A DNA stretch of 63,977 nt, the filler included, from Cladosporium halotolerans (lineage: Eukaryota): NCBI RefSeq assembly GCF_011745625.1. It is 7 parts of 7 records of this genome, joined end to end, with 100 filler letters (N's around TTAATTAATTAA, not from the genome) between each part and the next. Parts side by side here need not be neighbours in the genome. Positions count along the whole stretch, not along the records: positions 9,543 to 18,858 come from NW_027191607.1; 6 more parts are not named here. One strand, 5' to 3'. The position numbers were made by a program, and so were the translations under genes. The notes beneath the pieces were generated by a model, which saw nothing but the letters and a program-made list of their open reading frames with translations, made no database searches and was not told where the DNA came from. Each line of letters begins with the position of its first letter. Positions within the stretch are counted from its first letter, which is position 1. Below are positions 1-63,977 of the stretch, in pieces.

Positions 1-3000
1 ATGGTGTGTCTGCTCCCCGCGGCATCTGTGGTCGTAGCTTGCTCATTGTAGTAGAACAACAAGGCCACGAGATGATGCGCTAAGCTCCGTACGGCGGTAC
101 ACCTGTGCGACTCTTGCAGTTTTTCGCCGACCAATCCGGAGATTCTCTGGATTTGACTGTCGCGGTCTTGAGCCGGAGGCGCTTCTTTCCCCAGATCGAC
201 GTTGAAGCGGACCCGTCTCCCACGCGGGGCTTTGGATGTTTCCGAAGCCGGCTGGGAAGCAAACTCTTGCCACGTGCGTTCAGCTTCGAGCACGTCGTTG
301 TCGCTCCTGAGCCACCATTTGGCCATACTTGATGCGTCAGAGATACCGTTCCGGAGCCATTGAGTATTACCTGGCGCATCGCCGGTCTTTGGGCCCTTCA
401 AAAGCTCCGCCAGGACTGCTGCGCGATTCTGACCAGTTCCGAGGGACAAAATCAGATCGGGCTCGGCTATATCGGGCCATATCTTGCGTGCTTCGGCGCG
501 TGCGGCAGCGGCGAGCTTCACGCGGTCGGCCCTGATTCCAATGAACTGTCTGCCAGAGATTGAAGGTAATGTTCCGAAGTATCGAGGATCTGCCATCGTT
601 GCGTAGACGGCTTGCCAGGTCTTCATCTCACCGGCGGGATCATTTGGACGATCGTACTCGTAATCGCTCGCACTGTCAGTATTGTGCTGAATCTCGCAAG
701 CATCATCCGGCTGCGGCCTGCGGTAATTGCTGAGCAGCGTCGTTCTGTTGTTGGTCAAGTTGATAGATGTGACCGCAACTCTAACGTCGGGTCGGAATTG
801 GTCCATCTCTCCAAAAAAGTCTTTCTTCTCACCAAACTCACTTTTGAGGGCTTCGCGTATGCCCGACCTCCCGTATTGCGGACGGGAGCGTAGTGCACGG
901 GATACGCGATGGATCAGCGCGACGCCTGGTGTTTTCACACTGTAGGATTGTCTGCATATGGTACCGAAGGCCTCCTGGCACTGGTCCAAGGACGTCTTCT
1001 CTTTCGAAAGGGCCACCGCGATGAGACCGCCAGTTCCAGACCCGACCATCAAGTCGAAAAGAGCCTGCACTGGGAGGTGTCCATCCAACGCTTGCTCAAT
1101 TGCGCGTAGGATCTCCAACTGCACAATTCCGCGGATGCCTCCCCCGTCCAGGACGAGCACGCGCACCCCTGCCCCTCGAGGCTTATACTTGACCACTTTT
1201 GGTTGCGTCCATCGGGTCGCATGCTGGTGGAGGGGACACCATGAGATCAGCAAGGTAGACTGTGTTAGGTCGCCGCACGCGCGCGCGCATCTGTCGCACA
1301 ACGCGTGACCGCAAGGGAGAGAGTGCTGTGGCACATCCATCAAACAACAAAAGCAAGTGGAGTGACTGCGGATCCACGTCGCCGGCCCCACAAAGCGGTA
1401 GAAACTGTCCAGTCGATCGACGTGTATGGCGAAAGCAATCGGCTCTTCCGCGTACACTGTGCGCTTCGACGTCATCGCGGCGAGATCCAGCTCTTTGGAG
1501 AATATTCGGTGTAGATCGTTGATGGCGGTCTCTAGTTGTTTCAGGCACTTCTGAGCAAACCCTGTTTCGAGAGCGGACTCGTAGTGCCCAGCTGCTATGA
1601 TTCCACTTTCATCCTGATGGCCTTTCGTTTGGTGTCGAGCTTTCACCAAGTTGCATCCCCGCCGCCCGTCCGTACTGACAAACGAGCAAGGATAGTGTAG
1701 CTGGAAGTATTCGGTCAGGGCGAACTCGAAATGGTGGGCGTAACTTTTGAACAACTCGTGCAGCTGTCCTTTGCGGAAGCGGGCGCAGTCCAGCAGAACG
1801 CAAGAGGCCAGCACAACATTGAGTTTGCCAAAAACCGACTCGACTCTCGCAGCATCTCGTGACGGCATCCGAGCGCTCAGGCTCTCGCACAGCTGTAGAA
1901 TGTGCCCACCAAAATCTCGAGGTATCGGGTTCCGCCGCAGTGACACCTGCATGAAATTGAAAGGCACCTCGATGTGAGTGGTGAAATGGTCGAAGCCGCT
2001 CTAGATGTACAGGTTCAGCTCATCGGCATCGAGCAGCAGGCGAGCGCGTCGCTTCGCCTCGTGCGACGCCCGGCAATTCGCGTGAATGGCTGCATGCAGC
2101 TTGTCCACTTGCTGACTGATCAACATGTATTGCGGTGCGGCGGGAATGCGTACGACTTTGAAGGAGGCATAGTAGCACAGTATGAGGTCGTTGACGGAGT
2201 TGATCTCTCTTCCGAGACCACGCCAGTGGTCAGCGAGCTGGCGGAACCGGGCCACTCCCTCGATGCGATCGAAGGCGTTGCTGACAGACGACAGGAGGCT
2301 CTGCGTGGCGTGGCTGCTATCCCACTGGGCAGATTCGATGCCAGGATGGCTACCGTTGAGCACTACTATGCAGTGCGGCAGGGTCGGCTGGTTTATCGAC
2401 TTCTCCAATGCGGCTGCCCCCCAATCCAAAAGCTTCGTGAGCGCAGCCGAGCCAAAAGTCTTTGGATTCCGCAGCACGAACGCGACGCAGTCAGAGAAGC
2501 TGTATAAGAGCCGCGGGTATAGCACGGTCACTGCGTACTCTCGTCGACGATGCTCTTCTGTGTCTGCCCACCTGATCCGCCGCGTATTGACCCAAGCTCT
2601 TGTTGCGGCACTTTGGCTTTCTTGAGAGCCAAGCTGAGACTGCGAGCCCAGAGGAGATCGTTCGCCCCCTTGGAAGCCTTCGCAATCGGCGTACAAGATG
2701 GGCAACGGGTCTGCGTGAGTTGCGGGATCAGCGTAAAGGTGGACGTCGCCTGAGGTGGCGAGGCTATCGTTGACAGCGCTACCAACGACGGGGGACGGAA
2801 ATCCGATGCTGGAACCAAGTGTCTTTTCGCTCTTTTCGCTCTTGTCGTTTTTGTCGCTCTTGTCGTCTTGATACCACTGTCATTTTTGTAGCCGTGTCCG
2901 CCGTGAACCAACATCTTGATCAGAGTGGACTTCCCGGCGTTGGTGACACCGACGAAAGAGACAAGCTGTGGATAACGAGTCTTCATGCTAGTCGATCGCG

Positions 3001-3435
3001 CAATATCGGAGACGAGTGTGAGATAGCGTCCGTAATCGTCGAACAGCACTTGATCTTCTTTGTCCCGAGTCACGCCGAACCATTTGGTCCATTCGTCCTC
3101 TTGGTGAGATTTCTGGACAACCAAAGGATCCGTTGATGGGTTTAGTATACCTTTCAATCGCCGGATGACGCCCAGATCTACCTTCTCGTGCGGTAGGCCT
3201 TCGGGTCCTCTCTTCTTGGGTCTATGCGGACCTTGAAGAGCCCAGCAGTGACTGGTGGAGCATGTCAGCGTTCGACTTCCTCGCGGCGTTTCCTCATCTC
3301 GTACCTGCAGTATGTGCTGTCGCAACGAACACAGTACGACAACTCAGTCGCTTGAATGCGGCTATCGATGCATCGTCCATCCTCGCAAACCCCTTCGACA
3401 TCTCTCTCGGTGTCATCGGTAGACGTTGCCGTCAT
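1..3435 (-). pseudogene. Zn-finger + P-loop GTPase-like + RING-like + patatin-like phospholipase (PLP) gene; disrupted, runs off the left edge
   Basis: Manual translation. Exon 1 and intron 3252-3304 (GTACGA..CTGAC..CAG) give CVRCDSTYCSHCW. P-loop VSFVGVTNAGKSTLIK. Frameshift near 2870, then PILYADCEG. In-frame TAG at 2001-2003, then an open frame to base 1 with CFCC..PCGHALCDRC and patatin VLVLDGGGIRG..FDLMVGSGTGG..LILSLGTG. Confidence 0.85.
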
Positions 3436-4109
3436 TGCTGCGTCTCTTGCACCAAGCTGTTCCTTCAGAATGTTCGAATGAAAAGGAGCGCAAGGTAAAG
3501 GCATCGAAAGATGGTGCTGTATCAAAGCAAACAGGGAAATAGTTTGGGACACCACAGCTCTTGCAGACCATGTGATATATCGGCCGAGGACACGCAGCGG
3601 TCGCGGTCGCTCGGAAGGCGATAACTTGGTGAGCCTATCGAGCGGAGCCTCGCCGCCAAACACGTCGCCTTCCACGCCTGATGAGCGACAGGTTCACATG
3701 TCAGTGGAGATCACTCGACGCACGAGTTTGCTCAGGATGTATGCGAAGCTAGCGGGTTCAACAAAGACTGTATTTCCGATCGATACGGTCACGTTACCAG
3801 TCCCCGACGCTTTACCATCTTTGTCTGAAAGGCGATCATGCAGTATTAGGTCGCACCTGCTACAGTACTGTACTAATCAATGAGGTACTGTTCTAGTGTA
3901 CCGATAGACCAGCTAGGGCTGGTGGATGAAGACCATGTGAAATAGCGCCTCGCTGCAAAGATGCACTTCCGGTCAGAGCTATTTGTCTAGAACGCTACCT
4001 TGGTTCAAATGCCATTACCACACTCGTTCTGCTCGAGAATTCTTGCTGTCGCTTTCGTACCATGTGCAGAGTCCTTGACTGTGTGCGACTGGCTTTCCGA
4101 CACTCTGCG

Positions 4110-4294
4110 TTACTTCCTCAACGAGTGCTCGGGAATGAAGGCAGTGTCCAAAGTGTAATCACCGATCGTCAGGCTGAGCAATAATCCGAAGAAGCCAACG
4201 CCAGTGGATGTAGCGAAAAGCATCTTGAGCGCCCAAGCATAGGCTCCCCGGAGCTGCATCTTCGGCGAATTCTCACTTGATAGTGCTTGCAGTA
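4110..4294 (-). pseudogene. Possible C-terminal remnant of an MFS transporter adjoining the pogo insertion
   Basis: LRGAYAWALKMLFATSTGVGFFGLLLSLTIGDYTLD resembles the last TM helix of fungal 14-TM MFS proteins. No clear upstream part was found. Confidence 0.35.
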
Positions 4295-6435
4295 GAAGCT
4301 TTCCCGGTGTGGGGCACATCCCGACGTCGGGCACACCCCGGCGTACGTGAACAACACCACCTTCTCGGTCTCAAGCATCGTCAAATCTTGATCAATTGAG
4401 CTAAAACCCCGAGAGGGCGTAGAGAAAGGCTTGGTTGTGATGTTTGTGTAATCACTTTTCCTCAAAGCGAGCCGGTTTCTTGATGGTACGTCCACGCCTT
4501 GACCTTGGCCGGATCGGCACCATCTCCTCGGTCAATTCGACTGTAGCCGAAGCGGCCGTGCTAGACGACTTCTGCTTGGCTGGTCTACTTCTATGTCTCT
4601 TTCGCCGCGCTGCGGACTCTATTTGAAGTTGCTTTCGAGCGTTCTTGGCCTCCCTGGCTTGCTCCCTTTGGGCCTTCTTGAGAGCGTGCTCGGCCTTTCT
4701 TGCTTCAGCACGCGCAGCTCGCTCTTCACGCTTGCGCTGAGCTTCCAACTCCTTCTGCACTTTCGCCGCAGCTCTAGCTTCAGCTCTGGAGACCTTTTCT
4801 AGAGCCTCGCGTTCTTTGGCAGCCTCCTTGGCGTCCTGAAGCTCTCTGGCCCTTCGAATCTTGGAAGGGCTGAAGAACAGAGCGCCGATGCCCTCATCCG
4901 CTCTGAGCTCCTCAGTAAACGGCTGCCGACGCTTCCTTTTCTTCTTCTCTCCATTGAGAACCTCGGCATAGCCTTTCTCGCGGTCTTCCGCCAGCCTGAG
5001 CTTGGCGGACAAGGTGATGCATGCTCCGCCTAGTTTTCTGATGATTTTCGCGGTCTCAGTGTCTCTCTCGGCCACTGCTTCGTTGACGATCCTCCTGATG
5101 GTTCTCTGCGCCGACGGTGTGTCCAAGCAGCTGCTTGAGTGTCTCGAGGGTACCAGTTCGACTTGGGAGGCCTCAGGATGGTCCCCTCGCTGCTCATCGA
5201 AGATCTTGAGCACCTGGTTCGAATCGAAGGGTTCGATGCCCGTCCTGCGCCATCCAGACCTTACGTTGGCTTCTGTAAAGGCTTTGTCGAAGGCCGAGTA
5301 GAAGTTCTTGAAGAAGTCTCGCTTGGTGACACTCGCAATGCCTTGAGACAGCCTAGAGTGAGCGTCTAGCTCCTGACTGTAGTGCGTAGCCAAAGGCCCG
5401 AAGAGACTGACGTCCAAGGGCTGCAGCCTGTGCGTCGAGTGAGGAGGAAAGACTGCCACCAGTATCTTGTGACTCCGGCACCACTCCAGGAAGCTCAACG
5501 TACAGTGCGAGCCATGGCCGTCGAGAATGAGAAGTCTCCAGTCTCTACCAGCCTTACCGGCAGTCTGCTTGTCGAATAGGCTCTGCAACCAGCTCAGAGC
5601 AAGTTCATTATTCGTCCATCCATTAGGTGAGCTCGCGAACCAGCAAGGATGCTCCTGTGGGTCGTGGTCCTGCAGCCAAGAGTCCTGGAGGTCGCCGCTG
5701 ACCGCCTTGTAGATCAAAGCTGGTGCTAATGAGCTTCCGTCTGCACAGATAGTCGCAATAAGAGTGATCCACTCTCTCGAACCGTCCTGCCCTGCGCCTA
5801 GTAGCCTCTGTTGTCGCACGAGAGCTCTAGGAAAGACCCTCTTGACTTTCTGTAGGTGGCCGATGAGGAAGCCTTTCTCATCCATGTTGTAGCAATTGTG
5901 AGGCTGTATGCTGTACTGGTCAATCTTCTGCCTCAAAGTGGAGAAGTACTGTCTATATGAAGCCGCAGAGTCGGCCTTGTGTCGTGAGAGGTCGATGGTG
6001 TTGAGGTATCTGCAATCCAAGACATCCTCGTGTCTGGCTTTGAAGTCTGCAGACCAGTTTTTGCCGGGCTGCTTGCCACATACATAGGAGGCCCAGAGAG
6101 TTACCATTGCCGGCGTAGGCGGCAAACACCAGTCACAGAGCTTTTGTATCTCTTTCACAAGCACCAATTCTTGCTTGTTGGCTAATAATTGCTTTGTCTC
6201 GTTAGCCTTAGCTACAGAGACTCTCTTTCCACGGAAGTGCTTGCTAAGCACTGATCTCTCAACATTAAACATTCTAGCTGTTTCAGAAACATTGGGCTCA
6301 TCGGCGCTTTTCAGAAACGCGACTGCTTCATTGATAGCTGCCATGGTCGCAGAGTGAACGCGTGTTGAAGCGGTATTGTTTACAGCTGTGGAGGTGTGCC
6401 CGACGTCGGGATGTGCCCCACACCGGGAAAGCTTC
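4295..6435 (-). mobile_element. pogo/Fot1-like Tc1-mariner DNA transposon, apparently intact
   Basis: Perfect 43-bp TIRs GAAGCTTTCCCGGTGTGGGGCACATCCCGACGTCGGGCACACC at 4295-4337 and 6393-6435, flanked by TA at 4293-4294 and 6436-6437. Confidence 0.95.
4452..6344 (-). CDS. pogo-family DDE transposase (630 aa)
   Basis: N-terminal HTH/CENP-B-like region. Catalytic motifs NMDEKGF, LILDGHGSH and QPLDVSLF. Basic coiled-coil tail. Uninterrupted ORF. Confidence 0.95.
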   Translation of the reverse strand: MAAINEAVAFLKSADEPNVSETARMFNVERSVLSKHFRGKRVSVAKANETKQLLANKQELVLVKEIQKLCDWCLPPTPAMVTLWASYVCGKQPGKNWSADFKARHEDVLDCRYLNTIDLSRHKADSAASYRQYFSTLRQKIDQYSIQPHNCYNMDEKGFLIGHLQKVKRVFPRALVRQQRLLGAGQDGSREWITLIATICADGSSLAPALIYKAVSGDLQDSWLQDHDPQEHPCWFASSPNGWTNNELALSWLQSLFDKQTAGKAGRDWRLLILDGHGSHCTLSFLEWCRSHKILVAVFPPHSTHRLQPLDVSLFGPLATHYSQELDAHSRLSQGIASVTKRDFFKNFYSAFDKAFTEANVRSGWRRTGIEPFDSNQVLKIFDEQRGDHPEASQVELVPSRHSSSCLDTPSAQRTIRRIVNEAVAERDTETAKIIRKLGGACITLSAKLRLAEDREKGYAEVLNGEKKKRKRRQPFTEELRADEGIGALFFSPSKIRRARELQDAKEAAKEREALEKVSRAEARAAAKVQKELEAQRKREERAARAEARKAEHALKKAQREQAREAKNARKQLQIESAARRKRHRSRPAKQKSSSTAASATVELTEEMVPIRPRSRRGRTIKKPARFEEK

Positions 6436-9108
6436 TAGCACCGTCGCACGCCGGCAAGTACCCGGGGTGTTTGACCGTGATACGCTGTATGAAGGAAGGT
6501 GGAAGCATATGGCTTGTGGGATGGCAGTTGCTATGCCTGGTATAGCGCGGGCGCTACGTGCTTGCGAGTAGCATGTTAAGGTGTCAAGAATTCTTCTTGA
6601 CAGATAATGCGGGAATAAGAATCGCACGATGATGGTAGTGTTTGCAATCACTCGTAAACAAAGCTGTTCACAGCAGGCCTGAATCGAAAAAGGCTCGGAT
6701 CGGGCCGTTCATCAAGCCACAGGGTAACGTACATGCTTTGCAATACGCATGACACGCGGACACAATTTGTCAGCTTTTCAGCATCTTATTTCTCAACTTA
6801 TTTCTTTGTTGCTCACATTCTTGAAATTGTTATACGGTGCTCTTCCACGAGTACGGGGATCCCCAGGAGTCTCTCTTTTTGGAGTCTAGCTCTGAGAAGC
6901 TCCAATCCATTCTCAAACGTTCGATCAAGCGTGAACAAAACGTGAAAAGGCGTCCGAGGACAGTACCGCAGGCATTGAAAGTGTGCGCTCGATACGACCT
7001 TCCCAAGAACCACCGACAGCGCGAACAATGCACACTCTCTCCATTATTGCGTCGAAGCAAGGTACACTCAACACACCTCTCCGCAAGAACGCTGTGTATC
7101 CCAAATTGCTCTCCAGGAAACATGTGTCTGAATCTGAGATGATCCTGATCCTGGATCAATGTCGATCGAAAAGTATGCAAGCTTCATAGATGCCTAGCTT
7201 ACAGTCCGGTCCTTGATCTCCGTGCAGTCTGACAATTATGAGACCCCTAACCACCTCCCTGAGTAACCCCAAACCCTCTGATTACGCGTCGGCAGAGCCC
7301 CCCACCTTTTGTTTAGACTGCTCTATGATTGTCGTGCGAGAGCTACCCACTTATCAAAAATATTCCACCTTGCATCGAACATCTCGACTCGGAGATACAG
7401 AACATTCTAGGGTTAATGCCGAACGTAAGAAGCATCTAATGGGTCTGGACTATGTACCCAGTGTACAACTTAGACGCAAAGCACGGAGCAAAGACGTCCA
7501 CTTCGAGGTGCTGACAAGTGAAACATGTCGAGTACGATGATAAATTTAGTGGAAGGGCATCGCGTTGCAGTACAGCTGTCTCCGCGGTGCCCTTGTAACC
7601 GACGCTAATGAAAGCACGAGCAGCAATTCGGGTGCCAAGACTGCGGCTCCGCGGCCGTGCGGAGCTAGGCAACGCGATCTTCAGCGTCCCATCTTCACCA
7701 CCAATCGTCCAGTTCAGTAACTCGACGATATATCATGAGGCATTTTGCAGAGCCATAGAACTTTGACAAGTCACAACTGAGCATACAATTAGTAGCGTCC
7801 ATCCACATGTGCCGGGAATCCACCTGTGCCGGGACATTTTTTCTGATCTTCGCTCTGCATCTGTTATCCACGCCACAACTGATTGATAACCCATCTCTTG
7901 CTCTTCTCCTGTCATTTGCCTATCGGCCTGACCATGTGTCGGAGCACCGATCGCGCGGACAGCCGTCCCTTCGTCCAAATAGTCGCCGTCATCGTTCGAC
8001 GCATCTGCTTTCGAGCCTGCGCAAAGGCGACACGCGGTCTGAGTAGAGTTGAAAGTAGATGCGCTAGATGCGCTACGACGAGAAGAACGTCGTCCATTCA
8101 AATGCATCCAGCTAGAGACCGTTGACAAAGGTTGCGGCATGCAGATAAGTGCCAGACCGGTTTTTCGGCAGGATCAGCCTTCGGATACACTGACAAGGGC
8201 CAGACGCAGAGAAGCTCCGATGTCGCGACCTCTGCGTTCATTGATTCGCTCGGTCGGCACCGTGCCGCAAGGCGGGCTTGCCGTCTGTCCGTCCGCAACG
8301 AGACCGCGTCTCAGCGGTTTTGATACCAGTGCAGGCTGTTACCGTTCCGCAGGAGGCGGAGCAAAATCGTACGGAAGCTCATAGAAGGTCACCTGTCAGA
8401 GATATGGCGCTGGTAGAACCAGCGCATGCTGCTGACCTGTATTGCCTCCTTACCGTCTAAGCGTTTTGCAACTGATGTCCCATTGTGACTAGCCAATCAA
8501 GGCGGCCTTCCAGGAGACGACACAGAGGACGGCTTGCAGTGGTCTGGACTGTCGGCTCTCACGTCGTAACAGGAAACCCTGAATCTGGGCGCCAATGTAG
8601 GGCTAGATCAATCGCATACAAGTGCAATCGAGATACAAGCTGTGGACGCAGTAACGCGCTTCTGGGAGAAGCTCTGGAACGGCCTCTCTCTGCAGCATTG
8701 AAACCAGGTGTGACATGTTGGCTTCGGCTAACCGATATGAGATTGCTGCGACACCTCAGCATTGCTCCTTCATGAAGTTGCCGTTTGCTCATTGGTCGCA
8801 TGCCTGCGGGGAAGCTCAAGCGATGCACGGATTAGGCCCTGATTTCTTACACGTTCATTCAATACTGTACATAAGCGGTGCCAGGATGCAGGCGTCCAAT
8901 ATGCGAACGGGACACGGTCTAAGCCGTCTCATCCGATCGATCTGATCCTTCAGTTGCCAGGGAGTCGCGCTGCGATACATCACCAAGCAGTCTGCATTAC
9001 ATCTCTACCATATCAATTTTTGCGAGTTCTCAAACATTCACGCTAGAAGCTTTGTCTGTATCAGACACAGGACTCATTCAGATCAAATCAAATTTAATAT
9101 GCGTCGCG

Positions 9109-9442
9109 ATGGCTAGGGAACAACGAACACCAAGGCCTCTAGCGCCTAAAACTACGACTGCTCACACGTTGGATCCTGTCTTTCGGACGATCGACGCCAA
9201 TTACAATGGCCTCCAAGCGCTGTCACCGCCGATACCGCGGGTACGGAGAAGTCAGGTCAAAGTTGCGTGTATAGCTTGCCAGAGGGGGAAAGCGAAGGTA
9301 AGTTATACCTGGAAAAAAAGAAGGCTCTAGAAGGGCTCTGACACTTCAGTAGTGCGATAGCCGGCGACCTTCTTGCGAACGTTGTGCAAAGAAGGGCGTC
9401 CTTTGCGAGTACGATGTTGAACCTGACTCGACACGTTTCGCA
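9109..9442 (+). CDS. Zn(II)2Cys6 transcription factor, 5' part (cut by contig end)
   Basis: Intron 9298-9352 (GTAAGT..CTGAC..TAG) joins ACIACQRGKAK to CDSRRPSCERCAKKGVLCEY. Confidence 0.85.
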
Positions 9443-9542
9443 NNNNNNNNNNNNNNNNNNNNNNNNNNNNNNNNNNNNNNNNNNNNTTAATTAATTAANN
9501 NNNNNNNNNNNNNNNNNNNNNNNNNNNNNNNNNNNNNNNNNN
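9443..9542. other. Artificial contig spacer (N44-TTAATTAATTAA-N44)
   Basis: Six-frame stop linker. Identical spacers at 18859-18958, 28264-28363, 37574-37673, 46735-46834 and 55443-55542. Confidence 0.98.
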
Positions 9543-9741
9543 CTACAGGAAGTGCCTTATCTCAGGCGTTTCGGTACAAAGGTGAGTAAATTACACCTTC
9601 TCCAGCAGCCTGCAATCTCCGCAGCAAAGACCATCACAAAATTCACCTTTTTACTGCAAGGTGGCAGCTCAAATTGCCTATTGCACGTTCCATTAGCCCG
9701 AAAAACCTCATACAATGCTGACGGTAACTGACATTGATTTC

Positions 9742-10470
9742 GTTTTCTTTTTTTTTTGCTTTTCAAAATCATACTGCATTTACACTAGTTGGCTTATGAC
9801 ACGTCGCCTATCTTCTTGACGGTTTCTATAGCATCCGTGTTTGCCCTTATGTTGTTCATTTTCATTACATTTATGCAAGTGTTCCTGGCTCCACCGAGCC
9901 CACGCAGCTTTGAAACGTATCCCCCTCCTGCTTTCTTGTTATTGTCACGCCTCGTCTGTCCCCTCAGTCTTCTCCGACCTACGTTGGCATCCAGTACTCC
10001 AATGTGTCCCGCTCCAGTCGTTCGATATCTGAGGAGCCATCTTGATCGCTTTCTCCAGTTGACCACTTGCGCACGTCTCTAGCGTTAAGAAATTGGAACA
10101 CTTCTGCAGCAGCCTCTCAGTTACTCCGAACGGAGTCTACAGCTCTACTCTGTCTCTCCTTCCGCTAATCAAGACCTGCTTGCTGCTCAGCCTCCTTAGC
10201 GTAGTAGCCCGCTGCCTTCGCCATACTCTACATCTGAGCAGTATGCATGACCGACTGCCACATTGCTTCACACCACCAACAGTGAGCATCGTGCGACTTG
10301 CCGACCCTCACACGGCGGACGCATGTGACTCAAAAGTAGCTGCAATTTGCTCAGTCGGTTTTTCTGTCCTCTTTATCAGACTTTCGACCAGCACGTTGCG
10401 ACGGAGGTCACTGCTGCGACCACCACTCCTAAATTTACGAAACCGTGCATGGGCGGAAGTCTCCTCTGCC
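9742..10470 (-). mobile_element. Degenerate, internally deleted LINE 3' remnant
   Basis: Minus-strand pieces VVVAAVTSVA..V**RGQKNRLSKLQLLL and DAHCWWC..RCRVWRRQR match ORF2 at 41738-45607. The 3' UTR resembles those near 47800 and 52180. A-rich tail at about 9743-9757. Confidence 0.8.
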
Positions 10471-10626
10471 ACAACCTTGAATTGACGATAAAATTACTAC
10501 GAACACGGACTCAAGAAGCTTAAGGTCTTACAGCTTGAGAGGCGCGGCTGGAGCCTGCTGAGCGCGACACTTCGACGGCAACACTAAGCACGCCAAGTCA
10601 TGTGACCATGTGCTCAGTGATCGATG

Positions 10627-11180
10627 TAACCTCTATCCGGGCGTCGCGAAAACATTGGCGTTCCGAAAGCTGTCCGCATTATAGCAGCCATAACTTCCCG
10701 CGCCTCGCTCTGCACCATACATAACTCTTTCAGTTTTTTCACCGGCACTGCGACCCTCCTCCATATGTTTCTCAGCCTTGTCACTTGCAGCGAAAGACGA
10801 TCTTGGCAGGCCGAGATGTCGTAGGGCATTGATGAAATCTCCACACTGTTTGGCAGAGACAGTCGCGACAGGTCACAAACAGTTGCAATTGATCTGAAAC
10901 ACACTCCAGGATGTCCTCCAGCTTCTAGACTGCATGACAGATCTATATTTTATCTCGATCCATGTCATATGAGATAAGGTTGCAGGGATATACAGTCGGC
11001 TGACTTGAACCTGCAGGGCAGCACCATGGCGATGATATCATCAGAAGCTAACAAATGGCCGGCGACTTAAACAGCACACTACTGAAATCGGTCAGCTGGT
11101 AAGCGGCATACTCACGTCGCGGGCCGCTAGCCGTCTATCCCCGCGCTCGCAGCATGCGACGTGGCGTCCTGGCTGTCAGG
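10627..11180 (+). repeat. Left arm of long imperfect inverted repeat
   Basis: Collinear blocks shared with the reverse complement of ~13430-13978: TAACCTCTATCCGGG, GCGAAAACATTG, CAGCCATAACTTCYCGCGCCTCGCTCT, TGATCTGAAACAYACTC, GATCTATATTTTA, AAGGTTGCAGGG, GGCGATGATATCATCA, CGGGCCGCT. Roughly 70% identity by eye. Confidence 0.9.
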
Positions 11181-11509
11181 GTCTACTGCGTTCCTCGACT
11201 TGGATGGGCCCTGCTCGAACCCATCATCTTCCTACCTCACTGCAATAGAACTCTGCCGTGAAAGCCAAAATCGCAGCTGGCTGTACAAAACTACGCCAAA
11301 AGAGTCTCATAGCTGCTAAGTCATATCGTCCATCCATTTTCTTGTGTCAATATGCGTCGGAAACCCTCTGCAATCGGGAAAGGAGGGATTTCTCAGAGGA
11401 CATGGGAGTATATGCGTCCGCAAACCAGACGCATATACAACCAGATATATCCGGACGATCATAAACATCCATACGGTGGGGTTGCTTCGCTCTAGCCGAC
11501 ATTCAGGCC

Positions 11510-12172
11510 ATGGCGAATCAAGAAATTGCCATCTTTGCTCGGTTCAATGTTCAACCGCCGCTTCATATGTGCTATCGCGTCGTCGCTACGGATGGTTCTA
11601 ATCCCAATCACATTGGCTTACAGGCTCGTGCCCAGTGGGCATATCCGACAATCGGCAGTGTCAGAAAGCACCTATGGTGGGAGCCCTTCCAGTCGCCATG
11701 GATCTCTCTGTTCTCCTCATGGGCCTCCGCGCTCCGCCGCGCAAAGCACTTCGCTTGCGAGTGCAGGGCGACTCGTGTCTATATCATGGCAATTGACATG
11801 GAGCCCATTGAGACGGACTGCATTGATGCATATCAATTTGCGCTGGCTTACCGTCTTGACAATCCTTGGCTATACCGAGAAGAGATATTGTGTTTCAACA
11901 CGATCCCCGAATCGTGTCTACTAGCAGAGATCCCCGCGGAGAAACCTGTTGCTCGGACTGCCCTCCGTCCCAGGCTGAAGGTTCCTGAAGATCTCCTGAC
12001 AGAAGCCATATCGACCTATTCAAGGAGACTCTCACCTCTAGTAGAAGAGGCTGATCACATTGTCCGGGACTGCGAAGCCGTGCGTTGCTGGTTCTTCGAC
12101 TCAATCTGGTCCAGAAGCATCTCCGAGCCCCAAGCGAAGATGAGTCGGATCATGCAGAGCTTCAACACCTGA
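11510..12172 (+). CDS. ADP-ribosyltransferase-fold-like protein (220 aa)
   Basis: Motif order CYRV..KHLWW..SPWISLFSSWASA..VYIMAID..YREEILCFNTIP fits the R-S-E (enterotoxin/pierisin-like) ART pattern seen in uncharacterised fungal proteins. Intact ORF. Confidence 0.65.
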   Translation: MANQEIAIFARFNVQPPLHMCYRVVATDGSNPNHIGLQARAQWAYPTIGSVRKHLWWEPFQSPWISLFSSWASALRRAKHFACECRATRVYIMAIDMEPIETDCIDAYQFALAYRLDNPWLYREEILCFNTIPESCLLAEIPAEKPVARTALRPRLKVPEDLLTEAISTYSRRLSPLVEEADHIVRDCEAVRCWFFDSIWSRSISEPQAKMSRIMQSFNT

Positions 12173-12212
12173 AACACTCTAGATTTCGTCGAACGAGTCC
12201 AATATCTGCATT

Positions 12213-13352
12213 TCAGTTGAACATTCTTTGCCTCTTTCGTCCACGATCCTCGTATGCTTCATAATCGTGCCCAATCCTATTAGCTTTGGAGAAGCGAGAG
12301 CCAAGTCCTCCCACAGCAGAATCAGCACCACCCGAGATCGATCGATCACTGGATGACAGCGAACACTCTTCGAACCCTTCCTGTCGCTCGAGGTCGTCAA
12401 TGTTGGCCTGACTTCTTGATCTTTTGGTCGGGCTGGCGCTGCGATTGCGACCCTGGCTTTCCGTGAAGAGCCAACACTCTGGGCCGACGTATTTTCGGTC
12501 CTCAATCGTACCGTCAAGACGGCAAACGAGTAGGGCCCGCTCGCGCCCAGCACGAAGGAATGTATGCAGCCTTGGGAAAATGTCCCAAGCAAAGCGAGCA
12601 AATAGATACTGTGCTGGACGCTCAGCCAGAGGCTGTAGCTCTATCCCATGCCAATATTGATGCAGCTCTTCCCCATCGTTCAAGACTTGTGTGCACCATG
12701 ATGCGCCACTTGTTGATGGATCCTTTTTCCGTGGCACGATAGAGAATTCGGACTTATCCCAGAGGTAATGTGCATCAGACCTTAGCCGTAGGATGTTCGG
12801 GAGTGTGTCGGCAACGGTGTCTCCGCTGCGCGTTGACAGCATCCCATATTGCTCCATCTCATTGCTTGCGAACCAAGGCTTCTCCTCCTTCGATATCACA
12901 TGAGCATCTTGGGTAGCAAGAGATCTTTCTGTAATGCGGCAGCTTTCAATAGCGACAGCTTCGATCGAAGAACCTCGTTCCGCGGTGAGTTGCTTGTCCT
13001 TTACCGAGGCTTCGTGCCAAAGGTCCGGTAGGACACCATGAAGGAATTGCCAGCTGCGGAAGTTGGGCACTACAGAGTACGTTTCGATAATATCGGCATC
13101 GGCACTAGGGACGTGGAGAAAGTAGTCGCCAGCAAGCAGAAGTCCATTAGCATCAGCGGCCGCTCTGGGCGCGCCCAAGCGCTCGGGGGAAAGCCAGTGG
13201 TCAGTCCTGTTATTGAGGATCACAGAGCATGCTGCCCATACGGTAGCGAAGTGTATATGGTCACGATCGCGACCATCACTTGCTGCAATTGTAAACAGGA
13301 TGTTGGGAGTTGGATATCCAGGGTGTCGTAAGCGAAACGGTCGCGTCGACAT
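12213..13352 (-). CDS. Fungal HNH endonuclease domain protein
   Basis: CRITE..DAHVI..WFASNEM..NILRLRSDAHYLWD..FSIVP is the fungal HNH pattern. N-terminus FRLRHPGY..YSVVPNFRSW. The ORF is open to 13505; the likely start is MSTRPF at 13352. Confidence 0.85.
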   Translation of the reverse strand: MSTRPFRLRHPGYPTPNILFTIAASDGRDRDHIHFATVWAACSVILNNRTDHWLSPERLGAPRAAADANGLLLAGDYFLHVPSADADIIETYSVVPNFRSWQFLHGVLPDLWHEASVKDKQLTAERGSSIEAVAIESCRITERSLATQDAHVISKEEKPWFASNEMEQYGMLSTRSGDTVADTLPNILRLRSDAHYLWDKSEFSIVPRKKDPSTSGASWCTQVLNDGEELHQYWHGIELQPLAERPAQYLFARFAWDIFPRLHTFLRAGRERALLVCRLDGTIEDRKYVGPECWLFTESQGRNRSASPTKRSRSQANIDDLERQEGFEECSLSSSDRSISGGADSAVGGLGSRFSKANRIGHDYEAYEDRGRKRQRMFN

Positions 13353-13429
13353 TGCTGTTGATGCTTGGAGTGTGGAAACAAGAATTGGGTCTCCGCACGC
13401 GTTCGTGGCAGGCATGGGTCGAGCCGTGC

Positions 13430-13978
13430 CCGACAGCCGTGGGGTGCCTAACGTGATGCGATCGCGGAGACGGATAGTGAGCGGCCCGTAACGTGAGCAT
13501 GCCACTTATCAGCTGGCCTCATAAGCAGTCTGCTTGTTATGCCGCCAGTAACTACTCGGCGTTTGATGATATCATCGCCGCAACCTTGCCCTGCAGTTTT
13601 AGATCAGCCCACTTTGCACCCCTGCAACCTTGTCTCATACAGCATATATGAACGTAAAATATAGATCGTTATGCAGGCTTCACACCAGAGGATAGTATAG
13701 AGTATGTTTCAGATCATTCGTAGCTACTTGTGACGTGTCAGGACTACTTTCCCAAAGAGCGCGGAGAATCCATCGTAGTGCCACGACCTTTCGACCTGCC
13801 ATGATCCCTTTTTGCCGCGAGCTACGAGGCTGCAAAACATATGTGAGAGGCCCGTAGCGCTGGTAAAGTACTCAGAAGAAAGGTTTATAGTAGAGAGCGA
13901 GGCGCGAGAAGTTATGGCTGATGTTATGTAGGGGACCTTCGGTACGGCAATGTTTTCGCAACACCCGGATAGAGGTTA
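13430..13978 (-). repeat. Right arm of long imperfect inverted repeat
   Basis: Reverse complement aligns to 10627-~11180. Confidence 0.9.
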
Positions 13979-14563
13979 ACTATAGCACGGAGCTCCTTGG
14001 TGTACAGCAACCCAAGAATGCCTCTGTATTCTTACAGTATGTGCAACTCATTGTTCATAGTGACTGCTTGGAATCAAAAATCACGTAACCGCTACTTCCC
14101 TACTTCATTGCTTCTATAATCCTCTTCAATACGACTTCTCAGTCAGCTGAATTCACCTCACGTGACAATAGCCATTCAGGAGACTCAGTCCTAACAACGA
14201 TCTGGTCCTCATCCCAACCCCAGAACAGACGGAGAGCCCTGAGCCCGACCTTATCTGCGCCGGGGGCTTCTTAACCGAATTTGCAGAAAGGGCCACCGAA
14301 AGGATCGGAGTAGTCGAAGTGAAATCTCATTCTTTGATAACCTATGCCGCATCATCCGTCCTCCTGGAGGCGCGAACCCGGCGAAAATGTCTCAAGCGAA
14401 TGGAGGCTATGATTTGCAGCGGCCAAGAGCTGGGTCTTCAAGGGTATAAACGTGTCGCATTCCACTACCGATGTAACCTGGCTTTGATCTCGTTCATTTA
14501 ACAACCTCATCACTGGGGAAATTGGCCGGAACTTTTGATACCATTTCGACCATTCCTCAGCCA

Positions 14564-15932
14564 ATGCAAGTCATTGCTAACCCCAAACTCAAAGCACTTC
14601 TCGCTGTGCTTATCACTTTATGCATTGTTCAAAGCGGCATCTTCTCGTACACGTATCATTTGTTCGGCAATATTGAGACGTTGCGGCCGGGTGCTCGTGA
14701 GACCTCGAAAACATTCACAGAAGCCGACACTACGACAGAATGGCGCTACGATGTAGACAGCCATTCCGAAAACATTGCACTTAATTCAAGACAATGTGAC
14801 TTGGCCTTTCCAAATCTCTGGCGTGAGATCGATAGAGCACATGATTTCTGGGCCAATCAACTCCAACGCCGAATAACGATCAATGACACCTCCCTCAACC
14901 ACTGGGGAAGCGGTGTCTCCCGTTGCTTGATCCACAATAACCGACTTCGTATCCTACAAACCAAAGGCATCTTCGGAATCGAAGGCTCGCAAATGCCAGA
15001 ACGAGCCATGGCCGTATGGCAGCAGATTTACCGCGCCCTACTTGGTGCCACTGCGGCGGGAGAAAATCTCCCGACCATCGAATTCTTACTCAGTGTTGAC
15101 GACAAGCCCGACACTTTTAGCAGCGAGACCACAGACATATTTGCGCTCTGGGCCTTCTCGCGAAGGCCTAGTGATCCTTCTCACGATGGTGTATTTCTAA
15201 TACCCGACTTCAACCACTGGTCTTGGAAAGAAGTGGCTGGTTCGTTCGCAGATATGCGGTTGTACGGCAAAGAAGCGAACGAGGTCATCCAAGAAAAGAT
15301 TCCCAAATTGGTGTGGCGAGGTGCCATTTGGACAAACCCTGAAGTGAAAGGTAACCTTGTGGAAGCGGTGCGAGAAAAATCTTGGGCTGATGCGTCCGAT
15401 TTTGACTGGTCAACACGTTCGGGTTTCATATCTACGGAAGATTCCTGCTCTTACGGCTTTTCTCGTACACACCGAAGGCCGCTCGTGGTCCGGACGCTTA
15501 AAGTACCTGTTGAATTGCAGGAGCGTGACTTTTATCCATGAGCTCGAGTGGACGACATACTACTACCATCTCTTGAATCCTGATGGACCTGACCAGAACT
15601 TTGTACCTGTGAAACGAGACTTCTCCGACATCGAAACGAAGATACGCTATCTGTTTGGAGACAGAGAGATAGCTCAGCGCATCGCGGACAACGCGGTAGC
15701 GATTTTTCGTGATCGATACCTCACCCTTGCCGCTGAGGCATGCTATTGGCGCCGACTGGTTCAAAAATGGAATGAGGTGGCCGTCAGCCCCAACCTGTAC
15801 GAGTATGCCAGAGTGAATCTGAGCGGCAATTTAAAAGTCAAGAAGAGATTGAGAGGCATTGCTTTCGAGGAATTGGTGGTGTCTCAGGGTCGAGAAGACT
15901 GGCCCCCAGAATATGCAAAATCAAATGAATAG
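14564..15932 (+). CDS. Glycosyltransferase family 90 (CAP10-like) with a single +1 frameshift
   Basis: N-terminal TM anchor; QCDLAFPNLWREIDRA; FLIPDFNHWSW; KIPKLVWRG. One extra T in the run 15458-15461 breaks YGFLVHTEGRSWSGRLKYL. Downstream FRDRYLTLAAEACYWRRL. Confidence 0.85.
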
Positions 15933-16430
15933 GTTTTCGGCGCTGTGAACGATCGGCGAGCACATGATACATAAGTGTTCCATCACGGCGACAACGACGC
16001 GCCTTTTCGAACATCGATCAAAAGTCCCGGTATATATCAATTCTAGTGGAGTGCCTTTCCTACCTCTTATCCAAGGATTCGGAGCAACGTGTCACTTGGA
16101 GAACTGTTCAAACGTGATCCTACCTAGCACGACGCTGGCGTGTCGCAGAAATGGGAACGCTCATTTGCTCGTCGCCGCACTACATAATACGCGGCAATCG
16201 TTTGATTTCAATGACCTCACAGGATGGAGACGGGACTCTGATAAGCGCAAAAGGATTGGCAATACGTCTTGATTCGGGATTCTCGCAGCATGCGATAGTT
16301 AGAGTACCCGTGCTCCAAGTTCCGAACACGGATATTGATCAGACTGCAATTTCCCACGAATGATAAAGTTATGTCTCTTTGTCACCTTCAACCTATTCGT
16401 GTTACACATACGCACGACAGCAACGCATCG

Positions 16431-16835
16431 ATGTTTTCAGCTCTTGATGCTATAAGTACGAACCCTCCACGTCCGAGATCAGCCCCACCCCGAATGGAAC
16501 GCAGCGAGCATGTTGGCAACGTATCGAATGCCAGTGGAAAAACGAACCCGTTGTTATCCTTGATTCAACACCGAAACGGACAGGTTCGTAGGGACTGTAC
16601 CACTTTGCAGAGAGTCTACAAACGGCCGCGCCAAAGAGTGCGGTGGACGTGCGAACGGTGCAGGGCGAACCTAGTACGAAATCAAATTTGTCCCGAATGC
16701 AAACATGAGAGGTGTACTAAATGCTTACGCGATCCGTAAGTCATCTTGAACCGCTGAACAACAAAGGACTCTGCGCTGAATGTCATCTGTAATTAGGCCG
16801 ATGAGGACAAAGGAGTCTGCCAAAACCTCTCATTG
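16431..16835 (+). CDS. Small Cys-rich zinc-finger-like protein
   Basis: RVYKRPRQRVRWTCERC..CPECKHERCTKCLRDP followed by a GTAAGT..TAG intron (about 16736-16796). Start uncertain. Confidence 0.5.
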
Positions 16836-18187
16836 AGAGGCGCTTTGTCATTGAATCCTTTGGCTGGACATGGCATTTCCAAAGCCTACCCAGGTCGATA
16901 TGTCTCCTTGATCCAGCCACACGTGCAGACATAGCGGTGAACGGCAGAATGTGGATCAAAAAAGGGCATACGAAGAATTCAATAATCTGGGAGCTTGAAA
17001 AAGCAGAAATTCTATACACAGTTGCCGATACAGTACAAAAATGTTTCTCTGCTTGAAAGATGTCGGGCTTTGGCAGCTTGATAGTCACAGATCCAGTTTA
17101 CCGAATCAGCAAAGAGTTACGTGCCATACTCTGCTCCAAACTCCAGCATGAGTGATCGATAAAGGCGCCAGCAGAGGCTGCTATCGTTCTATGTGTATTT
17201 GGAGCTTGAACGTCACTGTTACGCGAGCGTGGCAAACCTTTCGAAATTGTCTAGAGCAAGCTATGTTGTCGAATAATCGGCCACTGCTTCGCGGCAACAA
17301 GCTTGAGTGTTTTTGCTTCAAATAAAGATGCAACTGCGCCCATGGCCGAAGCTTTCGTAGAGAGCGACGACGGTGTTTGGTCGATTCGTCCTCCTTATTC
17401 TTCATGATGACACTTCTCAGGACAAGACACACCCAGGGAAAGTGTGAGGCAAGATTAAGACAAGACACAGCGGTTGTGACTACAACGCCAAGCTCGTTCA
17501 ACGATTGAATCGTCTCGAAGTCAGATGTCAACTTGAGGAAGCTGGTAAACGCAGTCAAAGCACACGCCTTGCGCCGGTCGATATTGGTTCCAGCTGGGGG
17601 ATCCGCCGAGTTGCTAGGCAGATAGACTGCCGCACGGCACGTTCCAGTGGAGATGTTCGCGAGGAACAGGGGAGCGGAATCAAGGGAAACAAATTGTGGG
17701 GTGTGGGAAGCCAGATGGTGGTGCTTTCGATGCGCTTGGCTTTCGGCCACAGCCGCTGCGGTAGTGTCGCACGGATGCCCATCTCTGCGCCGGAGAATCC
17801 GGCTCTTGCTCCGTGCGCGCTCAGGTCAAAGGCCGCTGGGTCATGCTGGACAGATCGTCGAGGCAATGCACTGTCGCAGGCGATTCTATCACCGCTGTCC
17901 ACATAGGTCTCGGTGATGCTTGCGTGATACAGTGCAAGTTGAGGAGAATGCAAGTTGCGGCGAGGCCGACGGCCGTTTCGACACGCAAACCGCGCGATCG
18001 AGCTCGGAGGCGCGGGGCTCTGGAAACGAAAAGGCGCGGGATGGGAGATGCTGTCGGAAGCCTGCATTGCAAGCTGTGCCGAGTGAAATTTTATCCAGAC
18101 CTCGGTTCGCTGGGGTGAGCGTGAAATGTTGAATGGACCTGTGTTTCTTTTCCTGCTTTCATTTGGGTTAAAGACCGCTCGGGGAGC

Positions 18188-18760
18188 TCACGGAATGTTC
18201 AGTAGGTTGGTGGTGCTGCTGCACATCGGCTGCAACCGTGTCCTCTTGCTCTGAACTTCTCCCTGGCTGACGTGGGCACGAATCCGCTTCCGGCCCTGCC
18301 CTCGACACACGTCGCAAAACTGCTCGCCTGCACGGCAATTGGTCCGCGTGACATCGCCATCCATATCGGCGTCTAACACCGCCCTTCGACAACGCCTGCC
18401 CTCCAAATATTCGATCATCTCGGGCTCTTCCTGCCCCGTCCTGACCCTGTATGATTGCCCTTGCTGATTCTTCTTCTCCGCCTGCAACACGATGCTCTCG
18501 CTCGCGGTGACGCCGTCGCGCCCGGCTCGGCCACTTTGCTGTCCGAAATCGTCCAACTTGTCGATGCCGCCGACGTGGATGACAACTCGGATGGTGCTGG
18601 CGTCGATACCTTCCCCCAACGCGCTCGTCGACCAAAACAACCGCTCTTGGCCTGTGGTCAACATTCTTACGATCTCACGTTTCCGCTCGATCTCTCCCAC
18701 GTCGCTGTAAAATACCGCGCCGCCAATCTCGCTGGCGTATGATTGCATGTTTGTGATCTT
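18188..18760 (-). pseudogene. RecQ-like (telomere-linked-type) helicase C-terminal fragment
   Basis: STSALGEGID..VVIHVG..QQSGRAGRDG (SF2 motifs V/VI) and RQC Zn motif RCRR..C..CDVC. The 5' side is replaced by a transposon end at 18761. Confidence 0.8.
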
Positions 18761-18858
18761 CATAGATCTTGAATCTTGATTTTCTCAATCAGATAATCAA
18801 TCAGGTAATCAATCAATCAGGTCCCTGATTGAGCTCGGACCTGAATAATCAGATTCAG
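18761..18858. mobile_element. Transposon terminus (hAT-like) with AATCA(G) subterminal repeats
   Basis: CATAGATCTTGAATCTTGA followed by multiple AATCA motifs. The same 19-mer recurs at 63881. Lies at a contig end. Confidence 0.65.
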
Positions 18859-20439
18859 NNNNNNNNNNNNNNNNNNNNNNNNNNNNNNNNNNNNNNNNNN
18901 NNTTAATTAATTAANNNNNNNNNNNNNNNNNNNNNNNNNNNNNNNNNNNNNNNNNNNNCCCAGAGGAAGAAGCGAGGTGAGCCAGTGTTTCATTCAGCGT
19001 TTCAGGCAGCCAGTATTTCTCGGTCGGGTCCAGTCGAACGCCGGCGCGTGACCATCTAGCCTTCAGGGTCGGACAGCATCTGTAAATTTTAGGCTCTGCC
19101 GGCATGCTGACAGGAACATGAAACCCGCACGTTGGGATCGCTCTCCGACCTCCTGTGCTACCGCCGAAACATGATGCAAAGTCTCTCGATGCTTCCTCTG
19201 ACCCTGCTGGCTTGCAGCGCCGCTGCCGCGATCATATTCCTTACAAGACTGCCTGCTTTTCAAATCGACACACTGGACGTGAACAATCTGTTGCAGCAAC
19301 TCTCGTCTGTGGCCGGCGCTTTCGACCGAGTCCTGAGGCAACTCGGAAATTCTGGCGCCATCACCAGATCACTGCGCTGGCTGGATGTCACTGGCTCTGC
19401 AGCAAAAGAAAACGCGCACGCCCCGAGCTGGTCCGGTTCCTCGCAGAATCTCCAGCACGAAGCTTCCGGCTTGGAGTGGCTTCGGCTCAGGGCGAGACGT
19501 GCGCTCGTCAAGGCGTCCTGGACTCTTCTCCGCCGACACCTTCGAACGGTCAGATTGCCGCGCTTAAACCGAGCTCTGATCGTCAACAAACCGAGATTGT
19601 CGTCTCAAACCACGACAGCCATCGTCGCAGTGAGTCTTTCTCAAACGTGTCGTCTGCAAACGAAGCTGACGTTCTGATCCCACGGGGCTGCGTGGTTGCC
19701 GGGATGCTGGTCGTGACCCTTCCAAGCCTCAGCCTTGCGCTCTCACGTCTTCTTGAGAAGTGAGAGTCAGTCGCCCCAAAGCATCAGGCTGTTCGATTTC
19801 AGGGCCGTCCTCTGAGGTACCAGATGTCGTCCGGGGTCGCGGAAACCCCGTGTGGTAGGAGGCGGTCGCCAGAGTGCACCTTGTATCCTTTCATTCCCAT
19901 AGCTTTCTGCATCAAAATCATCTTTTGCGGTTCTGCAGGCATCTGCCTCCACGGCAAGCTATGCTCCAATTCCATGTGCGCGCGCGCCCTTCTTCCCAGA
20001 TCTGATTTAGGGGATATCCTTGCCGTCCTCGTCTACAACTTCGACATCGCTCGCCGCGCAAGAATTGTTGTCGTTGTTGGCGAAGTCGGAGGTGGTTTCA
20101 AGAGATGCGCCCCGACTCGGAGCTAACGTTGCGATCGCCAGTGGCTGTCGCAGCTGTTCGGGACCACTGGCGGAGATTGCGGCTGGAAGAAGCATGGGGA
20201 GCCAGCGAGGACGGACGTGATGGCATTGTTGCGGCAGAGACTACGGGCGACAGTGATGGCGGCGGTAACATTAATGGAAAGAACGTCGCGTGTGCTGCGG
20301 CAGCGCGTCGGTACTGGCAGGTGGCCGGGTGGTGGCTTGCACGCAACGCGGACCGCTGCGACGGGCTGGTCTGATGGCGCCGCATCAGCCGCTGCTTGAC
20401 GCGCCCATCCGCGGCCAGCTGAGTTGTGGGGCGGATCCT

Positions 20440-20620
20440 GGGCAGGACCGGTTTTGAAGCCCGTGATCACTTCCTACAGCACAGCACTAATCACATTTGT
20501 TCCTGGTGCCCTGCAGATGAGCTGCAGGCGTTCCAAGGGGCACATACTGCTGGGCGGCATGAACTGCTTTCGAATTCCTTGCCATTCTCATCTCCCCATG
20601 TCAAGCAGGGAAGTGTCACG
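20440..20620 (-). pseudogene. Possible degenerate Myb/SANT domain
   Basis: With a GTATGT..TAG intron removed it reads DTSLLDMGR*EWQGIRKQFMPPSRSDHGLQNR. Contains an in-frame TGA. Confidence 0.25.
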
Positions 20621-21455
20621 AAAGACCACGACCTTGACCGGCCGATGAGGCAACGCCCTGCGCGAGATGGATTCGCTTCTGGAAGCCGGCACCAGGTGCA
20701 GTTTCGCGGACAAAGTTGAACGGACTCCTTCGAGTCACGCAGTAGAAACGTGGGAACGCTGCAGTCACCGTGCGGCTCGTAAAGCATCTGAGAGATGGCA
20801 ATGGTGCCTTGATCATCGCCGGACAGCAGGGACGCCTTGAAATTCAGACTGCTCTCCCGAAGCTCAGCAAAGACGACCCAAAGTGGAAAGACATCAACCT
20901 CCGCCAACTTCTGCCCCAAGCCGCCGATGTAGGGTGTGATGACACGATTAGGCAGTGACTTCACCTTCAACGAGTCGAGTCCAGTGTGCAAGATAGTGAT
21001 GTGAGGACACGGCTCTCAATGTTGCATCCTTCCCTTTCCTTTGCAGCTCTCCCTTTGCAATACTTGTCACCTTACATCATCAGATCAATCTGGAGGCTTC
21101 CGCGTGCAAGCAGAGTCACATGGCGCGTGACAACGCCGCCACTTCAGCTGTCCCCAGCCAGTGAAGAAAGAGCAGACGAGGGGAGGGGCCTCGAAGGGTG
21201 TTGGCTCGGGGGTACCAACGGACGAGAACGTCTCTGCCCGGAAGCCGTGCCGCAAAGTCTTGTTGGACCGACGGCGCTTTTATAACAATGGTTGTTTCTG
21301 AATGGAGGCTACTGTGCTGTACAGCATCACCTTGGCCCTGCTGTTCATATCCAGTCGAATCCGTGCAGCGGGCCCTCACCCTTTTGCTCAATCAAAGTCG
21401 CCCAAAGTCGAAAGATCCCAACTCGCTCCTACCTGAGCTATAAATTTACGGTGCC

Positions 21456-22091
21456 ATGGATGATCTTGATCTCCGCATGGAAGACCTCATGATGGAGGAT
21501 TGCGCTCCAAACAAGTTGCAGTCGCCGATGCGAGAGCACAAGAAGCTTTGGCGGTCGCAGAACCTTACAATGTACATGGATTTGGACGACCCGTCTGATC
21601 TCGAAGGAGACTCGCCGAGGCGGGACACTCGTCTCAAGTCGGGATGCCTCATCCTTTGTTGTGCCCAATGCCTGAGCGCTGTGCTCATCGAGTATAGCAA
21701 CGGAACCATACCTGGCCTGCCGAGGCCGTCGAAGACTTCGCAGAACCATAACGGTGTGGCACTCACGGACTGTAAGAAATGCTTCTGGCGCACACGGAAA
21801 GGATTGGAAGGGCGCGCTCAAGACAATCGAGGGCACTTCCGCATGTCTCGGACGGCATCGATATGCCCCGGCCTGTGGGATACATCAGACTTGATCGGTG
21901 CAGCGAATCTGGTGTTGGGAGAAGCGGTCGGCATCATGCTGGTAGATAGGGTGTGTCTGCACCTGAATTGGGATTGCGTCTCGAGAGGTTTTGCTGGCAG
22001 AGACAGGGTTACGAGTCTGGATGTCTCACAGGTGGCGACCCGCGACGTCAGCAAAATCGTCCTGCCGTATCTCACTGGTAATTGGGTGTGA
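21456..22091 (+). CDS. Hypothetical protein (211 aa)
   Basis: ATG-initiated ORF in a good context (GCCATGG) with CxxC pairs. No recognisable family. Confidence 0.35.
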   Translation: MDDLDLRMEDLMMEDCAPNKLQSPMREHKKLWRSQNLTMYMDLDDPSDLEGDSPRRDTRLKSGCLILCCAQCLSAVLIEYSNGTIPGLPRPSKTSQNHNGVALTDCKKCFWRTRKGLEGRAQDNRGHFRMSRTASICPGLWDTSDLIGAANLVLGEAVGIMLVDRVCLHLNWDCVSRGFAGRDRVTSLDVSQVATRDVSKIVLPYLTGNWV

Positions 22092-24816
22092 GCGTGGTAG
22101 ATTCAACCGCCATGTTCGATTAGACTGGCGTTTCTGCATTTCGATAGCGATTGTATAAAAGACTAGTATGATGAGTACTGCTAGGTGGTCAGACACGAGC
22201 ATCGCGTCTGCCAATCTAAGTTACATATCTGACGATGTGCTGGTGTGTTTGCTACTGTTATAACACCAATTGATTCACTTACTGCGCAAGTTGACGACAC
22301 TACGATATGCTCGAGGTGAGTTTACAACAAAATTTATCCTCCAGAGGTCTCGGCGATCCTGCCGCTCACATGTTTCCTGCGATGGTCAATGGTGCAATTA
22401 AGTCGCAAACATGACAGCAGGGGCGTCGAACCACTCATTGCTTACCCCAACCCTAACCCTGGCAGCCCACATCCCAGAATGAGAGTCGACATGGAAAGTG
22501 CTTCGGCACAAGCTGGTCACGGCGACGACGCTCAGACGACTAACGTCACTTGCCTGATGATTCCATGGTGACGACGATAAGACCAGGTCTTATGGGTATG
22601 CGTGCAGCTCACCAGTTGTGACCGAAGCTGAGACAAAAGGACTTGCTGGGCAGCTGCGGCTGTGGAAAGACTGGGCTGCTCGTCGGACGGCTGCACCACA
22701 GGTGTTGGACGATTGCCAAGATTCAAGCAAAAGCCCACTCGTATTGCAAGGTTGCGTGCAAAGGTCTCGCAAAAGCTTCGATTATGAGTGTATGCAGAAG
22801 TGATTACTATACTGTACCTGAATTTACTGTAATTCACCAGCTCAGGACTTGGTCTTCGTCTGGATCACCAGTAGCGCGTGAGGAACAAGCTCGGCTCATC
22901 TTCGTCTCGTCCTGCGGCTGGCTTATTTTCGGGCGGTGTCGGCCCGAACCCTGTCCAAAGCGGCCACGCGCCATGCTTGATCCATGATGCTCGAGCCTGT
23001 CACGGCTAAGCGTCGAATCATCGACGGCAGCGCGAGCGTCAGTTGACCTCCCACCTCGCAATACCATGACACTCATTCATGCGCAGGTGTGCCGCACTCT
23101 CGATGGCTTCCCAGCTCTACACCTTGCAAGTGCAGTACAAGCGTGGGACTCTTCCCTTCGCTTGGCAGTGCGGTGTTTGAGAGCGTCCGTCACGTCCATC
23201 ACGTCCATCGGTTGCCGCTGCGGCGCTGTGCTGCGAAAGGCTCGCGACGCTCACCTCAACTTAACCAGCGCAACCTCCCACAGCCATGCCATGGTCGCAT
23301 CCTCCTACGCGAGAGATCGTCGTCCAAAATGAGGACGAACAGCCTAACGATGCAACTGTGCGGTTTTCGACTTCCGCCTTGACAGCTAGGAAAAGGCACC
23401 AATATATTGGAGCGCCGCACCAAGAGATGGGACATCACTCTCGTGGCAGGAGTTGAGAAGGGACAAGGTTCCACGAAGCTGCTGAAGCGCCAAGGCCCGA
23501 TCAAGACTTCCAGAGAGTATCGGTCTGCTTCTTCTTCCAACAACTAAGCGGACGGCTTGCGTCATGCTGACCAGAACATGCCGTCGGCCGAGGACAATGC
23601 TTGCCGAATCGTTGCTATCGTGGGTCGCTGGCGTCTCGTGTTCCCGGCTGAGGCAACAGTCGTGGCTGTTCGCTATGGCTGAATAATCGACTGGCTCACG
23701 CTCGATGAGGCTGCACGTCGATAATCCGCCATGTGTTTTCGTTTGCATGGCCGAGGCGTCAGTATCATGAAGGCTCCATCTGTGGCAAGAGAGGCCGAGA
23801 TTTGCGAGGGAGCGGGGCCCAGGGTACGCTCTGAGCCGGGCGGTCTGGCGGTCGTGGGCGTCGCTTCGACCGCATCGGCTTGCCCCAAAGGCGGCCAAGC
23901 CAGCGCGACTTCTGACTACAATGGCGCAGGTTGTCTGATGCTCCTGTGCGTGACGAGAAGCTGGCCTGAGTATGGACAACACATCCGAGCAGCCGGGACG
24001 TATTCCCATTCGCGCCTCGATATTTCGAGGGGCGTCGAGAAGACATTGGACCGCCGCTGCGGAAGACAAGATACCAGGAACATGTGGACGGAGCCGCGGC
24101 ACATTTCAGTACTGTAAGACACCGACTTGTCTCGAATTGGTGATACACGTTTACAAATGTCGGCGTGCCTATCTCCTCAGCAGCCCGAGCAAGAGGGCCT
24201 TCGCGATCAGCACTGCGGACAACAAGTGCATTCGACGTCGGGATGGGCACCGGTCTCCAGGCGTACCACACAGTCAGCCATGTCATTCGGATCTCGCGGC
24301 TGGACCTTGCGATTTTCAAGCGGATGAGCACAGTTTGCACTGCATCACCTCACTTGGGTGACCGGGGACGGTGCACAGACCATCAATCTGGATTGATGGT
24401 CGGTGCATGAGTCGCCATTGCTCACGCCTCGCAAAAGCCTCGCTCGAACGCCAGCAGCCACGCTGTCCCGAATGTGCTACAGTACCTTGTGCGATGCGAT
24501 CGATCCATGTCGGATCACTCGCATCGTCGCTCTGCCAAGATGCGCTGCCGCCACCCGTCCACCATCCTCGCAGTATCCACAAAAACGCCAACACCAACAT
24601 GCTCTTCCTCTGCTCGGACCTGACCGAAATGTCGCATGTGGATTTCACCGAGCCTGACTTCGTCCAGGTACTTCCTGCTGGCAATGCTGATCCGCCATGA
24701 ATGGTAAGACAGCCACGCTTGCCACTTCAAAATGTCCTGTGCGGGGCGTGGGCACGCCGGCGGGCGGTAAAGGCTGCACCGTGGCTGAGGCTGGAGGCTC
24801 TCACCCGTGCCACAGT

Positions 24817-25374
24817 CTACCAGGGCAAAAGCTTTTTGCGGACCCAGGCACGCGAGAATTTGGAATCTGGAGATCTGTCAAAAATCGCTCCCGTGAGGTC
24901 GTAGAGGATTACCAACGTCCACGTCACGACTTCTGCGTACTGAAGCAACTCGTTGGGGTTGGTGGAAGACCACTCATCAAGGCCGTGTTGATAGATGTAG
25001 ACGTATACGTCTGCGAACAAGCACCCGCGTGCTCCAATCCGATACTCCGCCAAATCGTGGTGCGATTGGGGCACGGCTTCCGTGTCGACCTCCAACGTCA
25101 CTATGGACTGGTGAGTCACTTTCGTGCTCGGCTTGAGGTTGAGTGCGTTTCCAGGCCCGATCAGCCGGAGCCAGATTGGGGCTGTCCCGTTGACCTCGGC
25201 AGAGAGCACGAGGATCCTGTCCACTTCGGTGGTCCAGACTGCACGTCCGATGTTATCCCACAGCGGGGCGAAGATGAAACCGCTGGGTCCTGTGGCCTCG
25301 TGCAATCCGGTCGTCGTCGAGTGTCGGTCGCTTTCTGCATGGTGGCTTCTCGAGTCTGTCGGGTGTCTTCCCAT
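24817..25374 (-). CDS. Hypothetical protein, possibly part of a decayed longer gene
   Basis: Globular-looking composition (APLWDNIGRAVW..YAEVVTWTLVILYDL). No family recognised. Confidence 0.3.
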   Translation of the reverse strand: MGRHPTDSRSHHAESDRHSTTTGLHEATGPSGFIFAPLWDNIGRAVWTTEVDRILVLSAEVNGTAPIWLRLIGPGNALNLKPSTKVTHQSIVTLEVDTEAVPQSHHDLAEYRIGARGCLFADVYVYIYQHGLDEWSSTNPNELLQYAEVVTWTLVILYDLTGAIFDRSPDSKFSRAWVRKKLLPW

Positions 25375-25941
25375 CTTGATTCGAGGTGTCGATGCCTGGC
25401 CGCATTTGCTGGAAGCTTGAGGCTGAGCGCAGACGGTGTGGTGTGGGTTGGAGAAAGGGTAGCAATGGTTTGGGGAAACGCGTGAAAAGCCCCCCTTTCC
25501 AAGGCAGACCTGAAGACTCGACAACAGACAATCGAGGCACTGGCTGCAATTTCGGTTGCAACCCCTGAGCTGACTTGCCAATCGTCGAAAGTGGCGCGAC
25601 ACGCTGCCAGGGCAAAGAATGACTCGTGGCAGTGAACTGATTGCCACGGTGGATCAGTTCTTCGTCGAAAGGAGGCACACTAGCTGCGAGATATCGTATC
25701 CTTCGCGTATGTTGAGGCAAGGCAGGTAGTAGGGCGCAGGCGTCCCATGCATGAGGGATGTGCAAGTCCAGGCAGCAACAGTCGCTAGGCCCGGGAAGGG
25801 CTTACTTGGAGGGCTCACAAAAAGCACGACGGTCTACATGGTCGGCTTCCAAAGACACGCAAACTTGCATACATCATTTCTACACCTATTCCATCCACGT
25901 CTGCGCTTCTCAGGTATACACTTCTTTGAACATTCTCGACC

Positions 25942-26499
25942 ATGGCCCAGCCGAAGCACGATACGCAGGAGAATGCTGAGTTCTCCGTTGAAGTTTTTGT
26001 TTATGGTGCAGTCGAAATCCGCGCAGCAGCATGGCCGAGCGCCTGCTTCAACAGAGGGCCTGTGAGAATTAAAATGAAGTGCCCCGGCTGGGGAGTCTAC
26101 AAAGCTTCGGCGGACCTGGCACCTATACCATTCAACGCGCGAGCTCGAGTCTCGCAGAGCCCTCGTGCCGGTAAAAGTTCAGCTTCCGCTCAGGCATGCT
26201 CCGACCCATCAAAGAATTCCGATCAGCGTGGTGGCACTACAGAAGCTTTCGAAACGTTTTCGACAGGCAAAACCCAGTCTTCGGAAGGCTCTGCATGGTG
26301 CCCCGATGGCCGTGCCGCGCGTCAAGACAGTCAAACACCAACTATACCCGACTCTTTCTGCTCTCGAGTTCCCAAACGAATGCGTTCCGGGCGCCAGAGC
26401 GCTGACCCGCTTACGAGCGAGTGTGGACCTGCGCGCAAGTCTGTACGCGTCAGCCAAAGGCAGAAGACGGCAAGAGCCATGCACGAAAGGAGTCCTTAG
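25942..26499 (+). CDS. Hypothetical protein (185 aa)
   Basis: ACCATGG start context, divergent from the previous ORF. No family recognised. Confidence 0.3.
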   Translation: MAQPKHDTQENAEFSVEVFVYGAVEIRAAAWPSACFNRGPVRIKMKCPGWGVYKASADLAPIPFNARARVSQSPRAGKSSASAQACSDPSKNSDQRGGTTEAFETFSTGKTQSSEGSAWCPDGRAARQDSQTPTIPDSFCSRVPKRMRSGRQSADPLTSECGPARKSVRVSQRQKTARAMHERSP

Positions 26500-29400
26500 A
26501 TTTGGAGCGCGCCTCGGTGCGCAGTTGCCAGAGGTAATGCAGTGGGCGCTCATTCCCTTTCTTTGCAGTGGCGACACTTCTCATCAAAGAACCGCATGTC
26601 CGCGCACATAGCATGGGCTTCAATACTTGCAGAAAGCACCCGATATTGTTTCAGCCGTCGCGCACTCGAGTCCATACTCTTTCCTTCAATCGTCCCAGTA
26701 CGACAAGGTCCCATCGATCGATACAGTTCAAGAAAGAATTTGATCAAGATATCAAGCGCCTTTCCCGCCTCCAAGCTTGTGGGACAAGTTCCAGATGGCA
26801 CAATGCTTGATATGTCCTGGCCGTGGCCACGCGATGGTGTCGTGCTAGACGCCTTCCTTAACGCAGAGACTGCAGATGGCTGCAGCGGCCGAACATCTCC
26901 AGCCACGACGAGATGAGTGAAGGGCCCTGACGAGGCTGGAAGAGTCTGATCCGGCGTCTTGAAGAGTTTGGAAGGGTCGACGTAGAGGGGGTTTCCAGGA
27001 ACGTAAGGCTGCCGATGCACCATATACCCTTGTTCGGACATTATGGGCTGCGACGAGTGGGTGGCTTTGCCTGCAGAGAAAGTGGAGCGCGCGTTCGTGC
27101 CAGACGTATCAGGGGGGTTTTGCTGTCGAAAAAGGAAAGCAGCGTGGTGGCGACGGCAATTTGCAGGATGGCAAGGCAGTGCGGTCGAAGAACGTCTCCC
27201 ATAGACCTGCAGGAGATGGATGAGGACAGCTGCATGGCGGAGAGGTCATTCAGCGCGCAAGGCCGCCTGGTTATTGGAGATCGAGAGGACTGCACGGACA
27301 ACGCGACCGTATCGGCGAGGAGCCAGCGCTTAGCTCAAGTAGGAATGGCATCGACACCGCCGCGACATTTGCTCGTGTCGCGCTAGGCCTGAGAGGCGTC
27401 CTATCTCTAGCGAAGGTACCAAGCCGGTGGCCGGGCGGGCGGGAGGCCGAGCGTTCAGATGTTGAAAAGGGCTGAGTTTGACTCTGGCAGCGTTGCTGAC
27501 TGGGGCATCACACCGCAAATGGTGGTGAGCCGGGAGAAATAAGGGCCAGGTTCAAGCCTGAGCGAATCACCGTCAAGACTTCTCTCAGGCGGTTGAGGTC
27601 TGAGGAGGTTGCCGTCATGACCCCTCTTAAGCGAGACGGTCTTACGCAGGCTTATTGAACGACACGACGGAGGAACGCTTCGTATGTGACTAGCGAGAGC
27701 CTGCCGAAATTGACACCGTCGCTGGCTGTGTGCAGTGGGGTCTCCGGATCTTCGGACAAGGGCTTCGGCAGGCCATTTTGTGTGACGGACGGACGGGCCA
27801 GGGCCCAGAGACTTGCGTCTTGCCGCTTCGGTCGGTCAACGAGCTCAATCGAAGATTCTTAAGCTTAATCGAAGATGCTTCCAGTTTCGGACGGTGCGGG
27901 ACAGGACACGACGCCCCCGACATCAATACCATCTTGACAAAGGCCGACATGGGGAAAGCTGCTCGCCATAAGCTTCATCATCTCCACTATCTACAGCGTT
28001 ACATCCGCAACATCAGTCCCATCCGAACCACCCTCCAGTCACTCGACGAAGATCCGTCGCACTGGTCCTCCCATGCTTCTCAATCCACAAATCCACAGCG
28101 ACCGCCGTTGCACAATCTGAAGTCTGACATCTCCGCAATTCAAAGAATCTTTGCCAGCTTGGGGAACTTCGCTTTCAGTACCGCCACCCAAGCGGGTGCT
28201 GAGACGGTCCGGTCGTTCACCGTGGCTGTGTCCCACTGCGACGAAACTGTCGTCACAGGACCANNNNNNNNNNNNNNNNNNNNNNNNNNNNNNNNNNNNN
28301 NNNNNNNTTAATTAATTAANNNNNNNNNNNNNNNNNNNNNNNNNNNNNNNNNNNNNNNNNNNNGAGTTGACGAATGGTCAAGAAAGAAGGCCCCAAAAGA
28401 CTTGGTACCACACGGTCCGGATGAGCACGAGTGGGCACCGAAAATCGGCAAGACATGTGAGAGGTGTTGGTAAGTTATGCTGCACACAACATGATGCTGA
28501 AGGCAAAACGGGTTGACTCCGACGATGGCATGGTACGTATTACTGTTTGTCGCGGCCGGAAAATTCGTAATGGTCGTACTATCCGCATGGCAATATGTAT
28601 CAGACCAGAGGAGGTGAAGACACGCGTGTCCGAAGCCACGAGAATGTCGGCGTTTGCAGTCTCCGGTCTGATCCTTTCTGAGGTCTATTCCTGAGTGGCA
28701 ATTGCGTAGTGATGGCAGAGTCTCGTTGAGGCCTTTCTGCGCTCCAGCAATTTGATGACAACGTGGCTTTCGCCAATTTGCTAGGCGATAGCAAAGATTC
28801 GATGTGATAGCTTAGTCTCGATCAGGCTTTCGAGGGTCTAGGGAAGCAGACTTGACGTCATCTACTGTAGGTCGAGCTCGATCTCAAAGCACGGCATCAG
28901 GTTGGTTCTAAAGAAGAATCAGTCGATTCGGAACTGCTGCGGATGAAGCGACCATCTTGGCGCTTGGGATTGTTCGGCAGTTCAGGGCCGCACCTAGCCG
29001 AACGGCTGTTGAAGAAATCTGGAGATAGAGAAGTTGAAGGACTCGGATGGACTGAGGAAGTCCTTGCAGAAGTCCATGGCTCTCGACCATCAGGTACCGT
29101 TAGGTACTACTAATGCCGCCATATGAAGAGAAGCCCCTTTACGAGGGCGCAATGCCAGATCGTCATCACAGCATGCCGAGATTGCGATACGCTCCCTTGG
29201 AGAGTCTATCGAAGAACTGCCTACATAAGCACGTGAGAGTGCACTTACGCCAAAGGCGCAACAGTGGACGGTCGAAGGATAATTGCGCACTCTGATCGAG
29301 TACAATAATGTGATGTAGGGTCCTGCGTTGTATGATAGATAGACATGGCCAAATTCTGCCTTGACGACAAATCCCTCGCTCGAGCCATATTCTGTCCCCT

Positions 29401-30685
29401 CATGTCATACTCGCCTGTTATTTTCATCCCTGTCATTCTCATCCCTGTCGTGCGCGCGCTTGTGTCGGTCTGGCTGTCCGATTTCCGCAGAACCTCAGTC
29501 GTCAGTGGCCGTGGTGCTACCGACTTGTCGCAGTATGGCTGTTGCCCTTCTCTCCTTCTCTAAGTTTACTGACTTCTATAGATCGGAGTCGACTCCAAAT
29601 CTGAGTCTTCCTCGTCAGACGCATGTTGAAGATGGGAGCAGGCTTTCGATTGTTCCACAGCTGGTACTCCTCGTCGAACAAGAACATGCACGGCTCGTCA
29701 ATGCATTCAGGGATATCGTGTGATTCGGTCGCTGTCGATGGTACGCGGAATGGTCCTGTGCTTGTCAGCCGTGCACGTCGCGTTTTGTTATGCTAAGTAG
29801 CTGCCACAGACCCATCCTTCCGCTGATTACAGTGATGCCTTTTGTTGATGCTGGCAGGAGGCGGGAGACGAGAGATCGGATCGCTTCGTCGTTAGCTCGT
29901 TGAGCTGCTCACCAGATCAGTATCAAGGTGTGAAGTGCGAAGAAGGTGGCGTGGGGAAGATGGTTGTGATTACATATAAAAGCAAGGACTGGAGTGGGCG
30001 GTTCCAATCACTCAACCGCGCGTGCAATCCCCTAAGCGCACGTGCAAGATGTAGTGGATCTGGATTGCATGCTACCCAGTGAGACGCCATCTTCTCGGCA
30101 CTTCCTCTCCTGGGGTCAAAACCGCAGTCGCCATTCCATGGCGGCGGCGAGAGTACTATGCGGTGGCATCGTTCTTGTAGGCAGATGTACAGTACGTCAC
30201 GAATGCAACTCACCACCGTCATATGGCATCACTGTACTAATCACATGCGCGGAAACAGTTGTCGATTTACTTTCTCCAAACGCATGCCCAGTGATTGAAG
30301 GCCTCGTTTGCCCCTAAGACTCCAGGAGTATCCTTTGTCCGCCGTAGCCCCATAACCACACCACTTACCGTCGACGATAGCTTTACGCAGGTCAAAAGAA
30401 ACGCTTGCTGCCAATTTGGCATTCTTTGTTCTCATTTAGCATGACTGGCTAGATGCTTGTGTACTAGATGTAGGTTGAGGAGCCCCTGCCCAGTCCGCGG
30501 CTGCAACTTTGTAACTCTCCCTCTGCCCGCAATTCGATCTGCTCTGATGGACGTAGCTTCCTTGCACATCGGCAATTTTCCGGCAGCTCTGAAAGATGGC
30601 ATGGGTGTTTGGTGCGCCACTTGGCCCCGACGGCGCATTTGCGGCCTACTGCTCTGAACTGCTGCTCTGGGACTGCTGGCCGAGT

Positions 30686-32639
30686 CTACCGCCATAGCGC
30701 CATCGATATGATCATTTGCCCACAGCGAGTTTGATGCTGCGTTGGGACCGGTATGTCGTGTTGGAGTGGCGTTGGAAGAGGCTCCAGCGCTTCAACGCTA
30801 GGCTTCGGCCGTACTAGTTGATCTGAGATGGTTTCCACGGCTTTGGAGGCCCGGATTTGGTTGTCGGCATTTTTACAGCGCACAGGTGAGGCCAGGGACC
30901 CGACGAATCTCTCAGACCCATCGCAAAAGGATATGCGGCTTGCTCTGAAAGGCTTATCATCCTTCGGCGTTCTTCTTGCTTCTGTGACTGTAAAGCTTGA
31001 GCCCAGCTCAGATTTGACTGTAGTTTTTGGGTCATGCAACATTTCAGACTCGAAGAAACACCGGACGAAGCTCCGCGCGACCACTAGGGGAGAAGTGTGA
31101 TCTGCGAAATTTGCTGCATTACCTCTATGTAATACATCGTCGAGTGTGATCGCCTGCCAGTGATGGAACAGCGCCATCGGAGGACGTCCAGAGCGGTCTT
31201 GCAAGCGGACCTCTTCAAATCGTTCCATCGAGGCCGGTCGTGGCGTCTCTGACCCTTTCTTATTCTCCTTTCGACGCGTACGAAGTGACTCGATCACCTC
31301 CGATCTGAAACCGCGTGAGTGAACAAAGGACGCGTGTGCTGATACGGCTGGGTCCTCGTGAAGCGTCGATTCCGCCGGGGCTTTGTGGCCAACCTTCTTC
31401 AGCCCGTGACTCCTCACCAAATTCAACTTTGGATAATTCTTGATGGTGTACAACCAGATTTCGACGTACCTCGCTACAAAGTCCTTGCCGTCTCGGGCGA
31501 ACGAAGCACGACAAGCTTCTCGGAGGCTGCACTTCCTGCCCGGCCACAATTGCCGTAAAGGGTTGTAACAAAGCTCCAGCAGGGCCACATCTGCATGGAA
31601 AGTGCTAAAAGTGAGTACCTTCTCGCAGGCCAGAGTTCTGGCCAGCAGGTCGGCGCGTGGCCGCCTCTCGCTGACAGCGCTGAAAACGGCAGAGGCCTGC
31701 CACGCCTTGTCTATTAAAAACGCATCACGCGCGGAATGCGCTGGCATCCGAAGGCACAAGAGCTTCACCGTGGCTGTGTCCAGACACTCCGGCATCACAA
31801 TCTCATCGAGAATGCGTGACCAGACATGATGCAGACACTTGAGGTAGTGATACACTTCCTGCAGCGATGTTAGCTTGCGCTGTCGCAGCGGGTGCTCAGA
31901 TAGCGAGACGCGCCTCGCGGCAACGTAATGGTAGCACCCGGTTCAACGCTCCAGGCTGGAGATCGACCCAAAGAGCGATGTAAGGAAGCAATGGCGTGAA
32001 TGCGGCGAGCAGTCTTCCCTCGTCGACGATTCGAATCTCCCGCAAATTGCGTTGCTTGCGTGGCGTCAGCATTTGCGACCAGCGAGTGGCCTCGATTGCA
32101 TCGCTTCTACGTTCGGCATCGAGCACCTGCCTGAAGATCTCTCCATCGGTGGGTCCGATCTTGGGTCTGTACTCGCAACGGATGTGGTTCTGAGCGGCGT
32201 CTGGCAGGCCTGACAGAGCGGTGGTTAGCACTTTCGAGGTCCATCGAACCAGCAGGCATGCTCACTGACCACAGTCGTACAATTTTGCAACCCACCATCG
32301 ATCCGATTCCTGGAAATGGCGATTCGCCGCCAGGACTCTGTGCTTACCACGTAAGCAAGTCGCTTTCATACAGAAGCGTTTTGACGGCAGCACATGGCAC
32401 GATGACCCTCGATCCAAATGCCTCATGGACTCCTTTCCGAAAACGTCGCTGTCAACCATCACCGAGATAGCATGTGTCTCATCATCCCGACGACACCCTT
32501 GTAGCTTGAACTCCTTCAGCAATCGCTCAACTCTTTCTTTGTCTGTAACCCCTCCGTCTAGGAACTCTACGTTCGCAAGTTCCAGCAAAGCATACCCTCG
32601 AAAGTGTTCGCGAATTTCGGAGTGTACATCGCAAGGCAT
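30686..32639 (-). CDS. DUF3723 family protein (Starship-associated)
   Basis: Three exons: VERLLKEFKLQGCRR..CLRGKHRVLAA..WWVAKLY / TDGEIFRQ..LLPYIALW..LRCRE / EVYHYL..LDTATVKLLCLRMP..VLTFSTFHADV. The second intron (31859-31913) has a GC donor. Confidence 0.85.
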
Positions 32640-33098
32640 GTCGAAATTGTGACTCAGAAGCGGGAAGGAAGCATTAGGATTCGGGTGTCGGTCTGACCAG
32701 GTGTTTTGAAGCAGTGAAGAAGATAATATCCAACGCTGAAACAAATCAGAGCTCTTTTGGAAGAGGATTTGCTCCCAAGGATGGCGCCAAACACATCCTG
32801 TGGAACGCAAGTGGAGGGAGGAAGGCAAGAAGTCAGGGCCAAAGACGGTGACAGGATGTGAGGGGGGAGGGAAAGTGAGGGGGGAGGGAAAGAGAGGGGA
32901 GGGGGCAGGTGAGGAACTCCGCGAGCAAAGCCTATGCCTCCTGCTCACGCACGAGACCCCTCATCTCCGATCTTCGCGTGTCTTCCTACATCCACCAAGC
33001 GAACAAAAGACCCGGATTTCCCCACAACATCGCTCGTGCAAAATTTTGTTTCTTGTTCATCGTGTTATGATTCCTCAGGTTGACGCCACCAACACACC

Positions 33099-34018
33099 AT
33101 GACGGCTGACCAGCCAGGAATCTGTACGGCCCAAACTGTCGACATCATCTGTCCGGACGGTGACCTTTTGCTTCGAGTGTCTGGAAAAGGCCGTGAAGGG
33201 CTGCTGCTTGTTTCTTCCCGTACCCTCGTTGAAGCATCCGAGAGCTTCTCCAAGCTGCTACAAACAAGAAGACGTGGTCGCGCTCCGGTCGAGTTCTCTT
33301 TTACCAACGAGCTGAGCGTTCCAGACGACCGCGAGGCGTTGTTGGCAATCTGCAACATTCTACATGGACACCACGAAAGGGTGCCTCATGCATTGAATCT
33401 CAACTTACTGAAAGAGATTGCTCAGTCCTGCAACAGACATCAGTTGACAGGAGTCCTCTTCACGTGGATTGAGAAGTGGCTGGATCATGCGCTTTGCAAT
33501 GCACGTGGAGATGAATCGTACGCCGTAGCTGCCATTGCCCTCGATCTTGGTGTCTCGTCGGCTCTCGGTCGACATGCCTGTTGGCCTTCTGAAGGAACTG
33601 CTGGGAGAACGGAGGAGACTGTAGGTGGGTGTGAACGATCATTGAATGGTCTCTACTTTACATACTCGTTGTCTAAGACTGACGTTTCCGTGCAGGTGGC
33701 TTCCAATTGCAGAAAACACAAGTCATGCTCAAAGCTGTTGCAGCCCTCCGAAATTACTCCCTAGATGGGTATTACATTTCTCCCGAGTGTAGTGAAGGCC
33801 ACCTGGGGCTTTGGAAGGCGGAATTTGAGCGTCGCGGGTTGTGGCCAATGGAATGGGCAGTTCAAAATTACACCGTGAGCGGCCTTCTGGAGGTCCTGGA
33901 GAATCTCAACACACCTTCATCGATACACGGGTGTGGCTGCAGAGGTTTGAACCCCGAGCTTCCTCAGAATCTCCGTGATGCCGTCTGCCAGACGCTCGAC
34001 CAATTTCATGCCGCTTGA
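33099..34018 (+). CDS. BTB/POZ-like domain protein
   Basis: ICPDGDLLLRV..LLVSSRTLVEASESFSKLL..PDDREALLAICNILHG. Intron 33625-33695 joins in frame to the 33707-34018 ORF. Confidence 0.8.
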
Positions 34019-35532
34019 ACACCGAGAGGGATGTTGCTAGGCCCTCACACAGCAACAAATGGATTCGGTGTCTCGGCGGGGCATACTTCGTCCGCATGTT
34101 TCGTCCGCATAGCGTAGGAACATCGTTTACCGACAGGTCTTGGTCGCAAGTTTAGAGCACATGACGAACGTGGGGTCAAGTATGCTGGGACTGAGGCGAG
34201 CCCACGCTGGAACGGGACTACGGTCACATTATGTGACTCAGACTCACTGTGCAGTAATGTATGAAAACCGAGACCTTTGTGCTGTTCATTTATAGTCGAT
34301 TGCGGAACCCGTGTCCAGAATTGCGATGTTATTGTTATAAGCTCTCCGCGCGGCAGCTTCCGCACATTGGCTCTAAGCCGCATGCAGATAAGCTCAAACT
34401 CGATCTGGCTTAGGGCTCGGCGAGCGGCATCTGCCGCGTGAGGATCAGCCAGAAAGAGAGCTGCTTTCACCAATATGCTCCTCGCACTTCGAGCGCATGC
34501 GGTACGCATGTTACGCTCACGGCAACCGCCACATGCACTTGATTGAGCAAGTGGTGCAAGCACGGTGCTTGGCGGCCATGTGCGCATGACCTGCGGAGCG
34601 CAGGCGAGTCGCAGGGATATCACAATAGCAACTGGTCTTGACATGCGCCAGCGATACATCTGGCTAATGCTGCGAAGTCGACACCCTCCCGCACGTCAAC
34701 TGTAGCTCTCGTGATACCAGATAACGTTACTGTACGGGCTTCAAGCTCTTCTACTGCTGCTGTCCAGCTCTGTCCCCATGGACAAGACTTTTTCTCTGTC
34801 CCAAATGCCAGATCTCTGCGCTGTGCCCAAGGACAGATCTTTGCGTTGTCCACTGATCTGCCAGCCAGCCAGCTATCTTCTGCAGCGCCGAAAGCCGTTT
34901 TGAATGTCCGCGTTTCAAGGTCAAGATGTCGCCATCGTCTCGGGACTCGGCCGCGGCGGACTTGCAAAGCAAGATGCTGACCTGGGGGTCTTGTTGACTG
35001 GCAAGAACGTCCTTCCTGCTCCCGGTACTGTAGGCCCCGCGGAAGATCTTCTCTGACCCAGGCACCTCCGACAGATCGATTGAACCAGAGCGATCAGACG
35101 GCGATCTAGGGTGGTAGCGTCGACGGGCGCTGCGGGCAACAAGCCGAGCGACTCCCCCACTCGTCGAAGGCGGCGCAAAATTCCCTCCGCACAGCTTGGT
35201 CAGGCAATTTGCCCAGATGGAAGTGAACGGCGGCTGGCGCACCACCAGTGCAAGAAGAGGGTGAGTGCTGGAGTGTAGGCGTGATGGGTGAGCAGACCCG
35301 TCGGTCCATTGTCCATCAGGGAGAGTCTGGTGCCGGCGACTGGCCCAGACTTGACGAAGCAATGATCCACGGTGAGAAAGCTTCCTCAACACCACCTTGG
35401 TAGGGAGGCCGGATTGCGGCGAATCGGACTCGGAAGCTCAAGGGTGGCGAATCCATGCGAGCGGCCAAAGTGGAAGGAACCGTTGAATGCGAGGCTTCGG
35501 CATGCCCTGAGGCAAAAGCATGCCCTGGAGCA

Positions 35533-36364
35533 TGATGGCCTTGCAAAAGTGACGGTCCTGTGGTCAAGATGTGGAAGGGACCGTTAAAGGCTCCTTGTTG
35601 CCCTGAGGCTTCGGCATGCCCTGAGGCTTCAGCATGCCCTGTACCGCAATTGGTGCTTCATGCTCCATGGCATGCTGTTGCCTCAGAGCAAACAGGAGCC
35701 TCAGGGCATGCCGCCAGCCTGAGAGCCTGTCACGCTCTTCGCACCATTCGTTGCTTCCTGTCGACGGCGTCTCCCTGTCGACGGCATCTCCCTGTCGACG
35801 GCATCTCCCTGTCGACGATTCCTCCATGTCGACGGCATCTCCCCGTCGACGGCATCTCCCCGTCGACGGCGTCTCCCTGTCGACGGCATCTCCCCGTCGA
35901 CGGCGTCTCCCTGTCGACGGCATCTCCCCGTCGACGGCGTCTCCCTGTCGACGGTCCCTCCCTGTCGACGGTTCCTCCCTGTCGACGATTCCTCCCTGTC
36001 GACGGCATCTCCCCGTTGACGGTTCCTTCCCGTCGACGGCGTCTCCCTGTCGACGGCATCTCCCCGTCGACGGCATCTCCCTGTCGACGGCGTCTCCCTG
36101 TCGACGATTCCTCCTTGTCGACGGCATCGCCCCGTCGACAGCATCTCCCTGTCGACGGGGAGATCCCGTCGATATGGAGGAACGAATGGCGTGACAGGCT
36201 CTTAGGGCTGGCGGCATGCCCTGAGGCTTCGGCATGCCCTGAGGCTTCTGCATGCCATTGGTGATTCATGCCCCAGGGCACGCTGTTGCCTCAGGGCAAA
36301 CAGGAGCCTTTGACGGTCCCTTCCACATCTTGACCATATGACCGTCACTTTTGCAAGGCCATCA
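35533..36364. mobile_element. Foldback/MITE-like element with nested inverted repeats
   Basis: 77-bp IR at 35533-35609 and 36288-36364 with few mismatches. Inner IR at about 35696-35752 and 36181-36229. Confidence 0.65.
35760..36173. repeat. 17-bp minisatellite, consensus GTCGACGGCRTCTCCCY
   Basis: 23 tandem units (35760-36150) followed by one inverted unit. Confidence 0.95.
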
Positions 36365-37214
36365 ATTGTCCACATGGGTGGACGAGCAGGCTGCAATCAG
36401 GAGAACCTACACACGGCGTCAAGATGCGTATGGGCGTCTGGCGGTGGAAATTCAACAGATCCTGTAAGTAGAGCAGTGCACACCCCCCTGCATATGATGT
36501 TTGTCATTTTGGTCATGTCCATCACACGTTGAGGTCCTCACCAAAAGCTGATAGGCTACATCTCGCAAAGTGCTACTGTACAGTACAATGCCATCTCCTT
36601 TTCGTCTCTTGCCATGAATTTCGAATGCGTCATTTTCGCAAACTCCGCGTAGGTACAGTACTGTACACCAGCCGGGAACAGCTCTTCTATTGTTCCACAA
36701 ATCGTGGGTGTCCGCAGTAATCGTTTTGTCCTGGCCAAGAGACCAATCATTTCCTACGCCGGCTCTGGATGGACTCCGGCCAGCCGCCAGGGAGGGAGAT
36801 CCAACTCGGAGCGCTCCTCGCCGCATGCCCTCTGCGGCATACTTCCCGTGACAAGCTCCTCTGGCATTCTGCTCGCAGCAGCAAGCCCGACCCAACTGTC
36901 GTGCCAAGTCTTGGGTGATCACGGTTTCTTGCCGCTCGCTTGCATTACCTTCGCAAAACTCGCCGAAGTCGGTCTCTAAGTCTGATGTCAAATATGCCGA
37001 GTATGCAAGATTCAACCGGACTATTGTCGAAAGAGAACACCATCGCTTGGCGCTGTGACTCTCGGTCTCCACATGTTTACGTGACGCCAGAGAATCTGCC
37101 AAGCGATTCAGGCCCTCCGGAGGGCTGACGGTCAGCATGAAACGCTTGGCATTGCGGCCTTCGATCCATCTGTCCGCACGTGACGACTTGAAAGACAAGG
37201 AATGCTCTTTGCCA

Positions 37215-37573
37215 CCGCCAAATGTGCGAACTTACACAGATGGCAGTTGCATCGGTGGCCATGTTGGCGCAGCGGCAGTATACCCTGAGAAGGGAAGGAT
37301 AAGAGATGCATACATGGGGACAAACGCAACGTTAACAGTCTACGCTGCGGAGCTGCGGGGCATTAACCTCGCATTAACGATGGCGAAAGAAGAGGTCGAC
37401 GCAGGTGCGGTACAGCGGTGTATCAATGTCTTCGCCGACAATCAGGCCGCGATTCGTTCCCTGACCAGGCCAGAAGGGAGGTCTGGGTCGTACATCCTCA
37501 GGCAGATTGTCGAGAGAATCGGTGCGCTTCAGACAAGTGGACACAAGGTAACAGTGCGATGGATGCCTTCGCA
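37215..37573 (+). mobile_element. LINE RNase H domain fragment (cut by contig end)
   Basis: TYTDGSCIGGHVGAAAV..TVYAAELRGI..FADNQAAI..VRWMPS. Confidence 0.9.
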
Positions 37574-37673
37574 NNNNNNNNNNNNNNNNNNNNNNNNNNN
37601 NNNNNNNNNNNNNNNNNTTAATTAATTAANNNNNNNNNNNNNNNNNNNNNNNNNNNNNNNNNNNNNNNNNNNN

Positions 37674-38600
37674 GTCGGCACATGCGTTTTGACTCACCAC
37701 GCCCGTCAAGTTGCCTTTTTCTGTGTATCTCATTTTGATCAATCTCACAGTCACATGGGCCCTGGCGTGCGCGAGGGCCTTGTTAATCTCAAACATGATG
37801 TCTCTGGGGTCGCAGTTGTGCGACTGCACATTCCTAGCGAAAAGAACACGTCTTTGGTCGAGCGGGTGTTTCTTCGGCTTTTTCTTACCGTTTGCGACTG
37901 TGGTCCAGCCACCGCCTATGCCTGTTCCCGCTACACTCGCCCAGCTTGACCGTGCTGCTTGCCCTGGTGGATGTACTTCCCTGCTGGCGCCCTGCGTTGC
38001 ATGCCCTGGCCGAGCGTCAGTCCTGGTGGAGGTTGTCATCCCCTCATTGTTCCGTTCCGGCTGCTTCCCGAGCATCTCAATGACTCTTCGAAGCGCGGCT
38101 TCCACCCGCCGATCCGCCTCGGCTTGCATGTTTGCCATCGCAGTGTTCACGAGCTGAGTGATCTGCATCTGTATCTTGCTCATCTCTAACCTTATCTCGC
38201 CTCGGAGGAATTGCATTTTTCCCAGCGAGCCAGCAGGGAGGGTTGAGCCCTCGGATCCACGCTGGCCGCCGCTCGCCACGAACTTCTCGAATGCTTGAGT
38301 AAGCACGTCGTCAGTGATGCTGATGGCTGATCCTGCGTCTGCTTTTCGCTTCTTTGGACTTGCTGGTCCCGTGGTGCGAGCTTGTTGGTTGTTCCCAGTC
38401 CGCGCCCCACCAGGTCCAAGGCCCATTTCGCAAAGTTCGAGGACGGCGAGACTTCCGATTGGTTCGAAGCTTTCCACGGGCGCTCCAGACCCTGAACCGT
38501 CACTTTGGGGCGCCCCTCCGCCGCCTTTGCTGGGGGATAATCATTCCCGCCAGCGAGGCGCTGGGGATCGCGTTGGTGTGCACGCACTGGTCTTATCCTG
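37674..38600 (-). mobile_element. LINE 5' end with ORF1 (gag-like) N-terminal part
   Basis: KKHPLDQRRVLFARNVQSHNCDPRDIMFEINKALAH is nearly identical to ORF1 at 45582-46734. Coiled-coil upstream. Confidence 0.85.
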
Positions 38601-39563
38601 TGCTTTCGAGTGATGTAAACGATAACCCTGTCTGTGACAAAGTGGAAAAGAAGTTCTCCAGTCTCGTGCGATTGAGTGTCTCAATGAGAACAATCCGACT
38701 CGACGGTATCGGGTTGTGGAAGCCCAACAAGGTGTTGTCGTTTCTGCTGATCCGTATTACTAGCTCGGTGATGTTGCAGCTGAGCCTTGAAACGAGTATC
38801 CTAAACCCTTTCCTCACATCAGGTTCTGCTCCTAAATGGCACAATGATTGGTGGATGTAGTGTCTGGCATTTTTATACCGTCTTGTCGCAAGAATCTCAC
38901 ACTGCGAACAGCGCGAATTACCTCGAATGCTACCCATGTCGACTCGCAATGTCGTAAGAGGAGGTAAGTGATTTCCGCAACTCGAGTGGCCTTGCGGTGT
39001 GGGGATTGTCGTATCTGGGACACTAAACCGTACATGGTACTTGCTGGACATTTCAGAGCACCGACACGAGATACATCTCGCCCCCGTGAGGAATGTATCC
39101 TGCAATGCGCAGCCTGAAATGTCGCATTTGTCAAGTCTGGCGTTTCAAATTCAGAGCCTTGTGACATACTGCTGAAGTAGGTTTGTCAATTCTCACATGA
39201 CTCTCCCTGCGAACTGATCAGACAGGCCGGCACTCAGAGATTCGTCCGTACGACCGTGGTTATCATTGAACGGTGTTTGTGGAAAAAGCGAAGGAGGAAC
39301 AGAAGTGAGCTTTGATTACATTTGCTAATCTGGCGTTGAGGTCTTTTGTTTCCGACCTGGACCTGCAGGATGATTTCGTAATTCTACACACGAGCCGCTC
39401 GCCCTCAACCGCGGTCGTGGTTAGGTGTGCTGATATTGTGCTAAAAGAGAGGTGCATGCCCAAGTCTGGCCGTTGGGTACGCTTTGTAGGTAGGGTCACA
39501 ACAGCTGGAACTGCGCTCGCTCATGATCGTCAGTCGCTCGACTAAACCTTCCCCGGAAAAGCG

Positions 39564-40678
39564 TTACGAGCGCCGTTTGTACGGATCTCCGTCTAGCTTC
39601 AGTGGCAGAATAGACGCGTTTCGACTTTGGTCTTCTGTCTTTTCGGGTGCGGCGTGCATGCTTTCCATAAGGGAATCTTCTCGTTGGAGGTTTTGGCAAG
39701 GGAGGCCTTCCAATTGCAATGACTGCTGGAGCAAAATTGGCGCCGCGGGGGGGGAAGAGCGTGGTAGTTCCTGGAATTCGGGAGGATACATTTGGCCCAA
39801 AGGGATTGTGTGAGAGGGCAGAGGGGCCGAATTGTCAAATGGTGAATATTGGTACGCAGCGGCTTCTCGTCTGGCAAATTGAGCGTACCCATCTGGAAGC
39901 GGCCTAAAGTCGACGAGCGATAGATGATCCGGGAAGCCATTCCCTGAGAGGAGAGCGGGCTCATAAGGGTTGTTGCAAAAGAGGTTCGCTGGCGCCCAAC
40001 CCTCCGCAAGACTCGACTGGAAATCAAAAGGCAGCGTCGGAGCATTCCCAAGCCCCGAGATGCCACACGCCCAGGGAGTTGGAGGCGATCTCCAAGGCGC
40101 GAACCACGGATTAGTGGATGAGGACGATGCAAGAGAAGTTGAGGTGGGAGAGCTGTCCAGCTGTTCCCCACTCTCGAGGGCCCGTCGTGAATTCTGCCCA
40201 GCGAGAGACGCAGATCTCCTGGCCCGTGTATCAACGATAGGCCTGGCGTTGTCAGAATTCTCGAACCGGCCGGTATAGCTGTGCTGCCGTTCTGGCGGAA
40301 GGAAGGCGCAAGTTTTCTTGAGTCGGATGCAGGTGACGCAACGCTCTCGAGAGTCACCTTCCGCAAGTATGCATCGTATCTTGCGTCTCCGACAAGGCTC
40401 TACAGAGGAGTCAGCGACATAAATGCCTGGGTTGGACGCTGTGCGGGACAAAGCGATCCGATAAATCAAATAACAGGCTTACCACATGCGACGGGGACCC
40501 TCATGTACCCCAGGCTGGATTTTTTTTTCGCACCAGAATCTCGTGCCTCGGGGGCTAAGTGCAGCCCCTGCTGCAGGCTGTGCTTTCCAGTGCCCTTCAC
40601 CAGGGCTTTGCTCCTCTGCGCGCGAGATGCATAGCTTTTGGGTGCTTTGCGAGCAGACAAGGCTTTGGCATCAGCCAT
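39564..40678 (-). CDS. Zn(II)2Cys6 transcription factor
   Basis: Intron 40400-40482 (GTAAGC..CTGAC..TAG) gives ACEPCRRRKIRC..CVTCIRLKKTCAF, followed by a low-complexity tail. Confidence 0.85.
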
Positions 40679-41737
40679 GTCTCTTCAGGGTCCGGTGGCA
40701 GATGCTTGGGCGGCGGCCGATGGATTCTTGGATCAACGTGCAGACTTGATCCCGTGATCGTGCATGGCCTCGTGCGCGAGAGGGCCTTGAAGTACAGACC
40801 TCGTGCTGGCGCCACGCCTCAGGCTTGCACGCCCGCCAGTCCCGCATGCGATGTCATCAAGAGGGCGGGCAAGTGCCGCGTCGATTGGCTCGTGTGGGGT
40901 CCCCAATGAAGATGCTGAGCGGGTTGTGGAGTACAGTCCGCGAAGGCCGCCGCCAGCGTACCGGGGTGGAGTGTAGGCCGCGAAAGACGCCACCATCAAC
41001 GGCCCAATGCAAGGGTGGCGTGGGTGGGCCTTTCGCCGTCCCACGCGGTGGGGTACGGCGGGTCAACGGCTGTGGGGTCAATGGCGGCTCAAGTAGGACC
41101 GATGTACGCGATGGTCGATTGCCAAGTGCTCAATCTACATCTAAGTGTTTCTCCATTGGCGTGTGTGCCGCTTCTGTTCGGCCAGCTCCAGTTCTATGGC
41201 GACGAGCGTTGGACATGACACGGGCGGTGAAAATCACATCACTTTGTGATCAATCTGTCCGTCCAGCTCGCATGCGCAGCCAATTGCGCTAGAGTCTTGG
41301 CGTGCGTCTCCATCGCCGATCCAGTCTCCGCATGTCACGTATTCCACGTCACCGAATCGACTTCATCCGCACAAGGCTATCGAGATCGGAGCAGTCTCCG
41401 TGCAAGATCTCATTTTCGACATCGCCCGAGCAGGAGCCGTTGCGTTCTCGCAAGCCCCGCGGAAACCGTCGTCTGGGTCATGTGCGGCGGCCAGTCTTGG
41501 GATCGGCGTTGGAGCTACGCCTGAGACTTCAAGGGCAACACGACTTGCATGGGCGGCACATTGCCGTAACGACAACCCACACGTGTTTACGGCCGACTCT
41601 GAAGCAGTCTATGTGTCCTCTCGCTTCGGTATTCATCCGAACAATCTTGCTCGCTGTCCCAACTTCACCAAGTCGCCACAGCTTTCGGGCTTTGCGCCCT
41701 CCTACTTTCCCGTCTTTGTCACTCCTCATATCTCGCC

Positions 41738-44700
41738 TCACCCCCTTCCGTCCTCCAAGGTCCCATGTTCCTCATCTGCACCCCGATCCAAACGCTCGAT
41801 ATCCCACGAGTCACTCTTGTTCGCGTCTCCAGCCAGCTTCATCCCCACTTCTGTGTTCTCAATGAACTGGAGGACTTCTACAATAGCATCTTCTGCAAAC
41901 AGTGTCTTCAGGTCTGCCTGATCTCGCCTTCCGCTGATCGAGACATTTCTCGCGCGCAGTTTCCGCAACATGGTGTCCCGCTGCCTTCGCCACTTCCGGC
42001 ACTGCAGCAAGAGGTGAGCGACTGTCTGACTGTTCCCGCCGCACCACCAGCACTGCGCGTCTTGGACCTTGCCGATCCTTAGAAGGTGAGTTCCCGTGAC
42101 TGCATGACCGGACTTGAGCTGCAAGTATCGAGCTGCGACAGACTTCCTTGCGTCTTTGATATTTCTGTTGATCTTGGTAGCCGGCTTCCACCTCTCCTTG
42201 ATGGCTTGTTTCACGTACGACAGCGAGGCTGATCGCATCTCTTTGGGCTGTTTCTTTGCCGCTCGTTGTGCCGTGGCTCGTGCTATCTTGTAGCCCTCCA
42301 CATCTTCGCCTTCCGGAAGCCACGTCAAAGCCACCCGGCCTCCTGCTTCTTCGACACCGTGTGCGTGTCTTTTGATGCCAGTGACGACTGGTAGTACCCA
42401 GTGCTCGCTGCTTCGGATGGCAGTCAGTCCAGCCCGCGACTCCGTAGCGATCTCGGCGCGGCAGTGATCTGTCCTCGAGAGTATCGAAATGAGGTCCTTC
42501 ACACCCATGCCTATGGCGAACAACGCAGCATCGACTGTTGTGATGTGATTACCTAGCGATGACCCTTTCGTCTTCCAAGTGCATCGCTCTCTCCGTGCGA
42601 TACCCACGCCGAAGCTCACATCCTTGGCTGTGCTCACAAAAAGTGTTAGTTGTTGCGGATGGTCAGGCTGCATTCTTTGCGGCGTCTGTGAGTAGCCTTG
42701 AGTCCGGATCACTGGGTTTGCTATAGGCGGGTCCACCTTGCGTGGCAGCTCGAACCCATACTCCGTGTCGTAGTTGACGTGCCTCACTACCTGCTGTGCA
42801 AGTCTGCTCCCGAACGATCGGTGCGTCTTTTCCGCTCTCATACATCCAATGCTAGACGGCTGACCTGTTGCTCCATCGTGTCTATAAAGCTCGCCGAGAC
42901 GGAAATTGGCGGGCAGGAGCTGGTGCATTGGATGATCTCCATTCGCGTTGAGCGCCCGCATCGCGAACCTGGTCTGGCGATGGTCAAGCAGATCTCGGGC
43001 GGTGGGTAGGCACGATTCCGCCCGAAGAAAGGTTCGAGGGGTTGATGTCAACAGCCCTGTGATGGCTCTCGCTTGGCTGTTCAGCAGCAGCTGCACTTTT
43101 TCCAATCGGTCTTTCTGACCTCTCCACCAGATCTCCGACCCGTACAATGCCACGGAGGTGACTACAGCCACGACCACTCTCCGCATCAAGTCCACCGACA
43201 AGCCGCCATTGCTTCTACTAAGACTGGATACCCGCTGTAGAGCTCCTTTGGCACTTGCCATCCTGTTTTCGAAGTGGCTTTTGAACGACAGCTTCGAATC
43301 CAGCCAGAAGCCCAGCCATTTTGTCGCTTCTTGCTTAATGGCAAAGCGTGCTGCCTCTTTTGCTGCTTGCAGAATCTTGCGACGCCTGCTGAAGACGAGT
43401 GCTTCGGTTTTGCTGACCTCGAAATCGACTTTGTTGTCCGATCCCCATTGTATTGCATCTCTGGCGATATGCTCGAGCTTCCTCGTGCCTTCTTCCACGT
43501 CATCACATTCTGTCACTAGACCGATGTCGTCCACGAATGAGATCGCCTGGAGCTTCATGTGTCTGTCTTCCAGCCACTGGAACATTGCGCTCACTGATAA
43601 GATGAACAGCACCGGTGATATCGGTGACCCTTGCGGCAGGCCCGCTTGAATGCTGCGGGTCTCGCCCGTTCTCCCGTCAATAATTAACATGGCTCGGCGG
43701 TCTGACAAGAACGAGTCCACCCAGCGCACGATGTTGCCAGCTATGCCGACTTGGGCCATCCGCAGCAGGAGTTTGTGCTTGTTGACCCGGTCAAACGCAC
43801 CTTTGACATCAAGGAGTAAAGCGAGTGCAATGCGCTTCTGGCTCCAAGCATTCTCGACTTTTGCGACCAGCTGAGCCACCGCGTCTGATGTCCCCCTTCC
43901 CCTTCGGCAGCCGAACTGCCCTCGATGGAAGATTTCGTTTGTATCACAGTAAGATGCGATCCAAGTTGCGACCGCCCTCTCCACCACTTTTCCAAGACAG
44001 TTGAGCAGGCTGATCACCCGATATGCTTTCGCGATGCTGTACGTGGGTTTACCGTGTTTGCGCAGCAAGATGCCTTTTGCGGTCTTCCACGTGGAGGGCT
44101 GGAACCCGGCCCTTATGCACCCTTGTACAAGAGCTACCACACGCTCTTCTGCCCAACTCCATAGCAGTCTCAACGCTCTAAAGCCGATGCCGTCCACGCC
44201 GGGGGCTTTGTTGACCGACTGTGTGAACAGAGCTTCGCGGACTTGTTTCGCGCTTACACCAGCGCTCGTGTCTGGAATCTGGATGTCTTCCTTGTCCCCG
44301 GCTTGAGGTGGGAATGCCTGCGCCATGAAGATCTCTTCCTTCTCCTCGGCTGTCGCCGCTATCTTGTCCGGCTGGCTGTCATTCCTTGCTACCTTGATCG
44401 CCGGTGTGTGCGATGGCACCTGAGGTTTCGTATATCTGAGCGCTTGCCAGCATCTTGCAGGATCAGACTCCAGTTTCGAGCTTTCGTCGGTCGGGAAGAC
44501 GCCCTCAAGAAAGCGTTCCCAAGCCAGTCTCTTGGACCTGCGGATGTAGGTGTAATAGTCGTTTCTCACCCGACGGTACTCATCGAAGCTAATGCGCCCG
44601 TCATTGTGAGCACGTCTAGCGCTCCCAAACAGCCTTCTCTGCTGCCTGATCTCGTCCGTCCACCAGCGCTTCGATCGTGGTCTCGGCGTTCTACCAGCGG

Positions 44701-45601
44701 CATGTCTGTCCATTACGGCTCGTAGGCTGTCTTGAATCCATATTGCTTCGGCTTCGAGTTCTGTTGCTGACGTGGCCGACGCATTGATCAGCGACCTTCC
44801 TTCACTCAGCTCAAGCCAGTGTTTGCTTGCTTCTTCTAATGCTTGCTCGTCTGCGCAGAGCCGATCGATGTTCCAGTTTTGTGTAGCATTTATCTGTCTT
44901 TCCGGGACGCCCGCGTTGAGTGGTGCCCACTCAAAGACGATTACCTCGTGGTCAGACGTTGTGGCCAGTGACTCGTCGATCTCCCACGTGACCAGTGCTC
45001 CGACCCTGCGGGTGCTCAGGGTCAAGTCGATTATTGATCTACAGTTCTTCCCACACCTCGTGGGCTGGTGGTCGTTGTTGTTGATGATGAGTTCGCGCTT
45101 CTCGATCAATCGCTCTACCGTCCCCGCATTCTGCCTCCCTGCAACCCATGGGTCCCACAAAGGACTGCGAGCATTGAAGTCGCCTGCGAGTATGGTCCGG
45201 CCCTCGATGAGTTGCGACACGTCTACGTGGTCCATCGTGTATCCGCCGCCTTGGACCCTGGCTTTGTTGTAGACATTCACCAGCCTCGTTCTTCGAACCT
45301 TCCTGCGGTTCACCGTCTCCCAGATGTCCAGGCACTGCACGTGCGGGCTGTCCACCAAGTCCGTCCTCTCTTCGAACATGTGGCGATCCAGTGCGTCGCT
45401 TCGAATTGCTAGCGCCACCCTCGTCTCTCGCTTCGCACATTCCGGCCATCGTATCTGAAATCCCGGATGGCTGATCACGTATCTCTTTCCCACGTACGGC
45501 TCTTGCAGGCACGCCACTTCGGCTCCTCGTTCAATAGCCGACTCCAAGGCAGCCACCGTTGACACAGCCGTGCCGTTGCAGTTATGTTGTATCACTATCA
45601 T
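41738..45601 (-). CDS. LINE ORF2: AP endonuclease, reverse transcriptase, RNase H-like, CCHC
   Basis: IQHNC..CLQEPY..GDFNA..IDLTL..SDH (APE); KAPGVDG, YRVISLLNCLGK, LPQGSPISP, FVDD (RT); CWWC..HLLLQC. Confidence 0.95.
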   Translation of the reverse strand: MIVIQHNCNGTAVSTVAALESAIERGAEVACLQEPYVGKRYVISHPGFQIRWPECAKRETRVALAIRSDALDRHMFEERTDLVDSPHVQCLDIWETVNRRKVRRTRLVNVYNKARVQGGGYTMDHVDVSQLIEGRTILAGDFNARSPLWDPWVAGRQNAGTVERLIEKRELIINNNDHQPTRCGKNCRSIIDLTLSTRRVGALVTWEIDESLATTSDHEVIVFEWAPLNAGVPERQINATQNWNIDRLCADEQALEEASKHWLELSEGRSLINASATSATELEAEAIWIQDSLRAVMDRHAAGRTPRPRSKRWWTDEIRQQRRLFGSARRAHNDGRISFDEYRRVRNDYYTYIRRSKRLAWERFLEGVFPTDESSKLESDPARCWQALRYTKPQVPSHTPAIKVARNDSQPDKIAATAEEKEEIFMAQAFPPQAGDKEDIQIPDTSAGVSAKQVREALFTQSVNKAPGVDGIGFRALRLLWSWAEERVVALVQGCIRAGFQPSTWKTAKGILLRKHGKPTYSIAKAYRVISLLNCLGKVVERAVATWIASYCDTNEIFHRGQFGCRRGRGTSDAVAQLVAKVENAWSQKRIALALLLDVKGAFDRVNKHKLLLRMAQVGIAGNIVRWVDSFLSDRRAMLIIDGRTGETRSIQAGLPQGSPISPVLFILSVSAMFQWLEDRHMKLQAISFVDDIGLVTECDDVEEGTRKLEHIARDAIQWGSDNKVDFEVSKTEALVFSRRRKILQAAKEAARFAIKQEATKWLGFWLDSKLSFKSHFENRMASAKGALQRVSSLSRSNGGLSVDLMRRVVVAVVTSVALYGSEIWWRGQKDRLEKVQLLLNSQARAITGLLTSTPRTFLRAESCLPTARDLLDHRQTRFAMRALNANGDHPMHQLLPANFRLGELYRHDGATGQPSSIGCMRAEKTHRSFGSRLAQQVVRHVNYDTEYGFELPRKVDPPIANPVIRTQGYSQTPQRMQPDHPQQLTLFVSTAKDVSFGVGIARRERCTWKTKGSSLGNHITTVDAALFAIGMGVKDLISILSRTDHCRAEIATESRAGLTAIRSSEHWVLPVVTGIKRHAHGVEEAGGRVALTWLPEGEDVEGYKIARATAQRAAKKQPKEMRSASLSYVKQAIKERWKPATKINRNIKDARKSVAARYLQLKSGHAVTGTHLLRIGKVQDAQCWWCGGNSQTVAHLLLQCRKWRRQRDTMLRKLRARNVSISGRRDQADLKTLFAEDAIVEVLQFIENTEVGMKLAGDANKSDSWDIERLDRGADEEHGTLEDGRG

Positions 45602-46734
45602 CGTCAACAGACATGTGCGTCGGGTCGCTGGAGCTGAGGATCTGGGTCGTCCTCACGAAATGCTTGGTCCTTGGCCGGAGTTCCCTTGTTGGTCTGGGCG
45701 ACGGTTGATCCCGGGGCAATGGCTCTGGTGTGCTATTTTTCGAAGATATCGGGATCAGATGCACTAGGGTGGCTTGGCCTGAGTCTGTCGGCGTCACCTC
45801 CATTTCTGCTTGATCTTCCTGGATAACAGAATCGTCCTGTTCTGGTGCCGTCTCCATCGCCGGCGGGCTGCTGCGCACTTCGGTCACCTTCTGTTGGCGT
45901 GTCTGTCGGCTCGATCTCCTTTCCGGGCACCTTGGCGATGTCGCCGGATGTGGTCCTCCGCAGTTCGCGCATTTCGCCGCGTGGTGCTCGCATGGTCCTG
46001 ATCTCTTGGTACAGATTTCGGCAACGCATTCATGCTTGCTCCCTTCGTGCTCGCCTGCGCACACGAAGCACTTTGCTTTCTCGGTACACTGGCCGAAGTG
46101 GTCTCGGCCACAACAGCGCATGCACATCCCGCCTTCTCCTCTTTCCCAGAATCTCTCTACCTCGTGACGTCTGCCGCCGAATGATAGTCCCTTCGCTAGA
46201 AATACATCCGCGGCCTTCTTGCTTTTCACAGTCAGGACCAGTGTCGACCTTTTGATGCTCCCGCTGACGAAGCGCTCGGCCAACGTGTCCCCTTTGATCC
46301 ATCGCGGCGCGTAGGGAAGCTGTTCACCCGTCATCAGTTCGATCTCCTCTCGGGCTACATCTAGTCCCCCTTGTGTCATGTAGCGGTCCAGCGCGACACC
46401 ATGCACTCGCAACTTCAGCCACTTTTCTGTTTTTTCCATGTAGGCAACCTCGGGGCCGAGCTTTCTCACAGCGCCCATCACCACTGGTGCGTAGTTGAGC
46501 AGTTCGTTGGCACACGCGTTTTCACTCAATACGCCTGTCAAGTTGCCTTTGTCTGTGTATGCCATTTGGGTCAATCTCACCGTCACATGGGCCCTCGAAT
46601 GAGCAAGGGCTTTGTTCACTTCGAACATAATGTCTCTAGGGTCGCAATCATGCGACTGTACATTTCTGACGAAGAGTACTCGGCGCTGGCCACGAGGGTG
46701 TTTTTTCAACTTTTTCTTACCGTTCGTGACCGTA
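45582..46734 (-). CDS. LINE ORF1 (gag-like, Cys/His knuckles), partial
   Basis: CMRCCGRDHFGQC, CFVCAGEH and CANCGGPHPATSPRC. Confidence 0.9.
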
Positions 46735-46834
46735 NNNNNNNNNNNNNNNNNNNNNNNNNNNNNNNNNNNNNNNNNNNNTTAATTAATTAANNNNNNNNNN
46801 NNNNNNNNNNNNNNNNNNNNNNNNNNNNNNNNNN

Positions 46835-47425
46835 TTCCCTTTGCCCGATCACTTCGCTTACCATGTGCCGGAAAAACGCGATAGCCACCTCTTTCGATGT
46901 CATGCCGAACTTCTTTGCTTTTTCTTTTTGTAGCTCCAGCGCTCCCTGTATGTCAGGTGTAGAACCCTCATCCACGAAAGCCATCTTGGGGTAGACGAAC
47001 ATCTCCCAATCTCCTGGGTTGCGCTTTCTGGCACGCACGGCCGCGTGACCATGAAGTATTTCTACGGTGTCGCTCCTCATCCTCATCGCAGTCAAAGCAG
47101 GTATGGCCTCGGCCCCTCCTATACTGCTTGCGCTCACGCCTTGCGCCCATCTGACCAATTCCCATTCCCCTCCGGACTTTTTTATCATCGCCTGACCGTT
47201 TGACGCGCCGAGCTCGATGGCGACGGTCCATGTTGCGGCTTTGGTGGCCGTGTGATGCCTCTTGGGAAGTGCAGGCTGTGCAGGTGTCTGATCATCGTTC
47301 TGTCCATTCGACGCGCTGAGCTCGATGGCTGAGTTGGGTGCAGCAGATTTAGGTGTCGCTTGAGGCCGGACGGGACGCGTAGGGTGCGGAGGTTTCGGCC
47401 TCGGTATGTATTTTGTACGCGCCAT
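46835..47425 (-). CDS. Divergent Hsp70/actin-like ATPase-fold protein, N-terminal part
   Basis: WTVAIELGASNGQA (compare the phosphate-1 loop VAIDFGTT), LVRW, AIPA, LHGHAA, YPKMAF and KEVAIAFFRHM follow the order seen in fungal Hsp70-like proteins. Cut by contig end. Confidence 0.55.
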
Positions 47426-47718
47426 TAGATTGTGAAGAGCTCAGCTCGTGGGTAGAGGTATCGCGATACTCTGCTCTAGACGGTTTTGCTTTCGAGGCGC
47501 GACGCGTGAGGGTTTCTCGAATGGACGAATAGCGCGACGTGGAGTGAAGGGTCGAGCCGAGCAAACAAGCGAGATATGACGTTTTGCCGAAATTATTTGC
47601 ATGCTTCACGGACCGGCTGTACATTGCATACTGAGCCGGTTCTGAGGAATTGGCGAATTGGCTGCAGCTTGGACACCAGCTGCTCAACGCCGGCCTCCTA
47701 AACGTTCACGAGGGCGAT

Positions 47719-48200
47719 GTTTTCTCCTTTTTTTTTCTTGTTTTTTTTTTCCCTTGTTTTTTTTTTCTTGTTGTTTTTTTTTTTCTTTTTTATTCATGTT
47801 GCATTCAAGCTAAATAGCTTATGTCACGTCGGCTATCTTCTCAACGACTTCTATGGCATCCTGGTGTGCTCTCGCGTTGACCTTTTACAGTACAGTTATG
47901 CTCGCCGTCCCGAACTCCACCAAGCCACCACAGCTTTTGGGCTTCTTGCCCTCCAACTCTCTTGTCTTTGTCATTCCTCATCTGTCCCCTCATCCACGCC
48001 CGCTCTCCTCCGCCATCTCTCCCTCTTCAGCCCCGATCTAATCGTTCGATATCCCAAAGAATCATCTTGGGCCCCTTCTCCAGGGATTTTCTTGCCCACC
48101 TCTGTATCTTCGAGGAACTGGAGCACTCCTGCCGCGGCTTTTGCCGAGGCTGTGATTGGATTGCGGGTCTTTACTCCCTCGCTTGTCATCCTTGCGCATT
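47719..48200 (-). mobile_element. 5'-truncated LINE remnant with long A-rich tail
   Basis: AAGVLQFLEDTEVGKK matches the ORF2 C-terminus. Conserved 3' UTR. Interrupted T-tract at about 47719-47791 on the + strand. Confidence 0.85.
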
Positions 48201-48307
48201 TGCATACAAAGCGCTGGAGCTCGTCGATGTCTTCTTCGCTACCAAGAGACAATGCTGTAACGTTATGCAAGTTACGCGCCTCCGTCAATTTAGTAGAATC
48301 AACGACG

Positions 48308-48677
48308 TGAAAAACGCTCGTCGAGTATCGAAGATAGCTAGGTAACGCAACTATCCGTTTTCGATGGCGATTTGGGCTTCGCGGGTTGTGAAGGTCTCGG
48401 TCCGTGAATATATTTCGTTTGCGCCATTGGGCTAATCTTTATGGCGAAGCAGAAGGTTTGCGCAAAATGATTGGGGTCGATAATTATGCGCATTGAAAAA
48501 CGCTCGTCGAGTATCGAAGATAGCTAGGTAACGCAACTATCCGTTTTCGATGGCGATTTGGGCTTCGCGGGTTGTGAAGGTCTCGGTCCGTGAATATATT
48601 TCGTTTGCGCCATTGGGCTAATCTTTATGGCGAAGCAGAAGGTTTGCGCAAAATGATTGGGGTCGATAATTATGCGC
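48308..48677. repeat. Perfect 184-bp tandem duplication
   Basis: 48308-48491 is identical to 48494-48677. Confidence 0.9.
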
Positions 48678-48987
48678 GTGTGGCATGCGCGGACGGCGCG
48701 TGAACCACGCGACGTGTGGAGAACTCGCAAGTTGTTCTGGAAACCTGGAACATTGGAGAGTCCTGTTATTATATAGGGTAGCGTACATACTGGCTGTAGT
48801 ACACATACCCGCTGTCCGCCAGCACAGATCATCTCAAGCAGAACAAACAAGACCTATCTGGGCCGCTCACTTGTTTCCTCTGCCTAAATTTGGTATTTAA
48901 TAAAATACCGTCCATCCGATAGTGCAGTATCCACCAATGTTAGAGCTTGATGCAAGATTCTAATCGCCTTCTTTACATACTGAGCAG

Positions 48988-50907
48988 ATGTCGGCGACGT
49001 TAAATACCACGACCATCGCACGCTTTCTCTCACACCTCCATTCTCACGATCCTGACCTGCGAACCTCATTTTACAGTCGTTTTCGCGAGTCCAGAGAATC
49101 TTTTGGCCTGAGTCGGGAGCGGCAAGTGCTGAGCTTACTCGATGGCGAGAATGAATGGAAACGTTTGGACAAACCGTGGTTCAAGAGGGATAGTCTGACG
49201 GGAGTCATCCATCAAAGATCACATCCGACCCGCCTCTCCCCTGATGGGCGTGTCACAGTGTGCATTCCTCATAGGCTTGCTTTCGTCGTTGCCGTAAGTC
49301 ACGGTGGCTTCAACGATCTATGTCTACTAACGTGGCAAACGGCTGACGTACCCTGCAGGCTCGGGAACATATACAATCGCACGTGATCTACGACAAGGAG
49401 CAAAAGCATCACGCCGTCGACTCAAAGATCGCTTTGAGGTATACGGGAATCGATAAAGATCATCTGAAGTTCATCAGAGAACCATGCGACCATTGTAACC
49501 CCGGAGCCGAAGTCTCTACCATGACACATATGGACAATTTGCCCGCCATTTATGGATACCTGATGGCGTCTTATGCTCTCAAACTAGGAGCTTACTTGTA
49601 CACCAATGTCATATCGAGACCAACGACCGACTGCCACAGCGGTTCCACCGATTTCGAGATCATAGCCTGCCCGCCTAGCCTGCAGACTCGCTGTAACTCC
49701 GTTATCTGGATCGGCCGTAAGGGTACTTCAGCGGAACCGATACCGACACAGATGCTTCGGCCCAGCCATGTTTCAGCAGCTAACAGCACTCTCGTACCTA
49801 GCTATTTCTTGCACGGGGAAGCCGAACAGCTGCAGACGATTGTCGGATCATCTTTTTTGCATATGGATCGGGGGCATGTCGACGCTCACCAATCTATCAT
49901 CATAGCCTCTTTCTTAGCGGACCACCGAGGTATCGAGCTCGAGGTGGGGACGGGTACATGGTTGCAGCAGCAGTTTCGACACGACCGCCCTCTGCTGGGT
50001 TCGAACACCCTGCTTCTGTTGGCATGGCATCGATATGATCCCAAGGATCGCACTGTGCAAGAAACATGCGCACACATGGCAAACAAGCGGCCAGGCGATG
50101 TGCGCATGTTTTCTTCTGCAGAAGAACTCGAATATTCGCAGCAAAAAAACGGCGACATACGAGTGTCGGGCCAGATTGCGAAATGTGCTCCTGGTCGATG
50201 GTCTTTTCGACCCGTCACTTGCGACAGCACATCTGGCTGTCATCTTTATGCCAATAGTGTTCTAAAAAGAACGCATAGTTGCGGCAGTGAACACGTCATA
50301 GTCCATCCGACTGCAACCGATCTCTCCAAACATCCACCATGCCAGTCTCGTAAGCGCAGAATGAGTAAACGGCAAGCATATCAAAGCGCTGGCCGATGGT
50401 TCCATCAAGAGTTCGTGCCCGTTTCGAGATCAGAAGGCGAATACCGAGTCTTCCTAATAACGAGAAGCGATGTCTCAGCGCTGCGCCAACGTAGAGGGGT
50501 TGTCATGGAGATGGAACACATGCTCGAACTCCCTGACAAAGAACTAGTAGTGACAGTGTTACGCCTCGATTCGATCTTGCGGGACGGACCTCGCGTTTTC
50601 AACAACAAAGACCTGGAGGAGCTCGCAGAGTTTGCTATGTATGTCTTCAACGCTTTACGTAACAGGTCAGACTGGTCGACAAAATACGAATCGTTGAGAG
50701 GTTGGCGTTCGACTAGACATTGGCGTGTCCTTTGTCGGCGGTCATCGTCAGTACTTTGTCAACGAAATCACACGAATCTACGAGGCCGATATCTTCGCCG
50801 AATGGTTGGCTCAGCCCGGAACGCACATCTGCAAAGCAGTGTCAAGAGCTATAGAGGACGTCTTTATGATGCCGTCGGACCGGCTTAAGATTTACTTATC
50901 TAGATAA
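48988..50907 (+). CDS. Integrase-Zn-like + ATP-grasp-like protein with one +1 frameshift
   Basis: Intron 49294-49358. H..H..IALRYTGI..FIREPCDHC. Later VLKRTHSCGSEHV, FHQEFVP..GEYRVF and, after a frameshift near 50697, VGVRLDIGV..YFVNEITR. Confidence 0.6.
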
Positions 50908-51057
50908 CAGTCTTGCATGGCAAGCTCACTAATGTCTGAGCACAAACGGGCACTCGGATGGTACTTTATTATGTCTGGAAAATAATTATGGCATAGTGAA
51001 TACCATGATGGCGTGCCACCTTCCACGAACTGGATAGATTGGTTGAACGAAACTAGT

Positions 51058-51537
51058 CTACGACATGCTTGTTGTCTGGCTCTTGCATCGCCCATTCCGA
51101 CAGCCCTCGCAAAATGCAGTCAAATGAGGTCCATTGCGTTCACCTGAGAAGAAAGGCGCTTCGACGTCGATCCCGGACCACTTATAAAGCCGGTACACAA
51201 CTCTCTCGGCGTAAGAGCCGTCCAGTCGCGGCCGACTCAACCTTCCACACTCTTGACACCGCTGGTTGTAGACCCTGACATTGTATCGCGAATCGGGATA
51301 CAATCGTATAGTCACTGGTATCATTTTGCTCGACCATCCATTGCAAAGACAACGAGTGTTCCAGCAAGGAAATCGGCCCATGACATTGGTGTCGTATTTT
51401 CGGGTACTGCTGAAAGGGTCATCGATGTCGCCAAAGTCGAAAGAGAGGCCGCTGTCTTGCAATAAACGCAGCACATCTCTATGGCGAGAAGGGTGAAGTG
51501 ACAAGGGGTTTCGTGGCTTGTACTTCTTTGTCGACAT
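51058..51537 (-). CDS. 3CxxC-type zinc-binding domain protein (159 aa)
   Basis: YDTNVMGRFPC..C..GWSSK..YNVRVYNQRCQEC..YAERV..PHLTAFCEGCRNGRC. Confidence 0.9.
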   Translation of the reverse strand: MSTKKYKPRNPLSLHPSRHRDVLRLLQDSGLSFDFGDIDDPFSSTRKYDTNVMGRFPCWNTRCLCNGWSSKMIPVTIRLYPDSRYNVRVYNQRCQECGRLSRPRLDGSYAERVVYRLYKWSGIDVEAPFFSGERNGPHLTAFCEGCRNGRCKSQTTSMS

Positions 51538-52155
51538 CTTGGATAGTGATATGAAAGCACACGACGGCAGACTCTGCTGCTAATGCGAGTTGATATATGG
51601 CCGGTACAGATAATCGGTTCGTTTGATTTTGGTGTCAATTGAAGCACAGTGCTCCCAGAGTGCCATTTTCGATCGACCATGGGCATGTTTCAGTGGCTCA
51701 GGGATGAGTCTCATGCACATCTGCACTCCTCTATGCAACTTTACCGAGAAGACCTGCCATTGCGGTTGGTCCGATCCCGTATGCTTCCAATTACCACTGT
51801 GAAACGCCCGCAATATTCTTCCCATCACACCTATCGATACACCATTCTAGTATCATTGCCCTACGAGCGCACTGTAGATATATTGAGACGAATAGAAGTT
51901 GATATCGTATGGCATGTTCGAGTCTCAACGACAGACTCGTGCCGAAATTGTTGCGTCTCAGACTAATGACAAATGATCGGACGAGCGACGAGGTGGTACA
52001 ACACCAAATGCTCAAAAAGTATCAAATGAGGCGACCAAGATTCGGGCGACTGCGACATTGCAGCCTTCATCTATTCCTTTCTGCCGTTGCCGCCGTTGTT
52101 GCCCTTGGGTCCACTGGCGCTCCCGGTCTGGCTCACGCGACCCGAATTGGCATTG

Positions 52156-55100
52156 TTTTTTTTTTTTTTTTGGAATCATATTGTATGCAAGCTATTTAGC
52201 TTATGACAACCCCTAGCTAGTTACTAGAAGACTTCTCGTTCCCAAATGTGATCTTGCTTCTACTTGTCTCTTGTGCTCCTGCTCGCCGTCCCGACTATAT
52301 CTAGCCGCCACAGCCTTTGGGCTCGATGCCCTCCTACTGTCCTAACCTCCTGATTTGTTGCACCTTCATCCGCCGCCTCGCTCCAATGTCTCTTCGATCG
52401 TCCCCTCGCTCCCATCAAGTCGGTCCAAATCCCATTCGTCGATGTCACTTGCTTCTCTGTCTTCCTTCCTCTTCCCAACCGCAGTGTGTTTGAGGAATCG
52501 TAACACTGCTTCCGCTGCGCTTTCGCCAAAAAGTAGCTGAAGATCTGATGTGTCTCTCCGCGCTGAGACCTTGATCTTCTTTTGATGCATGTCTCTCAGC
52601 ATCACATCACGCTCTCTCCTCCACTTCCGACATTCCATCGGTAGGTGGAGAACTGTCTGTCTGCTGCTGTTGCACCACCAGCAACGTGCGTCTTGTGCCT
52701 GCTTGGTCTTGAGCAGATACTCACCGGTTACGGCATGGCCAGATTTGAGCTGCAGGTATCTTGCCGTCACTGACTTTTTGCCATCGCTGATGACTCTGCT
52801 GATCTTAGATTCACGCTTCCACCTCGCTTTGTTCGACTGCGTCACGTATAAGAGCGATGCCGACCGCATCGCCCTCGGTTGCTGTGTCGCTGCATGCCTT
52901 GCCGCAGCCCTCACGGATTCCATCTGTTCTACGCTCTCGTCTGTTCGCAGCTGTGACACTAACACTTCGTCGCCCCGTTCTTGGAGGAGTCTGATCTGGT
53001 GCTTGATGTCTCGGATCAATGGCGTAGTCCAGTGGCCTGCTTTGTCAATAGCAGATAGGGCCTGGCGTGAGTCCGACAGTATCTCAGTGCATCGTGTTAC
53101 GGTTCCTGGCAGTGAAAATTGGCATATATGAACAGCCATGCGGATTGCGTATAGATCGGCATCAAGCATCGTGAGATACTTGCCGAGCGAGTCCGACTTC
53201 ACCTTATCTCTGCATCCTGCCACCCAGCCGACAGCCGCTCCAAAGCTGATGTCCTTGGCTGCACATACGAGCAGGGTGATCTTGTTGGGATTGGAGCGAT
53301 CCTCCTTTGATAGCGTTTGGGACTGTCGACCAATATTGATTGCGACGGCCATGTTTGGGGCGTCCACTTTCTCAAGCAGGTCGAATCCGTGTTCAGTATC
53401 GTATGTTAGATGTCTTGACACCTGTTGGGCCAGTCTGCTTCCAAGAAATCGATGTGCTTTGTCCGGCCTGGTCCAGCCAACACTTGACGGTTGCACAGTC
53501 GCCCCCTCGTGCCGGTACAACTCGCTGAGGCGGAAGTTTGCAGGCAAGAGCTGGTGCGTTGGATGGTCTCGGGCTGTGGTGAGCGCGCGTGTCGCAAACC
53601 GTGTTTGTCTCTGGTCTCCAAAAGGTCACCAGCGTACGGCAAGCATGCATTTTGTAGTAGAAATGCTATCGGTGTGGATTTCAGCAGCCCTGTGATAGCT
53701 CTCGCTTGGCTGTTCAACAACAGTTGCAGCCTTCGCTCTAGATCCTTTTGGCCTCTCCACCATACTTCTGCCCCGAAAAGTGCAACGGAGCTGACGGCTG
53801 CAATAACTACTCGGCTCATGGGGCTGATCGATAGGCCGCCGTAGTGTCTGCTAAGGTTTGCCACGGCTTGTAGTGCACCCTTGGCGCCGGTGATCCGCTT
53901 CCCAAAGTGCGTCTTGAATGTCAACTTCGAGTCGAGCCAAAAGCCAAGCCACTTGATCGCTCCCTGGTTGATGGGGCACGAATGTTCGCCGATCCGGACC
54001 ATCGCTTGCTTTGCAGCCTGGAGAACCTTCCGCTTCTTGCTGAAAACCAGGACCTCTGTCTTGCTCACCTCGAACTCGACCTTGTTGGCGGCGCCCCATT
54101 CTATTGCGTGTGCTGCGATGCTTTCTAGCTCTTGTGTGCCTCCATCCAGGGTTTCACATTGTAGCAGCAAGCAAATGTCGTCCACGAACGAAAGCGAGTG
54201 CAGCTTGGGGTGTCTGGTCTCAAGCCCCTCGAACATGGCGCTGATTGAAAGGATGAACAGCACGGGCGAGACTGGCGAGCCTTGCGGCAGACCTGCCTGT
54301 ATGTCGTACGTCTCTCCCATTCTGCCGTCGATGACTAGCATCGCCCTACGGTCTGACATGAAAGACTCGACCCAGCGGATGATGTTGCCAGCCATGCCAA
54401 CCTCGACCATTCGCCGGAGCAGCTGGCGCTTGTTGACCCGGTCATAGGCGCCTTTCACATCTAGCAGCAGCGCGAGCATCACTTGCTTCCGCTCCCAGGC
54501 AGCCTCGACCCTCGCTACAAGCCGGGAAGCCGCATCTGCGGTGCCTCGGGCCTGACGAGATCCGAACTGCCCGCAATGGAAGATCTCATTCGTCTCACAA
54601 AAGGACGCAATCGACGTCGCCACCACTCTCTCCACGACTTTGCCGAGGCAACTGAGTAGGCTGATGACACGATATGCCTTGGCAACCGTGTAGGTAGGCT
54701 TGCCTTGCTTCCGCAGCAGGATCCCTTTGGCTGTCTTCCAGGTGCACGGGTGGAATCCAAGTCTAATGCAGCCTTGGACCAGTGAAACGATCCGTTCCTC
54801 CGCCCACCTCCATAGCAGCCGGAGCGCTTTGAAGCCGATGCCGTCCAACCCTGGTGCTTTCTTGACCGGCTGTGCAAAGAGCGCATCCCGCACTGCCTTT
54901 GCGCCAGTGTGTACAACAGTATCCGGTATAGCGACGTCTTTGCCAACGTCCGTCTGGCGCGGAAAGGCTTGGCTCATGAACACCTTTTCCTTCTCCTCGG
55001 CGCTCGATGCGATTGAATCTGGCTGGCCCTCGGCACCATTGACCTTGATGGCTGGCGTGTACGAAGGCGTCTGCGGCTTTGTGTAGCGCAGTGCCTTCCA

Positions 55101-55442
55101 GCACCTGCCACTGTCAACAACGTTCTGCGCATCGTCGTCCGTTGGGAATACCCCCTCCAAGAAGCGCTCCCAGATCTCCCGCTTCGCTCTCCGGATGTGG
55201 CAGTAATATGCATTTCTGATCTGGCGATATTCCGTGAAGTGCACGGTCGCTTCCTTGAACTGGCGTCGGGCTTGACAGAACCTCCTTCTCTCCTGCTTGA
55301 TCTCATCTGTCCACCATCTCTTCGAGCGCGCGTGCAGGGGCTGTCTCGGAGCGTGTCTGTCGAAGACTGCCTTTAGGCTGTCTTGGATCCAACACGCTTC
55401 ACCTTCAAGATCTTCCGCTGTCGCGCTGGCTCCGATACATGC
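52156..55442 (-). mobile_element. Second Tad1-like LINE, ORF2 3' part with poly(A) tail, frameshifted
   Basis: RT motifs KAPGLDG, LPQGSPVSP and FVDD. 2-bp frameshift near 53617. CWWC..HLPMEC. Stop at 52366. T16 at 52156-52171. Confidence 0.95.
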
Positions 55443-55542
55443 NNNNNNNNNNNNNNNNNNNNNNNNNNNNNNNNNNNNNNNNNNNNTTAATTAATTAANN
55501 NNNNNNNNNNNNNNNNNNNNNNNNNNNNNNNNNNNNNNNNNN

Positions 55543-56632
55543 AGTCGATGTAAGCGGAAGTTCTGTAACCTTTTACGGTTAGCGCCGCCTTAGGGTTAGT
55601 AGGAGATCAGTGTTCTCCTCCGTTGCCTTTTGGCGAGGTATTCTAATACCTACTATTCTCTCTTCCTTAGATTAACTCTTCCTATTAGGTTTATACTTCT
55701 TCTAGTACTTCCTTAATAGATTCTACTAATAGTATTACTATATAAGCTATAACTTCTAGAGTAAAAGAGTTAAGAAGCTTTAGATTAATATTCTAGTATA
55801 GCGGTATAAGAGTATACGATAACCTTAAGAGAAGTAACGTATACTAACCTCTAGGGTCGTCTTATACGCGCGAAAGGCTAACTCTTATAAATATTATTTA
55901 TATTAGCTATAGAGCGAGCTTCTATTAGGTTAGATATTCGTGGTTATTATATAGCTATAACGTACTTAGGTATGGAATTAATAGAGGCTATAGGAGTCTA
56001 AGTTCGCTTATAAGCTCTTCTAATATCTACTACTACCTTTAGATATTTATCCTTTATTACTATAGAATAATATTATAATTCTTACGCTAAAGCTACTATT
56101 TAAGATTACGACGCGTTCTCTACTATAATTTAAAGTTCTACTACGTACGTAGGGATTAGTTAACGTACTATCGCGGTATACGCGAAGTAGCTTAGATAGT
56201 AAATAGATAAAGTAATAGATCTAAAGCGCTATAAAAGTAAGGCTTTTAAAGCTAGTTTTAAACTTTAAAGCTAGCTTTACTCTCTCTCTACGAGAGTAGC
56301 TAAAAGCTAGCTTCACTCTCTTTACGGGAGTAGCTGAAAGCTAGCTTTAAACTTTAAAGCTAGCTTTAAATTCGGCTAATAGGAACGCTTAAAAGCTAGC
56401 TTCAAAATTTTAAAGCGCTACCTTCCTAACCCTACCCCAAAAAGCGATAAAAGTCTCTAGATCGGGTATCGGGATAATATATTTCCAAACCCGCAACTCA
56501 TCGCAAATTAGAAGCTTATTCTCAGAATCCGTGGAATCGCTTCGGCGAGTCGTAATAACAATACTTGATTATCGGTGATCCGTGAAATTGACCCCGAGAG
56601 AATTCCACTCCTAGTATACGAGGGTTGTTACA
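55543..56632. mobile_element. AT-rich RIP-decayed repeat, probably an LTR retrotransposon remnant
   Basis: Strong TpA excess and CpA/TpG depletion. TGTAAC at 55564 and GGGTTGTTACA ending at 56632 resemble LTR ends. Tandem AAAGCTAGCTT motifs at about 56250-56405. No TSD found. Confidence 0.55.
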
Positions 56633-56883
56633 CCTCCATCTATGCGATATACTTTTCCACTTCCAGACCATATCTCTTATCGACTCATTGATCATTCACA
56701 AAGCCAAGCAGCCGACATAATCGAGTTTCGCATCAGTCACGAAGATGCCCAAGAAAGGCCTCAACTAGCCTACTCTAGACACGAAGCCTTCAATCACATC
56801 TATAGTCACCACAAGATCAATTGCATCGGCCTCATTATCTCAAGACGACATTAGCGAGGGAGTAGAAGAGCAGGTTCTCAATC

Positions 56884-56990
56884 ACATCAAAGGCGATTCC
56901 AACGTTGTTACCTGGTACGGTCCCGATGACAAGAGCAACCCCCAAAACCTACCTTTGTCGCGGAAATGCTTGGTCATGATGCCCGTGCTC
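56884..56990 (+). pseudogene. DHA1-type MFS transporter N-terminal fragment
   Basis: VVTWYGPDDKSNPQNLPLSRK matches the V-W-GPDDP-NP-NW-RK motif. The rest of the gene is absent. Confidence 0.55.
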
Positions 56991-57228
56991 TCTACGTTCT
57001 CACAACTACTTTTGCGAGCTCAGTCTTTAGCGCTGCCGTTGTTGTTACGGCTAAGGAGTTTGGTATTAGTGTTGAGACTATGGGGTGTATGGGAGAATAA
57101 ATCGCACAGAGCCAACAAGCATTTCCATTCGTACAGATCGACCGCTAGTAGCGGGCACCCATATTTCACCTCGCTTGACAACACTGTAAATTTGATAGTC
57201 GCAGGCGTAATCGGTGCGGATACTAGCG

Positions 57229-57313
57229 CGGACACGGACACGGACACGGACGCGGACACGGACACGGATACCAACACGGACACCGACCGGACACGGACAC
57301 GGATCCGGTTCTG
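57229..57313. repeat. CGGACA hexamer array, probably a subterminal repeat of a decayed DNA transposon
   Basis: About 12 imperfect CGGACA units ending ...CGGATCCGGTTCTG (CAG start on the minus strand). Confidence 0.6.
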
Positions 57314-57536
57314 TCTCTGATCGCAAGATCATCTCTGTCCTAGAATCTAGCCGTACAGGGTCTACCCTAAGATTCGCTCTTCGCTAGCCTTGCATAGGTT
57401 GGAGGGAGGATGTGATGTCACCCGTAGAGACGTGGGGTCCCACACATCGTACATCAAAAAGCCGATCGCACGGAGCGATACAAGAATCGTCCAACTCCAA
57501 TTGGATCCTTCACGCTTTATCTACTTGAACACTATC

Positions 57537-59111
57537 ATGACTCCTCTTATCACCGAAGTGTGTTCTGCGCAAAACATACCGTCGCCTGTTGTGTTCGGTG
57601 CTACAATCCTGGGTATCGAAGCAACACCAGTCACAAACTTCTCTCATGATGCAGGAACTCCCTATTCCGTCTGGACGAAGTCGCAATTTGCCGGCCTAAA
57701 CTTCTGTAACGTTTCAGTTACGTATACGCATCCTGGTCGTGGCGATGAGATACACGTGCAAACATTGCTCCCGGAACTTGACAACTGGAACGGTCGTTTT
57801 TTGGGCGCGTCAGGCGGGGGGTGGTCTGCGACCCTGGGACTGCTCAATCTAATTCCCGCTGTGGATGCTGGATTTGCTGTGGCAGACACCGATGCCGGGG
57901 CGCCTGTAAACTCGTTGTCATCTGAATCTTGGGCTCTTCTAAGTCCCGGAAATCCCGACATTGCACGCCTTGACACCTTCGCTGGTCAGGCACTGCACGA
58001 GCAATCTATCATCGGGAAAAGCATTACGGAGTCTTACTATAACCAAGCCCCAGCCTACTCGTATTTCGCCGGTTGCTCCCAAGGAGGACGTCAAGGAAAT
58101 ATGCTCGCACAGCGTTATCCGGAAGACTACGATGGTATCGCTGCACTTGCACCTGCTATAAATTGGTCGCAATTCTTTGCCGGAATGTTCTGGCCGCGTC
58201 AAGTCATGTATGAGTTGAACTACTTCCCGCAGCCATGCGAAGTTCTGGCTTGGACTGCTGCCGCTACTGAAGCCTGCGATAAACTCGATGGCCTTGTCGA
58301 TGGTGTCGTTAGTCGACCAGAATCTTGCAGCTTTGACCCGTTCAGCCTCATCGGTACCGGCTATAAGTGCGATGCTACTAGCATGACTTTCACAACAAAA
58401 GGCGCTTCTCTTGTGAATGCCATCTGGACTGGACCTAGGGATGAGGAAGGGGCTTTTGAATGGTATGGATACCCTGTCGATACCAACATCACGAGCGTAG
58501 TTGCTAGCACGACTTGCGACACCACTGGACACTGTGAGATCAGACCATGGCACCTCCCTGAAGATTGGCTTCGACTTTGGGTAGCGGCTGACCCAGATTT
58601 CAATCTTACAAACATGACGCGACTAGAATATACCGAATTGGCCCACGCAGGCTTGAATCACTACGATAGTATTATTGGCACCCGCGATCCGGACTTGTCA
58701 AAGTTTAGGGATCTTGGGCGTAAGCTGTTGAGCTGGCACGGTGTCGCAGATGAATATATTCCAGTCAACGGTTCTCTGGATTATCATGGTCGGGTTCATG
58801 AACTGGATGCAAATGCAGACGACTACTTCCGCCTGTTTCTCGCGCCAGGCGTTGAGCACTGCTTACCCGGGGTCGGACCATATCCGACCAATGTCATGCA
58901 GACTATAATGGATTGGGTTGAGAAAGGTGTTGCGCCTGAGCAGTTAGTAGCTCAGAATGTTTCGATGATCGATCCTACTACGGGTGAATTATTTGGACAG
59001 GGCAATCGGACAGAGGGTATGGGTAGACCGTTATGCCTCTACCCTCTGGAGCAGGAGTACGTTGGTGGAGATGGAGATCAACTATCTTCCTTCCGATGCG
59101 TAGCGCGGTGA
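57537..59111 (+). CDS. Tannase/feruloyl esterase family protein (524 aa)
   Basis: WNGRFLG.GGG; SYFAGCSQGGRQG (CS nucleophile); SWHGVADEYIP (Asp); APGVEHC (HC); WVEKGVAP; RPLCLYP. Confidence 0.95.
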   Translation: MTPLITEVCSAQNIPSPVVFGATILGIEATPVTNFSHDAGTPYSVWTKSQFAGLNFCNVSVTYTHPGRGDEIHVQTLLPELDNWNGRFLGASGGGWSATLGLLNLIPAVDAGFAVADTDAGAPVNSLSSESWALLSPGNPDIARLDTFAGQALHEQSIIGKSITESYYNQAPAYSYFAGCSQGGRQGNMLAQRYPEDYDGIAALAPAINWSQFFAGMFWPRQVMYELNYFPQPCEVLAWTAAATEACDKLDGLVDGVVSRPESCSFDPFSLIGTGYKCDATSMTFTTKGASLVNAIWTGPRDEEGAFEWYGYPVDTNITSVVASTTCDTTGHCEIRPWHLPEDWLRLWVAADPDFNLTNMTRLEYTELAHAGLNHYDSIIGTRDPDLSKFRDLGRKLLSWHGVADEYIPVNGSLDYHGRVHELDANADDYFRLFLAPGVEHCLPGVGPYPTNVMQTIMDWVEKGVAPEQLVAQNVSMIDPTTGELFGQGNRTEGMGRPLCLYPLEQEYVGGDGDQLSSFRCVAR

Positions 59112-59899
59112 GGGCCACAAGACTCCTCTGGAACTACGGCTTTGAAAACTCGACCTTGCGCCATCTCCCCTAGATGATATAGCTTGGAAAATCAAGGAAC
59201 AGATTGCAGAACAACTGTCAGCCACTATAGAGTCATAAAAGCCATTGGAGTCTGTCGCCTTACTAATTGTCTGATTAGCATGTGCTGAAATACACCCCAC
59301 TTAGAATGGTCCACAAACAAAGCAGTCAAAAAGGCTCTGCCCGCTTTGCTTTTCCTAACAAGTAACGCAGCGAGATATCCCCTTGACCACGTGATCAGTA
59401 AACAAACCAGCTATGGTCAAGGTTTGCAAACCTTACCAAAGCACAACCTTGAAGACGACTGCTAGGATTAAATTCGGGATGTATTAGAATAAGCTTCTCC
59501 ACAGCGACTTGAAGCGAACAGGTCGAGATTCGGCCAAGGCGCCATCCACTGTCCCTTTTGTCCGTGTGGGAGCTTAGGAACCCGTCACGTAACGATCGCA
59601 ACGCGCACGCGACTAAGAGCAACACTCGACAAAAGCATGGACGGCGTTGACGACGTCGCACGCTATGACGACGAGCATAATCACAAAATTGCAGTCGAAT
59701 TATCTCCTTGCAGAGATGTCCAAGCGGGCCTCAATCCAACGTTTTCTCAGCAGCTCAAGCAAAAGGCCTGTGCAGAGGGGATAAAGTGGAAGCGTCCCGA
59801 CAGATACGAATTACCGACACGATGACAAAAAGAAGGTGTCTTGGATTTGGAAGCACGGGTGGAGGACCACAGATAGATATGACCATGGGTATCGACTTT

Positions 59900-61260
59900 G
59901 CAAGGTCTGCCATCAGCACTGGTACATAGAATAATGCCTATAACGGACCGAAAACCCGACGAGCTCAGCTCTGGATTACATGGGGATCAGACACAAGGTT
60001 ATAAAAACAGGTCCACCCCGGATCGTCAACAATCAGACGAAAGAACTTGAGATTTCTAAAGCTCTCTCCTCTAAGGCCGACCTAAGTGCTACGGGCAGCA
60101 TCCCCAGAGAGTCCTCATTAAATTCATTCCGAGCACTGCTCTACAGCTCGATAATCATCGAAAACGTGTCTTCACGCAAAGTTGAGTCTCCCCAATACAA
60201 TGCGCTATCAAATACTTCCAACCTCGATACGATCGGCTGCTGCCCAACACCAGGAAGTCGACGGAACGATAGGGGAGATTTATGACAAGCAGCTGGGTGT
60301 TGTCACTGAAATCTAGGGAACTACGGTCACGAAGATAAACTTTTCTTGCGATCTGTGGACCTCGGAGAATCGCTCGGCATTCGTTGAATCGGTCGCGCAC
60401 TTCATCATTAACGAGAGCCACCCGAGAGGAATGCTGCTCGCCTTGCCACGACAAAAAGGTCGACATACTGGTACGAATGTTGCAGGTACCATTACAAAGA
60501 TCATTTGCCATTACTTTCTCGAGGACAAGGCTGGCTATGTCAAGCAAAAACGCACGTGACAACGGTGACAACGTAAAAGCAATTTTCGAGGAATTTCTTA
60601 GTCACTTTGAGAGGTTCCGAGTTCAAATTTCGATCACGGAGACCTGTAAGAATGCGAGTGGCTCTTGGCTAACACATCATCACAACTTCACGAAGAGCAT
60701 CGACTTAGGGTGGCAGAAGCTGAACGACTACCAAGGCGAGCTGGGAAAGATTCCGGTGTACGTCGCTACGGTAGTGCGCCACCCTTGCAGGAAACCGCGG
60801 TACCCCCAGAAGCAATAGAGCAATGAGGATTGGCTGGTAAGGGCAAATAAAGTCTTTGGCCCGAGTATGCGATCCTCAAGGGACCGAGAGACCTTGAGAC
60901 GAACATCGCCTTTTCTCAAAGCAGAAAGCCTAGCAGCGATAATGCTGAGAGATAATGACAACAGTGATGATGATAGCCCCTCCAATAGTATTGAGCAGTT
61001 AGCACAGTATCTCACCGAACCACGCCATTCATCGCTCTCGATCGGAGACTCGCCAATTGCTTACTGGACTGGAGCGAATGAAATTTCTACCGAGCGCAAT
61101 GAGCGCACAGGAGGTGGGAGTGTCAAAAACCTTGACTCTGATTCGCTTGATATTGTGCCTGAACCTCCAGAGGAAAGTCTATTAGATGTTGGACTGCACA
61201 TTTATTGGGCAGATGGATTTGGGGCTCAAGATTGGAGTTGAGTCAAGTTTTTAAGGACTC
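59900..61260 (+). pseudogene. Degenerate hAT transposase relic
   Basis: Broken frames: KINFSCDLWTSENRSAF..LLALPRQKGRHTGTNVA; SIDLGWQKLNDY..PVYVATVVRHP; EQLAQYLTEP..PIAYW. Confidence 0.75.
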
Positions 61261-61416
61261 TCGAGACTAGGCACGGGTTTATCAGGTGGTAAGCATATAT
61301 ACAATCATGAATTCATACAATAGGCATACATCTACATTCATGAGGCCAAATGTGCGAGAAACGGCGTAGATATGTGACGTGATACAAATTTGTAGCTTGA
61401 TGACAACAATAATCTC

Positions 61417-63242
61417 TCAAAGCTTCGCCTTCTCCCTCGCAGGCTGCCATTCGAGTTCTTTGAGCCTCTTCCTTTGCGTCTTTCCGCTGGCGGTCTTGAA
61501 TCGTGCGAGCCAGTCTGCAGTAACAAACTGAATCCTGCGTGGGTACTTGTACGGCGCCGCGCGCTTCTTGCAAAAGTTCTGCAAGTCCTTGGTGAGTTTT
61601 TGTTGGTCTAAGTTCGCACTCTCTCTTGTCAAGACGATGAAAGCTTTCACCACCTCTCCCCTGTCGGGGTCTGGTGAGGAAACGGCTGCGCTTTCGACGA
61701 CCGCTGAATGTTCTTTGAGCGTGGACTCGACCTCGAATGGCCCAATACGATAGCCGGCGGAGTTGATGACGTCATCTGAGCGGCCCACGAACCAGAAGTA
61801 TCCTGCATCGTCGACGATTGCTCTATCGCCTGTTGGATACCAGTCTTCGCCGCTGGTTGCGCGTTTCAACCTACGGTCGAGCACGCCGTCCTCCCCAAGG
61901 TAGCCATCGAAGATGCCGAAAAACTTGGACGAATCCGTGTCGTCAATCTTGATTGCCATGTCACCTTCAACACCGGCGGGGCAGATCGCGCCGCTCTCAT
62001 CGATGACATGGAGAGGCACGCCAGGTGCTGGCAATCCCATTGAGCCAGGCCTCAGGGGCGAATTTGCAAAGTTGCCACAGACGAGGATGCACTCGGTCTG
62101 ACCGTAGCCCTCCGAAATTTCTCTGCCGGTCATCCCTTTCCACCTGTGGATGAAATGATTGTCAGCTTGATACTATGATGGCTGGCTCCTTAATTGCCAC
62201 AAGGGGGAAAGGGTGTGTACCCACATTTTGATAACCTCTGCATTCAAAGGTTCGCCCGCGCTGACGCAGTGGACCAAAGACTTCAGACGTTCTTGGTCGT
62301 AGCCGCGCTGATTCTCCTTCATCACCAGCTGCCTGTATGCCGTGGGAGGGGCGCATAGCGTGGTGATGGGGTAGTCTTGCAGGATGCTCAGCGTCCTTTC
62401 CGCGCTGAATGCACCGCGGTCGTCGAAGACGAACAGGCCGGCACCGCAGTTACAAGCACCGAAATATGCCCACGCTGCCTTTCCCCATCCTTGCTCGGCC
62501 ATGTTCCAGTACAGAGAGTCACGGGTCAGCCGCAGCCAGTGCTTACCTGTGATGGTGTGTGCGAGTGGGTATGATATTGCGTTCTGCTGCACCATCTTCG
62601 GTTGGCCGGATGTTCCAGAGGTGAAGTACAGAATCGCTGCTCGGTCGACCTTCGGGTCCACGCCTGCAAATTTGGCGTACGTTGAGACTGCATTTAGGCT
62701 TCGGTGGTAGTTGATGACGCCGGGTGGTGGCGAATCGCCAATTTGAATTATATGTTCGAGATCAGGACACTCTGCTCGCACAGAGAGGACTTTGGCCACG
62801 CTGACAGCGTCGCCGACGAAGAGCGTAGCTCTCGTGCGCTGCAGGCGGTGAGCGATATCATGCCCGACGAGCAGGCTCGTTGCAGGGCAAAGAACGATGC
62901 CCGCACGGATGGCGGCTGTCGCGACCTCCCACCTAGGAAGGGTCAGTATTGAGGACGAAGGCGAGCGAGTGAGCATGCGACTGACCATTCTGGAATTCTG
63001 GGCAAGATGACCAACATCCTCGCCCCTTCCTCTACCTGCAAATTTTGCCTGAACAGAACCGCGATCCGGTGCGACTCTCTGCTGAAATGCTCGAAAGAGA
63101 GCTTGCGTTCGACCTTCCGGTCGCTCGAGACCCAGTGCAGCGCTGGGCCCGGGGCTAGGTTGGCGGCCCAGTAGTCAACAACATCGGTTGCAAAGTTGAA
63201 GGTCGTTGGTCGCTGGAGCTCGGGGAGTAGTGAGTGCGCCAT
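61417..63242 (-). CDS. Medium-chain acyl-CoA synthetase (ACSM-like AMP-binding enzyme)
   Basis: FNFATDVVDYW; YFTSGTSGQPK; SAGEPLN; EGYGQTE; TGDRA..GRSDDVINSAGYRIGPFEVES; YKYPR. Introns at 62933-62985 and 62144-62224. C-terminal AKL is PTS1-like. Confidence 0.95.
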
Positions 63243-63505
63243 TTCAGAAAGAGTGAATCGGTTCACAGCCAGCTCGACGTATCCTACTGTTCTTCAACTA
63301 TAACTCCTACAGACCAGCGAGGCGGTGCCTACATAAGCACATAGTCCCTTGCGGGCAGACATCCGAGGAGTCGGCATTTGCACGCTGCTGCCGGCCCAAA
63401 CATGCTCGCGTGACAGCAAGGTAACCGCGAGCACACTCGGCAAAGATGGAATCGCTGCGTTAGTATCGTGCGAATGTGTATTGGTAGAATGTAATACCCT
63501 CGGCT

Positions 63506-63632
63506 GGACGTTGTGCCCATTTTCTTGAAGCGGATGTTACGTGTTTGATCGGCGGCAGACTGAGCGTAAGGGACATTGTGCCCGTTTTCTTGACGCGGAT
63601 GTTCCGTGTTTGATCGGCGGCAGACTCAGCGT
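63506..63632. repeat. 65-bp imperfect tandem duplication upstream of the acyl-CoA synthetase
   Basis: TTTTCTTGA.GCGGATGTT.CGTGTTTGATCGGCGGCAGACT.AGCGT occurs twice. Confidence 0.8.
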
Positions 63633-63880
63633 CATAAACGCATGAGCATGTGGGACCTGTTTTAGACCCTAGGTCAAATTTTCGTGCTGACAAACAACAG
63701 GATTCGTCTGCATTACCAAGCAGAGCTTCTTGTAGGCTCGAACGTTCTACAAGGCAGGCGTGCGACAAGGTTAGGGCAAGTAACAATGCTCCTGTCAGTT
63801 CTTGTATAAAGAGGACCTCGCAGTCTCGTACCAGTCCATTTATTCTATTCACCATCTTTTCCTACCAGTTATCCTACAAG

Positions 63881-63977
63881 CATAGATCTTGAATCTTGAA
63901 TATTCAGAATCAGGTGAAGCTCAATCAGGAATCAAATCAGTCAGGTGGGCGCTCAATCAGAAATCAATCAGCAATCA
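63881..63977. mobile_element. Transposon terminus (hAT-like), related to 18761-18858
   Basis: CATAGATCTTGAATCTTGA followed by many AATCA(G) motifs. Confidence 0.65.

Follow-up and report, generated by a model that had tools for sequence, protein, structure and literature searches.

A 3,348-nt unit in the genome of Cladosporium halotolerans is, very probably, a mobile element that inserts at TA dinucleotides, and it carries between two long inverted arms a convergent pair of genes that encode a predicted HNH_2 nuclease and a DUF7587 protein modelled with an ADP-ribosyltransferase (ART) fold. The element was mobile recently, since it was inserted after two close relatives split, and the best explanation for it is that it is a copy from an ascomycete (Dothideomycetes-like) family of cut-and-paste-type DNA transposons. 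No transposase domain was detected in the element, where the only Pfam matches were DUF7587 and HNH_2, and no ORF longer than 125 aa was found in it beyond these two genes. All coordinates refer to the window, the whole stretch of 63,977 nt that was analysed; the main features are these:

10627..10628, no strand: left TA target-site duplication (single TA at the X4 empty site; TA at the L001 junctions)
10629..13976, no strand: element proper, ACCTCTATCC... to ...GGATAGAGGT, 3348 nt
10629..11181, plus strand: left terminal inverted arm, non-coding, conserved at its tip and in an inner part that lies upstream of the DUF7587 gene
11510..12172, plus strand: DUF7587 gene, 220 aa; Pfam 1.3e-12; modelled ADP-ribosyltransferase fold
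12173..12212, no strand: spacer between the convergent stop codons, 40 nt
12213..13415, minus strand: HNH_2 nuclease gene, 400 aa; Pfam HNH_2 match
13429..13976, minus strand: right terminal inverted arm, non-coding
13977..13978, no strand: right TA target-site duplication (X4 empty site; L001 junctions)

The mobility of the element is indicated by an empty site in a close relative, by a duplicated TA, by homology that goes no further than the tips, and by further copies, with unrelated flanks, at different sites and in different organisms. The empty allele that the earlier note had suggested looking for was present in the close relative X4, where one contig of one run (record 18, 364 nt) joins position 10626 to 13977 and skips 3350 nt. 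The joint reads ...GATG-TA-ACTATAG..., with four letters (TAAC) that fit both sides; the 254-nt left part of the contig has 6 other letters and its right side comprises 88 letters. A different X4 contig carries the left tip (10623-10822, 2 other letters) beside an unlike flank. Furthermore, L001, a copy from a metagenome, aligned at 86.3% identity over 3367 columns and ended exactly at 10627 and 13978, and its flanks of 1013 and 105 nt are unrelated to those of the window copy, the two having no common sequence beyond TA. In L003 and L006, homology stops at the same left end as in the window copy and the flanks are again different, and at least four unlike flanks were counted among the window and loci copies, with more in X4 and X9. 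For X9, 171 pieces matched, with depth on the element and none on 10324-10504 or 14125-14848, and 7 contigs have loose ends just before 10627 and run into unlike flanks (agreement 0.47). In the source genome, where copy number was taken from Logan contigs only (X1, 30.1 M letters), no second piece matched the arms at a likeness of at least 80%, a search in which short tips could be missed, and there was no solo arm. X3 contigs covered 11543-13359 with 0 differences and none lay on the arms, a gap to which we attach no weight.

Occupied sites have the form TA-[ACCT...AGGT]-TA, and the target-site duplication is therefore TA. TA flanks both junctions of the window copy and of L001, a single TA is present at the empty site, and one X4 contig, together with seven from X9, continues to match through the TA at 10627-10628. 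In place of TA, L006 has TG and L003 has AA at the junction, both being decayed copies. The outer tips described in the earlier note are conserved and exact, being identical over TAACCTCTATCCGGG at 10627-10641 with the complement finishing at 13978, but the TA at either extremity belongs to the target duplication and lies outside the element.

The arms had been estimated by eye as 10627 to about 11180 and about 13430 to 13978, roughly 70% identical, and a blastn comparison of 10501-14100 with the whole 63,977-nt window bore this out: it returned one inverted pair, 10627-11154 with 13978-13454 (71.56%, 531 columns, 9 gaps, E 9.35e-69), and no further copy. A repeat search gave five collinear gapless blocks of 70-77% identity between 10612 and 11154. 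The inner ends were set at about 11181 and 13429, at a GGCTGTC block, and that of the right arm lies 14 nt upstream of the first ATG in the HNH frame. Coding arms were rejected, codon periodicity being absent (mismatches between the arms are even over the three codon phases, e.g. 17/14/16) and stop codons being present in all six frames of both arms. RIP was also rejected as the source of arm divergence, as RIP alone would not give the 98 transitions and 73 transversions counted among the differences. A search of 10400-14200 against Rfam was negative at E ≤ 0.1. Within the arms the following features were recognized:

10629..10657, plus strand: left terminus, candidate transposase-binding end, 29 nt
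11031..11042, no strand: palindrome GATGATATCATC of the left arm, within a 13-nt run at 11031-11043
11093..11103, plus strand: CAGCTGGTAAG block of the left arm (CAGCTGATAAG in the other arms)
13505..13515, minus strand: CAGCTGATAAG block of the right arm, counterpart of the left-arm CAGCTGGTAAG block
13565..13576, no strand: the same palindrome GATGATATCATC in the right arm
13948..13976, minus strand: right terminus, 29 nt, differing from the left one by 2 mismatches

The 29-nt terminus shows 0-2 mismatches across the four termini of the window copy and L001 and 6-7 in the decayed copies L006 and L003; with up to 7 mismatches allowed, it was found only at ends of the element family in the window and 41 loci. 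Over the four arms of the window copy and L001, 303 of 574 columns are invariant, including the whole 13-nt run at 11031-11043, and we take the CAGCTGGTAAG block to resemble a GATA site. The inner part of the left arm looks promoter-like. In addition, arms on the same side are more alike between copies (left-left 79%, right-right 84%) than opposite arms are (left-right only 67-69%), which indicates that the arms are older than the sampled copies.

Two inward ORFs with stops 40 apart had been reported, and this is what the coordinates show: 11510-12172 on the plus strand and 12213-13415 on the minus strand, with 40 nt between the stops. The minus-strand gene encodes a protein predicted, from sequence and model, to be an HNH_2 His-Me finger nuclease with intact catalytic residues, in line with the HNH assignment of the earlier note. 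Its Pfam HNH_2 (PF13391) match is 2e-4 (21.6 bits against a cut-off of 21), most relatives have a precomputed PF13391 match, and H172, N207 and H216 are nearly invariant over 57 sequences. The protein, whose conserved start MSTRP lies at 13352, consists of a beta-grasp-like N domain (matches middling, Z 6-6.7), the HNH domain and a disordered basic tail (model pLDDT 82.5). The best structural matches of the nuclease domain (residues 150-278 of the model) were the modification-dependent HNH restriction endonucleases VcaM4I (Z 8.9, rmsd 2.4, 98 aligned) and TagI (Z 8.5, rmsd 2.8, 93 aligned), from which it differs in having only 13-15% sequence identity to them, in its fungal hosts and perhaps in the beta-grasp-like N domain. 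Nothing else in the element is conserved as well as this gene (window copy and L001 are 94.7% identical in nucleotides here, compared with 79-85% for the arms and DUF7587), and omega values of 0.19-0.24 in six of six pairs indicate purifying selection between copies.

The plus-strand gene had been called ART-like, a claim that gains support at the level of fold. We consider the protein model (pLDDT 93) a confident one, and it has the cholera/pertussis-type (R-S-E) ADP-ribosyltransferase fold. Foldseek returned 27 matches at E ≤ 1e-3, those listed all being chains of cholera/pertussis/LT-type toxins; in VIA, 11 of the best 12 rows carried ADP-ribosylating toxin or ART titles (Z 10.4 to 7.1), and the fold also matches the DNA-modifying ARTs Scabin, pierisin and DarT. 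A profile search against solved chains gave no sequence-level match, only two chance-level rows. The catalytic residues of R-S-E enzymes are an Arg, a Ser-x-Ser and a Glu-x-Glu (or Gln-x-Glu), located in the NAD pocket; over 31 sequences R23 and S66 hardly vary, E125 does not vary at all, and the residue two before E125 is variable. Omega between copies (0.21-0.41, six of six pairs) indicates that this gene, too, is under purifying selection. Relatives have an N-terminal extension, for which the window copy retains a separate frame:

11352..11495, plus strand: upstream frame, N-terminal extension known from relatives (MRRKPSAIGKGG...), out of frame with the main ORF

This frame opens at the ATG at 11352 and stops at 11493-11495, and X9 copies have one extra T behind 11481. 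No fused DUF7587 form scored among 8000 longer candidates, a weak negative. PADLOC and NCBIfam gave no match for either protein, and a complex prediction for the pair scored 0.00, which counts neither way.

The co-occurrence of the two genes between inverted repeats, on which the earlier note had staked its proposal, was found as well. The HNH_2 and DUF7587 genes are convergent in all five related loci with an HNH identity of 56% or more, and the element ends were matched on both sides in L001 and on the left side only in L003 and L006, the latter with an internal deletion. L002 has an intact HNH (78% identical) and no arms, its convergent pair being cut off inside the DUF7587 gene; L004 (HNH 56% identical) has the convergent pair without arms and shows RIP-like changes (129 C>T and 127 G>A, the reverse changes numbering 40-44; TpA/ApT 1.47). 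Neither relaxed blastn nor a search for five or more conserved arm motifs recovered arms in these two loci. Because L002 is truncated inside DUF7587 and L004 is RIP-like, their sequences look like decayed copies rather than ancestral loci. The HNH gene is intact in four of six family copies (window, L001, L002 and L003), and the DUF7587 gene is broken more often: L001 has two stops in it, in L002 it is truncated, and the window copy has an altered frame. The family decays in the manner of other transposon families, through deletions, truncations and RIP-like mutation. Among more distant HNH_2 loci, 35 of 36 had no long inverted repeats (the self-repeat test was run on 17 of 41 loci, the longer ones), so the HNH_2 family overall is not visibly transposon-borne, and tblastn with a six-frame HMM search placed DUF7587 beside none of the 36 distant genes, many of which lie on short contigs. 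Another HNH_2 lineage includes L017, where an inverted arm of 431 nt is present that the 94% identical L014 does not have at that site, indicating that arms can come or go independently.

As to how the element moves, our leading proposal, which we would put at even chances, is a TA-inserting element with terminal inverted repeats that is moved in trans by a Tc1/mariner/pogo-type (ITm) transposase and whose gene pair is a self-serving module expressed from the arms. A DDE transposase of this type would recognize the 29-nt termini for excision and insertion, and the inner, block-wise conserved arm parts would act as promoters of both genes. The pair would then not be passive cargo but a module that serves the persistence of the element: a nuclease and an NAD-using modifier may target host DNA or host silencing or repair proteins, perhaps as an addiction, drive or anti-silencing system. 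We favour a DDE enzyme in trans because the TA duplication and inverted termini are the Tc1/mariner/pogo signature and such elements are present nearby: a pogo-type DDE_1 element with 66-nt TIRs lies at 4293-6437 of the window, 4 kb from the element, L005 has a Tc1-like frame (named by eye from the translation), and the flank of L002 has a pogo-like match. The DDE_1 neighbour itself was rejected as the partner, its termini being unlike those of the HNH/DUF7587 element. With ITm elements ours shares the TA duplication, terminal inverted repeats (29-nt termini with 2 mismatches, within arms of about 550 nt), deletion derivatives and fungal occurrence; it differs in having two unrelated selected genes in place of a DDE transposase or a remnant of one. 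No DDE domain was detected inside the element, nor did any DDE gene bounded by matching ends turn up in the window or the 41 loci, where the 29-nt tip was sought with up to 7 mismatches. The arms also far exceed the length that is usual for pogo or Tc1 ends in fungi. Furthermore, intact, selected genes are unusual across diverged copies of non-autonomous elements, which counts against mobilization in trans, as does the HNH gene being the best kept and intact in four of six copies, a pattern expected for a transposon's own enzyme.

That pattern also speaks for the main rival reading, an autonomous element whose own mobility enzyme is the HNH nuclease, with the ART-fold protein perhaps acting as its guide or licence. 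The nuclease would make cuts staggered by 2 nt at the termini and at TA targets, and the ends would be joined through host repair. We hold this reading to be possible, if rather unlikely. It draws on the lack of any other enzyme gene in the element, on a nuclease with nearly invariant catalytic residues, an omega of about 0.2 and a domain resembling restriction endonucleases, on DUF7587 being the more often broken gene, on the start of both genes just inside an arm, like in autonomous two-gene elements, and on the failure to find a trans partner in the window, the 41 loci or the X1 contigs. The TA duplication, which marks Tc1/mariner/pogo DDE enzymes, argues against it, as do the distant HNH_2 loci without long repeats and the intact HNH of L002, which has no arms. 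HNH enzymes are not known to act in cut-and-paste transposition, and nothing on such a mechanism was found in the literature searched. A more specific version, which we judge unlikely and which is built on analogy, would have the ART-fold protein place a mark, on DNA or on a host factor, at the termini or TA target, where the HNH nuclease would then cut with a 2-nt stagger; the idea arises because the fold matches DNA-modifying ARTs and the nuclease resembles modification-dependent restriction enzymes.

A composite origin is improbable. Under this explanation a resident pair of HNH_2 and DUF7587 host genes was bracketed by two inverted repeats of about 550 nt, whose outer ends now mobilize the whole block as in bacterial composite transposons, and the armless pairs of L002 and L004 and the arm difference between L017 and L014 would be accounted for. 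Nevertheless, L002 and L004 look decayed, and the arms predate the sampled copies and share conserved blocks in promoter-like positions. The inner arm ends do not mirror the tips, so neither arm has inverted ends itself, the X1 contigs hold no solo arm, and all 3350 nt are missing together at the empty site; the arms are thus not two insertions of a known transposon, and the discrete selfish unit without a transposase gene that the earlier note had proposed is upheld. Free-standing homing, in which the HNH enzyme cuts the empty allele and repair copies the unit in, has in its favour the presence of an HNH gene and alleles that differ precisely at this site; it was rejected as very improbable, since the flanks in the window, L001, L003, L006, X4 and X9 are unlike and share nothing beyond TA, and a TA duplication is not a homing product. 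An immobile locus, in which an old inverted segmental duplication set a promoter region on either side of an ordinary gene pair, and with which the single copy in the window and in the source-run contigs and the merely 70% or so likeness of the arms would agree, has next to no chance of being right, being refuted, barring artefact in both, by the empty site and by the L001 homology ending at the tips, and further by the TA duplication, the tip-bounded homology in L003, L006 and X9 and the unrelated flanks.

Among known systems, maize MuDR has a convergent gene pair, each gene being transcribed from the long terminal inverted repeat next to it, and the earlier note had drawn this parallel. It applies to the layout of two convergent genes beside long arms, for which a promoter role may be supposed here; it fails for the target duplication, which is the 2-bp TA and not 9-11 bp, and Pfam found no MULE domain in the element. 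PIF/Harbinger (3-bp TWA duplication) was rejected, for the window copy can be read as TAA/TAA but L001 has TAA/TAC, and neither gene has the domains of the expected DDE transposase and Myb-like gene. According to Kojima and Bao (2022; PMC9587614), KolobokP is a family of eukaryotic DNA transposons whose nuclease is of the His-Me finger (HNH) type and whose long terminal repeats measure 450-660 nt, and thus resembles our element in both respects; in contrast, it also encodes a DDD/E transposase, its repeats are direct, its nuclease is small and group I intron-derived, and it occurs in animals. For an ART gene that serves a transposon there is a precedent in AACRNL (Nat Commun 2026, PMC12957317), an ADP-ribosyltransferase gene reported to spread together with neighbouring transposons and to act on host silencing in favour of its own amplification. 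As that article describes it, this ART is homologous to diphtheria toxin, not of the cholera/pertussis type, and it lies beside hAT elements in teleosts, with no HNH partner and no terminal inverted arms of its own.

The literature searched, with subscription journals and Repbase outside its scope, held no description of this architecture, which agrees with the earlier view that it is not a described family. No paper on DUF7587 was found there, nor a transposon paper on PF13391 in fungi as judged by titles and the start of abstracts, and the term HNH did not occur in the papers listed on toxin-antidote meiotic drivers of the Spok and wtf type, which kill spores of non-carriers and rescue those that carry them. 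In fungal genome annotation, HNH_2 and DUF7587 genes pass as ordinary hypothetical genes; our data show one lineage of each travelling together within a transposon inserted since the split of close relatives. If a DDE transposase acts in trans, this would be a rare small non-autonomous element retaining a selected two-enzyme module, and a tractable system for gene roles that serve a transposon (addiction, drive or anti-silencing). HNH-driven movement, if true, would be a new transposition mechanism and a class without DDE, HUH, tyrosine or serine recombinase, and with ART marking it would be a eukaryotic class based on a nuclease and an NAD-dependent modifier instead of a recombinase. The ART fold offers a first functional hypothesis for DUF7587, and the 29-nt termini together with TA provide a search key for cataloguing the element family.

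The element at 10629-13976 inserts at TA, has inverted termini, is present or absent between relatives and occurs in several copies elsewhere. Its parts are as follows, the limits of the arms being taken from the six-arm alignment:

10629 to ~11181, left arm
11510-12172 (+), DUF7587 ORF, 220 aa (Pfam DUF7587, 1.3e-12)
12213-13415 (-), HNH_2 ORF, 400 aa (Pfam HNH_2, 2e-4; 21.6 bits, cut-off 21)
~13429 to 13976, right arm

The earlier note had proposed a discrete selfish unit, and a discrete mobile unit is supported by an empty site in a close relative, by the TA duplication and by a metagenome copy (L001) with the same ends and unrelated flanks. When contigs of four public sequencing runs were aligned to 9600-15000 (at least 80% likeness), a 364-nt contig from the run of the close relative (X4) matched the left flank up to 10626, with 6 other letters in 254, and, after a jump of 3350 nt, matched a further 88 letters from 13977 onward; the letters TAAC fit both sides. 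This joint between 10626 and 13977 gives the empty site as GATG-TA-ACTATAG, and the occupied site reads GATG-TA-[ACCTCTATCC...GGATAGAGGT]-TA-ACTATAG. The empty site is represented by one contig, the run contigs come from automatic assembly, and a coverage hole in itself proves nothing. The L001 junctions read GCAT-TA-[...]-TA-CTCC, which limits the target duplication to the two letters TA and excludes one of 3 or 4 nt. In addition, a separate X4 contig contained the left tip (10623-10822, 2 other letters) beside an unlike flank, which points to a very similar copy at another site in that organism. In the run of a third organism (X9), 171 pieces fell on the element, depth was zero in the flank bins 10324-10504 and 14125-14848, and homology ended just before 10627 in seven contigs, with a flank agreement of only 0.47; the many joints in the X9 contigs indicate deletion derivatives. 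The run of the likely source (X1, 30.1 M letters of contigs) covered the element with only one contig, and no second X1 piece of at least 80% likeness was found on 10505-13943.

Scanning of metagenome contigs with the HNH alignment yielded 164 candidate stretches and from these 41 loci, five of which belong to the family of the window. Relaxed blastn and arm motifs detected no arms in L002 and L004.

Copies of the element family: match to the window and state of the two genes
Window copy: HNH open; DUF7587 open, upstream extension out of frame
L001: whole contig 4451 nt, matches 10627-13978 and no further (86.3% over 3367 columns), both tips exact, flanks unrelated, TA at both junctions; HNH open; DUF7587 with two in-frame stops
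L002: matches 11598-13432 (79.9%), both genes, without arms; HNH open; DUF7587 without start, stop near end
L003: matches 10622-13007 (80.5%), homology lost at left end, then 720 nt of other flank; HNH open, cut by contig end; DUF7587 open
L004: matches 11565-13352 (67.7%), both genes, without arms; HNH and DUF7587 with many stops, RIP-like
L006: matches in separate pieces, internally deleted, left arm ending at the same place with flank ...TG; HNH and DUF7587 mostly deleted

The two collinear inverted arms, which had been estimated by eye at roughly 70% identity, are real and far beyond chance. A blastn search of 10501-14100 against the whole window returned one inverted pair, 10627-11154 against 13978-13454, with 71.56% identity over 531 columns (9 gaps, E 9.35e-69), and no further arm copy in the 63,977 nt; in a repeat search of the window, this pair appeared as a series of five collinear blocks without gaps. 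The arms are non-coding: their mismatches are spread evenly over the three codon phases, and both have stop codons in all six frames. The arms differ by 98 transitions and 73 transversions, an ordinary divergence, and the repeat-induced mutation pattern (RIP) was therefore rejected as its source. In the six-arm alignment, the left arms of the window and L001 are 79% identical and the right arms 84%, against 67-69% between left and right within either copy, so that left and right arms had already diverged when these copies parted. The two window arms and the two L001 arms all agree in 303 of 574 columns, including runs of at least eight columns at the tip (10627-10641), at 10646-10655, at 10685-10697 and at the palindrome GATGATATCATC within 11031-11043, after which comes a CAGCTG(A/G)TAAG block. 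A search of the window and the 41 loci for the 29-nt terminus, allowing up to 7 mismatches, found it at ends of this family and nowhere else. On the DUF7587 side the arm ends ~170 nt upstream of 11352, the ATG of the long frame known from relatives; on the HNH side, the frame's first ATG comes 14 nt after the arm, and the conserved ATG, at 13352, comes 77 nt after it. Judged from sequence, the inner arm blocks are putative promoter elements.

Between the arms lie, as first described, exactly two long ORFs, convergent and with stops 40 nt apart, and Pfam detected no gene with a transposase domain inside the element. Both protein families are widespread in Ascomycota (Atlas look-up), and among named organisms the HNH protein has its closest relatives in Dothideomycetes such as Cercospora, Acrodontium and Friedmanniomyces; in the protein collection searched, none was identical to either ORF (best 94% for HNH and 97% for DUF7587). 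In all six pairs of the window, L001, L002 and L003, pairwise omega, the selection ratio, lay at 0.19-0.24 for HNH; for DUF7587 the six pairs gave 0.21-0.41. The window copy and L001 are most alike in HNH, where nucleotide identity reaches 94.7%; it is 85% in DUF7587 and 79-84% in the arms. Decay of the pair is pronounced in L004, where 5200-7300 shows 129 C>T and 127 G>A changes against 40-44 reverse changes, a TpA/ApT of 1.47 and 41% G+C. The DUF7587 frame of the window is shifted at 11478-11484 with respect to all closer relatives, and the ATG at 11352 meets a stop at 11493-11495; the X9 copies have one extra T behind 11481, and P0092, the closest DUF7587 protein (97%), has yet another N-terminal frame. 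In all five loci with an HNH identity of 56% or more, DUF7587 adjoins HNH; tblastn and six-frame HMM search found it beside HNH in none of the other 36, many of these contigs being short.

More distant HNH_2 loci showed further arrangements. In L017 (978-4482), an HNH_2 gene with an intron (34% identical) lies between 440-nt AT-rich inverted repeats; L014 (1767-4794), 94% identical to L017, has no right repeat at that position, and the DUF7587 gene is absent from both. L032-L034 lack three ~86-nt stretches present in L018 and resemble cDNA-like, spliced versions of a distant HNH_2 gene, which suggests introns and probable transcription in at least this lineage.

The ADP-ribosyltransferase (ART)-like and HNH nuclease assignments of the earlier note both agree with the predicted folds. 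The DUF7587 model (31 sequences, pLDDT 93.1) gave 27 Foldseek matches at E <= 1e-3, all those listed being chains of toxins of the cholera, pertussis or heat-labile type, and an independent structure search returned pertussis S1 (Z 10.4), EcPltA (10.0), the Rhs toxin TreX (9.9) and Scabin (9.6), with pierisin (7.1) and DarT (5.5) lower; no solved chain matched at the sequence level. Across the 31 sequences E125 does not vary and R23 and S66 hardly do, a candidate R-S-E-like set. For the HNH protein (57 sequences, mean pLDDT 82.5), the Pfam match is joined by a predicted resemblance of residues 150-278 to the nuclease domains of VcaM4I (Z 8.9, rmsd 2.4, 98 aligned) and TagI (Z 8.5), both modification-dependent restriction enzymes; VcaM4I was also the top Foldseek match, with a probability of 0.87 but an E of 0.06. 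H172, N207 and H216 are nearly invariant in the alignment. The model further has a beta-grasp-like domain at residues 22-108, with middling ubiquitin-type matches (Z 6-6.7), and ~75 disordered, basic C-terminal residues. A His-Me finger classification assigns a fungal HNH_2 subset to its group 6, which also contains the restriction enzymes AlwI, BbrI and HphI (PMC5714182).

The TA duplication together with the inverted termini points to a Tc1/mariner/pogo way of moving. Because of these features, and because such elements are at hand, we place first a reading in which a transposase of this type would move the element in trans, and the gene pair would be a module serving the element, expressed from the arms and acting on DNA or host proteins; we hold this to be evenly balanced between right and wrong. 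The window contains at 4293-6437 a pogo/Fot1-type element that looks intact (660-aa open frame, DDE_1 1.2e-24), with 66-nt inverted ends, 86% complementary, starting TAGAAGCTTTCCCGG. Within a few kb of HNH_2 genes, a Tc1/mariner-like transposase fragment (L005 3864-4244, named by eye from translation) and a pogo-like match (L002 ~10065-10413) were also found, which may merely reflect repeat-rich surroundings. In teleosts, an ART is reported to favour its own transposon-linked spread (PMC12957317). Trans-mobilisation has its weaknesses: no partner with the 29-nt termini was found in the window, the 41 loci or the run contigs, and the DDE_1 element was rejected as partner, its termini being unlike. 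Furthermore, non-autonomous elements rarely keep selected genes.

That the HNH nuclease is the element's own mobility enzyme, which would make the element categorically new, would fit its better conservation than the rest of the element and the placing of the two genes between the arms; we nevertheless consider it unlikely, since long inverted repeats occurred in only L001 and L017 among the 17 longer HNH_2 loci tested (of 41), and no precedent is known to us or was found in the literature searched. A composite origin, which is suggested by the arm-less gene pairs of L002 and L004 and by the 431-nt arm present in L017 and absent from L014, seems to us quite improbable. Unlike flanks, the TA duplication and the empty site speak against homing and against an immobile duplication.

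Compared with known systems, the element has two of the defining features of Tc1/mariner/pogo, the TA duplication and the TIRs, but, as far as testable, neither a DDE transposase nor descent from one. The comparison with maize MuDR holds for the two-gene layout and goes no further. With KolobokP the element has in common a His-Me nuclease and long terminal repeats, whereas KolobokP is reported from animals, with a DDD/E transposase and with repeats that are direct (PMC9587614). The literature searched, which did not include Repbase or subscription journals, gave no description of a fungal transposon with HNH and ART, in line with the impression that the architecture is not a described family; no mention of DUF7587 was found in the literature searched.

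Extra diverged contigs and higher depth in X1 and X3 (another public run) over 10124-10284, 14040-14077 and 14589-14997, on both flanks, indicate that the element sits among other small repeats. Elsewhere in the window, paired 44-nt N runs, 12 nt apart, occur about every 9.3 kb at 9443-9542 and five further places (six pairs, 528 N), and look like masks on the record rather than assembly gaps. Two adjacent frames at 30689-32960 (-) match DUF3723 (2.2e-26 and 1.4e-9) and are probably one gene with an intron or frame break. Lastly, 41741-45652 (-) is a non-LTR retrotransposon, which may be intact, with a 1304-aa open frame that has reverse transcriptase (RVT_1, 1e-33) and endonuclease (Exo_endo_phos_2) domains.
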